From: an uncultured bacterium | GTDB lineage: Bacteria; Patescibacteriota; Minisyncoccia; Phycocordibacterales; UBA2100 | Reading direction: 5' to 3' | NCBI GenBank assembly: GCA_903858755.1 | Contig: CAIOKC010000032.1 | Span: 29,930 to 93,929 of the forward strand | DNA: 64,000 bases | Part shown: positions 1-64,000 of the stretch, piece after piece | How positions within the stretch are numbered: position 1 is the first letter of the stretch | Layout: the number at the start of each line of letters is the position of its first letter | The notes under the pieces: model-generated | What the model saw: only the letters and a program-made list of their open reading frames with translations | Databases searched by the model: none | What the model was told of the DNA's origin: nothing | Program-made: the position numbers and the translations under genes

Positions 1-256
1 CTCGCGGATCACCATGTGCAGTCTGAAGCGCGGAGGCGCCTGCGAGCCGCCATCCGCGCTTCCCTCGGACGAGAGATACATTGGCATGCGAGTAGCTTTG
101 GAGCGCGTAGCGCATTTTCGAGATCTCGGAGCGCACAGAGCTCGCGCGCGCATGCACGAGCCCGAAATCGCGAGTGTAGAGCGTGTATACCCTATCGCTC
201 TCCCCGCTTTCGCGGCTCCTCAAGATAAGCGCCTCAGTCTGATACTTCTGGTACAT
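1..256 (-). CDS. recO: DNA repair protein RecO, N-terminal portion (gene continues past window start)
   Basis: Minus-strand translation from ATG (complement 254-256) reads MYQKYQTEALILRSRESGESDRVYTLYTRDFGLVHARASSVRSEISKMRYALQSY..., a RecO-like N-terminus. Not a complete ORF in the track. Confidence 0.5.
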   Translation of the reverse strand, partial: MYQKYQTEALILRSRESGESDRVYTLYTRDFGLVHARASSVRSEISKMRYALQSYSHANVSLVRGKRGWRLAGASALQTAHGDPR

Positions 257-257
257 G

Positions 258-3095
258 CTATTCGAATTGGATAGTCGTACTCGTCGCCTTTTGTATCTGC
301 TCGATATTCTTTTCGATGGCTATACGATGAGGATCATCGCCCTTCACCTTGAAGACCACAGGATCGCCGGGGCGCAGATTCTGCTCCTTGCGAAATGCCT
401 GTATCTCGCGGATGGTGTCGCGCACAAGCCCTTCCGCTTTCAACTCGTCGGTGAGTGCCGTATCAAGCGCAAGTTCTTTCCCGGGCTTTACTTCTTTTAC
501 GTTCACCTCTTCCGCAATAATGGTCATGTACCCAAGCGGCAATTTTGAGTCGGCAGGGACCACGAGCGACGAGAGTGGCTGACGAATCTTGATCCCCGCC
601 CTATCGCGCGCCTCAAGCGCCTGCGAGACGATCATACGCGCCGTGCGCATCGCCGCGAGCACGTTTGCGTCATCGCTGCCGAAAAGACGCTCGAAGATAG
701 ATGCATTCCGCGATACCTCCGGCCACCTGGCGAGGTGTACGCTTTCTTCATCTTCGCTCTCGCGAATTTCTTGGAAGAGACGCTCCGCAAAAAACGGTGC
801 GGACGGCGCCATGACACGCGCAAGCGCATGAAGCACGTAGCGCATCGTCGCGAGTGCGGCTTTTTTATCCAGCGTATCTTCCTTGAAGCGGTCGCGAGAG
901 CGGCGGAGATACCATACCGAGAGGTCGTCTATAAATCCGCCGATGGGGCGCGTCGCCACATCAAGCTGGTATGCGTTGAACCCCGCGGTCGTCTCGCGAA
1001 TAAGCTCGTCGAGCCGCGCAATGATCCATGTGTCGAGAATATTTTCGCTCTTCCAGTCGCGCACCGTGCCATCCGCATACAGCTTGTAAAATGCGAGCAC
1101 ATTGCTAAGGCGTCCGATATGCTTCTTCGCCACCTCATCCACCCCCTTTTCCGAGAAACTCAGATTTTCCGCCTGCATGACCGGTGATGAGAGAAGGTAC
1201 ATGCGGAGCGAATCCGCCCCGTATGTGTCGACCATCTCCATCGGGTCGGGATAATTCTGGAGCTTCTTCGACATCTTCTTGCCGTCTTCCGCGAGCACGA
1301 TGCCGTTGACGATCACATTCTGGAACGCATTGCTGCCAAACAGGGCGCCTGCAAGGACATGGAGGTAGTAGAACCACGCGCGGGTCTGATCAATCCCCTC
1401 CGCGATGAACTGTGCGGGAAAGACTTTGTCGAATGCCGCCTTATTCTCAAAGGGATAGTGCCGCTCTCCGTAGGGCATGGATCCGGAGTCAAACCATGTA
1501 TCAAGCACGTCCGGGATGCGCCTCATCGAGCCGCCGCATGCGCAGGGCACCGCGACATCGTCCACGACGTGTTTGTGGAGGTCATCGATCTTTTCGCCGC
1601 TCGCCTCTTCAAGCTCACGCGCGGAGCCGAATACGCGCTCCGCTTCGCATATCTGGCAACGCCATATCGGGATGACGCTTGCCCAGAATCGCTGGCGAGA
1701 GATAGACCAATCCCTCGCGCCAAGGAGCCACTTCCCCCACCGGCCTTCCTTGATATGCTCGGGCGACCACTTGATAGACTCCGCGTTTTTTAGAAGGTCG
1801 TCTTTGATGTGCGCGACGGAGACAAACCACGAGCTCGTCGCGTAATTCAAAAGCGGCGTGTCGCAGCGCCAGCAATGCGGATACGAGTGCGCGATGTTTT
1901 CTTTCGAGAAAAATAATCCGTGCTCTTGGAGGTATGTGAGGACTGCGATGTCTGCACCCAAGCGCACGCGATCATCTTCCGAATTCGGCTTCACTTCCAT
2001 TCCTGCAAAATCTTTTACTTCCGGCTTGAATGTGCCGTCCGGATTCACGTGTTGTACGAAGGGCAGATGTTCTTTCTTCAAAAGCTCCCAGTCTTCCGCG
2101 CCGAATGCGGGCGCCTCATGCGCGATTCCCGTGCCGCTCTCTGCGGTGATAAAATCCGCCGCATATACTTTCCAGCCATTCTCGCGATTCTTAAGATGCG
2201 GATCGCTGGCGTAGTAATCGAACAGTGGCTCATATTCCAAGCCGACGAGATCTGCGCCCTTGAATCGTTTCGTGACGGTGCGCTGAAGCGCATCGGCGTA
2301 CTTGTTCGACACGATAAGCTGGCTTTTGTCGTCCCAGTGCAGAGCTACGTACTCAATGTCGCCATGCACCGCGAGCGCGACATTGCCCGGCAGGGTCCAC
2401 GGGGTCGTCGTCCATGCGAGCATGTATGCTTCGCCCGACAACCCGAGCTTCTCGGGATTCTTCAATTTACACTTCACCGTCACCGCGATGTCTTTCACAT
2501 CTTTGTACCCCTCCGAGACCTCTTGCTGAGAGAGTGTCGTCTCGCAGCGCGGGCAGATGTGCATCGAGCGATAATCTTCGTAGACGAGTCCTTTGTCGTA
2601 GAGCTGCTTGAAAACCCACCACACGGATTCCATAAACGGCTTGTCCATGGTGCGGTACGCGTGCTTCATATCCGCCCATCTCCCGATGCGAGGGATTATC
2701 TTCTCCCACTCGTGCGCATACGTGAGCACTTGCTCGCGGCAGCGCTCGTTGAATTGCGCGACGCCCATCGCCACGATTTCCTTCTTGTGCTTGAAACCGA
2801 GCTGCTTCTCGACGATATTTTCTATCGGGAGTCCGTGGCAATCCCACCCCCACACGCGCGGCACGCGGTAGCCCTGCATCGTCCAGTAGCGCGGCACGAC
2901 ATCTTTGATGACAGAAGCGACGATGTGCCCGTAGTGCGGCAGACCCGTCGCAAAAGGTGGACCGTCGTAGAAAATGTAGTCGCCATGTCGCGCCGGCTTA
3001 TCGAGCGTCTGTTGGAATATACCGCGCTCTTCCCACCATTTGAGTATCTCTTCTTCCCGCAGAGCAGCATCCGATTTTTGCGGTTTTTCAGACAT
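258..3095 (-). CDS. ileS: Isoleucyl-tRNA synthetase
   Basis: 945-aa ORF with class I HIGH-type motif (PHYGH) and KMSKS-type motif (KMSKKLQNY); editing and anticodon-binding regions recognisable. Confidence 0.95.
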   Translation of the reverse strand: MSEKPQKSDAALREEEILKWWEERGIFQQTLDKPARHGDYIFYDGPPFATGLPHYGHIVASVIKDVVPRYWTMQGYRVPRVWGWDCHGLPIENIVEKQLGFKHKKEIVAMGVAQFNERCREQVLTYAHEWEKIIPRIGRWADMKHAYRTMDKPFMESVWWVFKQLYDKGLVYEDYRSMHICPRCETTLSQQEVSEGYKDVKDIAVTVKCKLKNPEKLGLSGEAYMLAWTTTPWTLPGNVALAVHGDIEYVALHWDDKSQLIVSNKYADALQRTVTKRFKGADLVGLEYEPLFDYYASDPHLKNRENGWKVYAADFITAESGTGIAHEAPAFGAEDWELLKKEHLPFVQHVNPDGTFKPEVKDFAGMEVKPNSEDDRVRLGADIAVLTYLQEHGLFFSKENIAHSYPHCWRCDTPLLNYATSSWFVSVAHIKDDLLKNAESIKWSPEHIKEGRWGKWLLGARDWSISRQRFWASVIPIWRCQICEAERVFGSARELEEASGEKIDDLHKHVVDDVAVPCACGGSMRRIPDVLDTWFDSGSMPYGERHYPFENKAAFDKVFPAQFIAEGIDQTRAWFYYLHVLAGALFGSNAFQNVIVNGIVLAEDGKKMSKKLQNYPDPMEMVDTYGADSLRMYLLSSPVMQAENLSFSEKGVDEVAKKHIGRLSNVLAFYKLYADGTVRDWKSENILDTWIIARLDELIRETTAGFNAYQLDVATRPIGGFIDDLSVWYLRRSRDRFKEDTLDKKAALATMRYVLHALARVMAPSAPFFAERLFQEIRESEDEESVHLARWPEVSRNASIFERLFGSDDANVLAAMRTARMIVSQALEARDRAGIKIRQPLSSLVVPADSKLPLGYMTIIAEEVNVKEVKPGKELALDTALTDELKAEGLVRDTIREIQAFRKEQNLRPGDPVVFKVKGDDPHRIAIEKNIEQIQKATSTTIQFE

Positions 3096-3118
3096 ATTTT
3101 AGCCTATGGTAGCAAACG

Positions 3119-3147
3119 AAAAGCCCGGCAGCGAGTGCCGGGCTTTT
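3119..3147. terminator. GC-rich hairpin flanked by A-run and T-run (bidirectional intrinsic terminator-like), 24 nt upstream of ileS start
   Basis: aaaagcccggcagcgagtgccgggctttt: 8-bp stem gcccggca/tgccgggc with A4 and T4 flanks. Confidence 0.5.
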
Positions 3148-3338
3148 GCATACGTGTCGGCGCGGGATCACTGCGCATCGGCGATCGCATCCTCGTAGCG
3201 AGGATCGATGATTGACCAGCCGCTGCCTGGAGAGCTTCTTCCCGGCTGAGAAACATCCTGGCTTTGCGAGCAAATTCTGCCATTATTTCCTCCTTTGGCT
3301 CCTCACTGCAGACTACCTGCAATCGGAGAATTACGCAA

Positions 3339-4997
3339 TTACATCCTCTCCGGAGCGGGAATGCCGAGAATCCAAAGACCGTTTTTGAGCGTCTTCGCAA
3401 CAGCCGCAGTCAGTGCCACCTTGTGGTGAGCGCTAGTCGAACCATCGAGAATCTGCTCGCGCGCGTACCAGCTGTTGAATGCCGATGCGACTTCGAGGAG
3501 ATACGTGGTGAGAAGGTGCGGCTCGAGCTTGCTGGCCGCATATTCGACGATCTCAGGAAAACGATACAAAAGTCGCTCCAAATCGTTCGGTGCAGTGATA
3601 TGATATATCATATCAGTCAACCCTTGTGTTCTGGCTCTCTCGACGACGGCGTGCGCGCGTGCGTGCGCATACTGCAAGTACGGACCCGAATCTCCCTCGA
3701 GCGAAAGCGCGCGCTCGCGGTCGAACACGATGTCTTTGCCCGACGCTTGCTTGAGTATCTGGTATTTTATGGCGGCGACGGCGACATCTCGCGCGAGCGC
3801 GCTCGCATCGTCCGCGCGGCTCTCCGCCGCGCGCGCTTTCGCCGCTTCGATCAGCTCACGGAGGAGCGCCTCGCCAGTGATCACATCGCCAGTGCGCGAC
3901 GACATCTTCCCCGATGGAAGCCGCATCATGCCGTGAGAGACATGCCGTATGTTTGTAGCAATGTCTGGAAGCACCTTCCTCATCGCAGCGAGCACCACTT
4001 CGAAATACCCGGCTTGTTCGTGGGCTGTGATGGTGATCGAGGTGTCAAAGCCCCACACCTCCGATTTCATCTGCGCGAGCCCAAGATCCTTCGCCTCGTA
4101 CGTCGGGAGACCCTTGGACGTAATAAACACGCGGGTATGGAGACCGTCCTGCTCGCCCTTGTAGACCACAGCGCCATCGCTCTCTTCGAAAATCTCCGGG
4201 TGCGCTTTCACGAGCGCAAGACCCTTCGGCGCTGTCTCGCTCTCGAAAAAGTAGTGATCGAATTTCGTGCCGAGTATTTTATACAGCTCCTCAAAATGCT
4301 TGAGTGATGCCTCGCGCCCCGTCGCGTATAGCTTGTTTACCTTCTCGTCGGAGCGCTCGTATACTTGCGCATTGATCGCATCGATTTCCTCTTTCGCACC
4401 TGGGTCAGATTCGTACGCTTTTGAACCCTCCGCGTAGGCGCGCCCAAGCTCGGAAGCATCCTTCGGGTCGACACCGAGCTTCATCACGCCCCAGATCGAT
4501 TTCGCCACGTGCGGACCCACATCGCCTTGGTAATTCGCCCGCTTCACCTCAGCGCCGGAACACTGGAGAAGGCGCGAGATCGCCTCGCCTATCGCGTTCG
4601 ACATCAAGTGCCCGATGTGGAATTCTTTGAAAGGATTCGGGTCGGTATACTCGACCATTATTTTTTTACCACTTTGATTTGTATTCGCTCCCCACATGTC
4701 TTCAGAGCGCGCTTGTTCGAGCGAGGCGGCGAGTACTCCCGGTGCGAGATAGAAATTGATGAAGCCCGCGCCAGCGACCTCTATTTTCGCCACGCCATCG
4801 AGAGTACCCAGTGTCTCCACAAGCTTTTCCGCGAGTGCACGCGGCACCATTCCCGCCTGCTTCGCGTACTGAAGCGCCGCGCTCGTCGCATAGTCGCCAT
4901 TCCCTAATTCTGCTGGACGTTCGACGACTACGCTGCCAGCAGCGATGCCCACGCTCTGAAGCGCGACGATGAGTGCTTGTTCGAGTTTCTCCCGCAT
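3339..4997 (-). CDS. argS: Arginyl-tRNA synthetase
   Basis: 552-aa ORF with HIGH motif (FHIGHLMSNAIGE) and typical ArgRS anticodon-binding C-terminus. Confidence 0.95.
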   Translation of the reverse strand: MREKLEQALIVALQSVGIAAGSVVVERPAELGNGDYATSAALQYAKQAGMVPRALAEKLVETLGTLDGVAKIEVAGAGFINFYLAPGVLAASLEQARSEDMWGANTNQSGKKIMVEYTDPNPFKEFHIGHLMSNAIGEAISRLLQCSGAEVKRANYQGDVGPHVAKSIWGVMKLGVDPKDASELGRAYAEGSKAYESDPGAKEEIDAINAQVYERSDEKVNKLYATGREASLKHFEELYKILGTKFDHYFFESETAPKGLALVKAHPEIFEESDGAVVYKGEQDGLHTRVFITSKGLPTYEAKDLGLAQMKSEVWGFDTSITITAHEQAGYFEVVLAAMRKVLPDIATNIRHVSHGMMRLPSGKMSSRTGDVITGEALLRELIEAAKARAAESRADDASALARDVAVAAIKYQILKQASGKDIVFDRERALSLEGDSGPYLQYAHARAHAVVERARTQGLTDMIYHITAPNDLERLLYRFPEIVEYAASKLEPHLLTTYLLEVASAFNSWYAREQILDGSTSAHHKVALTAAVAKTLKNGLWILGIPAPERM

Positions 4998-5014
4998 GCG
5001 CTCATTCTACACAA

Positions 5015-5632
5015 TTACTTGAGAATTCGGCTTACCAGCGCCCAGACATCTTTGTGTACCGTGTCTATAGAGCGGTCTGCATTTACAAAATATATTTTTG
5101 AGCCCTTCGGTTTGAATTTCTTGAATCCGGCGCGCACCGCGCGATGATACGAAAGCGGTTTTTTGTCGTACGCATTCAGGTCCTTCGCGCGGTCGGTCAA
5201 GAGTCTTTCCCGAGCTTTCTTCGGATCAGAATCAAGGATGATATACGCGTCGGGCACCGCTTTTCTAAGCACTTCACCCGAGAAGGCGCGGATGAGCTTT
5301 GCGTACTCGGGGCGCTTCCCTGCGCATACCTGATACGCATACGTGGAGGAATCGAAACGATCGGAGATTGCCATACGCCCCTTTTTTAGCGCGGGCGCGA
5401 TTATCTCTTCCACGAGCGCCGCGCGCGATGCGAGAAAAAGAAAAAAGACCGCAAGCGGCGACAGCGTCTTGCTCCCAAGAAGGACCGCGCGAACAGCCTC
5501 CCCCGTCGGGGTGCCTCCGGGGTCGTGCGTGAAGACCGCTCTGCTGCCAAGCTTCTTCCGCAGAAGCTTCACCTGGGAGCTTTTGCCTGAGCCGTCGATG
5601 CCGTCGATGACGATGAATCTCGCTCTCCTCAT
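5015..5632 (-). CDS. tmk: Thymidylate kinase
   Basis: P-loop FIVIDGIDGSGKSSQ and dTMP-binding pattern. Start taken at the internal Met (MRRARFIV) so that it does not overlap rplK. Confidence 0.85.
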   Translation of the reverse strand: MRRARFIVIDGIDGSGKSSQVKLLRKKLGSRAVFTHDPGGTPTGEAVRAVLLGSKTLSPLAVFFLFLASRAALVEEIIAPALKKGRMAISDRFDSSTYAYQVCAGKRPEYAKLIRAFSGEVLRKAVPDAYIILDSDPKKARERLLTDRAKDLNAYDKKPLSYHRAVRAGFKKFKPKGSKIYFVNADRSIDTVHKDVWALVSRILK

Positions 5633-5663
5633 GGGCTGATTATGCCCAATTATTCCCAAATCG

Positions 5664-6089
5664 CTAGCGGCTCTCGACGTCCACCCCCATGCTGCGCGCC
5701 GTGCCCGCGATGATTTTCTTGGCTTGCTCAAGATCGTTGGCGTTCAAATCTTCCATCTTGTCTTTCGCGATATCCTCAAGCTGCTGCTTCGAGAGCTTGC
5801 CCACTTTGTTCTGCGGCTTGTCCGACCCCTTCTCGATGCCGAGCGCCTTCAAGACCATGCGGGAGGCAGGCGGCTTTTTCACGATGAAGGAGAACGTGCG
5901 ATCCTTATAGACCTGCATGACGACCGGCAAAATACTACCGATTCTATCTTTGGTCTGCGCGTTGAATTGATTGACGAATTCCCCGATATTGACGCCCGCA
6001 GGACCAAGCACCATACCCACCTGCGCAGCAGGAGTAGCGGTACCCCCCGGAAGCTGCAATTTGATTACTTTCGTTATTTCTTTTGCCAT
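5664..6089 (-). CDS. rplK: 50S ribosomal protein L11
   Basis: [43 protein letters not shown]... is a canonical L11 sequence. Confidence 0.9.
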
Positions 6090-6128
6090 ACGGAATCTGT
6101 GTCGGTGCACTATACCTGCAAGTCGACG

Positions 6129-7118
6129 TTATTTCAAGCTTTTGAGCTTCGTCAGGATTGGACGTGCCAGCTTCCGTGCATTCCCATGCGAGAGCAGCCC
6201 ACTGTATGATTCCAGCACCGGTTTGCTCTCGCTTCTCGCCGTGGCGCTCATCATCCGCCGCTTCGTCGCGGTGCGCAGCACGCGGTGGTCGGGAAAATGC
6301 ACCCAGCCCAGGAAATCGACACCGGATGCGAGCGTCTTGATGAACACCTTGTCGGGATGGAGTGTGAGTGCGAGTCGGCGCTCAAGAAATTCTGCAATCT
6401 TCGGGAGCAGGATATCAAGGTCCGACCTTGACGCAGAGAGGAAGACGAAATCATCCGCGTAGCGGACGTAGTGCTTCGCTTTCAGACGATGCTTCACGAA
6501 TTGGTCGAATTCATTCATGTAGATATTTACCAACAGTTGGCTCGTGAGGTTGCCGAGCGGGAGTCCCCTGTGCTGACACCGATTCCCCACGGTCGTGGTG
6601 AATCGGTGGCGGTGCGGGCTGCAGGAGCAGAAGCTCCCGATGATCTCCGAGAGGAGCGCGAGGATGCGCTCGTCTGCAATCGAGCGGCGCAGGATGTCGA
6701 GCAGAATAGATTGATCGATACTCGCGAAGAATTTCCTGATGTCGCACTTGAGTACCCAGCAGGTGCGCGTGTGATTGCGCGAGACTGTGTACGCAAAGCG
6801 GCGAAAGCGGTCCATTGCCTTGTGCGTACCCTTTCCTCTCCGGCATGAATACGAGTCTGCGATGAAGGCGCGATCGAAGAAGGGATAGAGCATGCGGTAT
6901 ATCGCATGGTGGAGCGCGAAGATGTTGTCCATGAGCGCGTGCTGGAATTCCTGTACATCGAGCTTCTTGCGCTTGCCCCGCACAAATTCTCGCCAAGCTT
7001 CGAGGAGATTTTCTACCGAGATGATATCCTCGTAGTTATGCGCGAAGCGGATGCGACCAATACGCCCCCCCGGCCGAGGACTGCTGCCTGTTTTGGAGCG
7101 CATCAAGACCGCGTACAT
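6129..7118 (-). CDS. Reverse transcriptase, diversity-generating retroelement (DGR) type
   Basis: 329 aa with RT motifs 1-7 and YADD. Motif 4 reads GLPLGNLTSQLLVNIY, the [I/L]GxxxSQ signature of DGR RTs, rather than the QGxxxSP of group II intron or retron RTs. No maturase/X domain. The N-terminus (NYEDIISVENLLEAWREFVRGKRKK) fits DGR RT starts. Confidence 0.75.
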   Translation of the reverse strand: MYAVLMRSKTGSSPRPGGRIGRIRFAHNYEDIISVENLLEAWREFVRGKRKKLDVQEFQHALMDNIFALHHAIYRMLYPFFDRAFIADSYSCRRGKGTHKAMDRFRRFAYTVSRNHTRTCWVLKCDIRKFFASIDQSILLDILRRSIADERILALLSEIIGSFCSCSPHRHRFTTTVGNRCQHRGLPLGNLTSQLLVNIYMNEFDQFVKHRLKAKHYVRYADDFVFLSASRSDLDILLPKIAEFLERRLALTLHPDKVFIKTLASGVDFLGWVHFPDHRVLRTATKRRMMSATARSESKPVLESYSGLLSHGNARKLARPILTKLKSLK

Positions 7119-7587
7119 TTTGTGGCATGAGTACCATTCTAAACTGCCAAAGACTCACCGATACACCGTTGGTGCAAAGATAGATTCGCTGTTCGCAGAG
7201 GTGATGGAGATGGTATCGGCGGCGGCATTTTTGCCGAAACAGGAGAAACTGTCCTATGTACGGACCGCGATACGAAAGTCTGACGCGCTGAAGCTCCTGC
7301 TTCTGATTCTGTGGGAAACGAAATCTCTTGATACGAAGAAATACGCCGCGCTATGCGCGCCACTCGATGAGGTGGGCAAGATGCTCGGCGGCTGGCAGGG
7401 GCAGCTTGTAAAAAACTCAGCCCCGCGCGAAGGCGCGGGGCTGAAGTGCAAAGGTCAAAGCGGCCAAGTGCAATACAAGTGTCAGAGAGTCGAAGACACT
7501 TCCGGGACGCCAGCGAACGACCAGTCGTCGTGCCAGTCGAGGCCGCCGCGGCTGACGTACACGCGGCGCGCGTCAGGCCAGCGGTAG
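7051..7587 (+). CDS. Four-helix-bundle protein of the Avd / 23S-rRNA-IVS family (putative DGR accessory variability determinant)
   Basis: LPKTHRYTVGAKIDSLFAEVMEMV...LKLLLLILWETKSLDTKKYAALCAPLDEVGKMLGGWQGQL fits the PF05635/Avd-like pattern (PKxxRYxL..Q..RAA ... EVGKMLxGL). The ORF has no stop until 7587. It reads through the convergent gene's terminator hairpin and overlaps the 3' end of the 7482-8126 gene on the opposite strand, so the true C-terminus is uncertain and it may be decayed. Confidence 0.5.
   Translation: MRPIRPPGRGLLPVLERIKTAYILWHEYHSKLPKTHRYTVGAKIDSLFAEVMEMVSAAAFLPKQEKLSYVRTAIRKSDALKLLLLILWETKSLDTKKYAALCAPLDEVGKMLGGWQGQLVKNSAPREGAGLKCKGQSGQVQYKCQRVEDTSGTPANDQSSCQSRPPRLTYTRRASGQR
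7417..7442 (-). terminator. GC-rich hairpin (11-bp stem, GAAG loop) followed by T6 on the minus strand. Intrinsic terminator of the 7482-8126 gene and possible DGR VR-proximal hairpin.
   Basis: cagccccgcgcgaaggcgcggggctg. On the minus strand the hairpin is followed by agtttttt. Confidence 0.5.
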
Positions 7588-8126
7588 AACGCGGCGAAGC
7601 AATATTTGCCGTCAGCGTCGATCCACTGACAAGCAAGCCCCTTCTCGTCGGCCGCGGCAGGATTTTTCTTACAGTAGTCCGCGAGAGCTTCCACGTCAAC
7701 GCGAAGGCCACGCTGACGATATTCCTCGGCAAGATCGTTGCAACTCAACACACCATCCTTGTACTTCGACTTGTCGACGTTGAAGATGTGGAGTCGGGCG
7801 CTAGACTTCGTACCGCGCGGCATTGTCGCGACAACCGCCGAATCGGAATAAATCTTCCGACCAGTATCAATCAATACCTGCTCGTTCGAGCGGGAACGGT
7901 CGATCGTGCGGACGGTGTGGACGATCGAGCCAACAGTCATCGCGATGTGCTTACGCAGGACACCGATCTGCTCGCCAAGATAGCGGTTCTGCCCGAGGAC
8001 CGCCTGCACTGCGGCCGAATCGCCGATTGCCGTGCGATGGGTCATGAGCAGTGCCCTGTAATGGGCGACGGCTTTGTCGACCTGCTTGAGAGTCATTGGG
8101 TTTGATGGGGTCATGGTCTGTGCCAT
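7482..8126 (-). CDS. Hypothetical cytoplasmic protein; candidate DGR target (variable) protein
   Basis: 214-aa ORF immediately upstream, in transcription order, of the Avd-like ORF and the RT. C-terminus ...RRVYVSRGGLDWHDDWSFAGVPEVSSTL loosely recalls RGGSW...-type DGR variable regions. No homologous template repeat found. Confidence 0.35.
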   Translation of the reverse strand: MAQTMTPSNPMTLKQVDKAVAHYRALLMTHRTAIGDSAAVQAVLGQNRYLGEQIGVLRKHIAMTVGSIVHTVRTIDRSRSNEQVLIDTGRKIYSDSAVVATMPRGTKSSARLHIFNVDKSKYKDGVLSCNDLAEEYRQRGLRVDVEALADYCKKNPAAADEKGLACQWIDADGKYCFAAFYRWPDARRVYVSRGGLDWHDDWSFAGVPEVSSTL

Positions 8127-8228
8127 GGCGTCATCTCCTTTTGTGAACGAGCTGTCCTGACGTCCGAGAATACGGAGTCATCAGCTAAATTGATTGTACC
8201 ACTCTTTATCAAAAAAGCAAGTCCACGA

Positions 8229-8252
8229 AAAAGCCCCTTTTTCGGGGTTTTT
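8229..8252. terminator. Short hairpin with A/T runs downstream of nusG (terminator-like)
   Basis: aaaaagcccc ttttc ggggttttt on the plus strand; the complement gives ccccgaaaaggggcttttt on the minus strand. Confidence 0.4.
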
Positions 8253-8274
8253 TCAGCCTTCGTGGCTTTTGTTT

Positions 8275-8820
8275 TTACACTCGCTGTACCTGGTCCGCTT
8301 CGAGCTCCACCGGTGTCTCGCGACCGAACATTGGTACGAGCACTTTAACTTTTCCGCGCTCTTCGTCAATCTCTCCCACCTTTCCTTCCAGATCTTTGAA
8401 CGGTCCGTCGATGATAACGACCGCATCGCCCTCCGAGAGATCGATCGCGTGGCGGACAGTATCTCCGAGCGCGCGCTTGAGGATCTTGTCTACCTCTTCC
8501 TGCGCGAGCGGCACCGCCTGATTCGCGGTACCCACAAACCCCGTCACCTGCGGAGTGTTTCTCACCACGCTCCACGCATCGTCGCTCGCGATCATGTCGA
8601 CAAGGACATAGCCGGGGAATATCTTTTCCTTGGTCTCGGTCTTGCGGCCGTTCTTGATTTTTATCTTCTTCTCGGTCGGGACGACGACTTGGAATATCTT
8701 CTCCCCCATGCCGAAAGAGTCGACGCGCTGCCTCAAATTGCGGGCGACCGCGTCCTCGTATCCGGAATACGTGTGCACCGCATACCACTTCCGCTCACTG
8801 CCGTGTGTCTGCTTCATATG
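8275..8820 (-). CDS. nusG: Transcription termination/antitermination factor NusG
   Basis: KWYAVHTYSGYEDAVARNLRQRV...IFPGYVLVDM... (NGN domain) plus C-terminal KOW (GDAVVIIDGPFKDLEGKVGEID). Confidence 0.9.
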   Translation of the reverse strand, partial: HMKQTHGSERKWYAVHTYSGYEDAVARNLRQRVDSFGMGEKIFQVVVPTEKKIKIKNGRKTETKEKIFPGYVLVDMIASDDAWSVVRNTPQVTGFVGTANQAVPLAQEEVDKILKRALGDTVRHAIDLSEGDAVVIIDGPFKDLEGKVGEIDEERGKVKVLVPMFGRETPVELEADQVQRV

Positions 8821-8821
8821 T

Positions 8822-9094
8822 TTATTGGGTCGTCGTGGTCGAGACCTGCTCGACGACAAACGGCGAATCGGAGATCGGCTGCTGCGTGATAGTGATCGGA
8901 TTTTCCTGCGGAAGCACGTTTAAGAAGCGCGCGAGCCCTGTCGTGAAATGAAAGTCGAAAAGCCCGAGGTAGAGCGCGACGAAGATTGAGACGAGTACCA
9001 CAAGAATCGTGTATACGATTGTCTGCACCTGGGTCGGCCACGCGACGTGGTGAAGCTCGCCGCGTGTGTCTTTGAGGTATTGAATGAATGACAT
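8822..9094 (-). CDS. secE: Preprotein translocase subunit SecE
   Basis: 90 aa, FIQYLKDTRGELHHVAWPTQVQTIVYTILVVLVSIFVALYLGLFD: SecE signature and single TM. Immediately upstream of nusG. Confidence 0.8.
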   Translation of the reverse strand: MSFIQYLKDTRGELHHVAWPTQVQTIVYTILVVLVSIFVALYLGLFDFHFTTGLARFLNVLPQENPITITQQPISDSPFVVEQVSTTTTQ

Positions 9095-9117
9095 ATCGAG
9101 GTGTAATGAGTCATTTT

Positions 9118-9138
9118 AAAAACGCCTCCCGGCGTTTG
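9118..9138 (-). terminator. Hairpin plus T-run on the minus strand (terminator downstream of the SIMPL-domain gene)
   Basis: aaaacgcctcccggcgttt; the minus strand reads aaacgccgggaggcgttttt. Confidence 0.45.
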
Positions 9139-9213
9139 CAAGAATAGTACTCGCTTGGGCAATACTGTCAAGCCGCCCCCCCCTGGGGGCGGCTTGATCT
9201 CTCCGCACAGTCC

Positions 9214-10029
9214 CTAGCGGATCTCGTAGGTTATATTCACGTTTGAGGTGATTTTGTTTTCGCCGGCGGGAAGCTCGGGAGATGCCTTCGTCGCAGAAGC
9301 GTCCATGCGCTCCGCGCCACCCATGCCGTATGCATAGGGCGCCGGGTACCCGCCCTCGTTTTCGTAGAATCCGACGACGCGTACAACCTCAACGCCCAGA
9401 GAGTCCGCGAGCGCCTCTGCTTTTTCTTTCGCCTGCGCAATCGCCTTGTCGCGAGCCTCCGCCTTGAGCGCATCTTCGTCGTCGATGGTAAACGAAAGCC
9501 CCGATACAGAGGATGCTCCAAGACCACCGACTCCCGAGAGCAAGTCTCCTGCTTTCTTCGTGTCGCGCACTTTTACGGTAAGGGTCTGACTTACTTGGAA
9601 GCCGCGGAGCTCCTGACGACCTCCGGGGCAGTAGCCGCCCGAGCACGCGACTTGAATGTAATCATATTGAGGGTACACGCTGTAGTCGGTGGTCTTGATG
9701 TCTTTTTCCTCGATGCCCTCTTTCTTCAAGTACGCGACGATGTCGTTGGATTTTTTAGTCGCGACATCTTGCGCGTCTGCGACTTGCTTCGCCTCTTCCT
9801 GGACGGTCACGCTGAATGTCGCGGTGTCCGGCACGGCAAATACCTCGCCTTCGCCTGATACGGTGATGCTGTTGGTCGCAGTGACTCCGCTTCCGATATA
9901 GCGATACCCTTTCAAAGCAGCAAGCGCCTCGACAAAAAGAAATACGGAAAGCGCGATGAGCGCTACCGCCGCGAATTTCCGCACTCGTTCCGTCGCACTG
10001 ATAATCTTGTCCGCCGCTTGTCCATCCAT
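9214..10029 (-). CDS. SIMPL-domain (DUF541) secreted protein
   Basis: N-terminal TM/signal; central and C-terminal pattern typical of the 26-kDa periplasmic immunogenic protein / SIMPL family (…VSQTLTVKVRD…GLSFTIDDEDALKAEARDKAIAQAKEKAEALA…). Confidence 0.65.
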   Translation of the reverse strand: MDGQAADKIISATERVRKFAAVALIALSVFLFVEALAALKGYRYIGSGVTATNSITVSGEGEVFAVPDTATFSVTVQEEAKQVADAQDVATKKSNDIVAYLKKEGIEEKDIKTTDYSVYPQYDYIQVACSGGYCPGGRQELRGFQVSQTLTVKVRDTKKAGDLLSGVGGLGASSVSGLSFTIDDEDALKAEARDKAIAQAKEKAEALADSLGVEVVRVVGFYENEGGYPAPYAYGMGGAERMDASATKASPELPAGENKITSNVNITYEIR

Positions 10030-10090
10030 ATGATGAATGTGTTATGAAATAAAAGCTTTCGCGATATACGACGAGTATACCACCCGCTTC

Positions 10091-10546
10091 TTACCGAGCG
10101 GCATGAATATTGAGACGACCCTTGTACTGCGCGAGAAAAAACGGCCATTGGGAGTGCATCGGCTCAGGAAATTGACCAAACGGAAACCATCTCACGTCAT
10201 CGAATTTGTGTGGCTCGCCATTTTGAACCTGGCTCCTGTCGACCAAGACCTTGTAGTCGAGACTGACCCAGTGCGTCTTATTCCCATCCTGCTCGCGAAA
10301 GACATCCCGGAAACCGAGAAACTCTACCTCAAGTGCATCCGCGCAGTACTCTTCTTTCACTTCCTTCCGAACCGTCTCTTCTCCTGTATGTCCGAACTCG
10401 ACACTACCTCCCCCGCAATCCCATCGTCCGTGCTCATCGCGGCAATTGACCCCACGCTTAGAGAGTACGACATTCCCCTCTCCGTCATGACAAAGGTACG
10501 ATGCGGTGACCCCGATGTAATCTATTCCTTTTCTGCTTATTTCCAT
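10091..10546 (-). CDS. NUDIX hydrolase
   Basis: Nudix-box-like GGGSVEFGHTGEETVRKEVKEEY. Start placed at the internal Met (MEISRKG). Confidence 0.6.
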   Translation of the reverse strand: MEISRKGIDYIGVTASYLCHDGEGNVVLSKRGVNCRDEHGRWDCGGGSVEFGHTGEETVRKEVKEEYCADALEVEFLGFRDVFREQDGNKTHWVSLDYKVLVDRSQVQNGEPHKFDDVRWFPFGQFPEPMHSQWPFFLAQYKGRLNIHAAR

Positions 10547-10762
10547 GGGCGATCGTCGGGAATCGAACCCGAATTGAGAGCTCCACAAGCTCCAGTGTTG
10601 ACCGTTACACCACGATCGCCATCAAACACAGATACTGTATAGCAGATTTGGGAGAGAGATGCGACTTCGTCGCGCACTATCGCCTCACCTGTTCGAGATT
10701 TGGCAATTTTTCTACAAGCACCACCGTAAAAAGAACGCGACCGATGATCTGCCCATGCTCTG

Positions 10763-11779
10763 TCAACACGTTGACCGCCATTCACCCGGACGCACATCCT
10801 CCTTGATCGAGTACCCTCTGTATCCCCCATCGCGACCGCCGAGAATCGGAAACTGCTCCGTATTCGTCGTCTGCCACGAGCCGAGCGCCGGATCATAGTA
10901 TTGCCACTCGTGGAAAATCGTCGTCGCAAGACCGGTGGGCGCAAAAATCGCGCTCCAGACGACCACTGTATCGATCGGAGCCTGGTGAAAGGTCTTGCTG
11001 TACCGTTCGAGGATATTCCACCACTCCCGCGGCTCTTCGGTGAGCACGTACGCGCCGTCGGAAAGACGCTGTACGGAGTGGAATACTCCCGCTTCTTTCA
11101 GCGCGAGCGGCAAGGGCGGAATGGCATTCGAGAAATACAGGACATTGAATATGACAAAGATGACGGCGATTGTGCGCGCGACTCGCGTGCGCTCTTTCCG
11201 CACCACCTCGGGGACAACGAAATACAAAACCTTCATGAAAAGCGTGACGGCGCAGAGGCTCACGATTCCGCTCACGACGAACATCCACGGACCGATAGTG
11301 CGGAAAACGACCGGTAGAAAAAATATGAAGAATGAGAAGAGGACGGTGAAATACAGACTGACCTGAAATGTAAAGCGCCGGTACAGACGGAGGAAGCGCT
11401 CGTTGCCGACGAGCAATACCGCGAGCGCCAGTATGAATATCCAGCTCACCGCATACGCCGCGCTCCTCGAATAGAGCGAGAGAAATCCGCTGAAAAGTCC
11501 TCCGAAAGAAAACTGCACGACGATGGGGATCGCGGGGGCAACGTTCAGAATCCACCGCGTCTTTACCCGGCCAGTCTCCAGCACATTGACCGCAATGATG
11601 CCAAGCGCGGCACATGCGAGATATGAAAAAAGAAGGAGGTTCGACGTCCAGAGATCTACGCGCCGGAGCAAGACGAGATTGTCTGCGATGAATCCCCCGA
11701 TCAGCGCGAGGGGTGAGATGTAGCGCTCGTACCAGTGGACAAGTTCTTCTACATTGTGCGGGAGTCGCGGGCGTGCCAT
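10763..11779 (-). CDS. Polytopic integral membrane protein (DUF2914-like)
   Basis: 338 aa, about 7 hydrophobic helices, then a soluble C-terminal domain. Confidence 0.5.
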   Translation of the reverse strand: MARPRLPHNVEELVHWYERYISPLALIGGFIADNLVLLRRVDLWTSNLLLFSYLACAALGIIAVNVLETGRVKTRWILNVAPAIPIVVQFSFGGLFSGFLSLYSRSAAYAVSWIFILALAVLLVGNERFLRLYRRFTFQVSLYFTVLFSFFIFFLPVVFRTIGPWMFVVSGIVSLCAVTLFMKVLYFVVPEVVRKERTRVARTIAVIFVIFNVLYFSNAIPPLPLALKEAGVFHSVQRLSDGAYVLTEEPREWWNILERYSKTFHQAPIDTVVVWSAIFAPTGLATTIFHEWQYYDPALGSWQTTNTEQFPILGGRDGGYRGYSIKEDVRPGEWRSTC

Positions 11780-11781
11780 AG

Positions 11782-12339
11782 CTACTGATACGAAGGGGGT
11801 TGTTCGGAGACGTGGGCGCGATGGTTTACGAAGCGCGTGAGCGCATAGAGAAGCGAGGAGAGCCGATTCGCATACGCGCGGCTCGAATCAGATATGGCGC
11901 GCTCACCGGATTCGTGCAGCGTGGCGACGCGGCGCTCCGCGCGGCGCGAGACCGCGCGCGCGATGTCGAGCCGCGCGGAGAGCTCGGTCGCACCCGGCAC
12001 CAGAAAGGTCTTGACCGGCGGCATCTCTGCTTCAATGCGGTGTATCAGCATCCCCATCGCCTCGACGCTCGAAAGTGGGATCGATTTCTCCGCGCCGGCG
12101 ACCTCCGCCTGAAGCGTGAAAAGGTGATCTTGCACGTCGTGCAAGACGAGCTTCATCCGTCTTCCCTGCACTTCAGTCCCTTCGCCACATTCCGCCTTGC
12201 ACCACCCGACAAGCGTATTTAATTCATCGAGCATGCCGAGACACTCGAAAATCGGCGAGGTCTTTGACACGCGCGCGCCGGGCGGCGAATCGAAAAGCTT
12301 CGACGTGCCGCCATCTCCTTTCCCGGTGAAAAAAGCCAT
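11782..12339 (-). CDS. ATP:cob(I)alamin adenosyltransferase, PduO/MMAB type
   Basis: MAFFTGKGDGGTSKLFDSPPGARVSKTSPIFECLGMLDELNTLVGW... with the TGDGGTT-like motif of PduO-type adenosyltransferases. Start at MAFFTG, 45 nt inside the track ORF. Confidence 0.8.
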   Translation of the reverse strand: MAFFTGKGDGGTSKLFDSPPGARVSKTSPIFECLGMLDELNTLVGWCKAECGEGTEVQGRRMKLVLHDVQDHLFTLQAEVAGAEKSIPLSSVEAMGMLIHRIEAEMPPVKTFLVPGATELSARLDIARAVSRRAERRVATLHESGERAISDSSRAYANRLSSLLYALTRFVNHRAHVSEQPPSYQ

Positions 12340-12356
12340 GACTCCATGATAGCAAA
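12259..12356. repeat. 98-bp direct repeat copy A (covers the 5' end and start codon of the adenosyltransferase gene)
   Basis: Identical to 14912-15009 except one synonymous G/A difference (12310 vs 14963). Confidence 0.9.
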
Positions 12357-12391
12357 TATCACTCGGTCCCACGTGCAGAGACACGACTCCG

Positions 12392-12784
12392 TTACGGCAG
12401 AACGATCGGAGCGTCTGGATCGTTTCCTCGAGTGACTCCCGAATACAAGACGTATAGAAGCGGTGTCACGGCGACGACGAAATAACTGACCCATACAAAG
12501 GGGGTGAAAAATATCGAAAAACCAATGGATGGCAAAAGAACGAGCGCATCGAGCACGATGTGCATCAGCCCAAATCCGATCCCGTATCCGATAGCAGCCA
12601 CGGCAGTCAGTGGACCCAAAAATCGCGTAGCAACAAGCACGAGCGCACACACGGTGATGTACCCCGCGACTTGCGCCCCTAAGCCGTACGAGAGTCCGTA
12701 GGTCGAAAGTACCGCCCATAGGAAGAAAACCCCCGAGTACGTGACGAAGCCCCACCACAGGACGAACGAATAGCGGATGGGCAT
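12392..12784 (-). CDS. Small 4-TM membrane protein (cargo of repeat-flanked segment)
   Basis: 130 aa, four hydrophobic helices, no recognisable family. Confidence 0.45.
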   Translation of the reverse strand: MPIRYSFVLWWGFVTYSGVFFLWAVLSTYGLSYGLGAQVAGYITVCALVLVATRFLGPLTAVAAIGYGIGFGLMHIVLDALVLLPSIGFSIFFTPFVWVSYFVVAVTPLLYVLYSGVTRGNDPDAPIVLP

Positions 12785-12817
12785 GCATTTCAGTGTATCA
12801 TGGTCAGATAAAGCTCC

Positions 12818-14920
12818 ATGAAACTGCCCGAACTGTCGTTCGCAGCGCTTGCATTAATGGTTATCACTGCACTTTTCAGCGCTACCACGGTCCTTGTACA
12901 TCCTTCCACGGAGGTTGCGCAAACAGTCAGAGCGACATCGCAAAAAGGCAATTGTAAGCTCGGGGACCTAGAATTCAGAGGGGCAAGCAGTATCGGGGAG
13001 CAAGAGTGCAAACGCGGCGCTGAGTATGAGATCATCGCACCAAAAAAGAAGGGGGATTTTGTCTACGATATAAAAACGAAAAAATGCCCACCATCCCCAC
13101 CACCTACCCCACGAGGCGTGAATCCTGAAGTGTGGAAGAAACAGTGGGAGGCAAAGCAGCCAGAAGGAGTGGTAAGTCTAAAGACACCGACCAACGGGAC
13201 GCTCATCGTGACCTGCGACAAGAAATTGGGCAGTTCGGGATCCTTCATGAAGGAGGTCGGCGACATATCGCGTGCCTCTTTGGGTGAGGCGCGAACTACA
13301 TCCCCCGAAAGTCCTCGGACGCCTTCGGCGCCAGCGCGTGAAAGCAGCTATGCTTTTCAAGATTCTTTCGATGAGCAACCCCCTTCTTCTTCGAACTCGG
13401 ACGGAACAGAAAAACCGAAGACGTCGCTTGAGGATTTGGCGAAAGAAATCGCACAAAAAAGAAACGACCTCAACAACAGCGACCCCGCAATCCAGCGCGC
13501 GGCGCAAGACTACTTGGCACTACAATCACGACTCGGAGAAGGGCGCTACATCGGCGTGGAAAGCAGCGAGCGGGACGGGACGCTCGGTGGAGCTATTCAA
13601 AAAGATGTGCGCGAAGCGTCGGCTCGTAATACAGCTCTGGCGATTTCAGACACATTTGCCAATGCGGACGGAGTCTACGTGACCAACGTCGAGCAAAAAG
13701 GTTTGGCGACGCGAGTCCTCGATAGAGCGACCGGGAGCGAGACCTTTTACAGCAATGTTACCGGGAGACCCTTTCTGGAGGTGGACGGCAACGCTCTTTC
13801 TCTTATCTCTGCCGACGGATCAGTGTACCCCGTGGCGCCTGACGGAGAGTGGCAAAACAAACTCGGGACGCTGGACAAAACAGAATACGATGTCTTTGCA
13901 GATAATTACCTCTCCCCGAGAGAAATGCCTGTTCAATCTTTCAAATACGATCCACCAGTGGCGGCCTGGACAGATGATACTGGCGCTGAAATACCGCCAG
14001 CGACTTCTGAATACCCGAATGGTCGCGTGACTATCACTGACAGTGACGGGAACAAAAAGGTTATTCCGGCAGATGAATACTGGGCGGTAATTGAAGCGGG
14101 TAAACGCGTGTACGATACCGACCAACTCGCACGAGAAATAAATCAATGGACACACGGCAAGATCCTTCTCTCGCCGCCAGAAGCATTCCCTTCTTCGAAG
14201 GGCGGCTTTTTTGCTGAAGGCGGCAATGTACCTGCAAGTTCGCTCACGCCACAGTCTATCGGGCAATATGCGAGTGCAATGGAGAAAATGTACGACGTAT
14301 ACAAACAAATGCCGCCGGAACTATGGGCAAACGAGGGTATACAACCTACTGATGTATATACTTTTGCACAAGATCCTGCCGCACCAAAAGTCAGAGCGGC
14401 GGGAATCGCATATCTTGGTGGGGGCAGTCAGTGGTCAAATCCCGACGCACACGACGTATACATGACAACTGGTCACGAGCTTGGGCATACGTTGGGAAAC
14501 GTCTTCCCGAGTGATCAGCAGTGGGGCTCAAGTGTGTATGGCGAATCGTGGCAGCGTGCATACGGTGGGAAAGATTCAGTTGAGGCGTACGCTGCCGGTA
14601 AACTTGGGTACGACAGAGCTCCGGGTTATGCGACGACATACGGCTTTGCGGGCGGTGTGCGTGAAGATCAGGCGGAGATATTTGGTGCCATGCTCACGAA
14701 TTATCCGGCGGTACAACACGCCGCTGCAAGCGATCCTGCGTTGAATCAAAAAATGCAGATGGTGCAGGATTCGTTTTCCGCAGCAACAGGTGGCGTTATG
14801 AATCAGAATTACTGGAACAACATGAAAGTTCTCGACTCAGACTTCTTCCTCGCACAATCAAACCCTAACTTTTTGACAACACTATACCGAGTACTCGGAG
14901 CCAAGCGTGCGGGTCTTTGA
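12818..14920 (+). CDS. Secreted/membrane-anchored protein with HExxH zinc-metallopeptidase motif
   Basis: 700 aa; N-terminal TM/signal (MKLPELSFAALALMVITALF); Pro/Ser-rich linker; HELGH motif near the C-terminus (DVYMTTGHELGHTLGN). The stop codon lies inside direct-repeat copy B. Confidence 0.55.
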   Translation: MKLPELSFAALALMVITALFSATTVLVHPSTEVAQTVRATSQKGNCKLGDLEFRGASSIGEQECKRGAEYEIIAPKKKGDFVYDIKTKKCPPSPPPTPRGVNPEVWKKQWEAKQPEGVVSLKTPTNGTLIVTCDKKLGSSGSFMKEVGDISRASLGEARTTSPESPRTPSAPARESSYAFQDSFDEQPPSSSNSDGTEKPKTSLEDLAKEIAQKRNDLNNSDPAIQRAAQDYLALQSRLGEGRYIGVESSERDGTLGGAIQKDVREASARNTALAISDTFANADGVYVTNVEQKGLATRVLDRATGSETFYSNVTGRPFLEVDGNALSLISADGSVYPVAPDGEWQNKLGTLDKTEYDVFADNYLSPREMPVQSFKYDPPVAAWTDDTGAEIPPATSEYPNGRVTITDSDGNKKVIPADEYWAVIEAGKRVYDTDQLAREINQWTHGKILLSPPEAFPSSKGGFFAEGGNVPASSLTPQSIGQYASAMEKMYDVYKQMPPELWANEGIQPTDVYTFAQDPAAPKVRAAGIAYLGGGSQWSNPDAHDVYMTTGHELGHTLGNVFPSDQQWGSSVYGESWQRAYGGKDSVEAYAAGKLGYDRAPGYATTYGFAGGVREDQAEIFGAMLTNYPAVQHAAASDPALNQKMQMVQDSFSAATGGVMNQNYWNNMKVLDSDFFLAQSNPNFLTTLYRVLGAKRAGL

Positions 14921-15009
14921 CACGCGCGCGCCGGGCGGCGAATCGAAAAGCTTCGACGTGCCACCATCTCCTTTCCCGGTGAAAAAAGCCATGACTCCAT
15001 GATAGCAAA
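14912..15009. repeat. 98-bp direct repeat copy B
   Basis: See copy A. Lies 59 bp from tRNA-Leu. Confidence 0.9.
14913..14991 (-). pseudogene. Orphan 5' fragment (first ~27 codons) of the PduO-type adenosyltransferase gene
   Basis: Encodes MAFFTGKGDGGTSKLFDSPPGARVSKT, then diverges and stops. The full gene is at 11782-12339. Confidence 0.6.
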
Positions 15010-15068
15010 AGTCCGCGCGAGTCGCCGAGCGAAGCGAGGCGGCCTCATCCGACTTGCAATTTCCTTTC

Positions 15069-15155
15069 TGGTGCGCAGGGGGAGACTCGAACTCCCATGC
15101 CCTTGCGGGCGCTACCACCTCAAGGTAGTACGTCTACCAATTTCGCCACCTGCGC
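15069..15155 (-). tRNA. tRNA-Leu (anticodon GAG), type II with long variable arm; CCA encoded
   Basis: Manual cloverleaf: acceptor gcgcagg/cctgcgc, anticodon stem ctacc/ggtag, loop ttGAGgt, variable arm cgcccgcaagggcatg, T-loop ttcgagt. Confidence 0.8.
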
Positions 15156-15211
15156 AATGCGAGTAAATAGTACTCGGTTTTGTTGGAAACTCCAGCGTTT
15201 CTGGAGGTCTC

Positions 15212-15676
15212 CTATTTCGTCTCCTCGACCGGCGCCGTCATCTCAGCGACGATCTCTTCTTTTTGTGCTTCCGTCTCCTCCGCAAAATCAGCAGGGACTC
15301 CCTGCATGTCGTTGGATGAGATATTCATCATGCGAGTGCGGCGGAGCTGGCGGCGCGCTTCGCGCGCCACTTTGTCGCGTATGTAGTAAAGCTTGGCGCG
15401 GCGGACGCGAGCGCGCTTCACGACTTCGATACTCTCTACCATGGGAGAATAGAGCGGGAAAATCTTCTCGACTCCGACGCCGCTTGCGACGCGGCGCACG
15501 GTGAAAGTCGCACCCGCTTCGGTGCCGTGCTTGCGCGCGAGGACCAGCCCCTCAAAAGCCTGCAAGCGCTGCTTGCCCTTTTCGATGATTTTCTGCATGA
15601 CACGCACCGTATCCCCCGGTCGGAGGTCGAGGTTCTTGCGAGAATCCATCTGTATCGGTGATACTTTGATCGCCAT
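15212..15676 (-). CDS. rplS: 50S ribosomal protein L19 (with C-terminal acidic extension)
   Basis: [51 protein letters not shown]... is a canonical L19. Confidence 0.9.
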
Positions 15677-15920
15677 ATGCGCGGGCACTATACCACCTGG
15701 AGTCTAATAAAACAATATTCGCCGGGTGTCTCTATTGTACCAAGCTAGAACCTATTTTCAAACGCGTTGACTTCCCACGCGCAGAGCGCGTGGTGGCTTT
15801 GACCTGAATCGTACGCTCCACGAACACCGCCCCCCGCCTCGCGGACTCGGCGGCAACCCCGAAAAGAAAAACGCTCCATGCATTGGTTGTTAATTGGACA
15901 AACCTTCTTTTGTCGCGCAT

Positions 15921-15947
15921 ATGCAACACATATTAGGTGTTGCATTT
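15921..15947. promoter_or_regulatory. 9-bp-arm inverted repeat (atgcaacac-N7-gtgttgcat) upstream of TA operon; candidate antitoxin operator
   Basis: Perfect inverted repeat, about 40 bp upstream of an extended -10 (tggtatact at 15988-15996) and the antitoxin ATG at 16003. Confidence 0.35.
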
Positions 15948-16002
15948 AGAATTAGAACTCGCGTGGAATAGCCCGCTTTGTCCCTTATGGTATACTGCTC
16001 GT

Positions 16003-16185
16003 ATGAACAAGACAGGCAAGAAAAATGTATCCCTGAGCGACCTCTACCAAGAGGTTAGGGCTCTTCGTCGTGATATGTCGGTGTTCATGCCCACCGAATC
16101 TTTTGACGACTATAAAAATAAGAAGGAGCTCGTGGCCGCACACCGTGATACGCGTAAGGAAATAGCTCGCACTAGGCGAGCATAA
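16003..16185 (+). CDS. Small putative antitoxin (partner of downstream RelE/ParE-like toxin)
   Basis: 60-aa basic/acidic ORF ending 2 nt before the toxin ORF: MNKTGKKNVSLSDLYQEVRALRRDMSVFMP... Confidence 0.4.
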   Translation: MNKTGKKNVSLSDLYQEVRALRRDMSVFMPTESFDDYKNKKELVAAHRDTRKEIARTRRA

Positions 16186-16187
16186 CC

Positions 16188-16442
16188 ATGCGGATTGTCC
16201 GCACGAAAAAGTTTGAGAGGATGCTTGGGCGCTTGCCTGCATCTGTGCAAAAAGTATATCGCGGGCAAGAAAATCTCCTTCAGGAAAACCCGCGAGATTC
16301 TCGTCTTCATCTTAAGAAACTACAAGGGATCGAGGATACATACTCCTTCCGCATTACGCGCTCTTACCGGGCGCTTTTCATATGGGAAGATAACACGGCT
16401 TGGCTTTTTGCCATCGGAGATCGAAAAGATATTTACAACTGA
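16188..16442 (+). CDS. RelE/ParE-family type II toxin
   Basis: 84 aa; ...LHLKKLQGIEDTYSFRITRSYRALFIWEDNTAWLFAIGDRKDIY matches the RelE/ParE C-terminal pattern (LkkLkG..d.yRiRigdYRiif....). Confidence 0.65.
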   Translation: MRIVRTKKFERMLGRLPASVQKVYRGQENLLQENPRDSRLHLKKLQGIEDTYSFRITRSYRALFIWEDNTAWLFAIGDRKDIYN

Positions 16443-16445
16443 TAT

Positions 16446-16754
16446 ATGGAATTTGAGACACTGGATCAAATACTCGCCAAAAGGAAAGAGGTTGAACAGG
16501 AGCTAATTGAATTTCTAAAGGAGACGGAGAGCGATTTTACCTTAGAGGATATTCAGCAAGTTATTTTCGAAGAAGAGAACACCGACGACTTAACCGATGT
16601 TATAGCCATGTTTGATACGGGGCACGGCCAGTTGGAATTGAGTGCCATTCTCGAGACGGTCAACGACGCGTGGAATTATTTTCCACATAAAATTTTGGGA
16701 GGGATCTCTCCCGCTGAAATGATACTAAATCACAAACGAAAATCGCGCAGTTGA
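16446..16754 (+). CDS. Acidic hypothetical protein in low-GC islet
   Basis: 102 aa, strongly acidic, in the AT-rich segment adjacent to the TA pair and tRNA genes. Confidence 0.35.
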   Translation: MEFETLDQILAKRKEVEQELIEFLKETESDFTLEDIQQVIFEEENTDDLTDVIAMFDTGHGQLELSAILETVNDAWNYFPHKILGGISPAEMILNHKRKSRS

Positions 16755-16815
16755 CGCATCAAAAATACCGCCGCCTTCTGCGCGACGCGTCCCGGTCTCT
16801 CGACTTAGCATTGTC

Positions 16816-16891
16816 TGGTGCGCGGTGCAGGACTCGAACCTGCGACCTTCTCTGTGTAAAAGAGTTGCTCTACCAACTGAGCTAACCGCGC
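16816..16891 (-). tRNA. tRNA-Val (anticodon TAC), CCA encoded
   Basis: gcgcggttagctcagttggtagagcaactcttTTACAcagagaaggtcgcaggttcgagtcctgcaccgcgcacca; anticodon loop tttacac. Confidence 0.85.
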
Positions 16892-16893
16892 GT

Positions 16894-16965
16894 TGCCCTC
16901 GGTAGGAATCGAACCTACATAGCCGGCTTAGAAGTCCGGAGTTCTATCCATTGAACTACAAGGGC
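16894..16965 (-). tRNA. tRNA-Arg (anticodon TCT)
   Basis: gcccttgtagttcaatggatagaactccggacttCTAAgccggctatgtaggttcgattcctaccgagggca; anticodon loop cttctaa. Confidence 0.85.
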
Positions 16966-17012
16966 TCTGTGTGAGCACCCTAACTGTACACAGCGTTTAC
17001 GTTTATGACAAT

Positions 17013-17345
17013 TTATTTTGATGGATCGGATGGAAGGTCAGGCGCGCGCCCTTTGAGCGCTTCGAATCGGGCATTCCGCGCGTCGAATGCCGCGATAGTC
17101 GTGTTCAATGTTGAACGATCAAGTGCGGGCGCGGGCGTAGGTGCCGTACTGTACGCTCCACCGAGCGCGACGAGAACCCTGTTTAGAGTCAAAATCCCGT
17201 AGGTAAAGACCGCGACAACCGCGACAAAGGCGAGTACGAGGAGCGCGCGCCAATACAGATCGGTCAGGCGCCGGAGATTCTCCGGCTGGTGCCTGCCAGC
17301 GTACACATCGTACAAACCTTCCAAAAATGATGGAGCGATCTTCAT
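17013..17345 (-). CDS. Small single-TM membrane protein (pilus-assembly operon member)
   Basis: 110 aa from MKIAPSFLEGLYDVYAGRHQPENLRRLTDLYWRALLVLAFVAVVAVFTYG...; ATGA overlap with the upstream gene. Confidence 0.4.
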   Translation of the reverse strand: MKIAPSFLEGLYDVYAGRHQPENLRRLTDLYWRALLVLAFVAVVAVFTYGILTLNRVLVALGGAYSTAPTPAPALDRSTLNTTIAAFDARNARFEALKGRAPDLPSDPSK

Positions 17346-17881
17346 GGCGAGAGCGTCGAGCTGGTAAGGAGGCTGACCGAAGTATTCATGGTCCACGTCG
17401 CTCCCGCATCGGGAAGATGCTCGAGGTCGAAGCGACGTATGGACGAGGGAAGCGACAGTGTCTCGAAAAGCTGGAGCGCGTGCATCAGCTCTGCGAACGT
17501 GCCCTCGCCCGCCACCACGAATCCGACGGCGTCCACGGAAAGATTGGGTACGGTCGGCGCGCTTTCGGGCGCGGCATTCCCGAGCTGCGCACTGATCCCT
17601 GCCGCCTTTCCCGCCCCCTCGATCAACTCGACCGCGGAGACGACATCCGTCGCGAGAAGCGCATCGAGGCGCGCGCGATCGCCCGCGGTATCCTGTACCA
17701 AAGCATGCAGCCGCACTGCGACATCGTGCCGGAGCGCGGTTTGCTGGGCGGTTTGAATAGCTTCTGTGCGCCGCACTTCGTCGGCGGATATCGTCCACGC
17801 AAAATACCCGACGCAAAGCCACGAGAGCACGGCGGCTGCGAGCGCGACCCATGAGACAGCGATACTAGTGCGTGATTTCAT
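17342..17881 (-). CDS. PilO-like type IV pilus assembly protein (putative)
   Basis: 179 aa, N-terminal TM then coiled/soluble domain; operon position after pilM/pilN-like genes. Confidence 0.4.
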   Translation of the reverse strand: MKSRTSIAVSWVALAAAVLSWLCVGYFAWTISADEVRRTEAIQTAQQTALRHDVAVRLHALVQDTAGDRARLDALLATDVVSAVELIEGAGKAAGISAQLGNAAPESAPTVPNLSVDAVGFVVAGEGTFAELMHALQLFETLSLPSSIRRFDLEHLPDAGATWTMNTSVSLLTSSTLSP

Positions 17882-17891
17882 ACGAAGTAAT

Positions 17892-18398
17892 TCAAAATCT
17901 TCCTGAGAGGGTCATGGAAAACCGCCCGCCCTGCGCTCCCGCAAGATCGCCGATGGGGACGACCACGGACGAGAACGTAGGATCAGCAGCGAGTGCTTTT
18001 CTGTAGATGCCAACGCCCTCGCGACTCTTCGACAAGCCGGCGAGCACGAGCGAGCCGGGCGTGTAGCTGATGTGATCGACGATCACTCCCGAGGGTCGCA
18101 GCGAAAGCGCGCGCGCGAGCGCCGCGGAAGGAGTCGTCGTTGCCTCTACAAGAGGAGCAAACACAGTGAGAATCGCTTGTGTCCGCCGGATATCTTCTTG
18201 ATCCTTCGCGCTCGCCACGCGCTCTGTCTGCTCGGAAGGCGTCTCCTCATCCGCATGCAGCGCGAGATAGCTTGGCAGGAGCGAGAGCGCGGAGAGGAGC
18301 GCAGCGAGGAGTGCGACAGCGGATCCCGCGACTATAAAACGAGCGCGGTAAATCCGCCCCAGTGCTCGCTCTGCGTCGGGTGGGAGGACGTTGGTCAT
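17892..18398 (-). CDS. PilN-like type IV pilus assembly protein (putative)
   Basis: Start MTNVLPP...; short cytoplasmic N-terminus, TM (FIVAGSAVALLAALLSALSLLP), periplasmic domain; 4-nt overlap with pilM. Confidence 0.45.
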   Translation of the reverse strand: MTNVLPPDAERALGRIYRARFIVAGSAVALLAALLSALSLLPSYLALHADEETPSEQTERVASAKDQEDIRRTQAILTVFAPLVEATTTPSAALARALSLRPSGVIVDHISYTPGSLVLAGLSKSREGVGIYRKALAADPTFSSVVVPIGDLAGAQGGRFSMTLSGRF

Positions 18399-19528
18399 GG
18401 CAATGTACGAAGCGCGAGACCGATCGCTGTCGCGAATTGGAGCGAGCGGCGGCAATCGATCGGCGGGATGTATTCGTCGAAATCGCAGATATGCCTCCAC
18501 ACATTCGCGCGCGCCGTCGGTGCCTGGACGCGCGCGGCGATGTAATCCGTAAGACCGCTCAGATTTGCACTCCCGCCTACGAACAGGACCTGCCCTACCG
18601 GGGTCATGCGATCGCCGCGCTCATTCCTTCGGGTATCCCAGTAGTGGAAGTGCCGCGTGACCTCATCGGCAAGCGCCGCTGCCGTACCCATCGCGACCTG
18701 CACCGCCTCAGACGAATCTCCGCTCTCGACCTGCAAACCTTTCTCATTGCGGAACGCCTCGGCTTCCTCCGCAGTCATTGAGAGTTTCTCCACAAGAGCC
18801 TTCGTGATGCCGTCTCCGCCCACCTCAACCGTCGAGGTGAATATCGGCACGCTCCGCTTAAGGACGGCGAAGCCGGTGCGAGCGCGCCCGAAATCAACAA
18901 GGAGCGTGATCGGCTCGTCCTCTTGTCCGCTCGAGACCGCCCGCGCGATTGAACGCGCCTCGACTTCAAGCGAGATAAGCGTGATGCCAGCCATGTCGAA
19001 TGCCGCGACATAGCTTTCTGCAAGATCGCGAGGAAAGACGGAGACTCCTATCTCCTCCCCTTCTCCGTCGTCGTGCTTGAGAATGACGTCGAAATCGTAG
19101 ACCGCGGTCGCGGGCGTGATCGGCACGCGACCCTCAAACTCGAATTCGATCATGCGGAGCACCTGATCGCGCGGCGTCCCTTCCGGCACGTGCATAGTGA
19201 ATACGTACGCTGCCTCTTCAGGAAGCGCTGCATGCGCGAAGGAGATGCCTCCAAGATTCCTTTTTACTTCGGCGAGGGTGTCTGCAAGCGCTTCCACGTC
19301 TTGTATCACGCCGCCGACGACTACGTCCGGCGGAAGCGGCGTGTCGCCCCACGAGACGACGCGGTGCGTATCCTTGAATGGAGCGAGCACGAGCCACTTG
19401 ACCGACGAATCGGAAATATCGATTCCCGCCGACTGCGGTGAAAGGATCGACGGCGTCGGAAACCACCGACCAAAAGTACGGGAAAGTGCACGCGCCCTTT
19501 CTCCGAGCTGCGCGGTTCTCGTGTTCAT
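18395..19528 (-). CDS. pilM: Type IV pilus assembly protein PilM (actin-like ATPase fold)
   Basis: 377 aa with an actin/FtsA-like fold pattern (GIDISDSSVKWLVL ... LLVDFGRARTGFAVL ... VLFVGGSANLSGL). Confidence 0.7.
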   Translation of the reverse strand: MNTRTAQLGERARALSRTFGRWFPTPSILSPQSAGIDISDSSVKWLVLAPFKDTHRVVSWGDTPLPPDVVVGGVIQDVEALADTLAEVKRNLGGISFAHAALPEEAAYVFTMHVPEGTPRDQVLRMIEFEFEGRVPITPATAVYDFDVILKHDDGEGEEIGVSVFPRDLAESYVAAFDMAGITLISLEVEARSIARAVSSGQEDEPITLLVDFGRARTGFAVLKRSVPIFTSTVEVGGDGITKALVEKLSMTAEEAEAFRNEKGLQVESGDSSEAVQVAMGTAAALADEVTRHFHYWDTRRNERGDRMTPVGQVLFVGGSANLSGLTDYIAARVQAPTARANVWRHICDFDEYIPPIDCRRSLQFATAIGLALRTLP

Positions 19529-19556
19529 CCCGATAAGTATAGCATCGTGCGCGATG

Positions 19557-19889
19557 CTACTTCAGCTTCGTCCCGAGCGGCACATCGCGCTCGGGCGAAA
19601 TAAGCGCGACTCCCTCCTCGTCGCTCGCCGCGAGCAACATTCCCTGGCTTTCGATTCCGCGAATCACGCGCGGCGCAAGATTCGTAATGTACGGAAATCG
19701 ACGCCCGATGAGCTCTTCCGGTTTTTTCCACTCCGCGATACCGGATACGATCGTCCGTACTCCCGATTCACCGAAATCCACTGCGCATTTGATGAGCTTA
19801 TCGGTCTCCGGCACCAACTCCGCCGCGACGACCTGCCCGATGCGTATCTCGAGCTTTGCAAAATCATCGTATGAAATCTCATTTCCCAT
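19557..19889 (-). CDS. tRNA-binding domain protein (CsaA/Trbp111/EMAP-like)
   Basis: FAKLEIRIGQVVAAELVPETDKLIKCAVDFGESGVRTIVSGIAEWKKPEELIGRRF... Confidence 0.75.
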   Translation of the reverse strand: MGNEISYDDFAKLEIRIGQVVAAELVPETDKLIKCAVDFGESGVRTIVSGIAEWKKPEELIGRRFPYITNLAPRVIRGIESQGMLLAASDEEGVALISPERDVPLGTKLK

Positions 19890-19896
19890 ATTCCGC

Positions 19897-20304
19897 CTAT
19901 TCTAGCGTATCCGGCAACGGCGCATCCGAGTGCATGTCGAGGTACCGCTGGAGTATCACGGCAGCGGCAGCAGCGTCGTTGTGCCCTTCTCCCTCAGGCG
20001 CATAGCGCGACGACTCGACAGAACTCCCCGCCTCCCACGCAGGATGCACCACAGCCCCACTCGACGCGAGCGTTTTCATAAAACGCTCCGCCTCTTCCGT
20101 GATGGCATTTACCGCGCCGCCAAATGCGCGCGTATCGCCGACGACGACAGCCCCGACCCGCTTTTCCTCGAGGATGTTTAGAATGCGCGGCACAAGCTTG
20201 TCGTCGCTCGCCACTGTCTCGAGAGGAAACGCGATAACGCCGGTCGCATCCGAGAGCGCGAGCCCCACGCGCTTCGCGCCATAGTCGATGCCGAGATATT
20301 TCAT
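19897..20304 (-). CDS. ruvX: Holliday junction resolvase-like protein RuvX/YqgF
   Basis: MKYLGIDYGAKRVGLALSD... RNase H-like YqgF pattern. Confidence 0.85.
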   Translation of the reverse strand: MKYLGIDYGAKRVGLALSDATGVIAFPLETVASDDKLVPRILNILEEKRVGAVVVGDTRAFGGAVNAITEEAERFMKTLASSGAVVHPAWEAGSSVESSRYAPEGEGHNDAAAAAVILQRYLDMHSDAPLPDTLE

Positions 20305-20311
20305 CGCACTA

Positions 20312-20719
20312 TCATGCCAGTTTGGACGTTTTATACAACTCCGGTCGGTGCGGCTTCAGGCGCACGATGCGGGCACGGAGCCCCGCGGCTTCTATATCCC
20401 GCTCGAGATTCTTCACGTACTCACCCTCCTGATCGTAGCCGAGGGCGATGATATCCGGTCGTGCGGCGACCATATGCTCGGCATACCCCTCCGCATCGCC
20501 AAGCACGACCTCATCCGCAAGACCACTCGCTCGGATCGCTTCGCGACGCTCTTTTTCCGAATGCCGTGGCCGACTCCCCTTCACTCGCTCGACGACGAGG
20601 TCGCGCGCGACCGAGACGACAAGACGCGCATCGGGCGCAAGCGCTCGCGCTTGCGCAAAAAGATTCCTGTGCCCTTCGTGGAGGATGTCGAAGGTGCCAA
20701 ATACCATGACGCGCGTCAT
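20312..20719 (-). CDS. Cytidylyltransferase-like nucleotidyltransferase (HxGH motif)
   Basis: [23 protein letters not shown]...: (H/T)xGH nucleotidyltransferase family (RfaE domain II / RibL / TagD-like). Confidence 0.6.
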
Positions 20720-20728
20720 ATGTTCACC

Positions 20729-21685
20729 CTATGCCCGGCTTTCACCCGCCGCGTTGATGTTGCTCAGCATGTAGAGCGCGGACAAAAGGACTGCCGTACC
20801 AATCCACTGTCCCGCGAAAAGCCCGAAGTAGGTGCCTTCCGCCCACGCGCCGGGGATGAAATACGCATTCACGAACACCGCCGCGAGCGGGAATCCGAGC
20901 TCGGCAAGCGTCGCGATCGATGCCCGCGTGTATTGCAGACCGTAGTAGTAGAGAAAGAGCGAGAAGACGCCAGAAGCGAGCGCGATTACCCCGATAAAAA
21001 TCCAATCGGTGGTACTCACCGACGAAAACGGCGGGGGAGTGCCTTCGATCACCACGTTGAGAATGCCGAGAAACACAAACGCGCCGAGAAACCTGAGCGC
21101 GGTCAGCGTCTGGAACGAAATCGAGCTCAAGACGTATTTCCCGAATACGGTCGACGCGCCCCAGAGCACCGCGGCGGCAAGCGCAAGGATCACGCCCATC
21201 GTATTTGGGTTAAACACCTCCCCCGCATACAGCTGCGGCACGAGATTCGGAAAACTCACGAGGTACGCTCCGCAAAGCGCAAGCGCCGCCCACAGCCAGA
21301 ATCTTTTGCTCAACTTCTCCCCCAAGAAAAACCCCGCGAGCGTGATCGCGATAAGCGGCTGCAGCTTTTGCAGCAGTATCGCGACCGACGGATTCACATA
21401 ATGGAACGACTGCGTGAACGCGACGGAGCCGAGCGCGGAGCCGCCGACCGCAATCGCCCCGACGGCGAGCCAGCCGCCAAGCGACAGATTTTTGAGATCA
21501 CGCCAAAAGTAGGCGAGGATGGGGATCGCGAAAAGCGAATCGACTCCGTGCTCCGCAAATACAATGAAGCTGGAAGAGAGCCCCTCGGTGAGATGCGAGC
21601 GGAAAGGCGCGTCGGTCGCCCAAAGCACCGCCGCGAGGAAGACAAAACCGGGACCCCACGCGAGCATCGAGCGCGCGTTGCTCAT
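20729..21685 (-). CDS. DMT-family (EamA-like) transporter
   Basis: 318 aa, 10 predicted TM helices, duplicated EamA-like halves. Confidence 0.65.
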   Translation of the reverse strand: MSNARSMLAWGPGFVFLAAVLWATDAPFRSHLTEGLSSSFIVFAEHGVDSLFAIPILAYFWRDLKNLSLGGWLAVGAIAVGGSALGSVAFTQSFHYVNPSVAILLQKLQPLIAITLAGFFLGEKLSKRFWLWAALALCGAYLVSFPNLVPQLYAGEVFNPNTMGVILALAAAVLWGASTVFGKYVLSSISFQTLTALRFLGAFVFLGILNVVIEGTPPPFSSVSTTDWIFIGVIALASGVFSLFLYYYGLQYTRASIATLAELGFPLAAVFVNAYFIPGAWAEGTYFGLFAGQWIGTAVLLSALYMLSNINAAGESRA

Positions 21686-22143
21686 AGAAGCGCCAGCTCG
21701 AGCGCGGCGACTGCCGCTTCGATGCCTTTGTTGGTCTCCCCGCGGGAGCGAGTGCGCGCCTGCGCGAGAGTATTGGGAGTGATCACTCCAAACGATATCG
21801 GAATGCCCGATTCGAGCATGATCTGCATGATGCCGGAAGAAGCCGCGCTCGCGATATAGCGATCATGCTCGGTCTCGCCCTTGATCACACAACCGAGCGC
21901 GACGACCGCACGCACTCTTTTCTTCCGTATGAGAGAACGGCACCCGAACGGGATCTCGAAGCTCCCGGGCACATGGAGGATATGGATGTTTCTTTCTTTC
22001 ACTCCCCATGTCGCAAGCGTGCGAAGAGCGCCTTCAAGCATCGACTCCGTGATGTCCTCATTGAAGCGCGACACGACGACCCCGACGCTGAGCTTGGAGG
22101 CATCACGCGCTTTCCTTGCCTTTGCGTACTCCTTTCGCTGCAT
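21682..22143 (-). CDS. ribH: 6,7-dimethyl-8-ribityllumazine synthase
   Basis: KLSVGVVVSRFNEDITESMLEGALRTL...HVPGSFEIP...AVVALGCVIKGETEHDRYIASAASSG. Confidence 0.9.
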   Translation of the reverse strand: MQRKEYAKARKARDASKLSVGVVVSRFNEDITESMLEGALRTLATWGVKERNIHILHVPGSFEIPFGCRSLIRKKRVRAVVALGCVIKGETEHDRYIASAASSGIMQIMLESGIPISFGVITPNTLAQARTRSRGETNKGIEAAVAALELALL

Positions 22144-22735
22144 TGCGGCTCACTCTACCACACGCGCTTTTCCTGGCGAGAAAGGGCGTCCGATCCAGCT
22201 CTACGTTGACGGTATCCCCTGCGCCGAGTCTCCCGAGATTCGTCTTCGCGAGCGTATGCGGGATAAGCGCGACAGTGCACACGCCTTTTGCTTTGCGAGC
22301 GACGGTGAGGCTGACCCCATTGACCGCGAGAGAGCCGCGCAGCAGTATCTCTCTCGAAAGCTTCGGCATTGAGAGCGATATCTCACGGGAGCGACCCTTC
22401 TCGATGATCGAGACGACGCGCGCCTTTCCGTCGACATGCCCCTGCATAAGGTGCCCATCGATGCGGTCGCCATACACGAGCGAACGCTCAAGATTCAAGA
22501 AAGTGCCGCGCACAAAAGCAGAAGCGGTCGTAGAGGAAAGCGTCTGCGGCATGTACTCCACGTCGAAGAAATCTTTTCCGTGCGAAACGACCGTCGAGCA
22601 GATGCCGTCGATTGCGATACTTTGCCCATCCGAAAGCCGCCACGCACGCGGCTTGCGTATCCTGACGCAGAGCATGCGCGCGCGCCGCGACACTGAGATG
22701 ACGCGCGATTCCGCCTGGACTATCCCGCCAAACAT
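22103..22735 (-). CDS. ribE: Riboflavin synthase alpha subunit
   Basis: MFGGIVQAESRVISV... two lumazine-binding repeats; 41-nt overlap with ribH as drawn. Confidence 0.85.
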   Translation of the reverse strand: MFGGIVQAESRVISVSRRARMLCVRIRKPRAWRLSDGQSIAIDGICSTVVSHGKDFFDVEYMPQTLSSTTASAFVRGTFLNLERSLVYGDRIDGHLMQGHVDGKARVVSIIEKGRSREISLSMPKLSREILLRGSLAVNGVSLTVARKAKGVCTVALIPHTLAKTNLGRLGAGDTVNVELDRTPFLARKSACGRVSRNAAKGVRKGKESA

Positions 22736-22773
22736 GCCCGCACCATATCATCCCCTCCGTGATCGCGCGATTT

Positions 22774-22818
22774 CCAATATTCCAAATCCTACGCCATGGC
22801 GGAGGATTGGGAATATTG
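22774..22818 (-). promoter_or_regulatory. 17-bp-arm imperfect inverted repeat between the riboflavin kinase stop and ribE start (terminator/attenuator-like hairpin)
   Basis: ccaatattccaaatcct acgccatggcgg aggattgggaatattg; 15/17 arm complementarity; central gccatggc palindrome. Confidence 0.3.
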
Positions 22819-22819
22819 C

Positions 22820-23164
22820 TTACAGCTGAAAATAGGCGCGTACGGCTTTTACGTCTGCAGCGATCGCCTCGCGGAGCGACACGGCATCGTCAAATGCCTG
22901 GTCTTCGCGGATTTTCTTGTGAAGCTCGATCGTGATCTCTCGCCCGTACAGATCATCGGAAAAGTCGAGGATGTGCGCTTCGAGCAGTTTCCTTCTTCGA
23001 TCGACGAAGACCGCCGCCGCGCGAGGGGTTTCGTTTTGGATACGCGCGCGCGCGGCATAAATGCCCGAGATCGACTCGTCGGTGAGCGGGATGTTCGCGG
23101 TCGGAAATCCGAGCTCCGACCCTCGTCTCTCGCCTTTTTGGACAGTGCCTTTCAAAATGTCCAC
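22820..23164 (-). CDS. Riboflavin kinase (stand-alone RibF C-terminal-like domain)
   Basis: KGTVQKGERRGSELGFPTANIPL... riboflavin kinase motif (GxxxGxxLGFPTAN). Confidence 0.8.
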   Translation of the reverse strand: MDILKGTVQKGERRGSELGFPTANIPLTDESISGIYAARARIQNETPRAAAVFVDRRRKLLEAHILDFSDDLYGREITIELHKKIREDQAFDDAVSLREAIAADVKAVRAYFQL

Positions 23165-23165
23165 T

Positions 23166-23250
23166 CGGAGGGGGTGAGATTCGAACTCACGGTGGGTTGC
23201 CCCACTCTTGTTTTCAAGACAAGCGCGTTAGACCACTCTGCCACCCCTCC
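23166..23250 (-). tRNA. tRNA-Ser (anticodon TGA), type II
   Basis: ggaggggtggcagagtggtctaacgcgcttgtctTGAaaacaagagtggggcaacccaccgtgagttcgaatctcaccccctccg. Confidence 0.85.
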
Positions 23251-23329
23251 AAACCACCGTTGTACCACGGTGCGCCCGATGTACACAGCCCGCACACCGA
23301 GCTCACTGCCCCACGGTACAATGACCCAT

Positions 23330-23770
23330 ATGAAAAACCCTTCGACAGGCTCAGGGCGGACACGAGGATTTACCCTTATCGAATTACTCGTCGTCATCGC
23401 GATCATCGGCATTCTCGCTTCGATCGTCCTTGCCTCACTCGCAAGCTCTCAATCGAAAGCCCGCGACGCGCGACGCATGGAAGACGTGAATTCTCTTCAG
23501 AAAGCATTTGCTCTCTACCTCGCGACCTCGGGCACCTATCCTATCTCCGTCTCGACGACGACGCTAAACGGCGGCGGCGGCGACACGATCTCTGCAGTGC
23601 TTGTCGCGAGCGAAAATATCCCGACTGCCATCAAAGACCCGCAATCGCCCGTGTACGACTACACCTACAGCTCCAATTCGACGGGCAACACCTACATGAT
23701 CGGCTTCTGCCTCGAGACCGACAACATACGCAACTACAGCGCGGGATGCAGCAACTACGTCAGACCCTGA
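23330..23770 (+). CDS. Type IV pilin (prepilin with class III signal peptide)
   Basis: MKNPSTGSGRTRGFTLIELLVVIAIIGILASIVLASL...: G|FTLIE prepilin peptidase site and hydrophobic alpha1 helix. An alternative ATG lies at 23321. Confidence 0.85.
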   Translation: MKNPSTGSGRTRGFTLIELLVVIAIIGILASIVLASLASSQSKARDARRMEDVNSLQKAFALYLATSGTYPISVSTTTLNGGGGDTISAVLVASENIPTAIKDPQSPVYDYTYSSNSTGNTYMIGFCLETDNIRNYSAGCSNYVRP

Positions 23771-23785
23771 GCCCGCCGCCCAAGC

Positions 23786-24277
23786 GTGCGGATGATGTAC
23801 AATAGATACGTCATGCCCCCTTCGCCCACACTCCGCTGGAGCGCGTACGAGCACGAACACATCGAGCGAAGCAGTGATTGGTTCTGGGCGCTCGGGATCA
23901 TCGCGGTCTCTGTCGCGCTTGTCAGCGTTCTATTTCACAACTTCTTTTTTGCCGTCATCGTCGCCATCGCCGCCACCGTCCTCGGCATGATCGCAAACAT
24001 CCCGCCCGACCTGGTGGAATTCGAGATCTCCGACAAGGGGGTGCGTACAGGCGACACGCTGCACCGTTTTGAAGAAATAATCTCTTTCTGGGTGGACGAA
24101 GAGAGGGAGCGCCCCCTCCTCCTCGTCGACACGACAAAAGTGATGGCGCCGAATCTCATCATCCCGATCGAGCACATCGATCCGCGCATAGTGCGCGCAT
24201 TCCTCCAAGAGAGGACGACGGAGACCCGGATGAAAGAGCCTTTCTCGCACAAGATTCTCGAATTTTTCGGGCTGTAG
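23786..24277 (+). CDS. Hypothetical membrane protein
   Basis: 163 aa, two TM helices, downstream of the pilin gene. Confidence 0.4.
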   Translation: MRMMYNRYVMPPSPTLRWSAYEHEHIERSSDWFWALGIIAVSVALVSVLFHNFFFAVIVAIAATVLGMIANIPPDLVEFEISDKGVRTGDTLHRFEEIISFWVDEERERPLLLVDTTKVMAPNLIIPIEHIDPRIVRAFLQERTTETRMKEPFSHKILEFFGL

Positions 24278-24280
24278 ATT

Positions 24281-26341
24281 CTAGAGTCTCGTCACGGTGG
24301 TGGTGGCGCCTCGCGCGCCGCCTCCGATCGTCTGGCAATTGAGCACGTAGTCTTGCGTCGATGTGATCGATGAAGTCTCTGCGGTGCCCGATACGCTCGT
24401 ATTGGAAGAATTGCGCGTCGTGAAATCCGAATCGCTCGGACTCGAGACCACGCACGACTTCATGCCGGTCGTGATCCACCCGATGATCGATTTTTCGCCC
24501 GAAGCGACGCTCTTCGGATTCGCGACAAGGACGATCGAGGGCACGGCGACCTGAACCGAGCACTGCGCGCCGGTCGTCGCTCCGCCGCTAGTGCAGGTGA
24601 GCGTGTACGTCGCGGTGTTCTTCCCCGCCGGAGGCGTGGCGATCGTCGTCGTCGCCGTGCCCGAGGGCGAAGTGGTCGCGGTAAATCCTCCGCCTACCGC
24701 GACACCAGAAGCGCAGGAGTACGAGATGGCGAGCGTCATGCCCACGTCTGCCACTTTCGGCTCGCACGAAAGCGTCGCGCCGCCTGTGCCAGAATTCGGG
24801 ACGCATTGCCATCCCGTGATGCAGGAGCCGCTCTGCGTGGGCTTCCACGTGCCCGCGGTGCAGCTCTCTGCCGCCGGCTGCGGCGGCTGCGACTGGCATT
24901 GCTGGCTGGTCGACGGCGTGCACGGCACCGGCTGGATCGGCGGCACTACGCTCGAGCTCTGACCGTACATGCTGCTCAATTGCTGCTGATAGTTGTATTG
25001 CTGGAGCTGGAGATTGTATTGCTGGAGCTGCTGCTGATATTGCTGCTGCTGCTGCGCATACGTATTGGGATCGGTGGAGCATGCTTGCGCAGGCGCTTGC
25101 GGCGGCTTCGGCTGCAATAGACCTTTCAAAAGATTCGCGAGCGCGGGCAGCATCTTCCCGATGCCGTCTCCCCCGCCGGTCCCACCACCTCCTCCGCCTC
25201 CGCCGCCACCTGCGCAAAGAGATCCCGTGCATTCCGGCTTTATATCTGTACACACAGAATTAACTTTCGTCTGACCTACTGGACATGGAGTGTTCTCACC
25301 GAGGGCAGGTGGAGTCTCTGCCTGCTTTTTAAGAGCTTCAAGTGTACGGAGGTCACGCGCGTCACAATACCCAGCATCGCATTGAGCCTTTAATCTGCCG
25401 TAGGCGTCCTTTGCCTCGACCTGTTTCTCGTATGCCCTAAGGGTCTGCAGGTCTCTCGCGTCACAGTGTCCCGCAGCACACTGAGCTCTCAGATTCGCAA
25501 TGTCTGCCGACTTGTCGGCATCAACCTTCTTCGTATCTTTAAGCGCATTATCAATATCAGCCGGAGTGCCCTTTTGATCTTCGCCGATTCCATCACACTG
25601 ATCTTGCCCGCAGGCAGCAAAATTTTGAAGTGTTTTCTGTGCAGCATCCGCTTTCAGAGGATCATTCGGATCACTAAATACACTAGTATCGCGCTTTCTC
25701 TCCTCTAGGGCAGCGTTGACCTGATCAAGAGCATTTTGGCTCATTGGGGGCAGTGATGCTCCCGGGTTGTTCATCATACTGTCCGCGATTTTTCTCGGAG
25801 CTTCCTCAACTGCCCGCTGTGTCTCTTTCGCAAGCACGAAATTAAGATCGTCGTTTGCTCGCGCAAAATCTGTCCCTTGAAGATAAATGCTTTTCAGGAT
25901 CTTGCACTTATTCAGGTCTTCTTCTCCTTTTGGACAGTCGTATAACCGGCACGATGCATTCTTTGCACTTATTTCTTCTACTTTTCTTGCGGTAACGACC
26001 GAAACGAATTTGCCTTTTTGTATATCTCCATGCACAGCATATGTGACATTGTAATTTTTGATTGCACCGCTCACCTGCTTCTGACACACGCACTGCTGCT
26101 TGTTTTCGGTTGCCGTATCTGCGATGAACGATTGCCCCTCTTTTGGACACGCAAGACTGACCTTCGACTTATCCGCGGGCGGCGGTGTGGCGCGAACACC
26201 GGGGACAATGGGGGTAATAAGTGCAGCAGCGGTCTGCGCCTCGGGATTTCCTGAAGCAGAGATGCCGAGCGCAGCTACTCCCAAAAGCCCTACCAATACA
26301 AGAGCGGCAAGGAGCGAGACGCCACGCTGTGAGGCACGCAT
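24281..26341 (-). CDS. Large secreted low-complexity protein (poly-Gly, poly-Gln, tandem QC(D/A)AG(Y/H)CDARDL(R/Q)TL repeats)
   Basis: 686 aa, N-terminal signal/TM, Cys-rich repeats, G16 and Q-rich tracts, C-terminal Thr/Gly-rich beta-rich domain. Paralogous in architecture to 30953-32431. Confidence 0.55.
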   Translation of the reverse strand: MRASQRGVSLLAALVLVGLLGVAALGISASGNPEAQTAAALITPIVPGVRATPPPADKSKVSLACPKEGQSFIADTATENKQQCVCQKQVSGAIKNYNVTYAVHGDIQKGKFVSVVTARKVEEISAKNASCRLYDCPKGEEDLNKCKILKSIYLQGTDFARANDDLNFVLAKETQRAVEEAPRKIADSMMNNPGASLPPMSQNALDQVNAALEERKRDTSVFSDPNDPLKADAAQKTLQNFAACGQDQCDGIGEDQKGTPADIDNALKDTKKVDADKSADIANLRAQCAAGHCDARDLQTLRAYEKQVEAKDAYGRLKAQCDAGYCDARDLRTLEALKKQAETPPALGENTPCPVGQTKVNSVCTDIKPECTGSLCAGGGGGGGGGGTGGGDGIGKMLPALANLLKGLLQPKPPQAPAQACSTDPNTYAQQQQQYQQQLQQYNLQLQQYNYQQQLSSMYGQSSSVVPPIQPVPCTPSTSQQCQSQPPQPAAESCTAGTWKPTQSGSCITGWQCVPNSGTGGATLSCEPKVADVGMTLAISYSCASGVAVGGGFTATTSPSGTATTTIATPPAGKNTATYTLTCTSGGATTGAQCSVQVAVPSIVLVANPKSVASGEKSIIGWITTGMKSCVVSSPSDSDFTTRNSSNTSVSGTAETSSITSTQDYVLNCQTIGGGARGATTTVTRL

Positions 26342-26420
26342 ACCGCAATCATGCGCCCCAGAAGCATTCGGTGCAATACAAAAATGTGGAAAAGGACCGA
26401 CCTTCAGGCTTTTCTATCAT

Positions 26421-26492
26421 TGCTCCCGGCAGGAATCGAACCCACATTACATCCTCCGCAAGGATGCGTCCTATCCATTGAACGACGGGAGC
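26421..26492 (-). tRNA. tRNA-Arg (anticodon read as GCG)
   Basis: gctcccgtcgttcaatggataggacgcatccttGCGgaggatgtaatgtgggttcgattcctgccgggagca; anticodon loop ttgcgga. Confidence 0.7.
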
Positions 26493-26539
26493 TATCGAGG
26501 GAAATGTAGCACAGGTCTCTCCTTTTCCCCAACACCACC

Positions 26540-26575
26540 ATTAACAAATACGCACGGTCGGACGCATTTGTTAAT
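26540..26575. repeat. Palindromic repeat family member P1 (ATTAACAAA...CGGTCGGA...TTTGTTAAT)
   Basis: attaacaaatacgcacggtcggacgcatttgttaat, between tRNA-Arg and the PaaX-like gene. Confidence 0.7.
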
Positions 26576-26587
26576 ATACGAGGAACT

Positions 26588-27178
26588 ATGAACAACGGAG
26601 GCGGAGTCGAGCAGCGCGCGAGAAGCAAGATCTTTCGAGGAGCATTGAAGACCGCGATCCTTCAGGTCGCCGCCACGGTGGGGATACTCTCGCTTGCGGT
26701 CGTTGCTCCCAACACGCTCAAAGCAATCCCCCGCGAGACGCTGAATCTCGTTTTTAACAGACGAAAGAATTCCCGCAATGTGACCATATCGCGTCTTGTA
26801 AAAGAAGGTTTTCTTACTCGGGAACACCACAGAGGGACACGGGTGCTCCGAATCACGAGCAAGGGTCTGAGGTATCTTGAGCACGAGCGGCAAAAGCACG
26901 CGCTCAAAAGACCGGGGAAATGGGACAGGCACTGGCGTATCGTTGCTTTCGATATCGGAGAAAAGCGCAGGAAAACGCGCGACGCGCTTCGGCGGGAACT
27001 TCGCAGCGCTGGATTTTTCCGCTTGCAAGACAGCATGTGGGTCTACCCCTTCCCGTGCGAAGACTTTATTGCGCTGCTGAAAGCAGATCTCCGAGTGGGC
27101 AAGGATATCTTGTACGTCGTTGCGAGAGAGATCGAGAATGACGCGTTTCTTCAAAAACACTTCCGCCTGGTCGCATAG
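26588..27178 (+). CDS. PaaX-family transcriptional regulator-like protein
   Basis: 196 aa; C-terminal WDRHWRIVAFDIGEKRRKTRDALRRELRSAGFFRLQDSMWVYPFP matches the PaaX C-terminal domain pattern. Confidence 0.5.
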   Translation: MNNGGGVEQRARSKIFRGALKTAILQVAATVGILSLAVVAPNTLKAIPRETLNLVFNRRKNSRNVTISRLVKEGFLTREHHRGTRVLRITSKGLRYLEHERQKHALKRPGKWDRHWRIVAFDIGEKRRKTRDALRRELRSAGFFRLQDSMWVYPFPCEDFIALLKADLRVGKDILYVVAREIENDAFLQKHFRLVA

Positions 27179-27186
27179 AAGGTGGT

Positions 27187-27222
27187 ATTAACAAAAACGT
27201 CCGACCGGACGTTTTTGTTAAT
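27187..27222. repeat. Palindromic repeat family member P2
   Basis: attaacaaaaacgtccgaccggacgtttttgttaat; 16-bp arms, immediately after the PaaX-like stop. Confidence 0.7.
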
Positions 27223-27271
27223 GTCGGCGGAGGGCGCGTTCAAGGCACATCCCCCACCCGAGAAGAGGGTA

Positions 27272-27538
27272 TTACTTCGCAAGCGCGGCGATGCGCTTCG
27301 CGATGCGAGATTTCATGCGCGCAGCCGTGTTTTTCTTGATGGTACCGCCCTTCGCCGCCTTATCGAGCGCCTTGTGGAGAGCGGGAAGCAGTGCAGCCGC
27401 CTCTGCGGCGCTCTTTCCCTCGATCGACTTGCCGATATTCTTCATCGCGTCCTTCACCGCCTTCTTGCGGCGCGCATTAAAAACGCGCTTGCGGGATGCG
27501 ACGCGCTGTGCCTTTTTTGCGGAACGTGTCTTTGCCAT
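27272..27538 (-). CDS. rpsT: 30S ribosomal protein S20
   Basis: MAKTRSAKKAQRVASRKRVFNARRKKAVKDAMK... Confidence 0.9.
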   Translation of the reverse strand: MAKTRSAKKAQRVASRKRVFNARRKKAVKDAMKNIGKSIEGKSAAEAAALLPALHKALDKAAKGGTIKKNTAARMKSRIAKRIAALAK

Positions 27539-27690
27539 ATATATGTATATGACGTCTTCGCTCGCCTCTCAAGAAAGTGAACTTTCTTGATTTGGCTCGC
27601 TAGCCGCCATAACGCTGGGATACTACAGTACAAAAACGCCGGGCGCAATGCCGATTTCAGGACTTCGGCGGAGTAGCCTATACTTGCCGT

Positions 27691-28257
27691 ATGATAGGAC
27701 ACTTGAAGGGTGAGGTCTTCGCGGTTCGCGGAGGTTCCGTGATTCTCTCGGTACAGGGCGTCGGATATGCAATCGCGATAACGCGGGAGGCGCTCGAGGG
27801 TCTCAAGGTCGGCGCGGAAGCTGCTTTGTGGACGCACCTTGCGGTGCGAGAAGACGCGCTCGACCTCTACGGATTTGCAAACGAGGAAGAACTGCGGTTT
27901 TTTGAGCTTCTCCTCACGGTCCCCGGCATTGGTCCGAAATCCGCGCTCGCGGTGATCGATATCGCGTCTCTCGAGACGCTGCGCAACGCGGTCGCATCCG
28001 GCAACGCATCGTACCTGACCAACGTCTCCGGCATCGGCAAAAAGACGGCGGAAAAGATCGTACTCGAACTCCGCGACAAAGTCGGCGCCGTCGATGCGCG
28101 CGCTTCTCTCACCGGAGACGAAGAAGCCTTGCAGGCGATGCGCGCGCTTGGATACACCCAATCTGAGGCGCGCGAAGCGCTCCGCAAGGTGCCATCCGCC
28201 ATCGAGACATCGAGCGACCGGCTGCGCGAAGCGCTGCGAATTCTCGGATCCCGATGA
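27691..28257 (+). CDS. ruvA: Holliday junction DNA helicase RuvA
   Basis: MIGHLKGEVF...; OB domain, two HhH motifs (LLTVPGIGPKSALAVI; LTNVSGIGKKTAEKIVLEL), C-terminal domain III. Confidence 0.9.
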   Translation: MIGHLKGEVFAVRGGSVILSVQGVGYAIAITREALEGLKVGAEAALWTHLAVREDALDLYGFANEEELRFFELLLTVPGIGPKSALAVIDIASLETLRNAVASGNASYLTNVSGIGKKTAEKIVLELRDKVGAVDARASLTGDEEALQAMRALGYTQSEAREALRKVPSAIETSSDRLREALRILGSR

Positions 28258-29519
28258 GTATGCCCAAGATACGGACAGCGCTGCGTTCGCTCCTCCCCGC
28301 TCGGCTGATCTCCCTCTACCATCTTGCGTTCGCGTATGCCGGCGCGCTCCTCTATGGATTTCCTTCGAGGAAACTTCTCGTCATTGCGGTCACCGGCACC
28401 AAAGGAAAATCCTCCACGGTCGAATGCGCAAACGCCATCCTCGAAGCCGCCGGGTATCGGACGGCGCTCATCAATTCGATTCGCTTCAAGACCGCAGACA
28501 CGTCAGTACCCAATGCGCTCGGTCGCTCGACCCCTGGGCGTTTTTTCATACAAAGATTTCTCCGGGACGCGCTCAAAAAAGGGTGCACCGCGGCGATCCT
28601 TGAAATGACGTCGGAAGGCGCGCGACAGCATCGCCATCGCGCAATCGCATTTGATGCGCTCATCTTCACGAATCTTGCGCCCGAGCATATCGAATCGCAC
28701 GGGTCGCTCGAAGCATACAAGGACGCCAAATTCGAAATCGGCGCGGCGCTTGCGCGCTCCGCAAAGCGACCGCGCATCGTCGTCGCACATGCGGACGATG
28801 CGGAGAGCGCCCGCTATCTCGACCTCCCCGTAGAAAAGAAATCCGCCTTTTCACTCGATTCTGCCGCACCATACGAAGCCGGCGAGAAAGGAGGATTTTT
28901 CACACTCGAAGGGGCGCGGATACCGATCTGTCTGCCCGGAGAATTTTCTCTTAAAAACGCGCTCGCGGCGGCGGTGTGCGCGCGAGCGCTCGGCGTCGAT
29001 CTCTCCGCAATCGAGCGCGGTCTCGGGGCACTGCGCCGCATTCCCGGCCGTGCCGAATCGATCGACCTCGGGCAAGACTTCCTCGTCGTCGTCGACTATG
29101 CGCACACTCCCGAATCGCACGAAGCGCTCTACAAAGCATACGATTCGCGCAAGAAAATATGCGTCTTCGGCTCCGCAGGCGGCGGACGCGACACATGGAA
29201 AAGACCCGTGATAGGCACAATCGCGGAGAGATACTGCGCCCACACCATCCTCTGCGACGACGAAGTGTACGACGAAGACCCGGAGCGGATTATCGACGCC
29301 ATCGCATCGGGCATGTCGAAGCCGCCGGACATAATCCGCGATCGCCGCCGCGCGATACGCCGCGCGCTCGAGCTCGCAAAGAAGGGAGACGCGGTTTTGA
29401 TAACAGGCATGGGAGTCCACGGCATGATGATGCAGCCAGACGGGCGCACGGAAGAGTGGAGTGATGTCGACGTCGCACGTGAAGAACTCGGCAATCTCCT
29501 GAAGACAAGGGCGCTATAA
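28254..29519 (+). CDS. Mur ligase family protein (MurE/MurF-like UDP-N-acetylmuramoyl-peptide ligase)
   Basis: VIAVTGTKGKSST P-loop; Mur ligase middle and C-terminal domains; 421 aa, so it lacks the usual N-terminal domain. Confidence 0.7.
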   Translation: MSMPKIRTALRSLLPARLISLYHLAFAYAGALLYGFPSRKLLVIAVTGTKGKSSTVECANAILEAAGYRTALINSIRFKTADTSVPNALGRSTPGRFFIQRFLRDALKKGCTAAILEMTSEGARQHRHRAIAFDALIFTNLAPEHIESHGSLEAYKDAKFEIGAALARSAKRPRIVVAHADDAESARYLDLPVEKKSAFSLDSAAPYEAGEKGGFFTLEGARIPICLPGEFSLKNALAAAVCARALGVDLSAIERGLGALRRIPGRAESIDLGQDFLVVVDYAHTPESHEALYKAYDSRKKICVFGSAGGGRDTWKRPVIGTIAERYCAHTILCDDEVYDEDPERIIDAIASGMSKPPDIIRDRRRAIRRALELAKKGDAVLITGMGVHGMMMQPDGRTEEWSDVDVAREELGNLLKTRAL

Positions 29520-29526
29520 TGGAAGC

Positions 29527-30507
29527 ATGGTACGGCGCATTCTTCTGCTGTTGCTTCTCTTCATGGTGGCGGCGCTCGTCGTCTTGTGGCTGATCACAGG
29601 CGGGATATCTGCGATTGCACAGACGGCAAAAAACTTCGTAAATCCGATCAACATCTTCTCCGGAGGAGACGCTACCGGATCTTTCATCAGACTGCCGTGG
29701 CAAATCGACGCGCCGCGCGGACCGGATCTTTCGTCGATCGGCGGAGAAAGCGGAGAAAGCGGTCAGACACCGGAGGAGTACGCGACCGCATACGAGCAGC
29801 TCAGCGCGCGCGCTGCGGCGCTCCAAACATTTGGAGAGCCGTCGCCGTACGCGGGGAGCATCGCGATCAGCGGCAGTGCGGTGCGAGAAGGAGCCGCAGC
29901 GCACGAGTACGTCGAACTCCGCGCATCGGGCGGCACTCCGCTCACTATCACCGGATGGTCTCTCCAGAGCGCGGTCTCGGGACTTCGCATTTTTATCCCG
30001 CCCGCCGCGTCTCCCTTCACCCTGGGCGCACTGAATCCGTCGGAGCAGGTATCCATGCGCCCGGGCGAAACGGCAATCGTCGTCTCCGGTCCTTCTCCGC
30101 TCGGAGTATCCTTCAAAGAAAACGCGTGCAGCGGATATCTCAGCGAATTGCGATCGTTTACGCCGGAGCTTTCGAGCGCGTGCCCCGCTCCGTCCGATCT
30201 ACTGATCGAGACGCCCGATAGTCTCCGCATCTACGGAAGCTCGTGCTTCGATTACGTGCAAACGATCCCGCAGTGCCACTTCCCCGGCACCGCGTACCCA
30301 GCAAACATCTCCGCGCCATGCCGCACACTGCTCGCCAACACGCTCTCATACAACGGGTGCGTGCAGGCACATCGGTACGACTCTTCTTTCGAGCGTTCGA
30401 CCTGGCGCATCTACCTCAACTCCCGCGCTACTCTCTGGGACGACGCGCACGACATCATACGGCTCATGGACGCCGAGGGGCGGACCGTCGACGTGTATAC
30501 GTACTAA
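29527..30507 (+). CDS. Secreted protein with lamin-tail-like domain
   Basis: N-terminal TM; HEYVELRASGGTPLTITGWSLQSAVSG resembles the LTD fold signature. Confidence 0.45.
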   Translation: MVRRILLLLLLFMVAALVVLWLITGGISAIAQTAKNFVNPINIFSGGDATGSFIRLPWQIDAPRGPDLSSIGGESGESGQTPEEYATAYEQLSARAAALQTFGEPSPYAGSIAISGSAVREGAAAHEYVELRASGGTPLTITGWSLQSAVSGLRIFIPPAASPFTLGALNPSEQVSMRPGETAIVVSGPSPLGVSFKENACSGYLSELRSFTPELSSACPAPSDLLIETPDSLRIYGSSCFDYVQTIPQCHFPGTAYPANISAPCRTLLANTLSYNGCVQAHRYDSSFERSTWRIYLNSRATLWDDAHDIIRLMDAEGRTVDVYTY

Positions 30508-30525
30508 TACGATATACTGTCTGGC

Positions 30526-30924
30526 ATGCTCTCTCTTTTCCCGCAGATTCTCTTTCTCTCTCCTCTCGCGGCGACCATCTTGCGCGTCGCTGCCGCGCTC
30601 GTCTTTTTCTCCGTCGCCTATGCGCACTACCGAAAACGACAGGAATTCGCATTCCTCGATTTCCCTTTCGTCGGACGCGGCGCGTGGATACCGATCTTCG
30701 CCGCGGGAGCGGAGCTCGCGATCGCCCTCGCGCTCAGCGCCGGAATCTATACGCAGCTCGCAGCGCTCTTCGGAGCAATCGGCGCTCTAAAATTCTTGGT
30801 GCTGAAGAAGCGGTACCCGGCGTTCGTCCCTATTTCCAAAACTGCGAGCGCGCTCCTCTTCGTCATCTGTATTTCGGTCGTGTTCACCGGCGCGGGAGCA
30901 TTTGCTTTCGATTTGCCGCTCTAG
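30526..30924 (+). CDS. DoxX-like small membrane protein
   Basis: 132 aa, 4 TM helices. Confidence 0.45.
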   Translation: MLSLFPQILFLSPLAATILRVAAALVFFSVAYAHYRKRQEFAFLDFPFVGRGAWIPIFAAGAELAIALALSAGIYTQLAALFGAIGALKFLVLKKRYPAFVPISKTASALLFVICISVVFTGAGAFAFDLPL

Positions 30925-30942
30925 TGGTATATTGCGCAAAAC

Positions 30943-31015
30943 CGCCCATAGCTCAGTCGGTAGAGCAGCTGCCTTTTAAGCAGTTTGTCGTAGGTTCGAT
31001 TCCTACTGGGCGGAC
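30943..31015 (+). tRNA. tRNA-Lys (anticodon TTT)
   Basis: ccgcccatagctcagtcggtagagcagctgcctTTTaagcagtttgtcgtaggttcgattcctactgggcgga. Confidence 0.9.
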
Positions 31016-32431
31016 GAGATACAAAAACAGCACCAACGTGCTGTTTTTGTTTACTCGTCCGGGTCGGAGCGCGACGGCGCGAGACGTGCCCAGGCAAATT
31101 TTCAGCAGAAAATTATGCGTGGGGACAAAGTAAATAGACCGATTCACCACCTCGTACCCCGTCACGTGAGAGCCGTCGGGCGCATCGCACGAAATCGAAA
31201 ATGTCGTCGCGCCCGTGATGGGGACGGTCGCGGCGCCGCCCGAGAGCGTGTTGTGCTTGAAGCTTCCGTCGGGCGAGATCTCGGTGCAGTTCGACACGCC
31301 CTGAGTGTTCCAGAAAATCGTCGTGCGTGCGCCGAGCGGGACAGCAGCGGGCACCGCCCAGATGTCTACCTTGGGCGGAATCGCGGGTGCCGTCGCGACG
31401 GGAGCGGGCGCTTCCGGAGCCGCGCTCGTCGCGGGCTTCGCGGTATTCGCCTTGATCAGCGTCTGCTGAAGCGAGGGCGACTGCTGCACGGGCTCCGGCA
31501 TGCCCACCTGGTAGCCGCGCGACGTGCACAGACCGTCGAAAAAGGTCGGCGGAATAACAAGCGACAGGAAATTCTTCGTCCACGGGCGCGATTGGCACCA
31601 CTGCCCGATCAGACCCTGCGGCTGTCCCATGGTGCCAGCGCCATAGAATCCCGCGGTCTCGGTATTCTGCTGCTCGCTTCGTGAGCCTGCGACGAGCGTC
31701 GCTCCCCCGGTGAGCAACTTGAAATCGCCGAAGACTCCCGGCAAGCCCGGAGTGAGACCGACCGAGCCCTGCGGGACGGGGAGGGTCGACGTCGTCGCGA
31801 GGATCGACGCAGAAAGAGAGGCGCCTTCGTCTGTATTGGTATTGGTATTCGTGTTGACGTTGTCGAGCAAGGTCGCGCTCAGGTCGGCGCCGGAAGAATC
31901 TCCCCCGAGCGCGTCGAGAAGCGCGCCGGATCCACCCACGGTCGACGCGGAGCCAGCCGGCACGTAGGTCGCGCACGGATTTCCCTGAAGCAGAGCGACA
32001 TCGCTCACCTGCACATACTGCGTGCAGGTGGTCGAGGTAGTGGGCGGCGGTGTCGCAGGCGCGCCCCCTCCTCCCCCGCCCGGCGGCTTGCCCTGCATGA
32101 GTTTGCCCATCAGATCGCCGAGTATTTTTGCGACTTGATCCAGTCCGAGCCCTTTTCCGTCTCCGGTGATGCCCTTACAAATTCCAGGAGCCACACACTT
32201 TCCTGCTGTTACTTTCCCGTTCGTGGTATCTTGACAGTCCACAAGCGGACAGAATTTTGGTGACTGCGGATCCAGAACACACGGGCAAGGCGCCTGTCCA
32301 ACTGCATGCGCAGCCGACGGCCCAGTGAGAAGAAAGAAGAGCCCAATGAATAGTCCGATAATTAACGTCCTGACTTGAGACCCTGAAACACTAAGATTGT
32401 TCATAATTCCCAATAAATCAAATAGTATCAC
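30953..32431 (-). CDS. Secreted Gly/Thr-rich protein (paralogous architecture to 24281-26341); 3' end uncertain
   Basis: 492-aa ORF with signal peptide, Cys-rich N-terminal module, G6 tract and NTNTNTNT repeat. The ORF has no stop until it has crossed the tRNA-Lys gene and its terminator on the opposite strand, so the true end may be earlier or there may be a frameshift. Confidence 0.45.
   Translation of the reverse strand: MILFDLLGIMNNLSVSGSQVRTLIIGLFIGLFFLLTGPSAAHAVGQAPCPCVLDPQSPKFCPLVDCQDTTNGKVTAGKCVAPGICKGITGDGKGLGLDQVAKILGDLMGKLMQGKPPGGGGGGAPATPPPTTSTTCTQYVQVSDVALLQGNPCATYVPAGSASTVGGSGALLDALGGDSSGADLSATLLDNVNTNTNTNTDEGASLSASILATTSTLPVPQGSVGLTPGLPGVFGDFKLLTGGATLVAGSRSEQQNTETAGFYGAGTMGQPQGLIGQWCQSRPWTKNFLSLVIPPTFFDGLCTSRGYQVGMPEPVQQSPSLQQTLIKANTAKPATSAAPEAPAPVATAPAIPPKVDIWAVPAAVPLGARTTIFWNTQGVSNCTEISPDGSFKHNTLSGGAATVPITGATTFSISCDAPDGSHVTGYEVVNRSIYFVPTHNFLLKICLGTSRAVALRPGRVNKNSTLVLFLYLVRPVGIEPTTNCLKGSCSTD
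31021..31047 (+). terminator. Intrinsic terminator after tRNA-Lys
   Basis: aaaaacagcaccaacgtgctgtttttg: 6-bp stem cagcac/gtgctg, then T5. Confidence 0.5.
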
Positions 32432-33069
32432 ACCCCCGAGAGCGCAAAACGCTCCAGCGCATATTCCAAATCCTCACCCCTCCGGCGCGCTTCGTGGGGC
32501 AAAGCGGCAAGCGCTGCGATGATCTTCTTCGCCCTCTCTCTCGTTTTCTCGTCCCGCGACTTTGTACACATGTCTTTGGCACCCCAGAAGAGTACGCCGT
32601 GCACGGCTTCCGGCGCTTTCCCGCCCATAAGCTCGCGCTGAAGACCGAGCCAAAGCGCCCGCCTATCTTGCGCGCGAAGCGCATTCGCGAGCGTGAAGAT
32701 GCTTGAATCCTTCCCCTTCGCGGGCGCGTCGAATTGTTGCACCTTCTCCGCATGCTTCTCGATGCGCTTCTTCGCATCGGCGTCGAGCTTGCCTTCCAGC
32801 ATGAAAAAAACATCGGGCGACGCCGCGACCGACGGCAATGCGGCGAGAAAAATGCCGCGCATTTCTTCATTCGCGAGAATGCCGTCGAATGCCGCTACTT
32901 GCCGCTGCCCGAACATGCCCGCGCCCCGAAGCGCGGCGCGCAAATCGCTCGCCGCGTTTGCATCAGTGATGCGCACGAGCTGCGCACCATCGCCTACAGC
33001 CTTCTCCACCTCGGCGCGCATCGCCGCACGCGCTTTTGCTCTGTCGGTACCGCCGTAGAAATGCAACAT
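32428..33069 (-). CDS. DNA polymerase III delta-subunit-like protein (putative HolA, short)
   Basis: 213 aa, MLHFYGGTDRAKARAAMRAEVEKA...; weak resemblance to the HolA N-terminal and middle domains; upstream of polA. Confidence 0.35.
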   Translation of the reverse strand: MLHFYGGTDRAKARAAMRAEVEKAVGDGAQLVRITDANAASDLRAALRGAGMFGQRQVAAFDGILANEEMRGIFLAALPSVAASPDVFFMLEGKLDADAKKRIEKHAEKVQQFDAPAKGKDSSIFTLANALRAQDRRALWLGLQRELMGGKAPEAVHGVLFWGAKDMCTKSRDEKTRERAKKIIAALAALPHEARRRGEDLEYALERFALSGV

Positions 33070-33107
33070 GCCATCTAGTATACGCCCGCTCGCGGCACGT
33101 GTCGCAT

Positions 33108-33143
33108 ATTAACAAACTCGTACGGTCGTACGAGTTTGTTAAT
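33108..33143. repeat. Palindromic repeat family member P3
   Basis: attaacaaactcgtacggtcgtacgagtttgttaat (the arms extend to gcatattaac...gttaatatgc, 33104-33147); between the holA-like gene and polA. Confidence 0.7.
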
Positions 33144-33160
33144 ATGCAGACAAACGACAC

Positions 33161-35578
33161 TCAGCGGGCGAGCTTCTTCATGGCGCCCCAATTTTTGCCG
33201 AGCGATGCCTCCGCAACGACAGGGACGCCGGAGAGCGCTCCGGTCGGGGCTGCGGATTCCATCACCTTCCGTATTTTCTCCGCCGCTTCTTCTGCGACAT
33301 CTTCGTCGAGCTCGTAGACGAGCTCGTCGTGCACCTGCATGATGAGCTTCACCTTCTCCCGCCACCCCGCCTGCTCGATGAGCGCATCCGCCTCGACCAT
33401 CGCGAGCTTGATGATGTCGGATTGCGTCCCCTGTATGGGCGCGTTGATCGCCATGCGCTCCGCCTGCGCGCGCAGACCGTCCATCGAGGACTTGAGCGCC
33501 GGGAAGTAGCGGCGTCTTCCGAAGAGCGTCTCGGTGTACCCTTTGTTCGCTGCGTCCGCCTTCGTATGCTCGATGTAGCGCGAAAGCCCGGAAAAGTTCT
33601 TGAAATACTCAGAAAGAAATTTCGCGGCGTCCTCGCGGGAGACGCCTTCTCCGAGATTCGCGCGGAGCGCATTCACGCCCATGCCATAGAGGATGCCGAA
33701 ATTGATCACTTTCGCGCGACGCCGCATTTCGTAGTCCACATGCTCGGGCGGCACATTGAATACTTCGGCAGCGACCGCCGTATGAATGTCGCCGCCTTTT
33801 TTAAATACCTCGACGAGTTTCTCGTCGCCGGAGAGACCCGCCGCGATGCGGAGCTCTATCTGCGAGTAGTCGATGGCGCAGAGGATCTTCCCCGGAGGCG
33901 CCGCAAACGCTTCGCGAATGCGGCGCCCGTATTCCGTCTTGATGGGTATATTCTGCAAGTTCGGATTCTGGCACCCCATGCGCCCCGTCACGGTGCCTGT
34001 CTGCAAAAACTCCGCATGCAGCCGCCCGTCCTTTGCGATAAGCCCGGGCATTTTCTCGATGTATGTGGAGAGCAATTTCTGCAATTCCCGATACGCGAGA
34101 ATGTCGGCGATGATCGGGTGCATCTCCGAGAGCTTCTCGAGCTCGCTTTCTTTTGTCGTGCGCGCGCCGGTCGGCGTTTTCTTCTGCTTCAGGGGCACGA
34201 TCTTGAGCTCATCGTACAAGACGGTCGCAAGCTGCTTCGGCGAATTGATATTGAATTCGCGCCCCGCATGCGCGTATATCCTCCCCGCGAGACTCCCGAG
34301 CTCCTTCCCGTACTCGCGCGCCAGCTCCGCAAGATGCGGCGCATCGACGTAGACGCCAGCCGCATTCATGCGCTCGACTACCGGCATGAGCGGGCGCTCG
34401 ATCTTTTCGTACACCTCATGCAGCCTTCCCGTCTTCCTCAGCTCTGCAAAGATGTATTCGCGCGCCGAGTCGAAATCGCTCGTCTTCGCGTACGCGAGAA
34501 TATCCTCGAGTGTCGGCGTCGTCGTGTCTGAGTGCAAAAGCCAGAGCGCGAGCGCAGCTTCGCCGAACAAGCGGGGGTCGACCTCGGGATGCGATGCCAC
34601 ACTCGCTGCCGGCTCTTTCGAAAAAGCTCTGCGGAGGCGCTCCTTGAGCGCCCTGAATTCAAGCTCGTCGTAGAGCACGGAAATGCTTTCTACGTGCTCG
34701 CCAAGCTGCCAGCGCTCTTTCGGCAACTCAAACTCGATCGGGGCGTCCGTATGAATGGTCGCGAGCGTCTTCGAGAGCGCGGCGTCTTTTTTCCCGGCTC
34801 GAAGCAATTCGACGACGCGCGGCTTCACTTTTTGCGCGAACGACGCCGGATCTTTTTCGAGCGCCCGGTAGATGTCTTCGACCGAACCGAACTCCTTGAT
34901 AAGCTCGGTCGCCGTCTTCTCTCCGATGCCCCGTATGCCGGGGATGTTGTCCGACGGATCGCCGCGAAGACCTTTGTAATCGACGACGCGGTCGGGATCG
35001 AATCCATACCGCTCGCGCACCGCGTCTTCGTCGTAGAGGACGGTATCGTTGATGCCTTTGCGGAGAGTGTAGACACAGACGTTCGGGCTCACGAGCTGAA
35101 GAGTGTCCATGTCCCCCGTCGCGATGATGAGCGCAAGATCCTTACGATCGCCAAGCTTCCTCACGATGGTGCCGATGATGTCGTCGGCTTCGTATCCTGC
35201 CTGCTGGTAGACAGGAATACCGAATGCCTCGAAGACGCGCGGCGCGCGTTCAAGCTGAGCGACAAGTTCGTCTTCCGCCTTCGCGCGAGTCCCTTTGTAC
35301 GCCTCAAAAAGCCCGTGGCGGTGCGTGTCGCCCGGCATGTCGCGCGCCGCGATGATGTAATCGGGCTCGATCTCGTCGACCGCTTTCAGGAGCATGGTCG
35401 AGAGACCGTAGAGCGCGCCCGTGGGCTCGCCCTTGCTCGACGAAAAATCCGGAAGCGCGTGGTACGCGCGATGCAAAATCGCGTGCGAATCGAGGATGAG
35501 TACCCGCAGTGCCTTTTCAGTTTCCCTCTGTGCTTTTTGCTTCGCCATTGGCAGTGATGATACGCCCCTCTCCGACAA
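33161..35578 (-). CDS. polA: DNA polymerase I
   Basis: 805 aa: 5'-3' exonuclease domain, then polymerase motifs A (IMQVHDELVYE-like region), B (RRRAKVINFGILYGMG) and C. The likely start is MAKQKAQ at about 35548. Confidence 0.9.
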   Translation of the reverse strand: MSERGVSSLPMAKQKAQRETEKALRVLILDSHAILHRAYHALPDFSSSKGEPTGALYGLSTMLLKAVDEIEPDYIIAARDMPGDTHRHGLFEAYKGTRAKAEDELVAQLERAPRVFEAFGIPVYQQAGYEADDIIGTIVRKLGDRKDLALIIATGDMDTLQLVSPNVCVYTLRKGINDTVLYDEDAVRERYGFDPDRVVDYKGLRGDPSDNIPGIRGIGEKTATELIKEFGSVEDIYRALEKDPASFAQKVKPRVVELLRAGKKDAALSKTLATIHTDAPIEFELPKERWQLGEHVESISVLYDELEFRALKERLRRAFSKEPAASVASHPEVDPRLFGEAALALWLLHSDTTTPTLEDILAYAKTSDFDSAREYIFAELRKTGRLHEVYEKIERPLMPVVERMNAAGVYVDAPHLAELAREYGKELGSLAGRIYAHAGREFNINSPKQLATVLYDELKIVPLKQKKTPTGARTTKESELEKLSEMHPIIADILAYRELQKLLSTYIEKMPGLIAKDGRLHAEFLQTGTVTGRMGCQNPNLQNIPIKTEYGRRIREAFAAPPGKILCAIDYSQIELRIAAGLSGDEKLVEVFKKGGDIHTAVAAEVFNVPPEHVDYEMRRRAKVINFGILYGMGVNALRANLGEGVSREDAAKFLSEYFKNFSGLSRYIEHTKADAANKGYTETLFGRRRYFPALKSSMDGLRAQAERMAINAPIQGTQSDIIKLAMVEADALIEQAGWREKVKLIMQVHDELVYELDEDVAEEAAEKIRKVMESAAPTGALSGVPVVAEASLGKNWGAMKKLAR

Positions 35579-35978
35579 TGTCGAACGTGAGGCGGATTGC
35601 GCTCTCGGGAATGCATTCTGGCACCCGCTCCGGCCACTCGAGAATGATCAGGTTTCCCGGCTCCGTCGCTAGCTCCCTCCATCCGATGGTCTGCAACTCA
35701 TGCGCACCTTGAAGCCGGTACGCATCGATATGGATAAGGTGCTCCCACTTCTGCCCCGTAAGCTTGTAGATCTTTTCTATGACGAACGTCGGGCTTGCAA
35801 CCACCTCCTCCACGCCAAGCGTCTTCGCGACCCCTTGCGCGAACGTCGTCTTCCCCGCTCCCAATTCGCCGGAGAGCGCGACGACGGTCGCCGAGGACAG
35901 CCGCGGGGTAAGCGCCGCGGCGAACGCCGCGGCGAACGCTACGAATTCTTTTTCACTGCCGACATGCTTCGTGTTCAC
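35517..35978 (-). CDS. tsaE: tRNA threonylcarbamoyladenosine biosynthesis protein TsaE
   Basis: LSGELGAGKTTFAQGVAKTLGV... P-loop and C-terminal WRELATEPGNLIILEWPE. The track ORF extends to 36044 but would overlap pilB; start is probably the internal GTG. Confidence 0.75.
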   Translation of the reverse strand: MNTKHVGSEKEFVAFAAAFAAALTPRLSSATVVALSGELGAGKTTFAQGVAKTLGVEEVVASPTFVIEKIYKLTGQKWEHLIHIDAYRLQGAHELQTIGWRELATEPGNLIILEWPERVPECIPESAIRLTFDIVGEGRIITANGEAKSTEGN

Positions 35979-36032
35979 CGACGCATTGTAGCATCGGCGG
36001 ATTCTGCGCTTTTTGTGCGATACAATTGAAAC

Positions 36033-37727
36033 GTGGCGACACAATTCAACGAAAAAAAGCAGGAGGAGCGCCTTGAAGAGCTCCGCGCGCGCGAAGAAGA
36101 GCAGCTCGCCGAGATGCTCTCACACAAATACGGAGTCGAGTACGCCGACCTGACCTCGAAATCCATCGAGACCGACGCGCTGCGCCTCATCGACGAAAAG
36201 GTCGCGCGCGCGACCGAGATCGCGGCATTCCGCAAACAAAATAAATTGATCTTCATCGCGATGCGCGCGCCGGAGCGAGCCGATGCGCTGCAAGCGATCA
36301 AAGACGTGGAGAGTCTCGGCTACCAGACGAGGCGGTTCATCGTCTCGAAGGCATCGCTCGATCATGCGTGGGACCGCTACCACGATCTCTCGTACGCGAC
36401 GGAGACCGAGGCCGGCATCCTCACGCTCTCCAACGAAGTCATCCAACGCATGATCGAAGAGCTTAAGACCCTGCAAGACGTGCAAGCGGAGATCGCGACG
36501 CACGCCGGCTCGAAAGACGTGCATCGCATCTCGCGCGTACTCGAGGTCATCATGGGCAGCGCGCTCTCGCTCGGCGCGTCCGATATCCACCTCGAGCCGG
36601 AAGACGCGGGGGTCCGCATGCGCTACCGACTCGACGGCGTCTTGGTGGAAGTGACTATGTTCGATGCGCCCACCTACGCGCTCGTCTCCTCGCGCATCAA
36701 GCTGCTCTCAGGGCTGAAGCTCAACATAAAAAGCGCGGCGCAAGACGGTCGATTCTCTATCGTCGTACACCAGAAAGAGATCGAGATACGCACCTCGGTC
36801 TTGCCGGGCGCGTATGCGGAGACGATCGTGATGCGCGTCCTCGACCCGACGACGATCGCGCTCCCGATGGAAGCTCTCGGCTTCGATAAGTACCTGATGG
36901 ACATCTTCACGCGCGAGATTTCGAAGCCAAACGGCATGATCCTGAATACCGGACCGACCGGAAGCGGTAAGACCACGACCTTGTACGCCTTTTTGCGCCA
37001 GGTGCACAACCCGGGAATCAAGATCGTGACGATTGAAGACCCGATCGAATACCACTTGCCCGGCATCGTGCAGACGCAAGTGTCGAAAGACTACTCCTTC
37101 GCGCTCGGACTGCGCTCGACACTCCGCCAAGACCCCGACGTGATCATGGTCGGTGAGATCCGCGATGCCGAAGTGGCGGCGACCGCCGTGCATGCCTCGC
37201 TCACCGGCCACCTCGTCTTCTCCACGCTTCACACCAACGATGCCGCGGGCACCTTCCCCCGCCTTATCGACATGGGGGTAAACGCCGACATTCTCGGCGC
37301 CGCGGTCACCGTCGCGATGGCGCAGCGCCTGGTGCGGCGGCTCTGCCCCGTCTGCCGCGAGGCGAAACCGATCGGTGCCGCAGAGCGCGCGCTGATGGAG
37401 CCGCTTTTGAAAAACATCCCACATGCGGACGAACTCCCCGCGAATCGCGAGACGATGTGGACGCCGAAAGGGTGCGAGAAATGCGGCGGGCTCGGATACA
37501 AGGGGCGAATCGCCGTCGTCGAGGCGGTGCTTATGGATCAAGAGATCGAAGAGTGCGTGCGGCACTCATCGAGCGAGCGCGATATCTGGAAAGCGGCGAA
37601 GCATCAGCAGATCCGCCGCATGGCGCAAGACGGGGCGGTAAAAATATTGCAGGGTGTAACCTCGCTCGACGAACTCTCGCGCGTCGTCGACCTGCACGAC
37701 GAGGTGATGCTCGCGGGTATCGCGTGA
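36033..37727 (+). CDS. pilB: Type IV pilus assembly ATPase PilB / GspE family
   Basis: Walker A LNTGPTGSGKTTTLYAFL, Asp box, Walker B and His box (VGEIRD...TGHLVFSTLHTNDA), and a C4 zinc motif (CPVCRE...CEKCGG). Confidence 0.9.
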   Translation: MATQFNEKKQEERLEELRAREEEQLAEMLSHKYGVEYADLTSKSIETDALRLIDEKVARATEIAAFRKQNKLIFIAMRAPERADALQAIKDVESLGYQTRRFIVSKASLDHAWDRYHDLSYATETEAGILTLSNEVIQRMIEELKTLQDVQAEIATHAGSKDVHRISRVLEVIMGSALSLGASDIHLEPEDAGVRMRYRLDGVLVEVTMFDAPTYALVSSRIKLLSGLKLNIKSAAQDGRFSIVVHQKEIEIRTSVLPGAYAETIVMRVLDPTTIALPMEALGFDKYLMDIFTREISKPNGMILNTGPTGSGKTTTLYAFLRQVHNPGIKIVTIEDPIEYHLPGIVQTQVSKDYSFALGLRSTLRQDPDVIMVGEIRDAEVAATAVHASLTGHLVFSTLHTNDAAGTFPRLIDMGVNADILGAAVTVAMAQRLVRRLCPVCREAKPIGAAERALMEPLLKNIPHADELPANRETMWTPKGCEKCGGLGYKGRIAVVEAVLMDQEIEECVRHSSSERDIWKAAKHQQIRRMAQDGAVKILQGVTSLDELSRVVDLHDEVMLAGIA

Positions 37728-37813
37728 GAAACTTTCTACACCACAAAACCCCATTGCGTGCGCGCAATGGGGTGGTATCGTTTCCGCAGGTAGTTTCGCA
37801 CGGGAGGTGAGCA

Positions 37814-37926
37814 CTATAGGGTGATGCTTTTGTAGAAAAGTTGCGACCGGGTCCTAAGGATAGCGGCAGCGGTATGCCGCAAGCGGCAGAACCGCCGCGT
37901 CCTCGGAAAAGTCACCATCACCCTAT
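37814..37926 (+). ncRNA. Candidate structured RNA (long-range 12-bp stem enclosing a GC-rich domain with an SRP-RNA-like GGUCC...GGA.AGC.GCAGC motif)
   Basis: ctatagggtgatg (37814-37826) pairs with catcaccctata (37915-37926). The interior contains GGGUCCUAAGGAUAGCGGCAGCGG (compare E. coli 4.5S RNA GGUCCGGAAGGAAGCAGCC) and a GCGG-UAUG-CCGC hairpin. Intergenic between pilB and ruvB. Confidence 0.25.
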
Positions 37927-38062
37927 ACTGCGCGCCTCTCAGTGCAAAAGAAAAAGCGGATGTATTCCGCTTCTAAGTGAAGTATAGCATACCAGAGCCA
38001 TTTGTCAAGGCAATTACGCAAGCCCGCGCGCTCCCCCTTTTCGGGCATCGCGAGGTCTTTCT

Positions 38063-39076
38063 ATGTCAAAACCTCAAGAAAACACCCCAGAAAAAGCCGG
38101 TCGCACGCTTGATCAAGCGTTGCGCCCCGCCGATTGGAGGGAATACGTCGGGCAGCCGACGATAAAAGAGAATCTGCGCATCCTCCTCACGGCGGCGAAG
38201 GGTCGCAACCACCAGCCCGAGCACGTGCTTTTGTACGGACCGCCAGGGCTCGGTAAGACCACGCTTGCACATCTGATGGCGAAAGAGATCGGCGCCTCCC
38301 TTCGCTCCACCTCCGGTCCCGCAATCGAGCGCGTGGGCGATCTCGCAAGCATCCTCACCAATCTTTCTCCGGGCGACGTGCTTTTCATAGACGAAATCCA
38401 CCGTCTCAATCGCACGATCGAAGAAGTCCTCTACCCCGCGATGGAAGCGGGCGTGCTCGACATCGTCATCGGCAAGGGACCTTCGGCACGCACGGTGCAG
38501 CTCGAGCTTCCGCCCTTCACGCTTATCGCCGCGACGACGCGCATCTCGATGCTCTCCGCGCCGCTTCGCTCGCGATTCTCCGGCGGCACGTTCCGATTGC
38601 AGTACTACGCCGACGACGAAATCGCGGAAATCCTTCGACGCTCCGCGAAGATACTGAATATCCCCATCGACGCCGATTCGCTTATGGAGATTTCCCGCCG
38701 CTCGCGCGCGACGCCGCGCACCGCCAACTACTTGCTGAAACGCGCGCGCGATTTCGCGGAAGTAAACGGCGAGTCGCTTGATATACGGACGGTGAAAAAA
38801 GCGCTCGCGCTCCTGGAGATCGACGAGCGCGGACTCAATCAGACCGACCGCGATATTCTCACCATCGTCGTCGAGAAATTCGGCGGCGGACCGGTGGGTC
38901 TGAAGACGATCGCGGCTGCGCTCTCCGAAGAAGAGGCGACGATAGAAGAGGTGAACGAGCCGTACCTGATGCAGACAGGGCTTCTCGAGCGCACCCCGCG
39001 CGGTCGCACCGTGACCGCCAAGGGACACGAGCATATCGGCGCGGATGCGCCAAGATCGCAATCCGCATTGCTCTAA
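38063..39076 (+). CDS. ruvB: Holliday junction branch-migration helicase RuvB
   Basis: LLYGPPGLGKTTLAHLMA (Walker A), DVLFIDEIHRL (Walker B), sensor and winged-helix regions. Confidence 0.95.
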   Translation: MSKPQENTPEKAGRTLDQALRPADWREYVGQPTIKENLRILLTAAKGRNHQPEHVLLYGPPGLGKTTLAHLMAKEIGASLRSTSGPAIERVGDLASILTNLSPGDVLFIDEIHRLNRTIEEVLYPAMEAGVLDIVIGKGPSARTVQLELPPFTLIAATTRISMLSAPLRSRFSGGTFRLQYYADDEIAEILRRSAKILNIPIDADSLMEISRRSRATPRTANYLLKRARDFAEVNGESLDIRTVKKALALLEIDERGLNQTDRDILTIVVEKFGGGPVGLKTIAAALSEEEATIEEVNEPYLMQTGLLERTPRGRTVTAKGHEHIGADAPRSQSALL

Positions 39077-39154
39077 ACGCTCGCGCTGCTGGGGATAAGA
39101 AAGAAAATGTCTGTCTGCGGCGTGTACACTAGCGGTACGCGCACGGTAAACAAA

Positions 39155-39186
39155 GACCTCCCTTCCGGGAGGTCTTTGCGTTTCGG
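39155..39186 (+). terminator. Intrinsic terminator after ruvB
   Basis: aaagacctcccttccgggaggtctttgcgttt: 9-bp stem, then a T-rich tail. Confidence 0.5.
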
Positions 39187-39651
39187 TCATTCTGAATCTC
39201 GGTGAGCGTACTCGCTTGGATCGATATGATCTCCTCGCGCGAGCAAGAGCTTGGTGTGCATCCGAACTCGCTTCACCCATCCCACCACTCCTGACCGACT
39301 GTTCCCGCAGTGTCCTCAAGCTTTCGCAAGACAAGACTCACGGAACTGATATTCGGCGCATCGGGTTTCCCCGCCCTGCCTCCTATCGCCGACGCACGGT
39401 AAAGCGCATCAGACTTCAGATGATACACGGCGCATTTTCTGCGCATTTTTTCAAAAAGTCGTGTTTCCGGGGATATGTTGTGCACCGAGCTGTGTATAAG
39501 CATGTGCATAACGGCGTGGATATGAAAGAGGTGCGTGGCGGGTTTGTCTGGCACGCGAACGACCGGCACAGCGACAGCGCACGTTTTTACGCCCTACTTG
39601 GTGCAGTGCTACGCGGCGCAAAATAGCCTTTTCACGCTTAACCATACGTAA

Positions 39652-39918
39652 TTAGCACCAGAGGTGCTTGTAAATATCTTTCTCATCCAGACCACATTTA
39701 GCAACCAGAAACTCTTCCACGAAGTCTTTCAAGAGGTGTTTATTCACAGGGCTTGTCCTTGGTATTCCAAAAGCATGCCCAGTTGCCAGATGCCTAATCT
39801 TTGTGTGTTTCGAACTCCAGAACAGAGTTTCAAATCCTCCCAACTTGTCTATTGCCCCAAAAACATCATCGGGAGTACAGGCAGCGAGTTTGGGTTTACC
39901 CCCTCTTGGCTTGACCAC
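39652..39918 (-). CDS. HicA-family type II toxin (putative)
   Basis: 88 aa; ...SSKHTKIRHLATGHAFGIPRTSPVNKHLLKDFVEEFLVAKCGL fits the HicA pattern (gSHh...hp.tg...iP.H...i..g.l..ilkq.gl). In an AT-rich islet. Confidence 0.5.
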   Translation of the reverse strand: MVKPRGGKPKLAACTPDDVFGAIDKLGGFETLFWSSKHTKIRHLATGHAFGIPRTSPVNKHLLKDFVEEFLVAKCGLDEKDIYKHLWC

Positions 39919-39927
39919 ACAAAGGAG

Positions 39928-40284
39928 TTAGCAAACAGAGTCCTGGAGAGTTAAGGTTGTCTCACTACTACCGCGCTGCTCAATTTCTTTTTCCATAGAA
40001 ACGAACTGATTGAACATCTCCTCGATGCGGACATGTTGTTCCGTAAGTGGCATATAAAATCCGACGTCTTTTCTTTCATTCTCCGGTATTTCAAAGTAAG
40101 TCAAAATTGCATCATTTACCATCAGTAGCAATTCTGCTGAACTGCTTGCTTGCGTATAGCAATCAGAAATTTTCCCATCTGGCGTTGAGATTTTTGCCCA
40201 AAGACCATCGTCGTTATTCTCAATACGAACTTCCACTCGGATTGGAAGGCGACTTCTATATTCTTGAGTTTTTTTGTCGTCCAT
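39928..40284 (-). CDS. HicB-like antitoxin (UPF0150 fold, putative)
   Basis: 118 aa; N-terminal ...VEVRIENNDDGLWAKISTPDGKISDCYTQASSSAELLLMVNDAILTYFEI fits the HicB/UPF0150 RNase-H-like pattern. Located 10 nt upstream of hicA-like. Confidence 0.5.
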   Translation of the reverse strand: MDDKKTQEYRSRLPIRVEVRIENNDDGLWAKISTPDGKISDCYTQASSSAELLLMVNDAILTYFEIPENERKDVGFYMPLTEQHVRIEEMFNQFVSMEKEIEQRGSSETTLTLQDSVC

Positions 40285-40444
40285 ACTTCCTTAGACGCCT
40301 GCTCCCCATCATTTTTACATGAGTTTGATGACGTCTGGATGAACTATATCCCCAATTGGGGAAATCTCATAATTATGGGATGAAGGGATAGGCACTGATA
40401 TGAAAGAGCGCCGCCCCCAGGGGGGGCGGCGCGGGTATTCCGAC

Positions 40445-40723
40445 TCAGGCGGCGATCCGAGGACGAGACGCTTTCTGAATACGCTGCTTGAGTTCGCGGA
40501 GATCAGCTTCAGCGACTGTCTTTTGCACCTTGAACCACAGCGAGCAATCCGTATGGCGGATGACTTCTAATCCGGCGTTCGGATTGATCGCTCGCATGAT
40601 GCCCAGGACTTCATCGTTGTCCGGGAAACGCCTCGGGAGTTTATCCCAAATCAGCATGTACTTCTTCGTGGCTTTATCCGAGCTCTCCTCGATCAGATGC
40701 AGCTCAAGTTTTGATTCGGACAT
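40445..40723 (-). CDS. Hypothetical protein
   Basis: 92-aa ORF; no recognisable family. Confidence 0.3.
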   Translation of the reverse strand: MSESKLELHLIEESSDKATKKYMLIWDKLPRRFPDNDEVLGIMRAINPNAGLEVIRHTDCSLWFKVQKTVAEADLRELKQRIQKASRPRIAA

Positions 40724-40840
40724 CCCTGCCTCACTTTCATTTCGAATTCAAACTTCGCCTAGGATACCCGCGTATTCTGATTTGTAAATACGCGGGGCGG
40801 ATTTTTGCATTTTTGTTCCTCCCGGCGCATACTCGATTGC

Positions 40841-41371
40841 ATGGCAGGACACAGCAAGTGGGCACAGATAAAGAGGCAGAAAGGAGCGAATGACGCCGCA
40901 AAAAGCAAAACATGGGGCAAGCTCGGACGCCGCATCAGCGTCGAGAGCAAAAAGGCAAAAGGCGACACGAGCGCCGCACCCCTGCGCGCGGTCATCGAGA
41001 AAGCGAAGAAGGAGAACATGCCGAAAGACGCGATCGAACGCGCCGTCGCCAAGGGAAGCTCGACAGACGCAAGCACGCTCGACTCGATCACTTACGAGAC
41101 GTATGGTCCGGGCGGCGTCGGCATCATCATCGAGACGCTGACCGACAGCCGCAATCGCACCGCGCAAGAAATCAAGCACCTTTTGAGCGAGCTGGGTCTT
41201 GCGCTCGCCGCTCCGGGGAGCGCGGCGTGGGCTTTTGAAAAGACTCACGAAGGGTACGCTCCGAAGACCACCGTCGCGATTTCAGACGACGACGCAGAAA
41301 CACTGGCTCAGATTGTGGAGAAAATCGAGGCGTACGACGACGTGGAAGAGGTCTATACGAACGCTGAATAA
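40841..41371 (+). CDS. YebC/PmpR-family transcriptional regulator (short form)
   Basis: MAGHSKWAQIKRQKGANDAAKSKTWGKLGRRISVESKKAKGD... is a canonical YebC N-terminus. Confidence 0.8.
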   Translation: MAGHSKWAQIKRQKGANDAAKSKTWGKLGRRISVESKKAKGDTSAAPLRAVIEKAKKENMPKDAIERAVAKGSSTDASTLDSITYETYGPGGVGIIIETLTDSRNRTAQEIKHLLSELGLALAAPGSAAWAFEKTHEGYAPKTTVAISDDDAETLAQIVEKIEAYDDVEEVYTNAE

Positions 41372-41420
41372 CGCGCTACCCTGAGTACACGACCTTCCAC
41401 GCAAAGAAAAGGAGGCGGTC

Positions 41421-41819
41421 GTGAAGCTCTTTCAATACATTCTGTGCATCGCGGCGCTGACTGCGAACTTTCCTGCGTTCGGACAAAAGATCGAGCGCGC
41501 AAACGCGAACGGCTCGTACTCGGCATTCTGCGACACTCCGGCTCTTCTGCGGGAATACGTCGCACTCGTTGAAGACGGCGCTGAGCCCGTCGACGTCGCG
41601 GAAGCGGTGAGCAAAAAAGCGAAGCGGCGTTTCGCATGCATCGTCGATCACATCGCGTATTTCGCTGAGGACGAGGAGCACGGTCGCATCGTGACGAAAA
41701 ACGCCGTGTACAGCATACGCAAGATCGTCGTGGTCGGCGTCGCGCGCGCCGGCAATTACATCCGGGTGCCGATGCGAGGCGGCTACGGAGTCGTCCTCGT
41801 GCCGGCGACAAAATCATGA
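41421..41819 (+). CDS. Hypothetical secreted protein
   Basis: 132 aa with an N-terminal signal peptide (MKLFQYILCIAALTANFPAFG). Confidence 0.35.
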   Translation: MKLFQYILCIAALTANFPAFGQKIERANANGSYSAFCDTPALLREYVALVEDGAEPVDVAEAVSKKAKRRFACIVDHIAYFAEDEEHGRIVTKNAVYSIRKIVVVGVARAGNYIRVPMRGGYGVVLVPATKS

Positions 41820-41911
41820 TTACACACTGCTCCCACGGGGAGCGATGCGGGGGATCACTCTGATGCCCCGCTTTTTTCTGCTGGTATCATTCTGCTGATA
41901 TCATTCTTTGC

Positions 41912-42409
41912 ATGAGAGTCTTCGGCATAGACCCGGGATACGGCAGATGCGGCGTTGCGGTGGTCGAGAAACAAGAAGGCAAAGAGGTGCTCCTCTATTC
42001 CGACTGTATTGAGACGCCTATGGGTGCGGAATTTGCCGCGCGACTCCTTCGCGTCGCCGACGAGTGCGCCCGGCTCATACGGGAGTACGCGCCCGACAGC
42101 ATCGCCATGGAAAAAGTATTTTTCTCCAACAATCAAAAAACGGCGATGCAGGTTGCCGAAGTGCGCGGCGCGCTTATCAATTGCGCATCGGGCTTTGGAC
42201 TCACCGTGTCCGAATACTCTCCCGGTGAAGTCAAAGTCGCGATTGCAAACTCAGGGAAAGCAGACAAGAAGCAGATCGCTGCGATGCTCCGCATGCTGAT
42301 CGCAATCAAAAAGCCAATCAAGCGCGACGACGAATACGATGCGATAGCGATCGCTGTCGCCCATCTCGCCCTGAAGCATGGCGACGAAGCGAGAAAACGT
42401 CTACAATAG
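41912..42409 (+). CDS. ruvC: Crossover junction endodeoxyribonuclease RuvC
   Basis: MRVFGIDPGYGRCGVAVVE...; RNase H-like fold with catalytic D/E positions. Confidence 0.9.
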   Translation: MRVFGIDPGYGRCGVAVVEKQEGKEVLLYSDCIETPMGAEFAARLLRVADECARLIREYAPDSIAMEKVFFSNNQKTAMQVAEVRGALINCASGFGLTVSEYSPGEVKVAIANSGKADKKQIAAMLRMLIAIKKPIKRDDEYDAIAIAVAHLALKHGDEARKRLQ

Positions 42410-42414
42410 ATCGA

Positions 42415-44835
42415 ATGCGCCGGATACGAAAGTGGTGGCGGATGATGCCCGCATGGATGGAGCTTCCGCTCATCGCGATCGCGGTCGCGTTTTTTGTGCT
42501 GATAGGATTTTCCGTGCTCTGGGCGACCTTCGCGCCGCTCCCGTCGATCGACAATTTTGAAAATAGACAAGTCGCGCAGTCGACCAAAATCTACGACCGC
42601 ACCGGCAACGTCGTCCTCTACGATGTGCACGGCACCATGCGGAGGACCGCCATCCCGCTTGAAGAAATGTCGGAGTATCTGCGCGAGGCGACGATCGCCG
42701 TCGAAGACGACACGTTCTACACCAACGCCGGCTTCCGACCACAATCATTCGCGCGCGCTATCTGGACCAATCTCATGCAGGGAGACCTCCTGACGGGGCA
42801 GGGCGGCTCGACGATCACGCAGCAGGTCGTGAAGAATTCCCTCCTCACGCAGGAGAAGACCATTACGCGGAAAATAAAGGAGATCATCCTTGCACTGCGC
42901 CTCACCAGAGCGTACTCAAAAGACCAGATCCTCCAGACCTACCTCAATGAGACGCCGTACGGCGGTACCATCTACGGCGTGCAGGAGGCAAGCCAGTACT
43001 TCTTCGGCGTCGACGCGAAAGACGTGGATCTTGCGCAGGCGGCATATCTCGCGGCGCTTCCGCAGCGACCCACCTACTACTCGCCGTATGGGAACCACCG
43101 AGAAGCGCTCGATACGCGCAAGAATTTCGTGCTCTCGCGCATGAAGCAGCTCGGACTTATCAGCCAAGAAGAATACGATCAGGCGGCAAACGAGATCGTG
43201 CAATTCCGCGCGGAAGCCGAAGCGGGCATCAAAGCGCCGCACTTCGTCTTTTACATCCGCGAATACCTTGAGCAAAAGTACGGAGCGGACATTGTCAATC
43301 TCGAAGGACTCCACGTCATAACGACGCTCGACTACGAGCTCCAGAAAAAAGCGGAGGAGATCGTCGCGAAGCACGCGCCCGGCATGCAGCAGAATTTCGA
43401 CGCATCGAACGAAGGTCTCGTCGCGATCGACCCGAAATCCGGTCAGATACTCGCGATGGTCGGATCCCGCGGATACTTCGACGAGACTATCGACGGACAG
43501 GTAAACATCACAGTCGCGCACCGGCAGCCGGGATCGAGCTTCAAGCCGTTCGTCTACGCGGCGGCATTCGAGCAGGGCTACACCCCGGAGACGGTCGTCT
43601 TCGATCTCAAAACTCAGTTCTCCGCGTATTGTCAGCCCAACGACTTCTCAGAGACCGCGCCCTGCTATTCGCCGAACAACTTCGATGGGAAATTCCAGGG
43701 TCCCATCACCTTGCGCAACGCGCTCGCGCAGTCGGTCAACGTCCCCGCCGTCAAGACGCTCTACCTCACCGGCATCGACAACGCGCTGCGCGTCGCAAAA
43801 GAGCTTGGCATCACGACGCTCGGCAACGCAAACCAATACGGACTCACTCTCGTCCTTGGAGGCGGAGAAGTAACCCTCCTCGAAATGACGGGTGCGTACG
43901 CGGTCTTTGCAAACGAAGGAGTCAAAAATCCGCCGACTGGCATCCTGCGCGTGGAAGACAAGAAAGGAGTGGTGCTTGAAGAGTACGCCGAGCAGGGCTC
44001 CCGCGTTATCGACTCGCAGATCGCCCGCCTCATCAACGACGTCCTATCCGACAACGTCGCGCGCACGCCGGAATTCGGCGCGGATTCGCCGCTCCATTTC
44101 TCGGGCTACGACGTCGCGGACAAAACCGGCACCACCAACGACTACCGCGACGTGTGGATCATCGGGTACACGCCGTCGATCTCCGTCGGCGCGTGGGCGG
44201 GCAACAACGACAACACACCGATGCAGAAAAAGATCGCCGCCTTTATCATCGCGCCGATGTGGCACGAATTCATGCTCGCCGCACTTGAGAAATACTCCTC
44301 CCCTTCAGACGCGTTTGAGCCGCCCGCGCCCGAGACGGCTTCCCTTCCGCCCGTTCTTACCGGCAATTGGAATACCGACCCTTCGCAAGGGGTGCATGAG
44401 ATCCTCTACTGGGTCAACAAAGACGACCCCCGCAGCGGGCGACCGGTAGACACTGCAGGCGACGCGCAGTTTCCGCGCTGGGACTACGCGGTACAGCTGT
44501 GGGCAGGGCAAAATCCCGGCGCGATTGGCGCACCAATCGGCATCACATCGGGCGGCGTCGAGGCACCGCCAGCGGATTTTTCGATATCGTCTCCGCAATC
44601 CGACGTGCTCATTCCGTGGGGTGTCCTTGTGAGCGCAATCATCACTCCTCCGCAGTCCGGGAGCGTCAAATTCGTCACGTACTACCTAAACGGCGCGTTC
44701 GCGGGCGTCGCCTCGCAGGCACCCTATTCGCTATCCATAAGACCGGACATGCGTGGTCCGAATACGCTACGCGCCGTAATGACGAAACAAGACGGCACCA
44801 ACACCGAACGATCAGTCTCATTCGTCGTGCAGTAA
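42415..44835 (+). CDS. Class A penicillin-binding protein (PBP1A: glycosyltransferase + transpeptidase)
   Basis: GT51 motifs (EDDTFYTNAGF; GGSTITQQVVKN; RKIKE), then transpeptidase SxxK (PGSSFKPF), SxN and KTG (ADKTGTT). Confidence 0.9.
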   Translation: MRRIRKWWRMMPAWMELPLIAIAVAFFVLIGFSVLWATFAPLPSIDNFENRQVAQSTKIYDRTGNVVLYDVHGTMRRTAIPLEEMSEYLREATIAVEDDTFYTNAGFRPQSFARAIWTNLMQGDLLTGQGGSTITQQVVKNSLLTQEKTITRKIKEIILALRLTRAYSKDQILQTYLNETPYGGTIYGVQEASQYFFGVDAKDVDLAQAAYLAALPQRPTYYSPYGNHREALDTRKNFVLSRMKQLGLISQEEYDQAANEIVQFRAEAEAGIKAPHFVFYIREYLEQKYGADIVNLEGLHVITTLDYELQKKAEEIVAKHAPGMQQNFDASNEGLVAIDPKSGQILAMVGSRGYFDETIDGQVNITVAHRQPGSSFKPFVYAAAFEQGYTPETVVFDLKTQFSAYCQPNDFSETAPCYSPNNFDGKFQGPITLRNALAQSVNVPAVKTLYLTGIDNALRVAKELGITTLGNANQYGLTLVLGGGEVTLLEMTGAYAVFANEGVKNPPTGILRVEDKKGVVLEEYAEQGSRVIDSQIARLINDVLSDNVARTPEFGADSPLHFSGYDVADKTGTTNDYRDVWIIGYTPSISVGAWAGNNDNTPMQKKIAAFIIAPMWHEFMLAALEKYSSPSDAFEPPAPETASLPPVLTGNWNTDPSQGVHEILYWVNKDDPRSGRPVDTAGDAQFPRWDYAVQLWAGQNPGAIGAPIGITSGGVEAPPADFSISSPQSDVLIPWGVLVSAIITPPQSGSVKFVTYYLNGAFAGVASQAPYSLSIRPDMRGPNTLRAVMTKQDGTNTERSVSFVVQ

Positions 44836-44847
44836 ACCCTCCCCGCG

Positions 44848-45945
44848 CTACCGATTGAGCGGCATGACGAGGTAGATAAAATCGGGGTCGGAGACGCCCT
44901 TGACGATAAGCGGTCTTCCCGCTCCGGAAAAAGAGAGAACGATCGAATCCGATGCGACCGTAGGAAGACAATCCGCGAGGTACCCGATATGGAAATTGAT
45001 GTCGATGTCCTCGCCGGAGAGCGCGGCATCGATCGAGTCGGACATTTCTCCCACATCCGCGCTCCGCGCCGTTGCGGAACATACTTTCTTTTTCGGATAC
45101 ACATGAAGCCCGACATGCTGGTCGCCGCCTGAAAAGACGCGCGCTTTCTTCAACATCTCGGCGAAGTCGCTCTTGAGAAGGGTCGCTTCGGTCGTCGCTG
45201 TCTTCGGTATGATCTCCTTGTAATTCGGAAACACAGCGTCCACGACGCGCGAGACGTAGCGAGCGCCGCCGCCCTCAACGATCATCTGCGAGTCGTCCGC
45301 CGAAAGCCGCACCTCCTCGTCGCTCACGCGCTCGAGAATATGCACAAGCTCAAGGGCATGCTTCAGGGGTATAAGGAGCTCGACCTCGCCGCCGCCCGAG
45401 ACACCGACAATCCGCTTCTCAGCGAGACGAAAGGAATCAGTCGCTACACAAGTAATATGCTTACCGTCGATACTCACATACACGCTCCCCAATTCTGGTC
45501 TGATCATCGATGGAGACGCCGCGTAGACGACGCTTTGGATGCCGCGCATCAGATCTTCTCGACCGATCACGACACCTTTTTTCCCGTCCACGACCCCAAA
45601 CGATGGAAATTCGTCGTGCGGAACCGCTTTTATGAGCGTTTTCGTGCCTCGCGACTCGACAAGCAAATTACCCTCATCCGTCTGGAGCGTCACTGTATTT
45701 CCCGACAACGAACGAAGCGTCTGCGAGAAGATTCCAGCTGGTACAGCAACGATCCCCTTCTCCCCCACCTCACACTGGCTCACCACCTCCACACCGGCTT
45801 CGAGGTTGGTGGCTCGGACAGAGAGCTCTTTCCCCACATCAAGAAGCACGCACGAAAGTATAGGGAGTGTCTCTTTTTTCCCCGTGATCCTTTCTGCAAG
45901 AAGAATTGCGTTAAGGATTTTTTCTTTCGGGATTGTTATGCGCAT
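44848..45945 (-). CDS. dnaN: DNA polymerase III beta subunit (sliding clamp)
   Basis: 365 aa, MRITIPKEKILNAILLAERITGKKETLPILSCVLLDV...; three-domain clamp pattern. Confidence 0.9.
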   Translation of the reverse strand: MRITIPKEKILNAILLAERITGKKETLPILSCVLLDVGKELSVRATNLEAGVEVVSQCEVGEKGIVAVPAGIFSQTLRSLSGNTVTLQTDEGNLLVESRGTKTLIKAVPHDEFPSFGVVDGKKGVVIGREDLMRGIQSVVYAASPSMIRPELGSVYVSIDGKHITCVATDSFRLAEKRIVGVSGGGEVELLIPLKHALELVHILERVSDEEVRLSADDSQMIVEGGGARYVSRVVDAVFPNYKEIIPKTATTEATLLKSDFAEMLKKARVFSGGDQHVGLHVYPKKKVCSATARSADVGEMSDSIDAALSGEDIDINFHIGYLADCLPTVASDSIVLSFSGAGRPLIVKGVSDPDFIYLVMPLNR

Positions 45946-46181
45946 ATAGTTGAATTTATTTCTTTATAAAGACTATTACTACTATTAGTGCTGTGGAAAG
46001 TGGGGAGAACTGTATTTTGTGCTGATTGTAAGGCGTATTTTCTCTGTCTCATCGAGTGGAAAAGTCTCGTATAAACGAAAGCCGTCGTGGGGACATCCTC
46101 CTTCTTTGAGATGTTCGACTGCGTGTAGACGTCTTTTCCTCGCATATTCCCCGCCTTGTCCACAGTGTTGTGCATAGGTGT
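45946..46181. promoter_or_regulatory. Candidate oriC: AT-rich dnaA-dnaN intergenic region with DnaA-box-like 9-mers
   Basis: Markedly AT-rich (aatttatttctttataaagactattactactattagtg) in a ~60% GC genome. Contains ttgtccaca (46156-46164; consensus TTATCCACA with 1 mismatch), tgtggaaag (45993-46000) and cgtggatga. Confidence 0.5.
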
Positions 46182-47528
46182 TTATGCGTGGATGAGCGTA
46201 CGGATATGCTCCAGCTCTTGTTCGAGCGACGTGTTTGATTTCACCTCCTCCTTTATTTTTTCGCACGAATGGATGACGGTCGTGTGGTCGCGTCCGCCGA
46301 GTTTTTCCCCGATCGAGGGGTATGAGACGCCGAACTCCTCGCGGAGCATATACATGATGATTTGTCGCGGCTTCACCACCTCTTTCTTGCGCGTTTTTTC
46401 GTAGATGCTCTTTTCTGCCACTTCGTAGTACTGGGCGATGCGTCGTACTACTTCGTCGACCGATACGCCGCGGTTCGGCTTCACATTGTGCTTTATAAGC
46501 GCCCGAACGTCGGCGTGTGATATCGCCTTCCCTTTCAGCTGGGACTTGCAGACGATCATGTTGAGAACCCCCTCGAGTTCGCGGATGTTGCCACGGACGT
46601 TCTCGGCGATGTACTGGACGATGTCGTCGGGGATCGAAAATCCGTGGCTCTCGAGCTTTGCCCTGATGATCGCGATGCGTGACTCCACGTCGGGCTCTGG
46701 AATCTCCGCGATCATGCCCGACTGGAAGCGGCCTTTGAGGCGCTCTTCGAATCCCGGCAGCATCGCGGGGTGCTTGTCGGACGAAAAGACGATCTGCTTG
46801 TTGTTGTCGTGCATCGCGTTGAAGAGGTGGAAGAGTTCCTCCTGCGTTTTCTCGGTGTTTGCGATGAACTGGACGTCGTCCATGATAAGGACGTCGTAGG
46901 ATCGGTACTGGTCTTTGAAGTTGTTCGCCTTCCCTGCGCGTACGGAATTTATGTAGTCGATAGCGAAGCGCTCGCTTGTCACGTACAGCACTTTTTTGTT
47001 GGCGTGCGCCTTTTTGAAGTAGTTGCCCACGGCCTGTATGAGATGCGTCTTGCCGTGCCCGGTCGAACCGTAGATGAAGAGCGGATTGTATGAGAGACCG
47101 GGGCGCTCGATAATCGCTTTCGCCGCCGCGTGGGCGAGCTGATTGAACGGCCCCACGACGAATGTCTCGAACGTGTAGCGCGGGTTGAGGTTGTCGCGCT
47201 TGTCTATGTAGAGCGATTGGATGTCGATTGCCGTATTCTCGGGCGCCGCGGGGCGCGGCTGGCGCTTTTCAGCAGGCAGCGCGCTCCTGTGGACCGCGTA
47301 CTCGACAGTGCGTATGGAACTATCAAGTCCCCGGAGCGCTTTGAGGATGAGCTTGTGGTGTTTCTCCAAAAGCCACTCCTTCACAATCTTCGAAGGGACG
47401 GCGACCTGGACCGTCCCTCCATCGCGGCTTGCGATGTCTGTGTTGCGGAACCACGTCCGGAACGACGCTTCGGAGGTTCCAAGCTCGATCTGCACGAGCG
47501 CGTTCTGCCATAATTCACGATTGCTCAT
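46182..47528 (-). CDS. dnaA: Chromosomal replication initiator protein DnaA
   Basis: AAA+ Walker A (GSTGHGKTHLIQAVGN), Walker B (DVLIMDDVQF), sensor motifs and C-terminal DnaA-box-binding HTH. Start taken at MSNRELWQ, giving 448 aa. Confidence 0.9.
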   Translation of the reverse strand: MSNRELWQNALVQIELGTSEASFRTWFRNTDIASRDGGTVQVAVPSKIVKEWLLEKHHKLILKALRGLDSSIRTVEYAVHRSALPAEKRQPRPAAPENTAIDIQSLYIDKRDNLNPRYTFETFVVGPFNQLAHAAAKAIIERPGLSYNPLFIYGSTGHGKTHLIQAVGNYFKKAHANKKVLYVTSERFAIDYINSVRAGKANNFKDQYRSYDVLIMDDVQFIANTEKTQEELFHLFNAMHDNNKQIVFSSDKHPAMLPGFEERLKGRFQSGMIAEIPEPDVESRIAIIRAKLESHGFSIPDDIVQYIAENVRGNIRELEGVLNMIVCKSQLKGKAISHADVRALIKHNVKPNRGVSVDEVVRRIAQYYEVAEKSIYEKTRKKEVVKPRQIIMYMLREEFGVSYPSIGEKLGGRDHTTVIHSCEKIKEEVKSNTSLEQELEHIRTLIHA

Positions 47529-47719
47529 AGGGGTTGTGTGCCATGCGCGCAGCCCGGACATTATACGTGCCTCTTTGATCGACGGAAGAGTCCACGCACG
47601 GACGGGACGAGTGCATAACCTGTGGACGAGATGGGGACAGTGGGACATACCGGGCGGTGGCATCGGCGTCCCCGCTCTGCGGGGGTTGAAGTTATGGAAA
47701 GTTTTAGTATAGTGGCGCC

Positions 47720-47854
47720 ATGAGACGAACGTGGCAGCCAAAAAAGCGGAAACGCGCCCGAGCTCACGGATTTTTGGGTCGCTCCAAGACAAAGAGCGGG
47801 ACCAACCTTCTTCAGCGACGCCGAAGAAAGGGTCGTGCCCGACTTTCGGTCTAA
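47720..47854 (+). CDS. rpmH: 50S ribosomal protein L34
   Basis: [44 protein letters not shown] is a canonical L34. It is a short in-frame ORF not listed in the six-frame track; read directly from the sequence. Confidence 0.9.
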
Positions 47855-47858
47855 TCGA

Positions 47859-48188
47859 ATGCCCAGAGCCAAAAGACTTTCCCGCCGAGATTTTGAGATC
47901 ATCGGTCGTTCTCCCCGCAAGCGGTTCAACGGAGCGTATTTTTCCTTGACGATCGCCCCTTCCCCCAAGGGTGGGGGTGTCCAGGCAGCGTGCGTGGTCT
48001 CGAAGAAGGTCTCCCCGCGCGCAGTCGTCCGCAATCGAATAAAGCGGCGTTGCCGCGATATTGTCCGCTCACTGCTTACACGGCGCGCACTTCTCGGAGC
48101 GGTGCTTCTCACAGCGAAACGCGAGGCAGCGAGCGCATCGTATGAAGACATGCGATCCGACATCGAGCGTCTGCTTGCGCGACTCTAG
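47859..48188 (+). CDS. rnpA: Ribonuclease P protein component
   Basis: MPRAKRLSRRDFEIIGRSPRKRFNGAYFSL... RnpA pattern, directly after rpmH. Confidence 0.8.
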   Translation: MPRAKRLSRRDFEIIGRSPRKRFNGAYFSLTIAPSPKGGGVQAACVVSKKVSPRAVVRNRIKRRCRDIVRSLLTRRALLGAVLLTAKREAASASYEDMRSDIERLLARL

Positions 48189-48221
48189 CGATTATCGCGG
48201 CGTCGAGATACAATCCCGAGC

Positions 48222-48950
48222 ATGATATCCTCCGCTTTCCATGCGGCTATCTATGTGCCGCTCTACAACGGTCTTGTCTTTCTGGTGGGTCATATACCGA
48301 CTCACGATATGGGTCTCGCGGTCATCGCGCTCACCATCCTCGTCCGCATCGTCGTCTTCCCGCTCTCCCATCGCGCAGTTCGCTCGCAGATAGCGATGAA
48401 GAAGCTCGCGCCGGAAGTCGAGGAGCTGAAGAAGAAGTTCAAGAGCAACTCGCCGGAGCAGAGTGCGGCGATTTGGAAGCTCTATCGAGAACGCGGCATT
48501 CACCCGCTCGCGAGCCTCGGTCTTCTCCTCATACAGCTCCCCGTCCTTTTCGGGTTGTACTGGGTCTTTTTGCTCGGCGGGTTTCCCCAGATCGACTCAT
48601 CTCTCCTCTACTCGTTCGTATCCGCCCCGCCTTTTACCGACATGCACTTCCTGGGATTCGTCGATATGGGAGCGAAGCACAATATCGTCCTCGCGCTGTT
48701 GGTCGCCGCGAGCCAATTCGTCTACACGCGTCTTTCCATGGGTCCGCGGGGGCAGAGTGCAAACATCGAGGCGTCGCTTTCCGCCGATATGGCGAAGAGC
48801 TTCGACCTCCAAGCACGCTACCTCTTTCCGCTCATGTTTGCGGGTATTTCGTATTTCGTCGCGGCGGCCGCTCCCCTCTACTGGCTTACAGGCAATCTCT
48901 TCATGATCGGTCAGGAATATTTGGCGGGCAGGAGATTCCGTGATAGATAG
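48222..48950 (+). CDS. yidC: Membrane protein insertase YidC (short, Oxa1-like form)
   Basis: 242 aa, 5 TM, conserved ...AVIALTILVRIVVFPLSHRAVRSQIAMKKLAPEVEELKKKF... Confidence 0.85.
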   Translation: MISSAFHAAIYVPLYNGLVFLVGHIPTHDMGLAVIALTILVRIVVFPLSHRAVRSQIAMKKLAPEVEELKKKFKSNSPEQSAAIWKLYRERGIHPLASLGLLLIQLPVLFGLYWVFLLGGFPQIDSSLLYSFVSAPPFTDMHFLGFVDMGAKHNIVLALLVAASQFVYTRLSMGPRGQSANIEASLSADMAKSFDLQARYLFPLMFAGISYFVAAAAPLYWLTGNLFMIGQEYLAGRRFRDR

Positions 48951-48955
48951 AGTGG

Positions 48956-49426
48956 ATGGCAGCGGTTGAAACCATCCTCACGGAGCTTCTCGACGCGCTC
49001 GGGGTCTCGTACTCCGGTATTGAAAAGAGCGAGATTGCGGGTCAGGAGATATACGCGATCCGTACCGACGATGCGCGGACGCTCATCGGAGCGCACGGTG
49101 ATACGGTCCATGCGCTCGACATGCTCGCGAAGAAAATATACGAAAAACGGAATCCCGCCGAAGGAGGAGAGGGTGAACGAACGCCGATGTTTCTCGTCGA
49201 CGTCAACGACTACCGAAGCAAGCAGATAAAAGATTTGCAGACCAAGGCGCTCATGATGGCGGAGCGTTCGCGCTCGTTCCAGTACGATGTCGAGCTCTCC
49301 CCCATGAGCTCCTACGAGCGCCTCATTATTCACACCACATTGCAGGGTGCGCCGCACATCAAGACGGAATCTCAGGGAGAAGGTCGAAACAGGCGGGTCG
49401 TCATCAAATACTCTGCCGACGCTTAG
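48956..49426 (+). CDS. jag: Jag/KhpB RNA-binding protein (KH + R3H)
   Basis: 156 aa, KH-like N-terminal region and C-terminal R3H (ERLIIHTTLQGAPHIKTESQGEGRNRRVVI). Confidence 0.8.
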   Translation: MAAVETILTELLDALGVSYSGIEKSEIAGQEIYAIRTDDARTLIGAHGDTVHALDMLAKKIYEKRNPAEGGEGERTPMFLVDVNDYRSKQIKDLQTKALMMAERSRSFQYDVELSPMSSYERLIIHTTLQGAPHIKTESQGEGRNRRVVIKYSADA

Positions 49427-49965
49427 GCTCCGCCGTTGAACAGGGATTCGGTCGGGCTTTCGGGCAGTCCCTGATCGTTGAAACCCGGCACGGGCGAGCC
49501 TGAGGGACCGGAGTTATTTATTTGTTGCGATTGCTGCTGCGCGGGCAGCGGCTTGATTCTCTTGAGCGCGTCGAGCGTAAGGATGCCCGGATTGATCTGG
49601 TAGAGGATGAGGTAAATGGCAAGAAGGAGAAGTATGCCGAGCGTCACGTCGCCGATGATCTCTTTCGCTTCGCCCTTGTGGCTCCACATGTCCGCCTGCC
49701 CCATGTAGAGGTATCCTGCATAGGCGAGCCGTATGACCGCGCCGATCGCGCCGATCGCGATCGCGAATTTGAACAGACCATTCACGAAATTCGACAGGTC
49801 GGTCGAAGCGTACAGGTTGCCCAGTTTCGAGGACGCAGGCGTGTCTGCGAGCGGTACGAACGCCTGGGACATGACCAATCGTCCTCGCGCGCGCATCCAC
49901 TTTGAAAGTGTCGGTATGATTTTATTCATGTATGCGTAGTACCCAGAGAGACCTGTCGCTTGCAT
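49423..49965 (-). CDS. Two-TM membrane protein, candidate VirB2/TrbC-like T4SS pilin
   Basis: 180 aa: leader, two long hydrophobic helices (LFKFAIAIGAIGAVIRLAYAGYLYM; IIGDVTLGILLLLAIYLILYQI), Gln/Pro-rich tail. First gene of the T4SS-like block. Confidence 0.35.
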   Translation of the reverse strand: MQATGLSGYYAYMNKIIPTLSKWMRARGRLVMSQAFVPLADTPASSKLGNLYASTDLSNFVNGLFKFAIAIGAIGAVIRLAYAGYLYMGQADMWSHKGEAKEIIGDVTLGILLLLAIYLILYQINPGILTLDALKRIKPLPAQQQSQQINNSGPSGSPVPGFNDQGLPESPTESLFNGGA

Positions 49966-51214
49966 TGACGAACGCGATTGCTGAGCCGTTTGGCGCGATG
50001 GCGGGGTCCTTCACGTCGAGGGACGTGTTTGAACCGGGCGTATAGAGCGCGCGCGCGGTGTTTGCCGACACGTCGATTTCCCACCACGCGTCTGCGGTGT
50101 GCAGCTCCCCGCGGTACCAACGATCGAGGTAGCCGCCTGCGGGAAGCGTTTGCGGTACCGCGCAGTACAGTATGTTTGCGCGCGCGGGTGCCCACACGCA
50201 TTTCTCGGCCACCGTGCGGACAGGAAGCTGCACGGACGATGTCTCGCCCGTGCGAGCGAACAAGCGGACGCCGTCTTCTCCGGATGTGCTATATGCGAGC
50301 GCGGTCGATGACGCGCGCGGTAGTACCACGAGCCCGGGAAGTCCGGGCGCGATTTTCGTGATCCCGCCGCTCCTCACTTCGTACGCGTGTCCCAGGGTGC
50401 GGTCCGCAGGCTCTTCAAGAAAGATAATGCGACCATCGGAGAGCCAGTCGACGCGCCACGATCCGATGCCGGAGAGAAATACGCGCTTCTGCCCGCCTCC
50501 GCGCGCGCCCGCGCGTATGCCGACAAATTTTCCCGCGTCTTGCGCCAGATACAGCACCTCGTCTCCCGCAGGGGAAAGTGCAATACGGAGGATGTTTTTC
50601 CCGAGAGCGACGCCCGACAGAGAGCGCAGCGCGTCGGAGGTTGTCGTCGAAAGAGTCCCGGAGAAGGTTGTGATAGCGTCGTTCCCATCGAGTCCGCGCA
50701 TCAGTATCGTTCCGTTTTTCCCGAACAACGCTTCGTAGGTCTTGGGCATCAGCGTGTTTGAAAGGCGCTCGACCGCCTCCGACGCCGGATCCGCCGAGAA
50801 GACGTATCCGGTCGACCGTTCCGCGAAGTAGAGGCGCTCGCCCCGCTCTTCGGCGACAAACCCGAAACCGGCGACCGGCGTCTGGGTAACCCGCCAGAGA
50901 CCTTGCGTCGAGCGGGTCTCCCCTTCCGCGTCTCCTTGTCCGAAGACGGTAGAGATGGCGTTTTGGTACGCATTGCCGAGTGCCCCGACAAAGGTCGGCG
51001 CGTCCGCGCCGAATCCGCGCGCACTGTCCCGGTCGGCAGTCGCCTGTGTTTCTCCGCGGATGAAGAAGTACCATCCCGAAAGCGCGCCGAGCACGATGAC
51101 GATGATCGCAGCGAGTGTGAATCCGATGAGAGAGTGTACGCGCATACTCATTCTGCTGAAGGGTTGCCGAATAATCCTCCGGAGCCGCCGCCCGAAGACA
51201 GGGTAATCCCCCAT
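49922..51214 (-). CDS. Membrane-anchored periplasmic protein (beta-propeller/TolB-like, putative)
   Basis: 430 aa, N-terminal TM, repeated hydrophobic/Gly-rich beta-strand segments. Confidence 0.4.
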   Translation of the reverse strand: MGDYPVFGRRLRRIIRQPFSRMSMRVHSLIGFTLAAIIVIVLGALSGWYFFIRGETQATADRDSARGFGADAPTFVGALGNAYQNAISTVFGQGDAEGETRSTQGLWRVTQTPVAGFGFVAEERGERLYFAERSTGYVFSADPASEAVERLSNTLMPKTYEALFGKNGTILMRGLDGNDAITTFSGTLSTTTSDALRSLSGVALGKNILRIALSPAGDEVLYLAQDAGKFVGIRAGARGGGQKRVFLSGIGSWRVDWLSDGRIIFLEEPADRTLGHAYEVRSGGITKIAPGLPGLVVLPRASSTALAYSTSGEDGVRLFARTGETSSVQLPVRTVAEKCVWAPARANILYCAVPQTLPAGGYLDRWYRGELHTADAWWEIDVSANTARALYTPGSNTSLDVKDPAIAPNGSAIAFVNASDRSLWVLRIHE

Positions 51215-51741
51215 GATTCGGAAGCTTCGAAGAATACGTTCGCGAGATGAGAGATGTCGAGAGTAAGAAGCCCGATGCCGTTTGAGTTTTGCGCCCCGAT
51301 CGTGATCGCGTACGGACGCTCGTCGTCAGCGGGGATCGCTTTGCCGTTGACGATCCAAGACCACTGCAGCAGCCGGTCGGAGAGGCGCGCGACGGGGGCG
51401 AAATACGGTATCGCCGCGAACGTCATTTCAGAATCAGGTATCAGGGATTGCGCGCCGAGCGCTCGGTGGTACGTCACGCCGAAAAGCGGGTGATCCTGGT
51501 AGAGGTCGAGCGTCGGCTCTGCGGAAGGGATTTGGACGGACGCGCTCCCCGCGAGCTGCCGGTCGAGCGTCGCCGCCTCGACCGATACGGTATCGCTCCC
51601 GAAAAGGACCGGCGCCGGAATGCTTACGCTTGATTTCCCGCGCCCCGACACGCTTCCGAGTATTTGGTCGTTGCGCCTCCATGTGAAGACGATGTCGGAG
51701 ATCGCCGCCTCCTTCCCTCCTTCGTAGACGAAGTGCGGCAC
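51148..51741 (-). CDS. Hypothetical protein; in frame with, and possibly continuous with, 51769-52200 across a single TAA
   Basis: GTG-initiated ORF in the same frame as the upstream ORF; a VPxFYEG motif is repeated on both sides of the stop. Confidence 0.35.
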   Translation of the reverse strand: MPHFVYEGGKEAAISDIVFTWRRNDQILGSVSGRGKSSVSIPAPVLFGSDTVSVEAATLDRQLAGSASVQIPSAEPTLDLYQDHPLFGVTYHRALGAQSLIPDSEMTFAAIPYFAPVARLSDRLLQWSWIVNGKAIPADDERPYAITIGAQNSNGIGLLTLDISHLANVFFEASESWGITLSSGGGSGGLFGNPSAE

Positions 51742-51768
51742 TGCTTCGAGGCGGAGAGTCGAGCCCGC

Positions 51769-52200
51769 TTAAGGAAGCGCGCGACCTTCGTAAAACGGCG
51801 GGACGTACGAGTCGGCATCAAACAAAAGGTCGATCTCTGTCGGGGCTATGGTGAGTGCCGCAAACAATGCTGCGTCGTCGGGAGCGACGACGTCGACCGA
51901 GACGTCGATCGCAGAGCCGAGCGCGCCCGCGACAAGCTCGGCGGATGTCGCGCCTACTCCCTGCGCGAAGACCTTGCCGTTCACTCGCCACGTGAGCGTG
52001 CTGTCCGAGAGGTCGTAGGCACTACTTCGTGCTTCGAGGCGCACAGTGTCGTGCGGAGCCGGGTACGCGGGCGAAAGAGTGATGGAGACGGCATCGCCTA
52101 TGCCCGGAAGCGCGAATTGCGCGTACGCATGCGGAGCGAAGAGCAGGATCGCGCTTGCGAGTGCGCCGAGAGCGTACGCATGTGCCCGCGTCGCGCTCAT
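51769..52200 (-). CDS. Secreted hypothetical protein (signal peptide), upstream half of a possible split gene
   Basis: MSATRAHAYALGALASAILLFAPHAYAQ signal; ends ...PPFYEGRALP-TAA. Confidence 0.4.
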   Translation of the reverse strand: MSATRAHAYALGALASAILLFAPHAYAQFALPGIGDAVSITLSPAYPAPHDTVRLEARSSAYDLSDSTLTWRVNGKVFAQGVGATSAELVAGALGSAIDVSVDVVAPDDAALFAALTIAPTEIDLLFDADSYVPPFYEGRALP

Positions 52201-54140
52201 ACGGTCGGCATGCGCGGGATGCCGGATGCTTGCGGCGCCGTGTCTGCTCCCGGAGCGGCGTGCGCTCCGCCTGAGAGCGGCGCCGATTGTGCGGGCGCGG
52301 CGCTCGCAAGCGAAGATGGAGCGATGTCTTGCGCCTGCGCGAGCTCCTGCTTCGCTTTCTTGATAGCGAGAATCTGCGACGGGTCAGACGTGATGATCTG
52401 ATCCTCGGTGTACGAAGCAATGACCTTGATCGCGACGTGCTTCAATCCCGCGAAGAAAATACCCTCCCCCACGTCTGACTCGAGCAAGAGGTACTTTTCT
52501 TCGTCGGAGAGCTTGAATGTCTGCTGCACGAGATCGACGGAAGTCGGCGACTGGCGCAAAAGGAGCTGGATCGAGGAGTTGGTGATCATGGGGATGCCAT
52601 ACGGCGAATTGAGGAAGTCGGAGACGTCTTGCGTGATGGTCGAGATGCCGAGGTAGTATTTGCGACCGCGTTTTGCGATTGAGAACAAAAAGGAGGCAGT
52701 GTCTTGGCTTCGCATCATCCACCACGCCTCGTCGATCACGAGAAGACGCTTGCGGAGCTCTTTCCGCACGGTGTTCCAGATGTGGTGGGTGATGATGTAC
52801 ATCGCGACCGGCTTTAGGTCGTCCTCCATATCGCGCACGGAGAAGACGATAAGCTTCTTGTTCATGTCGACGTTGGTCGGTCGGTTCATGAATCCAGACC
52901 ACGTGCCCTTGGTGTATTTCGAGAGACGCTGCACGAGAGACTCGCTCCCCTCCATGCCGGAGAGCACGAGCTCGAAGTCGGAAAGGAGCGGCGGCTCCAC
53001 CTGCGCAAAGTTGGCATCCGCGGTGATGTCTTTGAGAGCGTACGTCTCGGTGATCGCCTTGTCGATGATCGCGTCCTCTTCGGGCGTGAGACCGCCGAGC
53101 ATGATGCGGAAGAGCCCCACGAGGGTAATGATGTTGTTGCGCAGTATGTCGGACGGATTCTCGTCTTCGCGCGGGATGGGGAGGTCGAACGGATTGATGT
53201 GGTTCTCCGACGAGAGCGATATGTTGAAGTAGCGCCCGCCCACCGTCTCGGCGAGGTACTCGTATTCGCGCTCGGGGTCGATCACGATGACTTCGGTGTC
53301 AAACATGAGCGAACGGAGGATTTCGAGTTTGGTCGTGTAGGATTTCCCCGCGCCAGATTTGGCGAAGGTCACCGAATTGTAGTTCTCGAGCGAAAAGCGG
53401 TCGAAGAGGATGAGGGAAGAGTTGTGGCGGTTGATGCCGTAGAGAATGCCGCGGTCGCTCGTAAGGTCGAACGAAATGAACGGGAATATGGAAGAGAGCG
53501 GCGCAGAGTTGAGTTTCGTGTGGACATTGAGCTCGTCGGTCGCAAGCGGCAGGACCGAGCGGAATCCCTGTTCCTGCTGGAAAAGCGCGGGACGAATGTA
53601 GACAAGGCGTGATTCGAGGATCGAGCGCACCTCGCTCTCGACCTTGTCGATCTCCTCGCGGGTGCTGCCGTAGATGGTCATGTAGAGACCCACTTCGAAT
53701 ATGCGCTCCTGCGCTTGCTGGAGAGAGTCGCGGAGCTGCTCGAGATCGGAGTAGGCGGTATCGAGCATCGGGTCGCGCACCATCCCCTTCGACTCGCGCA
53801 TGGATATCTGGCTCTGGACCTCCGCGACCTTCTTCTGAAATTTGCGCAGCATCTCGTTGGTGTCCATGGGGTGGACGAAGATCGAGATATCGATGACCTT
53901 ATCCATGTTGATGATGGGGGCGAACCACCCCGTGGTGAGGAAGCGCGGGTAGGAGATGACGAAGAACGTGCGGGCGATCTTTTCGCCCAGATCGAGTTCG
54001 CGCGAGCTGACGCGGAGCGCGTGCGGTGCGATAACGTCTTGCAAGTCAAGGACGCCGGACTTGTAGATTTCTTCCGGCAATACCGGGAGGACGTTCGGGC
54101 TCTCCGCGTCTTTTTTCTTGAACAGGTCGATAAGTGTCAT
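52197..54140 (-). CDS. VirB4/TrbE/CagE-family type IV secretion ATPase
   Basis: 647 aa; Walker A (VTFAKSGAGKSYTT), Walker B (LLVIDEAWWMM), conserved VirB4 C-terminal motifs. Confidence 0.8.
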   Translation of the reverse strand: MTLIDLFKKKDAESPNVLPVLPEEIYKSGVLDLQDVIAPHALRVSSRELDLGEKIARTFFVISYPRFLTTGWFAPIINMDKVIDISIFVHPMDTNEMLRKFQKKVAEVQSQISMRESKGMVRDPMLDTAYSDLEQLRDSLQQAQERIFEVGLYMTIYGSTREEIDKVESEVRSILESRLVYIRPALFQQEQGFRSVLPLATDELNVHTKLNSAPLSSIFPFISFDLTSDRGILYGINRHNSSLILFDRFSLENYNSVTFAKSGAGKSYTTKLEILRSLMFDTEVIVIDPEREYEYLAETVGGRYFNISLSSENHINPFDLPIPREDENPSDILRNNIITLVGLFRIMLGGLTPEEDAIIDKAITETYALKDITADANFAQVEPPLLSDFELVLSGMEGSESLVQRLSKYTKGTWSGFMNRPTNVDMNKKLIVFSVRDMEDDLKPVAMYIITHHIWNTVRKELRKRLLVIDEAWWMMRSQDTASFLFSIAKRGRKYYLGISTITQDVSDFLNSPYGIPMITNSSIQLLLRQSPTSVDLVQQTFKLSDEEKYLLLESDVGEGIFFAGLKHVAIKVIASYTEDQIITSDPSQILAIKKAKQELAQAQDIAPSSLASAAPAQSAPLSGGAHAAPGADTAPQASGIPRMPTV

Positions 54141-54145
54141 AGCGC

Positions 54146-54814
54146 CTATTGGGTAAGCCCCGCGATCGGCATGGGCTTCCCCTCTTCGCCCGGGTTGAAC
54201 ATTTTGTAGAGAAGCTCGATCGCCTCTTCGGTCCCCAGCTGCACGGTGCGCACGCCGGTCCGGACCAGACCCTGCTGCACGATCGAGATGCGCTGTTCAA
54301 GCTGCGTCGCCTGCTCCTCGAACGAGCGATTCTTCTCTTCGGTGTTTTGTTTCTTTTTTCCGAATGGAATAAGAGAGCCGATGCCGCTTTTTGAAACCGC
54401 AATGACCGGAGAATACGGCACGACGACAAAGAAGTTTTTCGTCATGATGTTTGCCGCTTCCGTAAAGCTCTTGATGAATTCGATGTACTCGCGGATCTGG
54501 ATGCGCATGAGGTCGTCGAGCTGATTCTTGTATGCTGCTTCGAGGGTCGCGACGTACGGTCGGATATCGAGCATGCGCGATTGCACGAATATCTGCGCGG
54601 AAAAATCGAGTGAGTTGAGGAAATTCTGGAATTGCACGATGAATGCGGTCTGTTCGTCTTCTGACTTGAGGGCGAAATTGATGGAGGAGGCGAGGAGAAT
54701 CGCGCGCAGGCTTCCGTCTTTGAGGACGACGATTCCGTCGCGCACCTCGGATACCGGCAGGAATTCCTGCGTGCTCTTCGCCGATGTGCGCGGATTTGCG
54801 GTCTGGGTCGGCAT
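54146..54814 (-). CDS. Hypothetical soluble protein of the T4SS-like operon
   Basis: 222 aa, no TM, no recognisable family; between the PrgI-like and VirB4 genes. Confidence 0.35.
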   Translation of the reverse strand: MPTQTANPRTSAKSTQEFLPVSEVRDGIVVLKDGSLRAILLASSINFALKSEDEQTAFIVQFQNFLNSLDFSAQIFVQSRMLDIRPYVATLEAAYKNQLDDLMRIQIREYIEFIKSFTEAANIMTKNFFVVVPYSPVIAVSKSGIGSLIPFGKKKQNTEEKNRSFEEQATQLEQRISIVQQGLVRTGVRTVQLGTEEAIELLYKMFNPGEEGKPMPIAGLTQ

Positions 54815-54816
54815 AA

Positions 54817-55320
54817 TTATTGGACGAGCGCCTGCCGGGCGGTCCGCACGGGAGCGACGAGATCCTCAGCCGTTCGTACGGCGTGGCGGTCCTCGTCGTT
54901 CGCGACCCCGGCAGAGATCCGCTCCTTGATGTCGAGACTCCACGCAAGCTCATGGAGCTTGCTTTCGGACAACTTCGGGACGTATACCTGGGCGGCGGAA
55001 TCCGGCTTGGCTGCGGCTTTCTTGGCAGACTGCTTTCGGGCGTTGTTCCAGAGGTAGAGCTTGCCGCGTATATAGAAGAAAAACGCGTTCTCAAGCCCGA
55101 GGATGAAGGGGCGTCCGTTGAATCGAAAGAACGCAAGCGCCGCCGCAAGACCTCCGACGACGAGGATGAGGGGTCCCGAGAGGTAGACGGGGAATATGCG
55201 CCATAGAATGTACGCCGCGCCGGCTCCCCCGCCGAGGTAGATGAACTGTTTGAAGGTCAGCGGTCCGAATATTTTATCCTCGACCTCTATGAACTGTGGT
55301 ACTTGGAACTGCATACGCAA
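54817..55320 (-). CDS. PrgI-family (VirB3-like) membrane protein
   Basis: VPQFIEVEDKIFGPLTFKQFIYLGGGAGAAYILW, then a second TM: the PrgI family hallmark. Confidence 0.6.
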   Translation of the reverse strand: MRMQFQVPQFIEVEDKIFGPLTFKQFIYLGGGAGAAYILWRIFPVYLSGPLILVVGGLAAALAFFRFNGRPFILGLENAFFFYIRGKLYLWNNARKQSAKKAAAKPDSAAQVYVPKLSESKLHELAWSLDIKERISAGVANDEDRHAVRTAEDLVAPVRTARQALVQ

Positions 55321-56073
55321 TTAAAGTATAGCAACGTTTTCCTGCTCATCCGGCGTACGTGCGTGGAATATGTCGAACAATGTGTCGACCGAGGCGATTT
55401 CGGCGGGAGGAATGGGCAGCGCATCTTTCGAAAGGAGTTTCGACTCTTGCCGCGTGCCGCTGCAGTAGTCGTTGAAGCTGGAATACTTGTATGTCTGTAT
55501 GAAGGTTGCCGCGCGCTCTTTCTCCGCGATGCCGTGTTCCCGCCAGCCGGGCTGCAAGAGGTCTAACGGATTCAGGTGTATATATGAGAACAGCCAGCGC
55601 ATGTACTCATCCGAATCTGCGTGCTTTGATCGGAACGGTCGAGCGAACAGCGGTCCGCTCCGCTGGTGTTTTGTGTTGAAGTACATCGAGTACGCGGTCA
55701 TGAGCTTGAGCATGAACTTTGATATGCCTCCCTCGGTGCTCTCACGCAGGGCAAGGTGAATATGATTGGGCATCAGCGCATACCCCATGATTGCCGTGAG
55801 ACGCCCCTCTTCCGGTTTGGACTCGCCTTCTAGCCACTTTATCAAGGGTTCCCCTTGATATTTCTTCAGAGTGTTCGCGACATGGACGGGCTTCTTGCTG
55901 TTGCACAGGAGGAGCAGGAGCATGAATCGGTCATAGTCGCGATTTTCTAGGAATATCGTCCTTTTTTCGACTCCGCGCGTGTACACGTGGTAGTTCTCGC
56001 CCTCTACAAAGGGAACCTTCCTCTCCATGAGGTCATCATAGCGTATTATCAAGGGGACCCCTTGATAATCCAC
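55321..56073 (-). CDS. IS200/RAYT-like HUH Y1 single-strand DNA nuclease/transposase-family protein
   Basis: YHVYTRGVEKRTIFLENRDYDRFMLLL; HUH motif LMPNHIHLAL; YSMYFNTKH; GPLFARPFRSKHADSDEYMRWLFSYIHLNPL, which aligns to TnpA-REP/RAYT (QPRFWEHAIRN...DYIYINPVKHG). No flanking intergenic DNA. Confidence 0.65.
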   Translation of the reverse strand: MDYQGVPLIIRYDDLMERKVPFVEGENYHVYTRGVEKRTIFLENRDYDRFMLLLLLCNSKKPVHVANTLKKYQGEPLIKWLEGESKPEEGRLTAIMGYALMPNHIHLALRESTEGGISKFMLKLMTAYSMYFNTKHQRSGPLFARPFRSKHADSDEYMRWLFSYIHLNPLDLLQPGWREHGIAEKERAATFIQTYKYSSFNDYCSGTRQESKLLSKDALPIPPAEIASVDTLFDIFHARTPDEQENVAIL

Positions 56074-56082
56074 AAGACGAGT

Positions 56083-56631
56083 TTACTGCGGCGATTCGCG
56101 GTACGGATCGTCGTGCACTGATGCGCGCGCCGCCGACGTCTCGCCCGATTTGTATCCTTCGGATACCGGCGCGCGCGCGACCTTTTCGGAAGGGGGCGCC
56201 GCCGGCGGCGTTGCGGGGGCGACGGGCGCTGGCTTCGCAGTATTCGAGAGTATCGCGCCCCGCGCCGCCTCGACGCTACTCACCTTCTCTGCTTGCGCCT
56301 CAGGGTGATCGAGCTCTCGTTCAAGCTCTTGCCGGATTGGTTCGAATACGAGTCTTGATATGTCCGCCGTGAGCGCTTTCGCGGTCTCCGTGTCGACTTT
56401 TACTTCACCCTCAACATTTTTTTGAAGGTCCTCGGAATTCTCAACGCCGAGAAGCGTAAGCATGACCTGGTTCTCCAGAGTCTCCCACTGGTCGAGGTGT
56501 AATTTGTGAACATTCGCAAGTTCTCGCAAGTGCTGCGCCACATCAGCAGACGTTATCGCGTCCTGCACGACTTTTGGCAGCAACTTGAAACGCTCTTGTA
56601 TCAACTGTCCGTACTCGTTGTCGTTGTCCAT
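56083..56631 (-). CDS. Hypothetical protein (T4SS-like operon)
   Basis: 182 aa, acidic N-terminal helical region, Pro/Ala-rich C-terminus. Confidence 0.35.
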   Translation of the reverse strand: MDNDNEYGQLIQERFKLLPKVVQDAITSADVAQHLRELANVHKLHLDQWETLENQVMLTLLGVENSEDLQKNVEGEVKVDTETAKALTADISRLVFEPIRQELERELDHPEAQAEKVSSVEAARGAILSNTAKPAPVAPATPPAAPPSEKVARAPVSEGYKSGETSAARASVHDDPYRESPQ

Positions 56632-56634
56632 ACA

Positions 56635-58893
56635 TTAGTGTCCGTGACCTCCGCCTCCGTGCTCATCGTGTCCTCCTCCTGAGGGTGGTGTCGAGGGTGT
56701 GGTCGGAGTTGCTGGTGCAGCTGCTCCATGTCCTCCTCCGCCAGTCTTATCTTTTAGGTAGTCGGCGATTTTCTTCGCCTCTTTTTTCTCGTGGTGCTCC
56801 CCAACTTCTTTTCGTGTGAGCTGTGCCAATCGGTCGTTATCTTTTGTGCTCAATCCTGTGGCGCGGGCGAGCAGATTCGTATACCGCTTGTGTGCGAGGT
56901 GTTCTCCGAGTTCCGCTTCGGATTTGTATTCTTCTTTCAGTTTGCTGCCCATCGCAAAGAACTGCTTGCCTCTCGCGATGGCATTCGCCTTTGCTTCGTC
57001 CTCGATGTTTTTAATAACAGTGTTTGCGCTGCTGAGTTTTTCAGTCGCGCTCTTGATGCGCTCCTCCTGCTTCCTCAAGTTCGTGTCGTGTTCTTTCACT
57101 TTCTTTTCTGCCGCGGTTTTTGCTGCGCTGTCGCCCGCCCGCTCGGCTTGATTGCGCTCAAACTCCGCTTGTTCGCGGGCCTTCCGCGTCGCGTCGTATT
57201 CTTTTTGTGCGGCGTTTTGGTCGGTCTTGTGAGTATCGGCGGCCTGCGTCGCTTCAGCGTGTCGTCCACCCAGCCCTGCGTTGTTCGAGAGCTCTTTTTT
57301 GATCGCCTGTGCGGTGATTTCACCTTGTTTTTTCCCATCCACGTGCAACATATCCGCTTTCTCCGCGAATTTTTCCGCGCGCCTCTTGAGAGAACCTTCG
57401 AAGCCTTTTACCTCTTTGCCTGCGAGTGTCTTGAGATCCATCCCTGCTGTTTTCGCGATGGCGCCTCCGAGGAGTGGAGTACGAGCGAGGTTCATGTCGG
57501 ATTTTGCTACACTTCTGAATCCTCTCGAACCGAACGAATACAGGGACTGACGAATACTGCCGTCCGGCGCATTTTGCGCGCGCCTCTTCAGTGCCTCACT
57601 TGCGGCAGAACTTCCGCGACCGATGGTCTGTCTGCCGAGTATTCCTGCAAAGCGTGAACCGAGCCCGAGTGCGACGGCAGGGGCAAGCGCCGCTATATTG
57701 AATCCAGAAATTTTCCCGGCGAAGCTGCTCGCGAGCCGGAAAGAGAAGAAGAGCGTGCCCACGCCGATGATGTAGAGGAGGATGGTGGTCCAGCTATCAC
57801 CCGAGAGCTGCTGCCGCGGGTCGCTCACGACGCTGCCGATCGGGGTCTGTGCGACCGCGCCTGCCGCACTCACGATCGCGAGCGATATCGAGAGGAGGAG
57901 CATGAGGAGCGGCGCGAAGATCGCGGCGTTGATGAGCGTCTTCCACCACTCCTTCCACCCGTAGGTGCTATTGGCGAGATTCGGGAGGAGGTATGTCGCA
58001 AACGCGAGCGCCGAAGTGAGCATGAGTACGATGAGGAGCACTCCGCGCGCGGCGATCAAGAAACATCCGTAGAGAATGACGCCAGCGGTCGCGAGAAGCA
58101 TCGCGCCTCCTACAAATCCGAAAAAGAACGCTTGATAGCCGCTCCCCGTCTCTTTGAGAACCTTCTTCGTCGCCTCCCCGGAGTCGTTCCAGATGCTCGT
58201 TATCTTCATCGGAGTGAGAAACGCCTGCGCGATGTCAAATGTCTCAGGCTGCGCCGCCATCTGCTTATAGATGGCGAACGCGGCGAAATTGGAGGCGTCG
58301 ATGATCATTTTCGTAAAGAGCAGGCTGAAATTGATCAAGACTGCGATGATGAGCACGTTTGCGATCAGCTTCTTCTGCCCGAACTCTTTCAGACCGAGGA
58401 TGATCGAGACCGCGATGAACGTGAAGATGCCGATGATGAGAATGTTGGAAAAATCTCTGAAGATGCTCCATGCCTCGGCGATCGCCGGAATGATGCGGAG
58501 TGTATCGAGCGAGTTCCTGAATCCGACAACGATGTGAGATACGAGATTGTCGAAGAGCGTCCCCGCAAGCCGTAGAATCATGGCGCCGAACGCGAGGAAC
58601 CACGAGCCGAGCCAGCTCAGGAAGACGTTGAAACATCCGTTGATGGAAAAGTAGAGTGGATTGATCGAGCACTCCGTGTCGTATGTGTTGACTTTGGGCT
58701 TTGCCGAAGCGGTGCTTGGCGCGGCGCTGCCTGCTCCTGTGGTCGCGGTCGTCTGCGCGAGCGCACTCGGCGCTTTGAGCGATATCGTGTCTGCAGTCAA
58801 CGAGAGCGGCAGCGCCGCGCCCGCCACGCACGTGCTCGCGAGGATGAGAGCGCTCACTAGGTACTGTACAGGTGCATGCGTGCGGCGGGTCAT
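56635..58893 (-). CDS. Polytopic membrane protein with long C-terminal coiled-coil/His-Gly tail; VirB6/TrbL-like candidate
   Basis: 752 aa: signal, about 8 TM helices, then a Lys/Glu-rich coiled coil and GGGGHG tail. Confidence 0.4.
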   Translation of the reverse strand: MTRRTHAPVQYLVSALILASTCVAGAALPLSLTADTISLKAPSALAQTTATTGAGSAAPSTASAKPKVNTYDTECSINPLYFSINGCFNVFLSWLGSWFLAFGAMILRLAGTLFDNLVSHIVVGFRNSLDTLRIIPAIAEAWSIFRDFSNILIIGIFTFIAVSIILGLKEFGQKKLIANVLIIAVLINFSLLFTKMIIDASNFAAFAIYKQMAAQPETFDIAQAFLTPMKITSIWNDSGEATKKVLKETGSGYQAFFFGFVGGAMLLATAGVILYGCFLIAARGVLLIVLMLTSALAFATYLLPNLANSTYGWKEWWKTLINAAIFAPLLMLLLSISLAIVSAAGAVAQTPIGSVVSDPRQQLSGDSWTTILLYIIGVGTLFFSFRLASSFAGKISGFNIAALAPAVALGLGSRFAGILGRQTIGRGSSAASEALKRRAQNAPDGSIRQSLYSFGSRGFRSVAKSDMNLARTPLLGGAIAKTAGMDLKTLAGKEVKGFEGSLKRRAEKFAEKADMLHVDGKKQGEITAQAIKKELSNNAGLGGRHAEATQAADTHKTDQNAAQKEYDATRKAREQAEFERNQAERAGDSAAKTAAEKKVKEHDTNLRKQEERIKSATEKLSSANTVIKNIEDEAKANAIARGKQFFAMGSKLKEEYKSEAELGEHLAHKRYTNLLARATGLSTKDNDRLAQLTRKEVGEHHEKKEAKKIADYLKDKTGGGGHGAAAPATPTTPSTPPSGGGHDEHGGGGHGH

Positions 58894-58894
58894 A

Positions 58895-61015
58895 CTATTT
58901 GATTCTCCACTTCTCCGTCCATGATGCGATCACGCTCTTATCATTCGTATTGCACCATGCGCCTGGGGAATCCGCCCACGATTTCACCGTATCTTCCACG
59001 AGCGTCGCCATCGCGGCGTCGACTTTCGTTTTCTGTTCCACTTTGTTGGTGAGGTCGGGCTTGAGGTGGAGCGCTCGGTCGACCACGAGCGAATCGAGCT
59101 GCTGGAGCGCGAGGCGCTGCGCATTTAAGGATGCGGTATTCGTGATGCTGGTGACGAGATTGGTGATGAGCCGGAGCGCAGTCTGCGATGTCTTGATGTC
59201 GTTGAGCGTTTCCGTCGCGAGCGGCGTTATCTGCGGATCGATGATCGCCTGGGAGTATGCGGTCGATGTCGCCACCTTGAGCTTCGAGCCGACGGGGCAC
59301 GTGATCGTCGTCGGGTTTTGCGTGATCGTGCATGAAGCGAGCTGCGCGGTTTGGATGAAATTGCCGACCGTACAGCTTGCGCCGCCGTTGCCATCGTCGG
59401 TGCAATTGCTGGTGAACGAGATGCAGGTATTGTCGGCGGCGACCGGCGTCGCGCACGTCTTTTGGATGATGGTATTCCAGCACTGCCGCTCGGCGCCCCG
59501 AAGGTCGTTGATCGCTTTCGTGAGCGTTGCGGCGATCTTGTTGACGGTCTCGAGATAGTTTGCCTCCACCTGCCGCGCTTCGTTGAGAATGCTGAGACCT
59601 GTGTTGACGGCGGCGTTCCTCACTCCCTGCGCGGATTCTTTCGCGATCTGGTCAAGGTACGACGTCTGACCGCCGGAAGATCGGGCAAGACCCGTAAGAC
59701 CCTGTGAGTCGGAGAGTACCTGCGTCGTCACGCCTCCGTAGAGCGCGCTGATCATTTGCCCGATATCGTTGGCGCTTTCAAGCTGGCGCACCGGGCTGTC
59801 GAAGAGCGTCTGGAACGATTGCTGGATCGTGATACTCGGCGTGCGGGTCTTGCGTGCAAGCGGATCTGAAGCGCCGTCGGTGCCCGCGTAGTATCCGTTG
59901 CCCCATGACCACTGATTGCGCTGGTACTCGAGCGCTTGCGCGATTTTCCTTCCGACGTAATCCTCGGACAGCAAATACGCGCCCCTAAACGTGCACGCCG
60001 GATTCTCGAGGGCGGTGAGCGCGTCCCAGATCGACTTGTCGGGCGTTCCGTTCCTGACGCTGGCGAGATCGCCTTCGTACGGGCACTTGAGCGCGTTTTC
60101 GGGCGCGCGCGTCTTTGCCTGGTAGCGCTGGGCGAGCGTGCGTATGACGGATGATTTCAGGGTTGGATCGAGAGAATCAAACGCTCCGCTTTCGAGAAGC
60201 GAAAGAAATTGCGGATCCGCGACGTACGTGAGCTCCTCTTGTCCCTGATTTACGACGAATTGCGGATTGCCATCGCGCCCCGTCATGACGCCCGTGTATC
60301 CTTTCTTCAAGAAGGCAGACATCGCCGCCTCGCGCTCGCGATTGATGACTTCGCGCAAGATGCACTCTTTGTATACGAGAACGCCGGTATTGAGCTCGAC
60401 CGCGGCGTCTGCGACCGGTACGTATACGCCGCCGATTGCGCCGAGCGACCCCACACTCATCGCATACGCGCCGTTTTGGTTGCAGTCGAAGATTCCCTGC
60501 CGCTTGAATTGGTAGGGCTCGGAAGAGAGCGGGGGCTGCGTGCTTCCGGTGCCGCTCGTGCCTGCTCCGCCAGTACCCGCGCCGCTGCTTGCACCTGCTC
60601 CGCCAGTACTCGTGCCTCCTCCGCTTGCGCTTCCCGCCCCTGTGGCCGCGGAAGAAAGCGTGGTGGTATTCGCGCTATTTGATTCCGCGGAGACATTTCC
60701 CGCGGCGTCGTATGCGCGAATGCGGTAGGTGTAGCTCGTCGCCGGCTGAAGCCCTGTGTTCTCGAACGAGGTGGTCGTCGATGTCGCCACTTGCGCGAAA
60801 TTCGTCGAAGCGCCGGGCGCGCGGTAGATTTTGTAGCCGACCACGCCGACTTCGTCGGTCGATACGCCCCACGAAAGGTCGATTTCCGTCGATAAGACGC
60901 CGACGATGGTGAGATGTGCGGGTGCGCTCGGCGCGGTCGCATCGGTCGTTTGCGCGCGCGCCGCGAGCGGCACCAATGCCGTGAGTACGAGGAGCGAAGA
61001 GAGAAGTTGCGTCAT
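58895..61015 (-). CDS. Secreted surface protein with N-terminal fibronectin type III domain
   Basis: Signal peptide; FN3 (PSAPAHLTIVGVLSTEIDLSWGVSTDEVGVVGYKIYR...TYRIRAYDAAGNVS); Gly/Ser/Thr linker; large C-terminal domain. Confidence 0.5.
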   Translation of the reverse strand: MTQLLSSLLVLTALVPLAARAQTTDATAPSAPAHLTIVGVLSTEIDLSWGVSTDEVGVVGYKIYRAPGASTNFAQVATSTTTSFENTGLQPATSYTYRIRAYDAAGNVSAESNSANTTTLSSAATGAGSASGGGTSTGGAGASSGAGTGGAGTSGTGSTQPPLSSEPYQFKRQGIFDCNQNGAYAMSVGSLGAIGGVYVPVADAAVELNTGVLVYKECILREVINREREAAMSAFLKKGYTGVMTGRDGNPQFVVNQGQEELTYVADPQFLSLLESGAFDSLDPTLKSSVIRTLAQRYQAKTRAPENALKCPYEGDLASVRNGTPDKSIWDALTALENPACTFRGAYLLSEDYVGRKIAQALEYQRNQWSWGNGYYAGTDGASDPLARKTRTPSITIQQSFQTLFDSPVRQLESANDIGQMISALYGGVTTQVLSDSQGLTGLARSSGGQTSYLDQIAKESAQGVRNAAVNTGLSILNEARQVEANYLETVNKIAATLTKAINDLRGAERQCWNTIIQKTCATPVAADNTCISFTSNCTDDGNGGASCTVGNFIQTAQLASCTITQNPTTITCPVGSKLKVATSTAYSQAIIDPQITPLATETLNDIKTSQTALRLITNLVTSITNTASLNAQRLALQQLDSLVVDRALHLKPDLTNKVEQKTKVDAAMATLVEDTVKSWADSPGAWCNTNDKSVIASWTEKWRIK

Positions 61016-61860
61016 GGCGATTTGCTCTTGTAGTACGCGGTCAGCGCGTTGAACGATGCGAGAATGTCGGTCTCAGCTTCATTATAACTGCGCAGCAGCG
61101 CGACGGTCGCAAACGGATCGTCCGCATGCGCACTCATCGAGTGTAGCGTCGCCGCAAATTTCCCCATCGCGTTCAGTATGGCGACGTGGTACGGTACCGC
61201 ATCTCTTGGCGCGATGACTGAGGCGGTCGCCGATTGCGCGTCGTGGTAGCGCTTCGCGATGTCGTCCAGTTGGGTGAGGTACGCCGCGTCTTTCGTCTGC
61301 ACATAGAGCGCGAATACCTCATACTCCGGTCGAGTGTTGTCGAGAAGCGGAGCGAGGCTTTCTCGGAGATCGCTCCGGTAGGCGAGCATGCGCGCGTATG
61401 AAGTATCTGGGTCGGTGCGGATGTCGGAGGTCTGGTACGCGAGATACTCGACGGGCGCTTTGAGCGCAGACGCGAAATCTTCGGCGGCTTTCTGCGCATC
61501 CTGCGCCGTGTACGAACCATCCTCTTGCATGCCGACGTAGGTTTCGAGGAGCTGATTGATGACGGCTGGTCCGATAAGGCTCACGACGTCGGTCGATGTC
61601 GCTTCCGTCTCTGATCCGAAAGAGGGCGCGTCTTCTTGCGAAGTTGATTCCCCCGCATACGTCGCGACGAACGACGATACCGACTGCTTCTCATGCGCGA
61701 CGCGCCGGATTTCCCAGCCGACGACCGCGAGGAGCGCCGCCACGGAGATCGCGGCGGTGATGACGATAGGAGCAAATCCGTATTCGCGTGCGGGAGACGA
61801 ACTTGCGTCTTTGCAATACCACAAAAGCCCTACGCCCGAACTTGCGCGCATGTTCTTCAC
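61012..61860 (-). CDS. Membrane-anchored hypothetical protein
   Basis: 282 aa, one N-terminal TM, periplasmic domain. Confidence 0.4.
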   Translation of the reverse strand: MKNMRASSGVGLLWYCKDASSSPAREYGFAPIVITAAISVAALLAVVGWEIRRVAHEKQSVSSFVATYAGESTSQEDAPSFGSETEATSTDVVSLIGPAVINQLLETYVGMQEDGSYTAQDAQKAAEDFASALKAPVEYLAYQTSDIRTDPDTSYARMLAYRSDLRESLAPLLDNTRPEYEVFALYVQTKDAAYLTQLDDIAKRYHDAQSATASVIAPRDAVPYHVAILNAMGKFAATLHSMSAHADDPFATVALLRSYNEAETDILASFNALTAYYKSKSP

Positions 61861-61929
61861 TCGTACAGTATACCGCGCGCGTATGCGCGCATACGTCGGA
61901 AAAACGCGGATATGTGTCTTGCAGTGAAT

Positions 61930-62904
61930 CTACAAGCTGATCGGCTTGAACGTGAAGGCGCTGCCGGGGTCGTCGGCTGTGAACGAGACGCCGTATGCTC
62001 CGAATGTGTCGACGAGCGCGACGTAATGCTTGCCGAATGCGTCTGCGGAGGTGTTGTAGACGCCGATCGCCGCGAGGAAATCGCTGTCACTTTCTGCTTT
62101 TGGCACGAGGGCGAGATTCGCGCCGATCTCCATGTAGCTCTCCGCGAGCGCTTTGTTGAGCGCTATCGCAGCTGCGGGGACCGGCTGTATGAGGAGGAGA
62201 CCGCGACCTGTCTCCCAGAGCGCGCGGCTAAGCTGGACGACCGCCGCTCGTTTTGTCTCGTCGTTCCTGTCTTCCAGCCAGTGCTTAAGTACCTGGGACT
62301 GGTCGCGATGCGACTCTTCGAATGATTGTATATATGAGCCTGCTTCGTTGCCGTAGTCGTAGAGTTCTTGCTGGATCTTGCTCCGCTTTTTCACCTGAGT
62401 GGTCGTGGATATGAAGCCCGAGGGTATGAACGAAAACGCTTCTTCAATCGCCGCTCCTGCGCCCGCACTCGGGGTGCGCTGGGAGGCGCCCGAGAGCTCG
62501 GCGATAAACGCATTGAAGTCGAATTCCTCTCCGGTCGGGGTGTACGAATCTCCGCTCGCCGGGGCGGGAGGAATGTATGAGTATGGAAGTGATGTTTGCG
62601 CCGGGGCGGTCATGCCGGGGTCGCGCCCCTCGCCGCCGCTGTATGCGGGGTTGAGCAGGTTGATATTGATGCCGCCCCACGCGGCACCGGAACCTGATGG
62701 TCTGACCGCAGAGCGGGTCGAGACAAAGAGCGCGCCGAGGAGGACGATCGCGCACACGACCGCAAGCACGCTCGTGTAGGGGTGCGCGCGGAACCAATCC
62801 GCTTTCGTGCGCTGCGATACCGCGCCTGGCGGCGGGGTGTGCTCGGGCGTCGGCGCGATCTCGTTGAAGTCGTGTCCCGATATCTTGAATTGGTCCATCA
62901 TCAA
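61930..62904 (-). CDS. Membrane-anchored hypothetical protein
   Basis: 324 aa, N-terminal TM (VLAVVCAIVLLGALFV), Gly/Pro-rich linker, C-terminal globular domain. Confidence 0.4.
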   Translation of the reverse strand: MMMDQFKISGHDFNEIAPTPEHTPPPGAVSQRTKADWFRAHPYTSVLAVVCAIVLLGALFVSTRSAVRPSGSGAAWGGININLLNPAYSGGEGRDPGMTAPAQTSLPYSYIPPAPASGDSYTPTGEEFDFNAFIAELSGASQRTPSAGAGAAIEEAFSFIPSGFISTTTQVKKRSKIQQELYDYGNEAGSYIQSFEESHRDQSQVLKHWLEDRNDETKRAAVVQLSRALWETGRGLLLIQPVPAAAIALNKALAESYMEIGANLALVPKAESDSDFLAAIGVYNTSADAFGKHYVALVDTFGAYGVSFTADDPGSAFTFKPISL

Positions 62905-62953
62905 AAACTATACCATCCCGTTGCGCATCGTATTCACGGTGTACAATATATGG

Positions 62954-63277
62954 ATGCCGATACGCGCCATAGGATTTCTCGCCGGCATCGCGGCGCTCGC
63001 TGCTCCGCTGACCGCGCTCGCTTTTCCGTTCGGCGGTCAGGCGAGCATCGTCGTCCCCTGCTACAATCAGGCGATCTACGCCAATCTCGGTCCTCCGCGC
63101 GGCGGACCGTACGTATGGACTCCCTCGACGCGCACGTACCAATTCGGCGCGCCGACGCACGCAGGACAGTGGCTCTTGGGTCTCGCCGGCGCGCCGTACT
63201 TTTGCGTCGTTTCCAGACAGCCAGTCATCGTCTGGGCAGGTACGTATATAACAATGATGGGCTCAAGTCAGCAATAA
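62954..63277 (+). CDS. Small secreted protein
   Basis: MPIRAIGFLAGIAALAAPLTALAFP... signal peptide; about 108 aa. Confidence 0.35.
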   Translation: MPIRAIGFLAGIAALAAPLTALAFPFGGQASIVVPCYNQAIYANLGPPRGGPYVWTPSTRTYQFGAPTHAGQWLLGLAGAPYFCVVSRQPVIVWAGTYITMMGSSQQ

Positions 63278-64000
63278 TTCTTTCGCGAGGTGTTTCCACT
63301 TCTCAAGCTGTACGTCCTCCGCTCGCGCCTTCTCGTCGATATCGCATGCGACGAGTGCGGCAGCAGCTCTTTCTTTTCCGAACACAGAGGCGAGATTGTT
63401 CAGCAGGAACTTTCGTTTTGAGGCGAATCCCGCGCGGACAACCTTGAAAAAAGATTCTTCGTCAGTCGCCGAGGAGAACGGTCGAGACACGGCGTCGACG
63501 AGCAGAATCGCAGAGTCCACGGAAGGCGGAGGAGAAAAATTGCCTTTCGAGACTTTTGCCACGATGTTCGGCACACCAAACACTTTGACCGAAATAGAAA
63601 GGATGCTTTCTTTGCCGTCCCGCGCGAGGATTCGATCCGCCACTTCTTTTTGGATAAGCAGCGCAAGCGCACGCGGCTGATATGTTGCCGTAAGGAACAT
63701 TCTGATGATTTCACCGGTGATGTAGTACGGAATGTTTGCGGCGACAACGTACTGTTTCATACCAAGTGTTTCGGGAGAAACATCGCGCACGTCGCCGGAG
63801 ACAACGACCAGCTTGCCCGAAGCGACCTCGCGCGCAAATGCTATGCGCAGGCGCTCGACGAGCTTCGTGTCTTTTTCGACCGCGACGACACGCGCGTCTG
63901 TCGCGAGAAGCTCTTTCGTAAGCGCGCCCGCACCGGGACCTATCTCAAGGATTGTCTCGCCGGGGCGTACGGCGATTGCCCCTGTAAGCGCGCGCGCCGC
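63263..64000 (-). CDS. rsmA: 16S rRNA (adenine1518/1519-N6)-dimethyltransferase RsmA/KsgA (N-terminus runs past window end)
   Basis: ...GETILEIGPGAGALTKELLATDARVVAVEKD... (SAM motif), then NIPYYITGEII and the C-terminal domain. Confidence 0.8.
   Translation of the reverse strand, partial: AARALTGAIAVRPGETILEIGPGAGALTKELLATDARVVAVEKDTKLVERLRIAFAREVASGKLVVVSGDVRDVSPETLGMKQYVVAANIPYYITGEIIRMFLTATYQPRALALLIQKEVADRILARDGKESILSISVKVFGVPNIVAKVSKGNFSPPPSVDSAILLVDAVSRPFSSATDEESFFKVVRAGFASKRKFLLNNLASVFGKERAAAALVACDIDEKARAEDVQLEKWKHLAKELLLT

Follow-up and report, generated by a model that had tools for sequence, protein, structure and literature searches.

The closest described relatives of the gene considered here are the class 2 TnpA_Y1 nucleases, in which the Y motif reads Y---NP (PMC6006769, Table 1; Quentin et al. 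2018). One of these subclasses, 2.1, has been reported to lack REP-like hairpins and to carry a DnaA_C-like HTH tail (PMC6006769). The E. coli REPtron is organized around a single-copy gene with flanking cognate palindromes, solo copies of which occur elsewhere. In the literature that we searched, no RAYT/REPtron-like system had been described in Patescibacteria.

Origin-proximal T4SS clusters have been described in Patescibacteria; most of them have no relaxase, and it was left open that very different relaxases await discovery (PMC12102498). The paper does not mention Y1 genes, and looking for Y1_Tnp, IS200 or transposase in its supplements gave nothing, so that it neither supports nor excludes an association between Y1 genes and these clusters.

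The window, by which we mean the whole stretch of 64,000 nt that was analysed, contains a chromosomal, origin-proximal T4SS cluster of this kind, with ksgA, jag, yidC, dnaA and dnaN as neighbours. Between a gene for a 182-aa protein and the gene for PrgI lies a Y1 gene. The reading that we favour, with a probability of about 0.75, is that it encodes an intact class 2 TnpA_Y1 (RAYT-like) HUH ssDNA nuclease, and that gene and hairpins together form a small REPtron-like module, selfish or domesticated and in either case accessory, in an insertion hot spot at a T4SS junction.

The Y1 gene and its protein

The initial annotation had recognized a RAYT/IS200-type Y1 HUH nuclease, possibly domesticated, and this was borne out by a Pfam Y1_Tnp match, by the match of the predicted fold, and by the invariance of H89, H91 and Y149. 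The motifs YHVYTRG, LMPNHIHLAL (HUH) and YIHLNPL are all present in an uninterrupted ORF on the minus strand that ends at 55321 and is open throughout from there to 56073 (ORF listing). The start had been placed at GTG 56073, giving a protein of 250 aa and leaving 9 bp to the upstream gene. However, the sequence M-[EQDLS]-R-K opens all 23 of the 23 homologues aligned with the window protein (alignment A1), and the public gene call P0001, which is 235 aa long and 100% identical to the window protein, uses the same ATG at 56028; looking up P0001 by its exact sequence returned no contig. With the start moved to this ATG, there are 54 nt of intergenic DNA upstream of the gene. At the other end, the next gene had been placed 1 bp past the Y1 stop, whereas PrgI starts at ATG 55314 (public call P0121), a spacing of 6 nt. 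The presence of PrgI and VirB4 directly downstream was confirmed by Pfam and NCBIfam, with VirB4 split into two parts. A search of Rfam returned no credible RNA family at 54000–57000. The features of the locus are collected in Table 1.

Table 1. Features of the Y1 locus and its surroundings, in coordinates of the window.
Feature	Position	Strand	Basis or remark
Y1 HUH nuclease gene, class 2 TnpA_Y1 / RAYT-like, 235 aa	55321..56028	-	Includes TAA stop 55321-55323; ORF, alignment A1, public call P0001
Upstream neighbour, 182-aa protein of unknown function	56083..56631	-	Last gene of the upstream T4SS-associated unit
Downstream neighbour PrgI (VirB3-like), 165 aa	54817..55314	-	Pfam PrgI; public call P0121
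Split VirB4, after PrgI	54146-54814 and 52197-54140		Pfam TraG P-loop; NCBIfam VirB4 N-terminal matches
Extended -10-like box TGCTATACT	55325..55333	-	10 nt upstream of PrgI ATG; putative promoter, judged from sequence
HUH motif codons H89-I90-H91, read CAT ATT CAC	55756..55764	-	Sequence; H89 and H91 invariant in A1
Y motif YIHLNP, with Y149 as the probable catalytic Tyr	55567..55584	-	A1; class 2 signature Y---NP
5' cognate hairpin ATTATCAAGGGG-N-CCCCTTGATAAT, 12-bp arms, 1-nt loop	56045..56069	.	Repeat search; pattern search against shuffles
Intragenic cognate hairpin, 9-bp arms, 3-nt loop, encodes Y57-Q-G-E-P-L-I63	55840..55860	.	Low-confidence surface linker
Y1 module as indel relative to closest relative L148	55320..56094	-	~775 nt in the window versus ~117 nt in L148

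At the level of sequence the protein is a distant member of its family. The Pfam Y1_Tnp match, to a profile that also covers RAYTs, scored 25.8 bits, just above the gathering score of 23, and the score against NCBIfam REP_Tyr_transpos (the RayT equivalog) was 30.8 bits, far below the cut-off of 80; the protein is therefore a relative of E. coli RayT and not an equivalog. The closest Y1 relative was ~60% identical. Searching the PDB with the single protein gave no match, and the family profile gave only weak ISDra2 matches around the HUH motif, so that a fold search was needed. An AlphaFold2 model was built on alignment A1 (24 sequences, the window protein and 23 homologues), and was confident, with a pLDDT of 87 and a pTM of 0.86. 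The best fold match in the PDB was chain A of 4ER8 (Foldseek, E 2.4e-5, probability 1.00), followed by the ISDra2 and IS608 transposases. In 4ER8, the E. coli TnpA_REP (REP-associated tyrosine transposase) is in complex with a REP hairpin.

The HUH motif consists of N88-H89-I90-H91 and lies on the strand formed by residues 89–96 of the model. The catalytic Tyr had been assigned to the sequence YSMYFNTKH, which belongs to a helix that, in the model, immediately follows the HUH strand. Since the Y motif of class 2 is Y---NP, the catalytic Tyr should instead be Y149, the first residue of Y149-I-H-L-N153-P154, which has the class 2 spacing of about 55–60 residues after HuH and is situated in helix 140–152. 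Of these residues, Y149 and P154 do not vary in A1, and N153 hardly does. Inspected for mutations, the HUH and Tyr residues (H89, H91 and Y149) proved to be intact and invariant in all 24 sequences. When compared with Table 1 of PMC6006769, the protein had class 2 features resembling those of subclass 2.1, including NH[IFL]H, Y[IV]HLNP, an SS tail motif and an overall length of about 235 aa. If it works like E. coli TnpA_REP and IS608 TnpA, the enzyme would bind its cognate hairpin on ssDNA, and would cut and rejoin the DNA beside it through a 5'-phosphotyrosine on Y149, with H89 and H91 holding the metal.

The junction in the T4SS cluster

To place the gene in context, 80 loci were fetched from species-representative (GTDB) genomes, and 81 loci were analysed, counting the window and L001. 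Almost all of them belong to Patescibacteria (Paceibacterota, Kaiserbacteria, Nomurabacteria, Saccharibacteria and others). There were no T4SS genes near Y1 in 75 of the 81, and the order 182-aa gene, Y1, PrgI was found among the GTDB loci only in L003, L004 and L005; the contig of P0005 has the same gene order as the window. L001 carries a Y1 gene that falls within the window's lineage (56–65% identity) yet resides in a non-T4SS context, and in L028 a T4SS cluster is located 6 kb away, with no Y1 between its 182-aa gene and PrgI.

The same junction was viewed from the T4SS side by looking up operons through their PrgI homologues. No Y1 was present at the junction in L148 (PrgI 91% identical to that of the window), L149 (79%), L144 (74%) or L145 (71%), where 42–117 nt separate the 182-aa gene from PrgI and the operons are otherwise intact. 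In L146 (PrgI 69%), the junction holds a 116-aa gene of the 23S_rRNA_IVP/bAvd-like type. L147 (PrgI 70%) does have a Y1 gene at the junction, encoding a protein that is 40–44% identical to the window lineage and 60% identical to L017, and this gene has a different cognate hairpin, TACAAGGTTCAACCTTGTA, with two upstream copies. The closest relative, L148, is 86% identical to the window operon in DNA across PrgI–VirB4 (blastn), and since the alignment is lost near 56095 and picked up again at 55319, the Y1 module amounts to a 775-nt indel. We read the site between the 182-aa gene and PrgI as an insertion hot spot, and the Y1 gene as an accessory passenger that may be present or absent, and not a component of the secretion system.

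These comparisons bear directly on the proposal of the initial annotation that the protein stands in for a relaxase, or processes DNA, in the secretion system. On this reading it would nick a hairpin oriT and pilot ssDNA through the VirB4/PrgI machine of the Patescibacteria T4SS. An HUH nuclease that adjoins PrgI and VirB4 is a tempting candidate where clusters mostly lack a MOB relaxase and very different ones may await discovery (PMC12102498). Also, about half of the operons sampled in the clade have a Y1 at the junction (the window, L003, L004, L005, L147 and the P0005 contig), and since two lineages are involved, there is room for a local function. However, the position of the gene is not conserved in related T4SS-like clusters, in several of which the junction is either empty or differently filled: the homologous clusters of L148, L149, L144, L145, L146 and L028 have no Y1 there, including those of the nearest relatives, whose operons are otherwise intact, and an unrelated gene sits at the site in L146. 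Conversely, by far the most homologues have no T4SS genes nearby, and homologues with flanking hairpins are found at many other locations. The relaxase idea is therefore left unsupported. The protein itself also speaks against it. In HUH conjugative relaxases, the catalytic Tyr precedes the HUH motif, the reverse of the order in transposases and Rep proteins, whereas here HUH (89–91) comes before Tyr (Y149), as in the latter two. No relaxase family appeared in the Pfam scan, in which Y1_Tnp was the sole match at E up to 0.01, and the gene has REPtron-like hairpins of its own. Together with the separate -10-like box before PrgI described below, these observations make the relaxase reading highly improbable, and they remove what had been a tempting candidate for the missing Patescibacteria T4SS relaxase.

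The initial annotation had also assumed that Y1 is co-transcribed with PrgI and VirB4. Against this stands the -10-like box TGCTATACT before PrgI, which shares its sequence with the four final sense codons of Y1 (GTT GCT ATA CTT) and stops 1 nt short of the TAA. Both the window and eight of nine other operons (L003, L004, L005, L144, L145, L147, L148 and L149), whether filled at the junction or empty, have a box of the form TGnTATAMT 7–10 nt ahead of the PrgI ATG; none was found before PrgI in L146. Judged from its sequence, the box is a putative extended -10 promoter for PrgI. If it does function as a promoter, the junction is a boundary between transcription units, as it probably is, and there is no need for Y1 to share a transcript with PrgI and VirB4. 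The module would then sit at the point where two probable transcription units meet within the origin-proximal T4SS cluster.

The proximity of gene and box raised the possibility that the module has been co-opted locally, such that an insertion directly upstream of the PrgI -10 box alters PrgI–VirB4 transcription by read-through or hairpin-dependent termination. Such an effect would account for the retention of two Y1 lineages at the junction. The Y1 ORF ends inside or directly after the box in the window, L003 and L147, which represent both lineages, and the junction has been occupied repeatedly. On the other hand, empty sites keep the same box, and the operon too, and an unrelated gene is also found at the site (L146), so that a permissive hot spot fits better than selection for Y1. 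We consider such co-option improbable.

Hairpins of the locus and of the family

The gene had been thought to lack flanking subterminal palindromes. In fact, a perfect palindrome of 25 nt ends 17 nt before ATG 56028, and a near-copy with one mismatch lies within the ORF (Table 1). The hairpin pattern had only these two matches in 64 kb, and none in 100 shuffles; no further cognate hairpin was found by the pattern search in the other 62 kb of the window, and there is no 3' hairpin at the window gene. The linker around the intragenic copy (residues 51–70) has the lowest confidence in the AlphaFold2 model, with a pLDDT of 59–66. A simple promoter and terminator scan yielded nothing above shuffled expectation; it listed the intragenic hairpin alone as terminator-like, on the opposite strand. 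A reading of the hairpins as terminators only was rejected, because the three copies per locus share one sequence and one of them is inside the ORF. Another suggestion had been that Y1 mobilises the TTAACAAA palindromes. These are unrelated in sequence to the cognate hairpin and were rejected as targets of the window Y1; mobilisation is unlikely, since the gene has its own, different hairpin, and a PaaX_M/Cas2-like ORF elsewhere in the window has one of the three TTAACAAA palindromes on each side.

To see how general this arrangement is, perfect palindromes with a stem of at least 8 bp were counted in 50-nt bins relative to the ATG in the 81 loci. There were 64 palindromes at -100..0, 19 at +150..200 and 46 at +650..800, and 0–7 in each of the remaining bins. 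With a median gene length of 681 nt, the last peak falls just past the stop, while the internal peak is at about +165 in the ORF. The upstream palindrome typically lies 30–60 nt before the ATG in this Patescibacteria Y1 family, and the 5' hairpin of the window is of the same position and type. We relied on this positional enrichment as unbiased evidence for the hairpins; a count of covariation would be circular, because the hairpins were selected as palindromes. Copies within one locus share their sequence, and stems vary between loci around an apical core, AAGG-N5-CCTT. The upstream and downstream hairpins were cognate in 35 of 38 loci, with the same orientation in 18 and inverted orientation in 17, and in 13 of 21 loci the internal copy had the opposite orientation to the upstream copy closest to it. 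Elsewhere within the ORF, near +270 and +450, cognate copies occur in a few loci. Canonical REPs have a GT[AG]G foot, which was present in only one of 109 flanking hairpins; atypical REPs without this foot have been described for TnpA_Y1 subclasses 2.6 and 3.

Of 20 internal hairpins, 17 had their centre at codon position 2 in one and the same linker. This fixed codon phase means that the peptide motif [QKE]-G-x-[PTAS]-[LF], in which G59 is invariant, is the translation of the hairpin core. It is possible, although we regard it as tentative, that the in-frame hairpin is an ancestral and selected part of the family and not a tolerated REP insertion. The nuclease gene would then carry its own recognition hairpin, with a peptide that is the translated AAGG-N5-CCTT core, and the intragenic copy would evolve in concert with the flanking ones. 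If selected, the intragenic hairpin could be kept as a protected master copy, or could serve the enzyme as a site of self-regulation. A DNA hairpin appears here to dictate a conserved protein motif, which makes the family useful for the study of nuclease–target co-evolution.

Cognate hairpins also occur away from the gene. Outside its vicinity, 11 extra copies were found in 53 loci (about 700 kb), for which we estimate a chance expectation far below one. In metagenome contigs, the exact hairpin of the window was found in 61 stretches, at 68 sites, which were sorted with the family profile HMM; a site was called solo if at least 900 nt on both sides were free of Y1. By this measure, 14 sites were at or in a Y1 gene, 28 were solo, and 26 were too near a contig end to judge. 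Solo copies were either intergenic, often with runs of A and T on either side, or in frame within large ORFs. The dispersal is REP-like at low copy number. Because the dispersed copies are few, and none is present in the other 62 kb of the window, a true REP population is not established.

The Y1 gene itself is present once per locus, and there was one match in the 64-kb window (as counted in loci and contigs). Near-identical copies were absent from the window, and second Y1 copies in related loci (L029, L034, L054 and L070) were divergent, with 30–36% identity to the window protein. Clusters of Y1 proteins span one or two contigs. In several synteny groups the gene stays at one site while the identity of Y1 falls to 35–55%. 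Among the clades with such persistence are the T4SS group and the group of L008, L029, L034, L049, L065 and L071, in which Y1 identity is 32–54%. Besides such persistence there would have been losses, rare relocations and possibly allelic exchange. Persistence at one site combined with losses and rare relocations fits descriptions of RAYTs.

We considered whether the module might instead be an autonomous IS200-like element, in which hairpin, gene and hairpin move as one unit via a single-stranded circle, the window holding a one-ended, immobile copy without its right end. Throughout the family, hairpins do keep a fixed distance to either end of the gene, and the 3' hairpin is missing from all four T4SS-embedded copies that were checked (window, L003, L004 and L005). 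Close relatives either have or lack the module, two Y1 lineages occupy the same site, and a member of the window's lineage (L001) is found in another context. However, such an element is difficult to reconcile with the lack of a multicopy, near-identical set, with the tenure of the gene in several synteny groups despite the divergence noted above, and with the existence of solo hairpins, which is a REP-like trait. The motifs are likewise those of class 2 (Y---NP and NHuH) and not the Y---Q and DH[VI]H of IS200. An autonomous IS200-like element is therefore unlikely in our judgement, if better placed than the co-option or relaxase readings. In the family at large, the layout is like that of a small REPtron: a locus-specific palindrome stands before the ATG, is repeated just past the stop and frequently recurs in frame within the ORF, and a few solo copies lie elsewhere in the genome.

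Comparison with known systems

The best structural match of the window protein is E. coli TnpA_REP (RAYT, YafM; 4ER8), with which it shares the Y1 HUH fold and the succession of HUH and a C-terminal helix carrying Y---NP. It differs in falling below the NCBIfam equivalog cut-off and in its 235 aa, which include an extra linker and a helical tail. Similarly, the locus resembles the E. coli REPtron in its single-copy gene, flanking cognate palindromes and solo copies elsewhere, but its host belongs to Patescibacteria, its hairpins are few and not hundreds, and they have no GT[AG]G foot.

Among the described subclasses of TnpA_Y1, subclass 2.1 (Bertels group 1, "TIRYT"; PMC6006769) is similar in its NHuH, Y[IV]HLNP and SS tail motifs and in its median length near 238 aa, membership being judged from motifs only. 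In contrast to that subclass, the Patescibacteria family has both flanking and intragenic hairpins, and no HTH was found with Pfam. With subclass 2.4 (Bertels group 4), the family shares a cognate REP in frame inside the nuclease gene, in a peripheral loop. In subclass 2.4, however, the REP lies between HuH and Y, whereas the main intragenic site of the Patescibacteria family comes before HuH, is fixed in position and codon phase, and is part of a conserved peptide motif with an invariant G59.

The TnpA proteins of IS200/IS605 (IS608 and ISDra2) have the same fold and, by analogy, would have the same chemistry, and subterminal hairpins are present at both ends of the gene in most members of the Patescibacteria family. 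The differences are more numerous: Y---NP and NHIH in place of Y---Q and DH[VI]H; a protein of 235 aa with a helical tail in place of a core of ~150 aa without extra domains; no multicopy identical elements and no tnpB; and stems that are perfect palindromes, with upstream and downstream orientations evenly split (18 same versus 17 inverted). HUH relaxases (MOB) are alike in their HUH metal site and, again by analogy, in a Tyr chemistry that would act on ssDNA at a hairpin, but are set apart by the opposite order of motifs, the lack of a match to any relaxase profile and the lack of conserved T4SS linkage.

Taken together, the Y1 gene of the window and its hairpins are a further case, in Patescibacteria, of the already known TnpA_Y1/RAYT type. 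RAYT/REPtron-like systems thus appear to reach the reduced genomes of this group in a low-copy form, and the fixed, concertedly evolving intragenic hairpin is the one feature that may be worth a closer look.

Setting of the T4SS-like cluster and the box before PrgI

On one side, the T4SS-like cluster borders PBP1, dnaN, dnaA, yidC and jag, and on the other, ksgA. Its location is origin-proximal, in agreement with reports for Patescibacteria. Its genes are oriented toward the dnaA/yidC divergence point; with an origin at that point, they would be transcribed head-on to replication. VirB4 is encoded in two parts, a TraC-like N-terminal ORF and an ATPase ORF, an arrangement common to every related operon read.

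A TGnTATAMT box is located 7–10 nt 5' of the ATG of PrgI, both in the window (55325–55333) and in eight further operons out of nine read, at junctions filled with Y1 (L003, L004, L005 and L147) and at empty ones (L144, L145, L148 and L149) alike; it was not seen upstream of PrgI in the ninth operon, L146. The box suggests that the PrgI–VirB4 transcript is near-leaderless and that the T4SS cluster is divided into at least two units.

Coordinates of the cluster features, palindromes and paired hairpins
Feature	Location	Strand	Remarks
Flanking regions of T4SS-like cluster	window 42415–49426 and 63263–63790		
Split VirB4	window 52197–54814		222-aa TraC-like N-terminal ORF and 647-aa ATPase ORF
Palindrome, 34–36 nt class	window 26541–26574		one of two bracketing PaaX_M/Cas2-like ORF
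PaaX_M/Cas2-like ORF	window 26588–27178	+	196 aa
Palindrome, 34–36 nt class	window 27188–27221		one of two bracketing PaaX_M/Cas2-like ORF
Palindrome, 34–36 nt class	window 33109–33142		upstream of polA
polA	window 33161–35578	-	
Identical hairpin pair	L097 403 and 1244		841 nt apart
Identical hairpin pair	L140 435 and 1276		841 nt apart

The Y1 junction and variant Y1 copies

L146 (Kaiserbacteria MFKT01000029) carries a 116-aa 23S_rRNA_IVP/bAvd-like four-helix-bundle gene (3093–3443) at the junction equivalent to the position of Y1 in the window; the site therefore takes different small accessory genes.

In some Y1 family members, the intragenic cognate hairpin is not restricted to the common site near +165 from the ATG: it is also found inside the Y1 ORF at +267/+273 in L038 and L043, and at +448/+467 in L053 and L055. 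The Y1 copy in L046 (10001–10611), which matched in tblastn as two overlapping segments and has an out-of-frame internal hairpin with a stop, may be a frameshifted pseudogene. This locus keeps all three hairpins, plus a solo copy 8.6 kb upstream.

Palindromes and hairpins at other positions

Three 34–36-nt palindromes in the window share the conserved ends ATTAACAAA...TTTGTTAAT, while their inner stems differ, with pairing nevertheless kept. Their sequences bear no relation to that of the Y1 hairpin; they may be operators or may form a hairpin family of their own.

In the metagenome stretches L097 and L140, the paired hairpins are spaced as they would be on either side of a Y1 gene. Not even the family HMM detected a Y1 in the DNA between them, and the pairs may represent a decayed or replaced cassette.

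In metagenome contigs, the exact hairpin of the window also occurs as solo copies within large ORFs of 155–823 aa, in the groups L084/L099, L087/L096/L122, L117/L124, L101/L109 and L094/L111. These copies are apparently in frame, and resemble REP insertions into unrelated genes.
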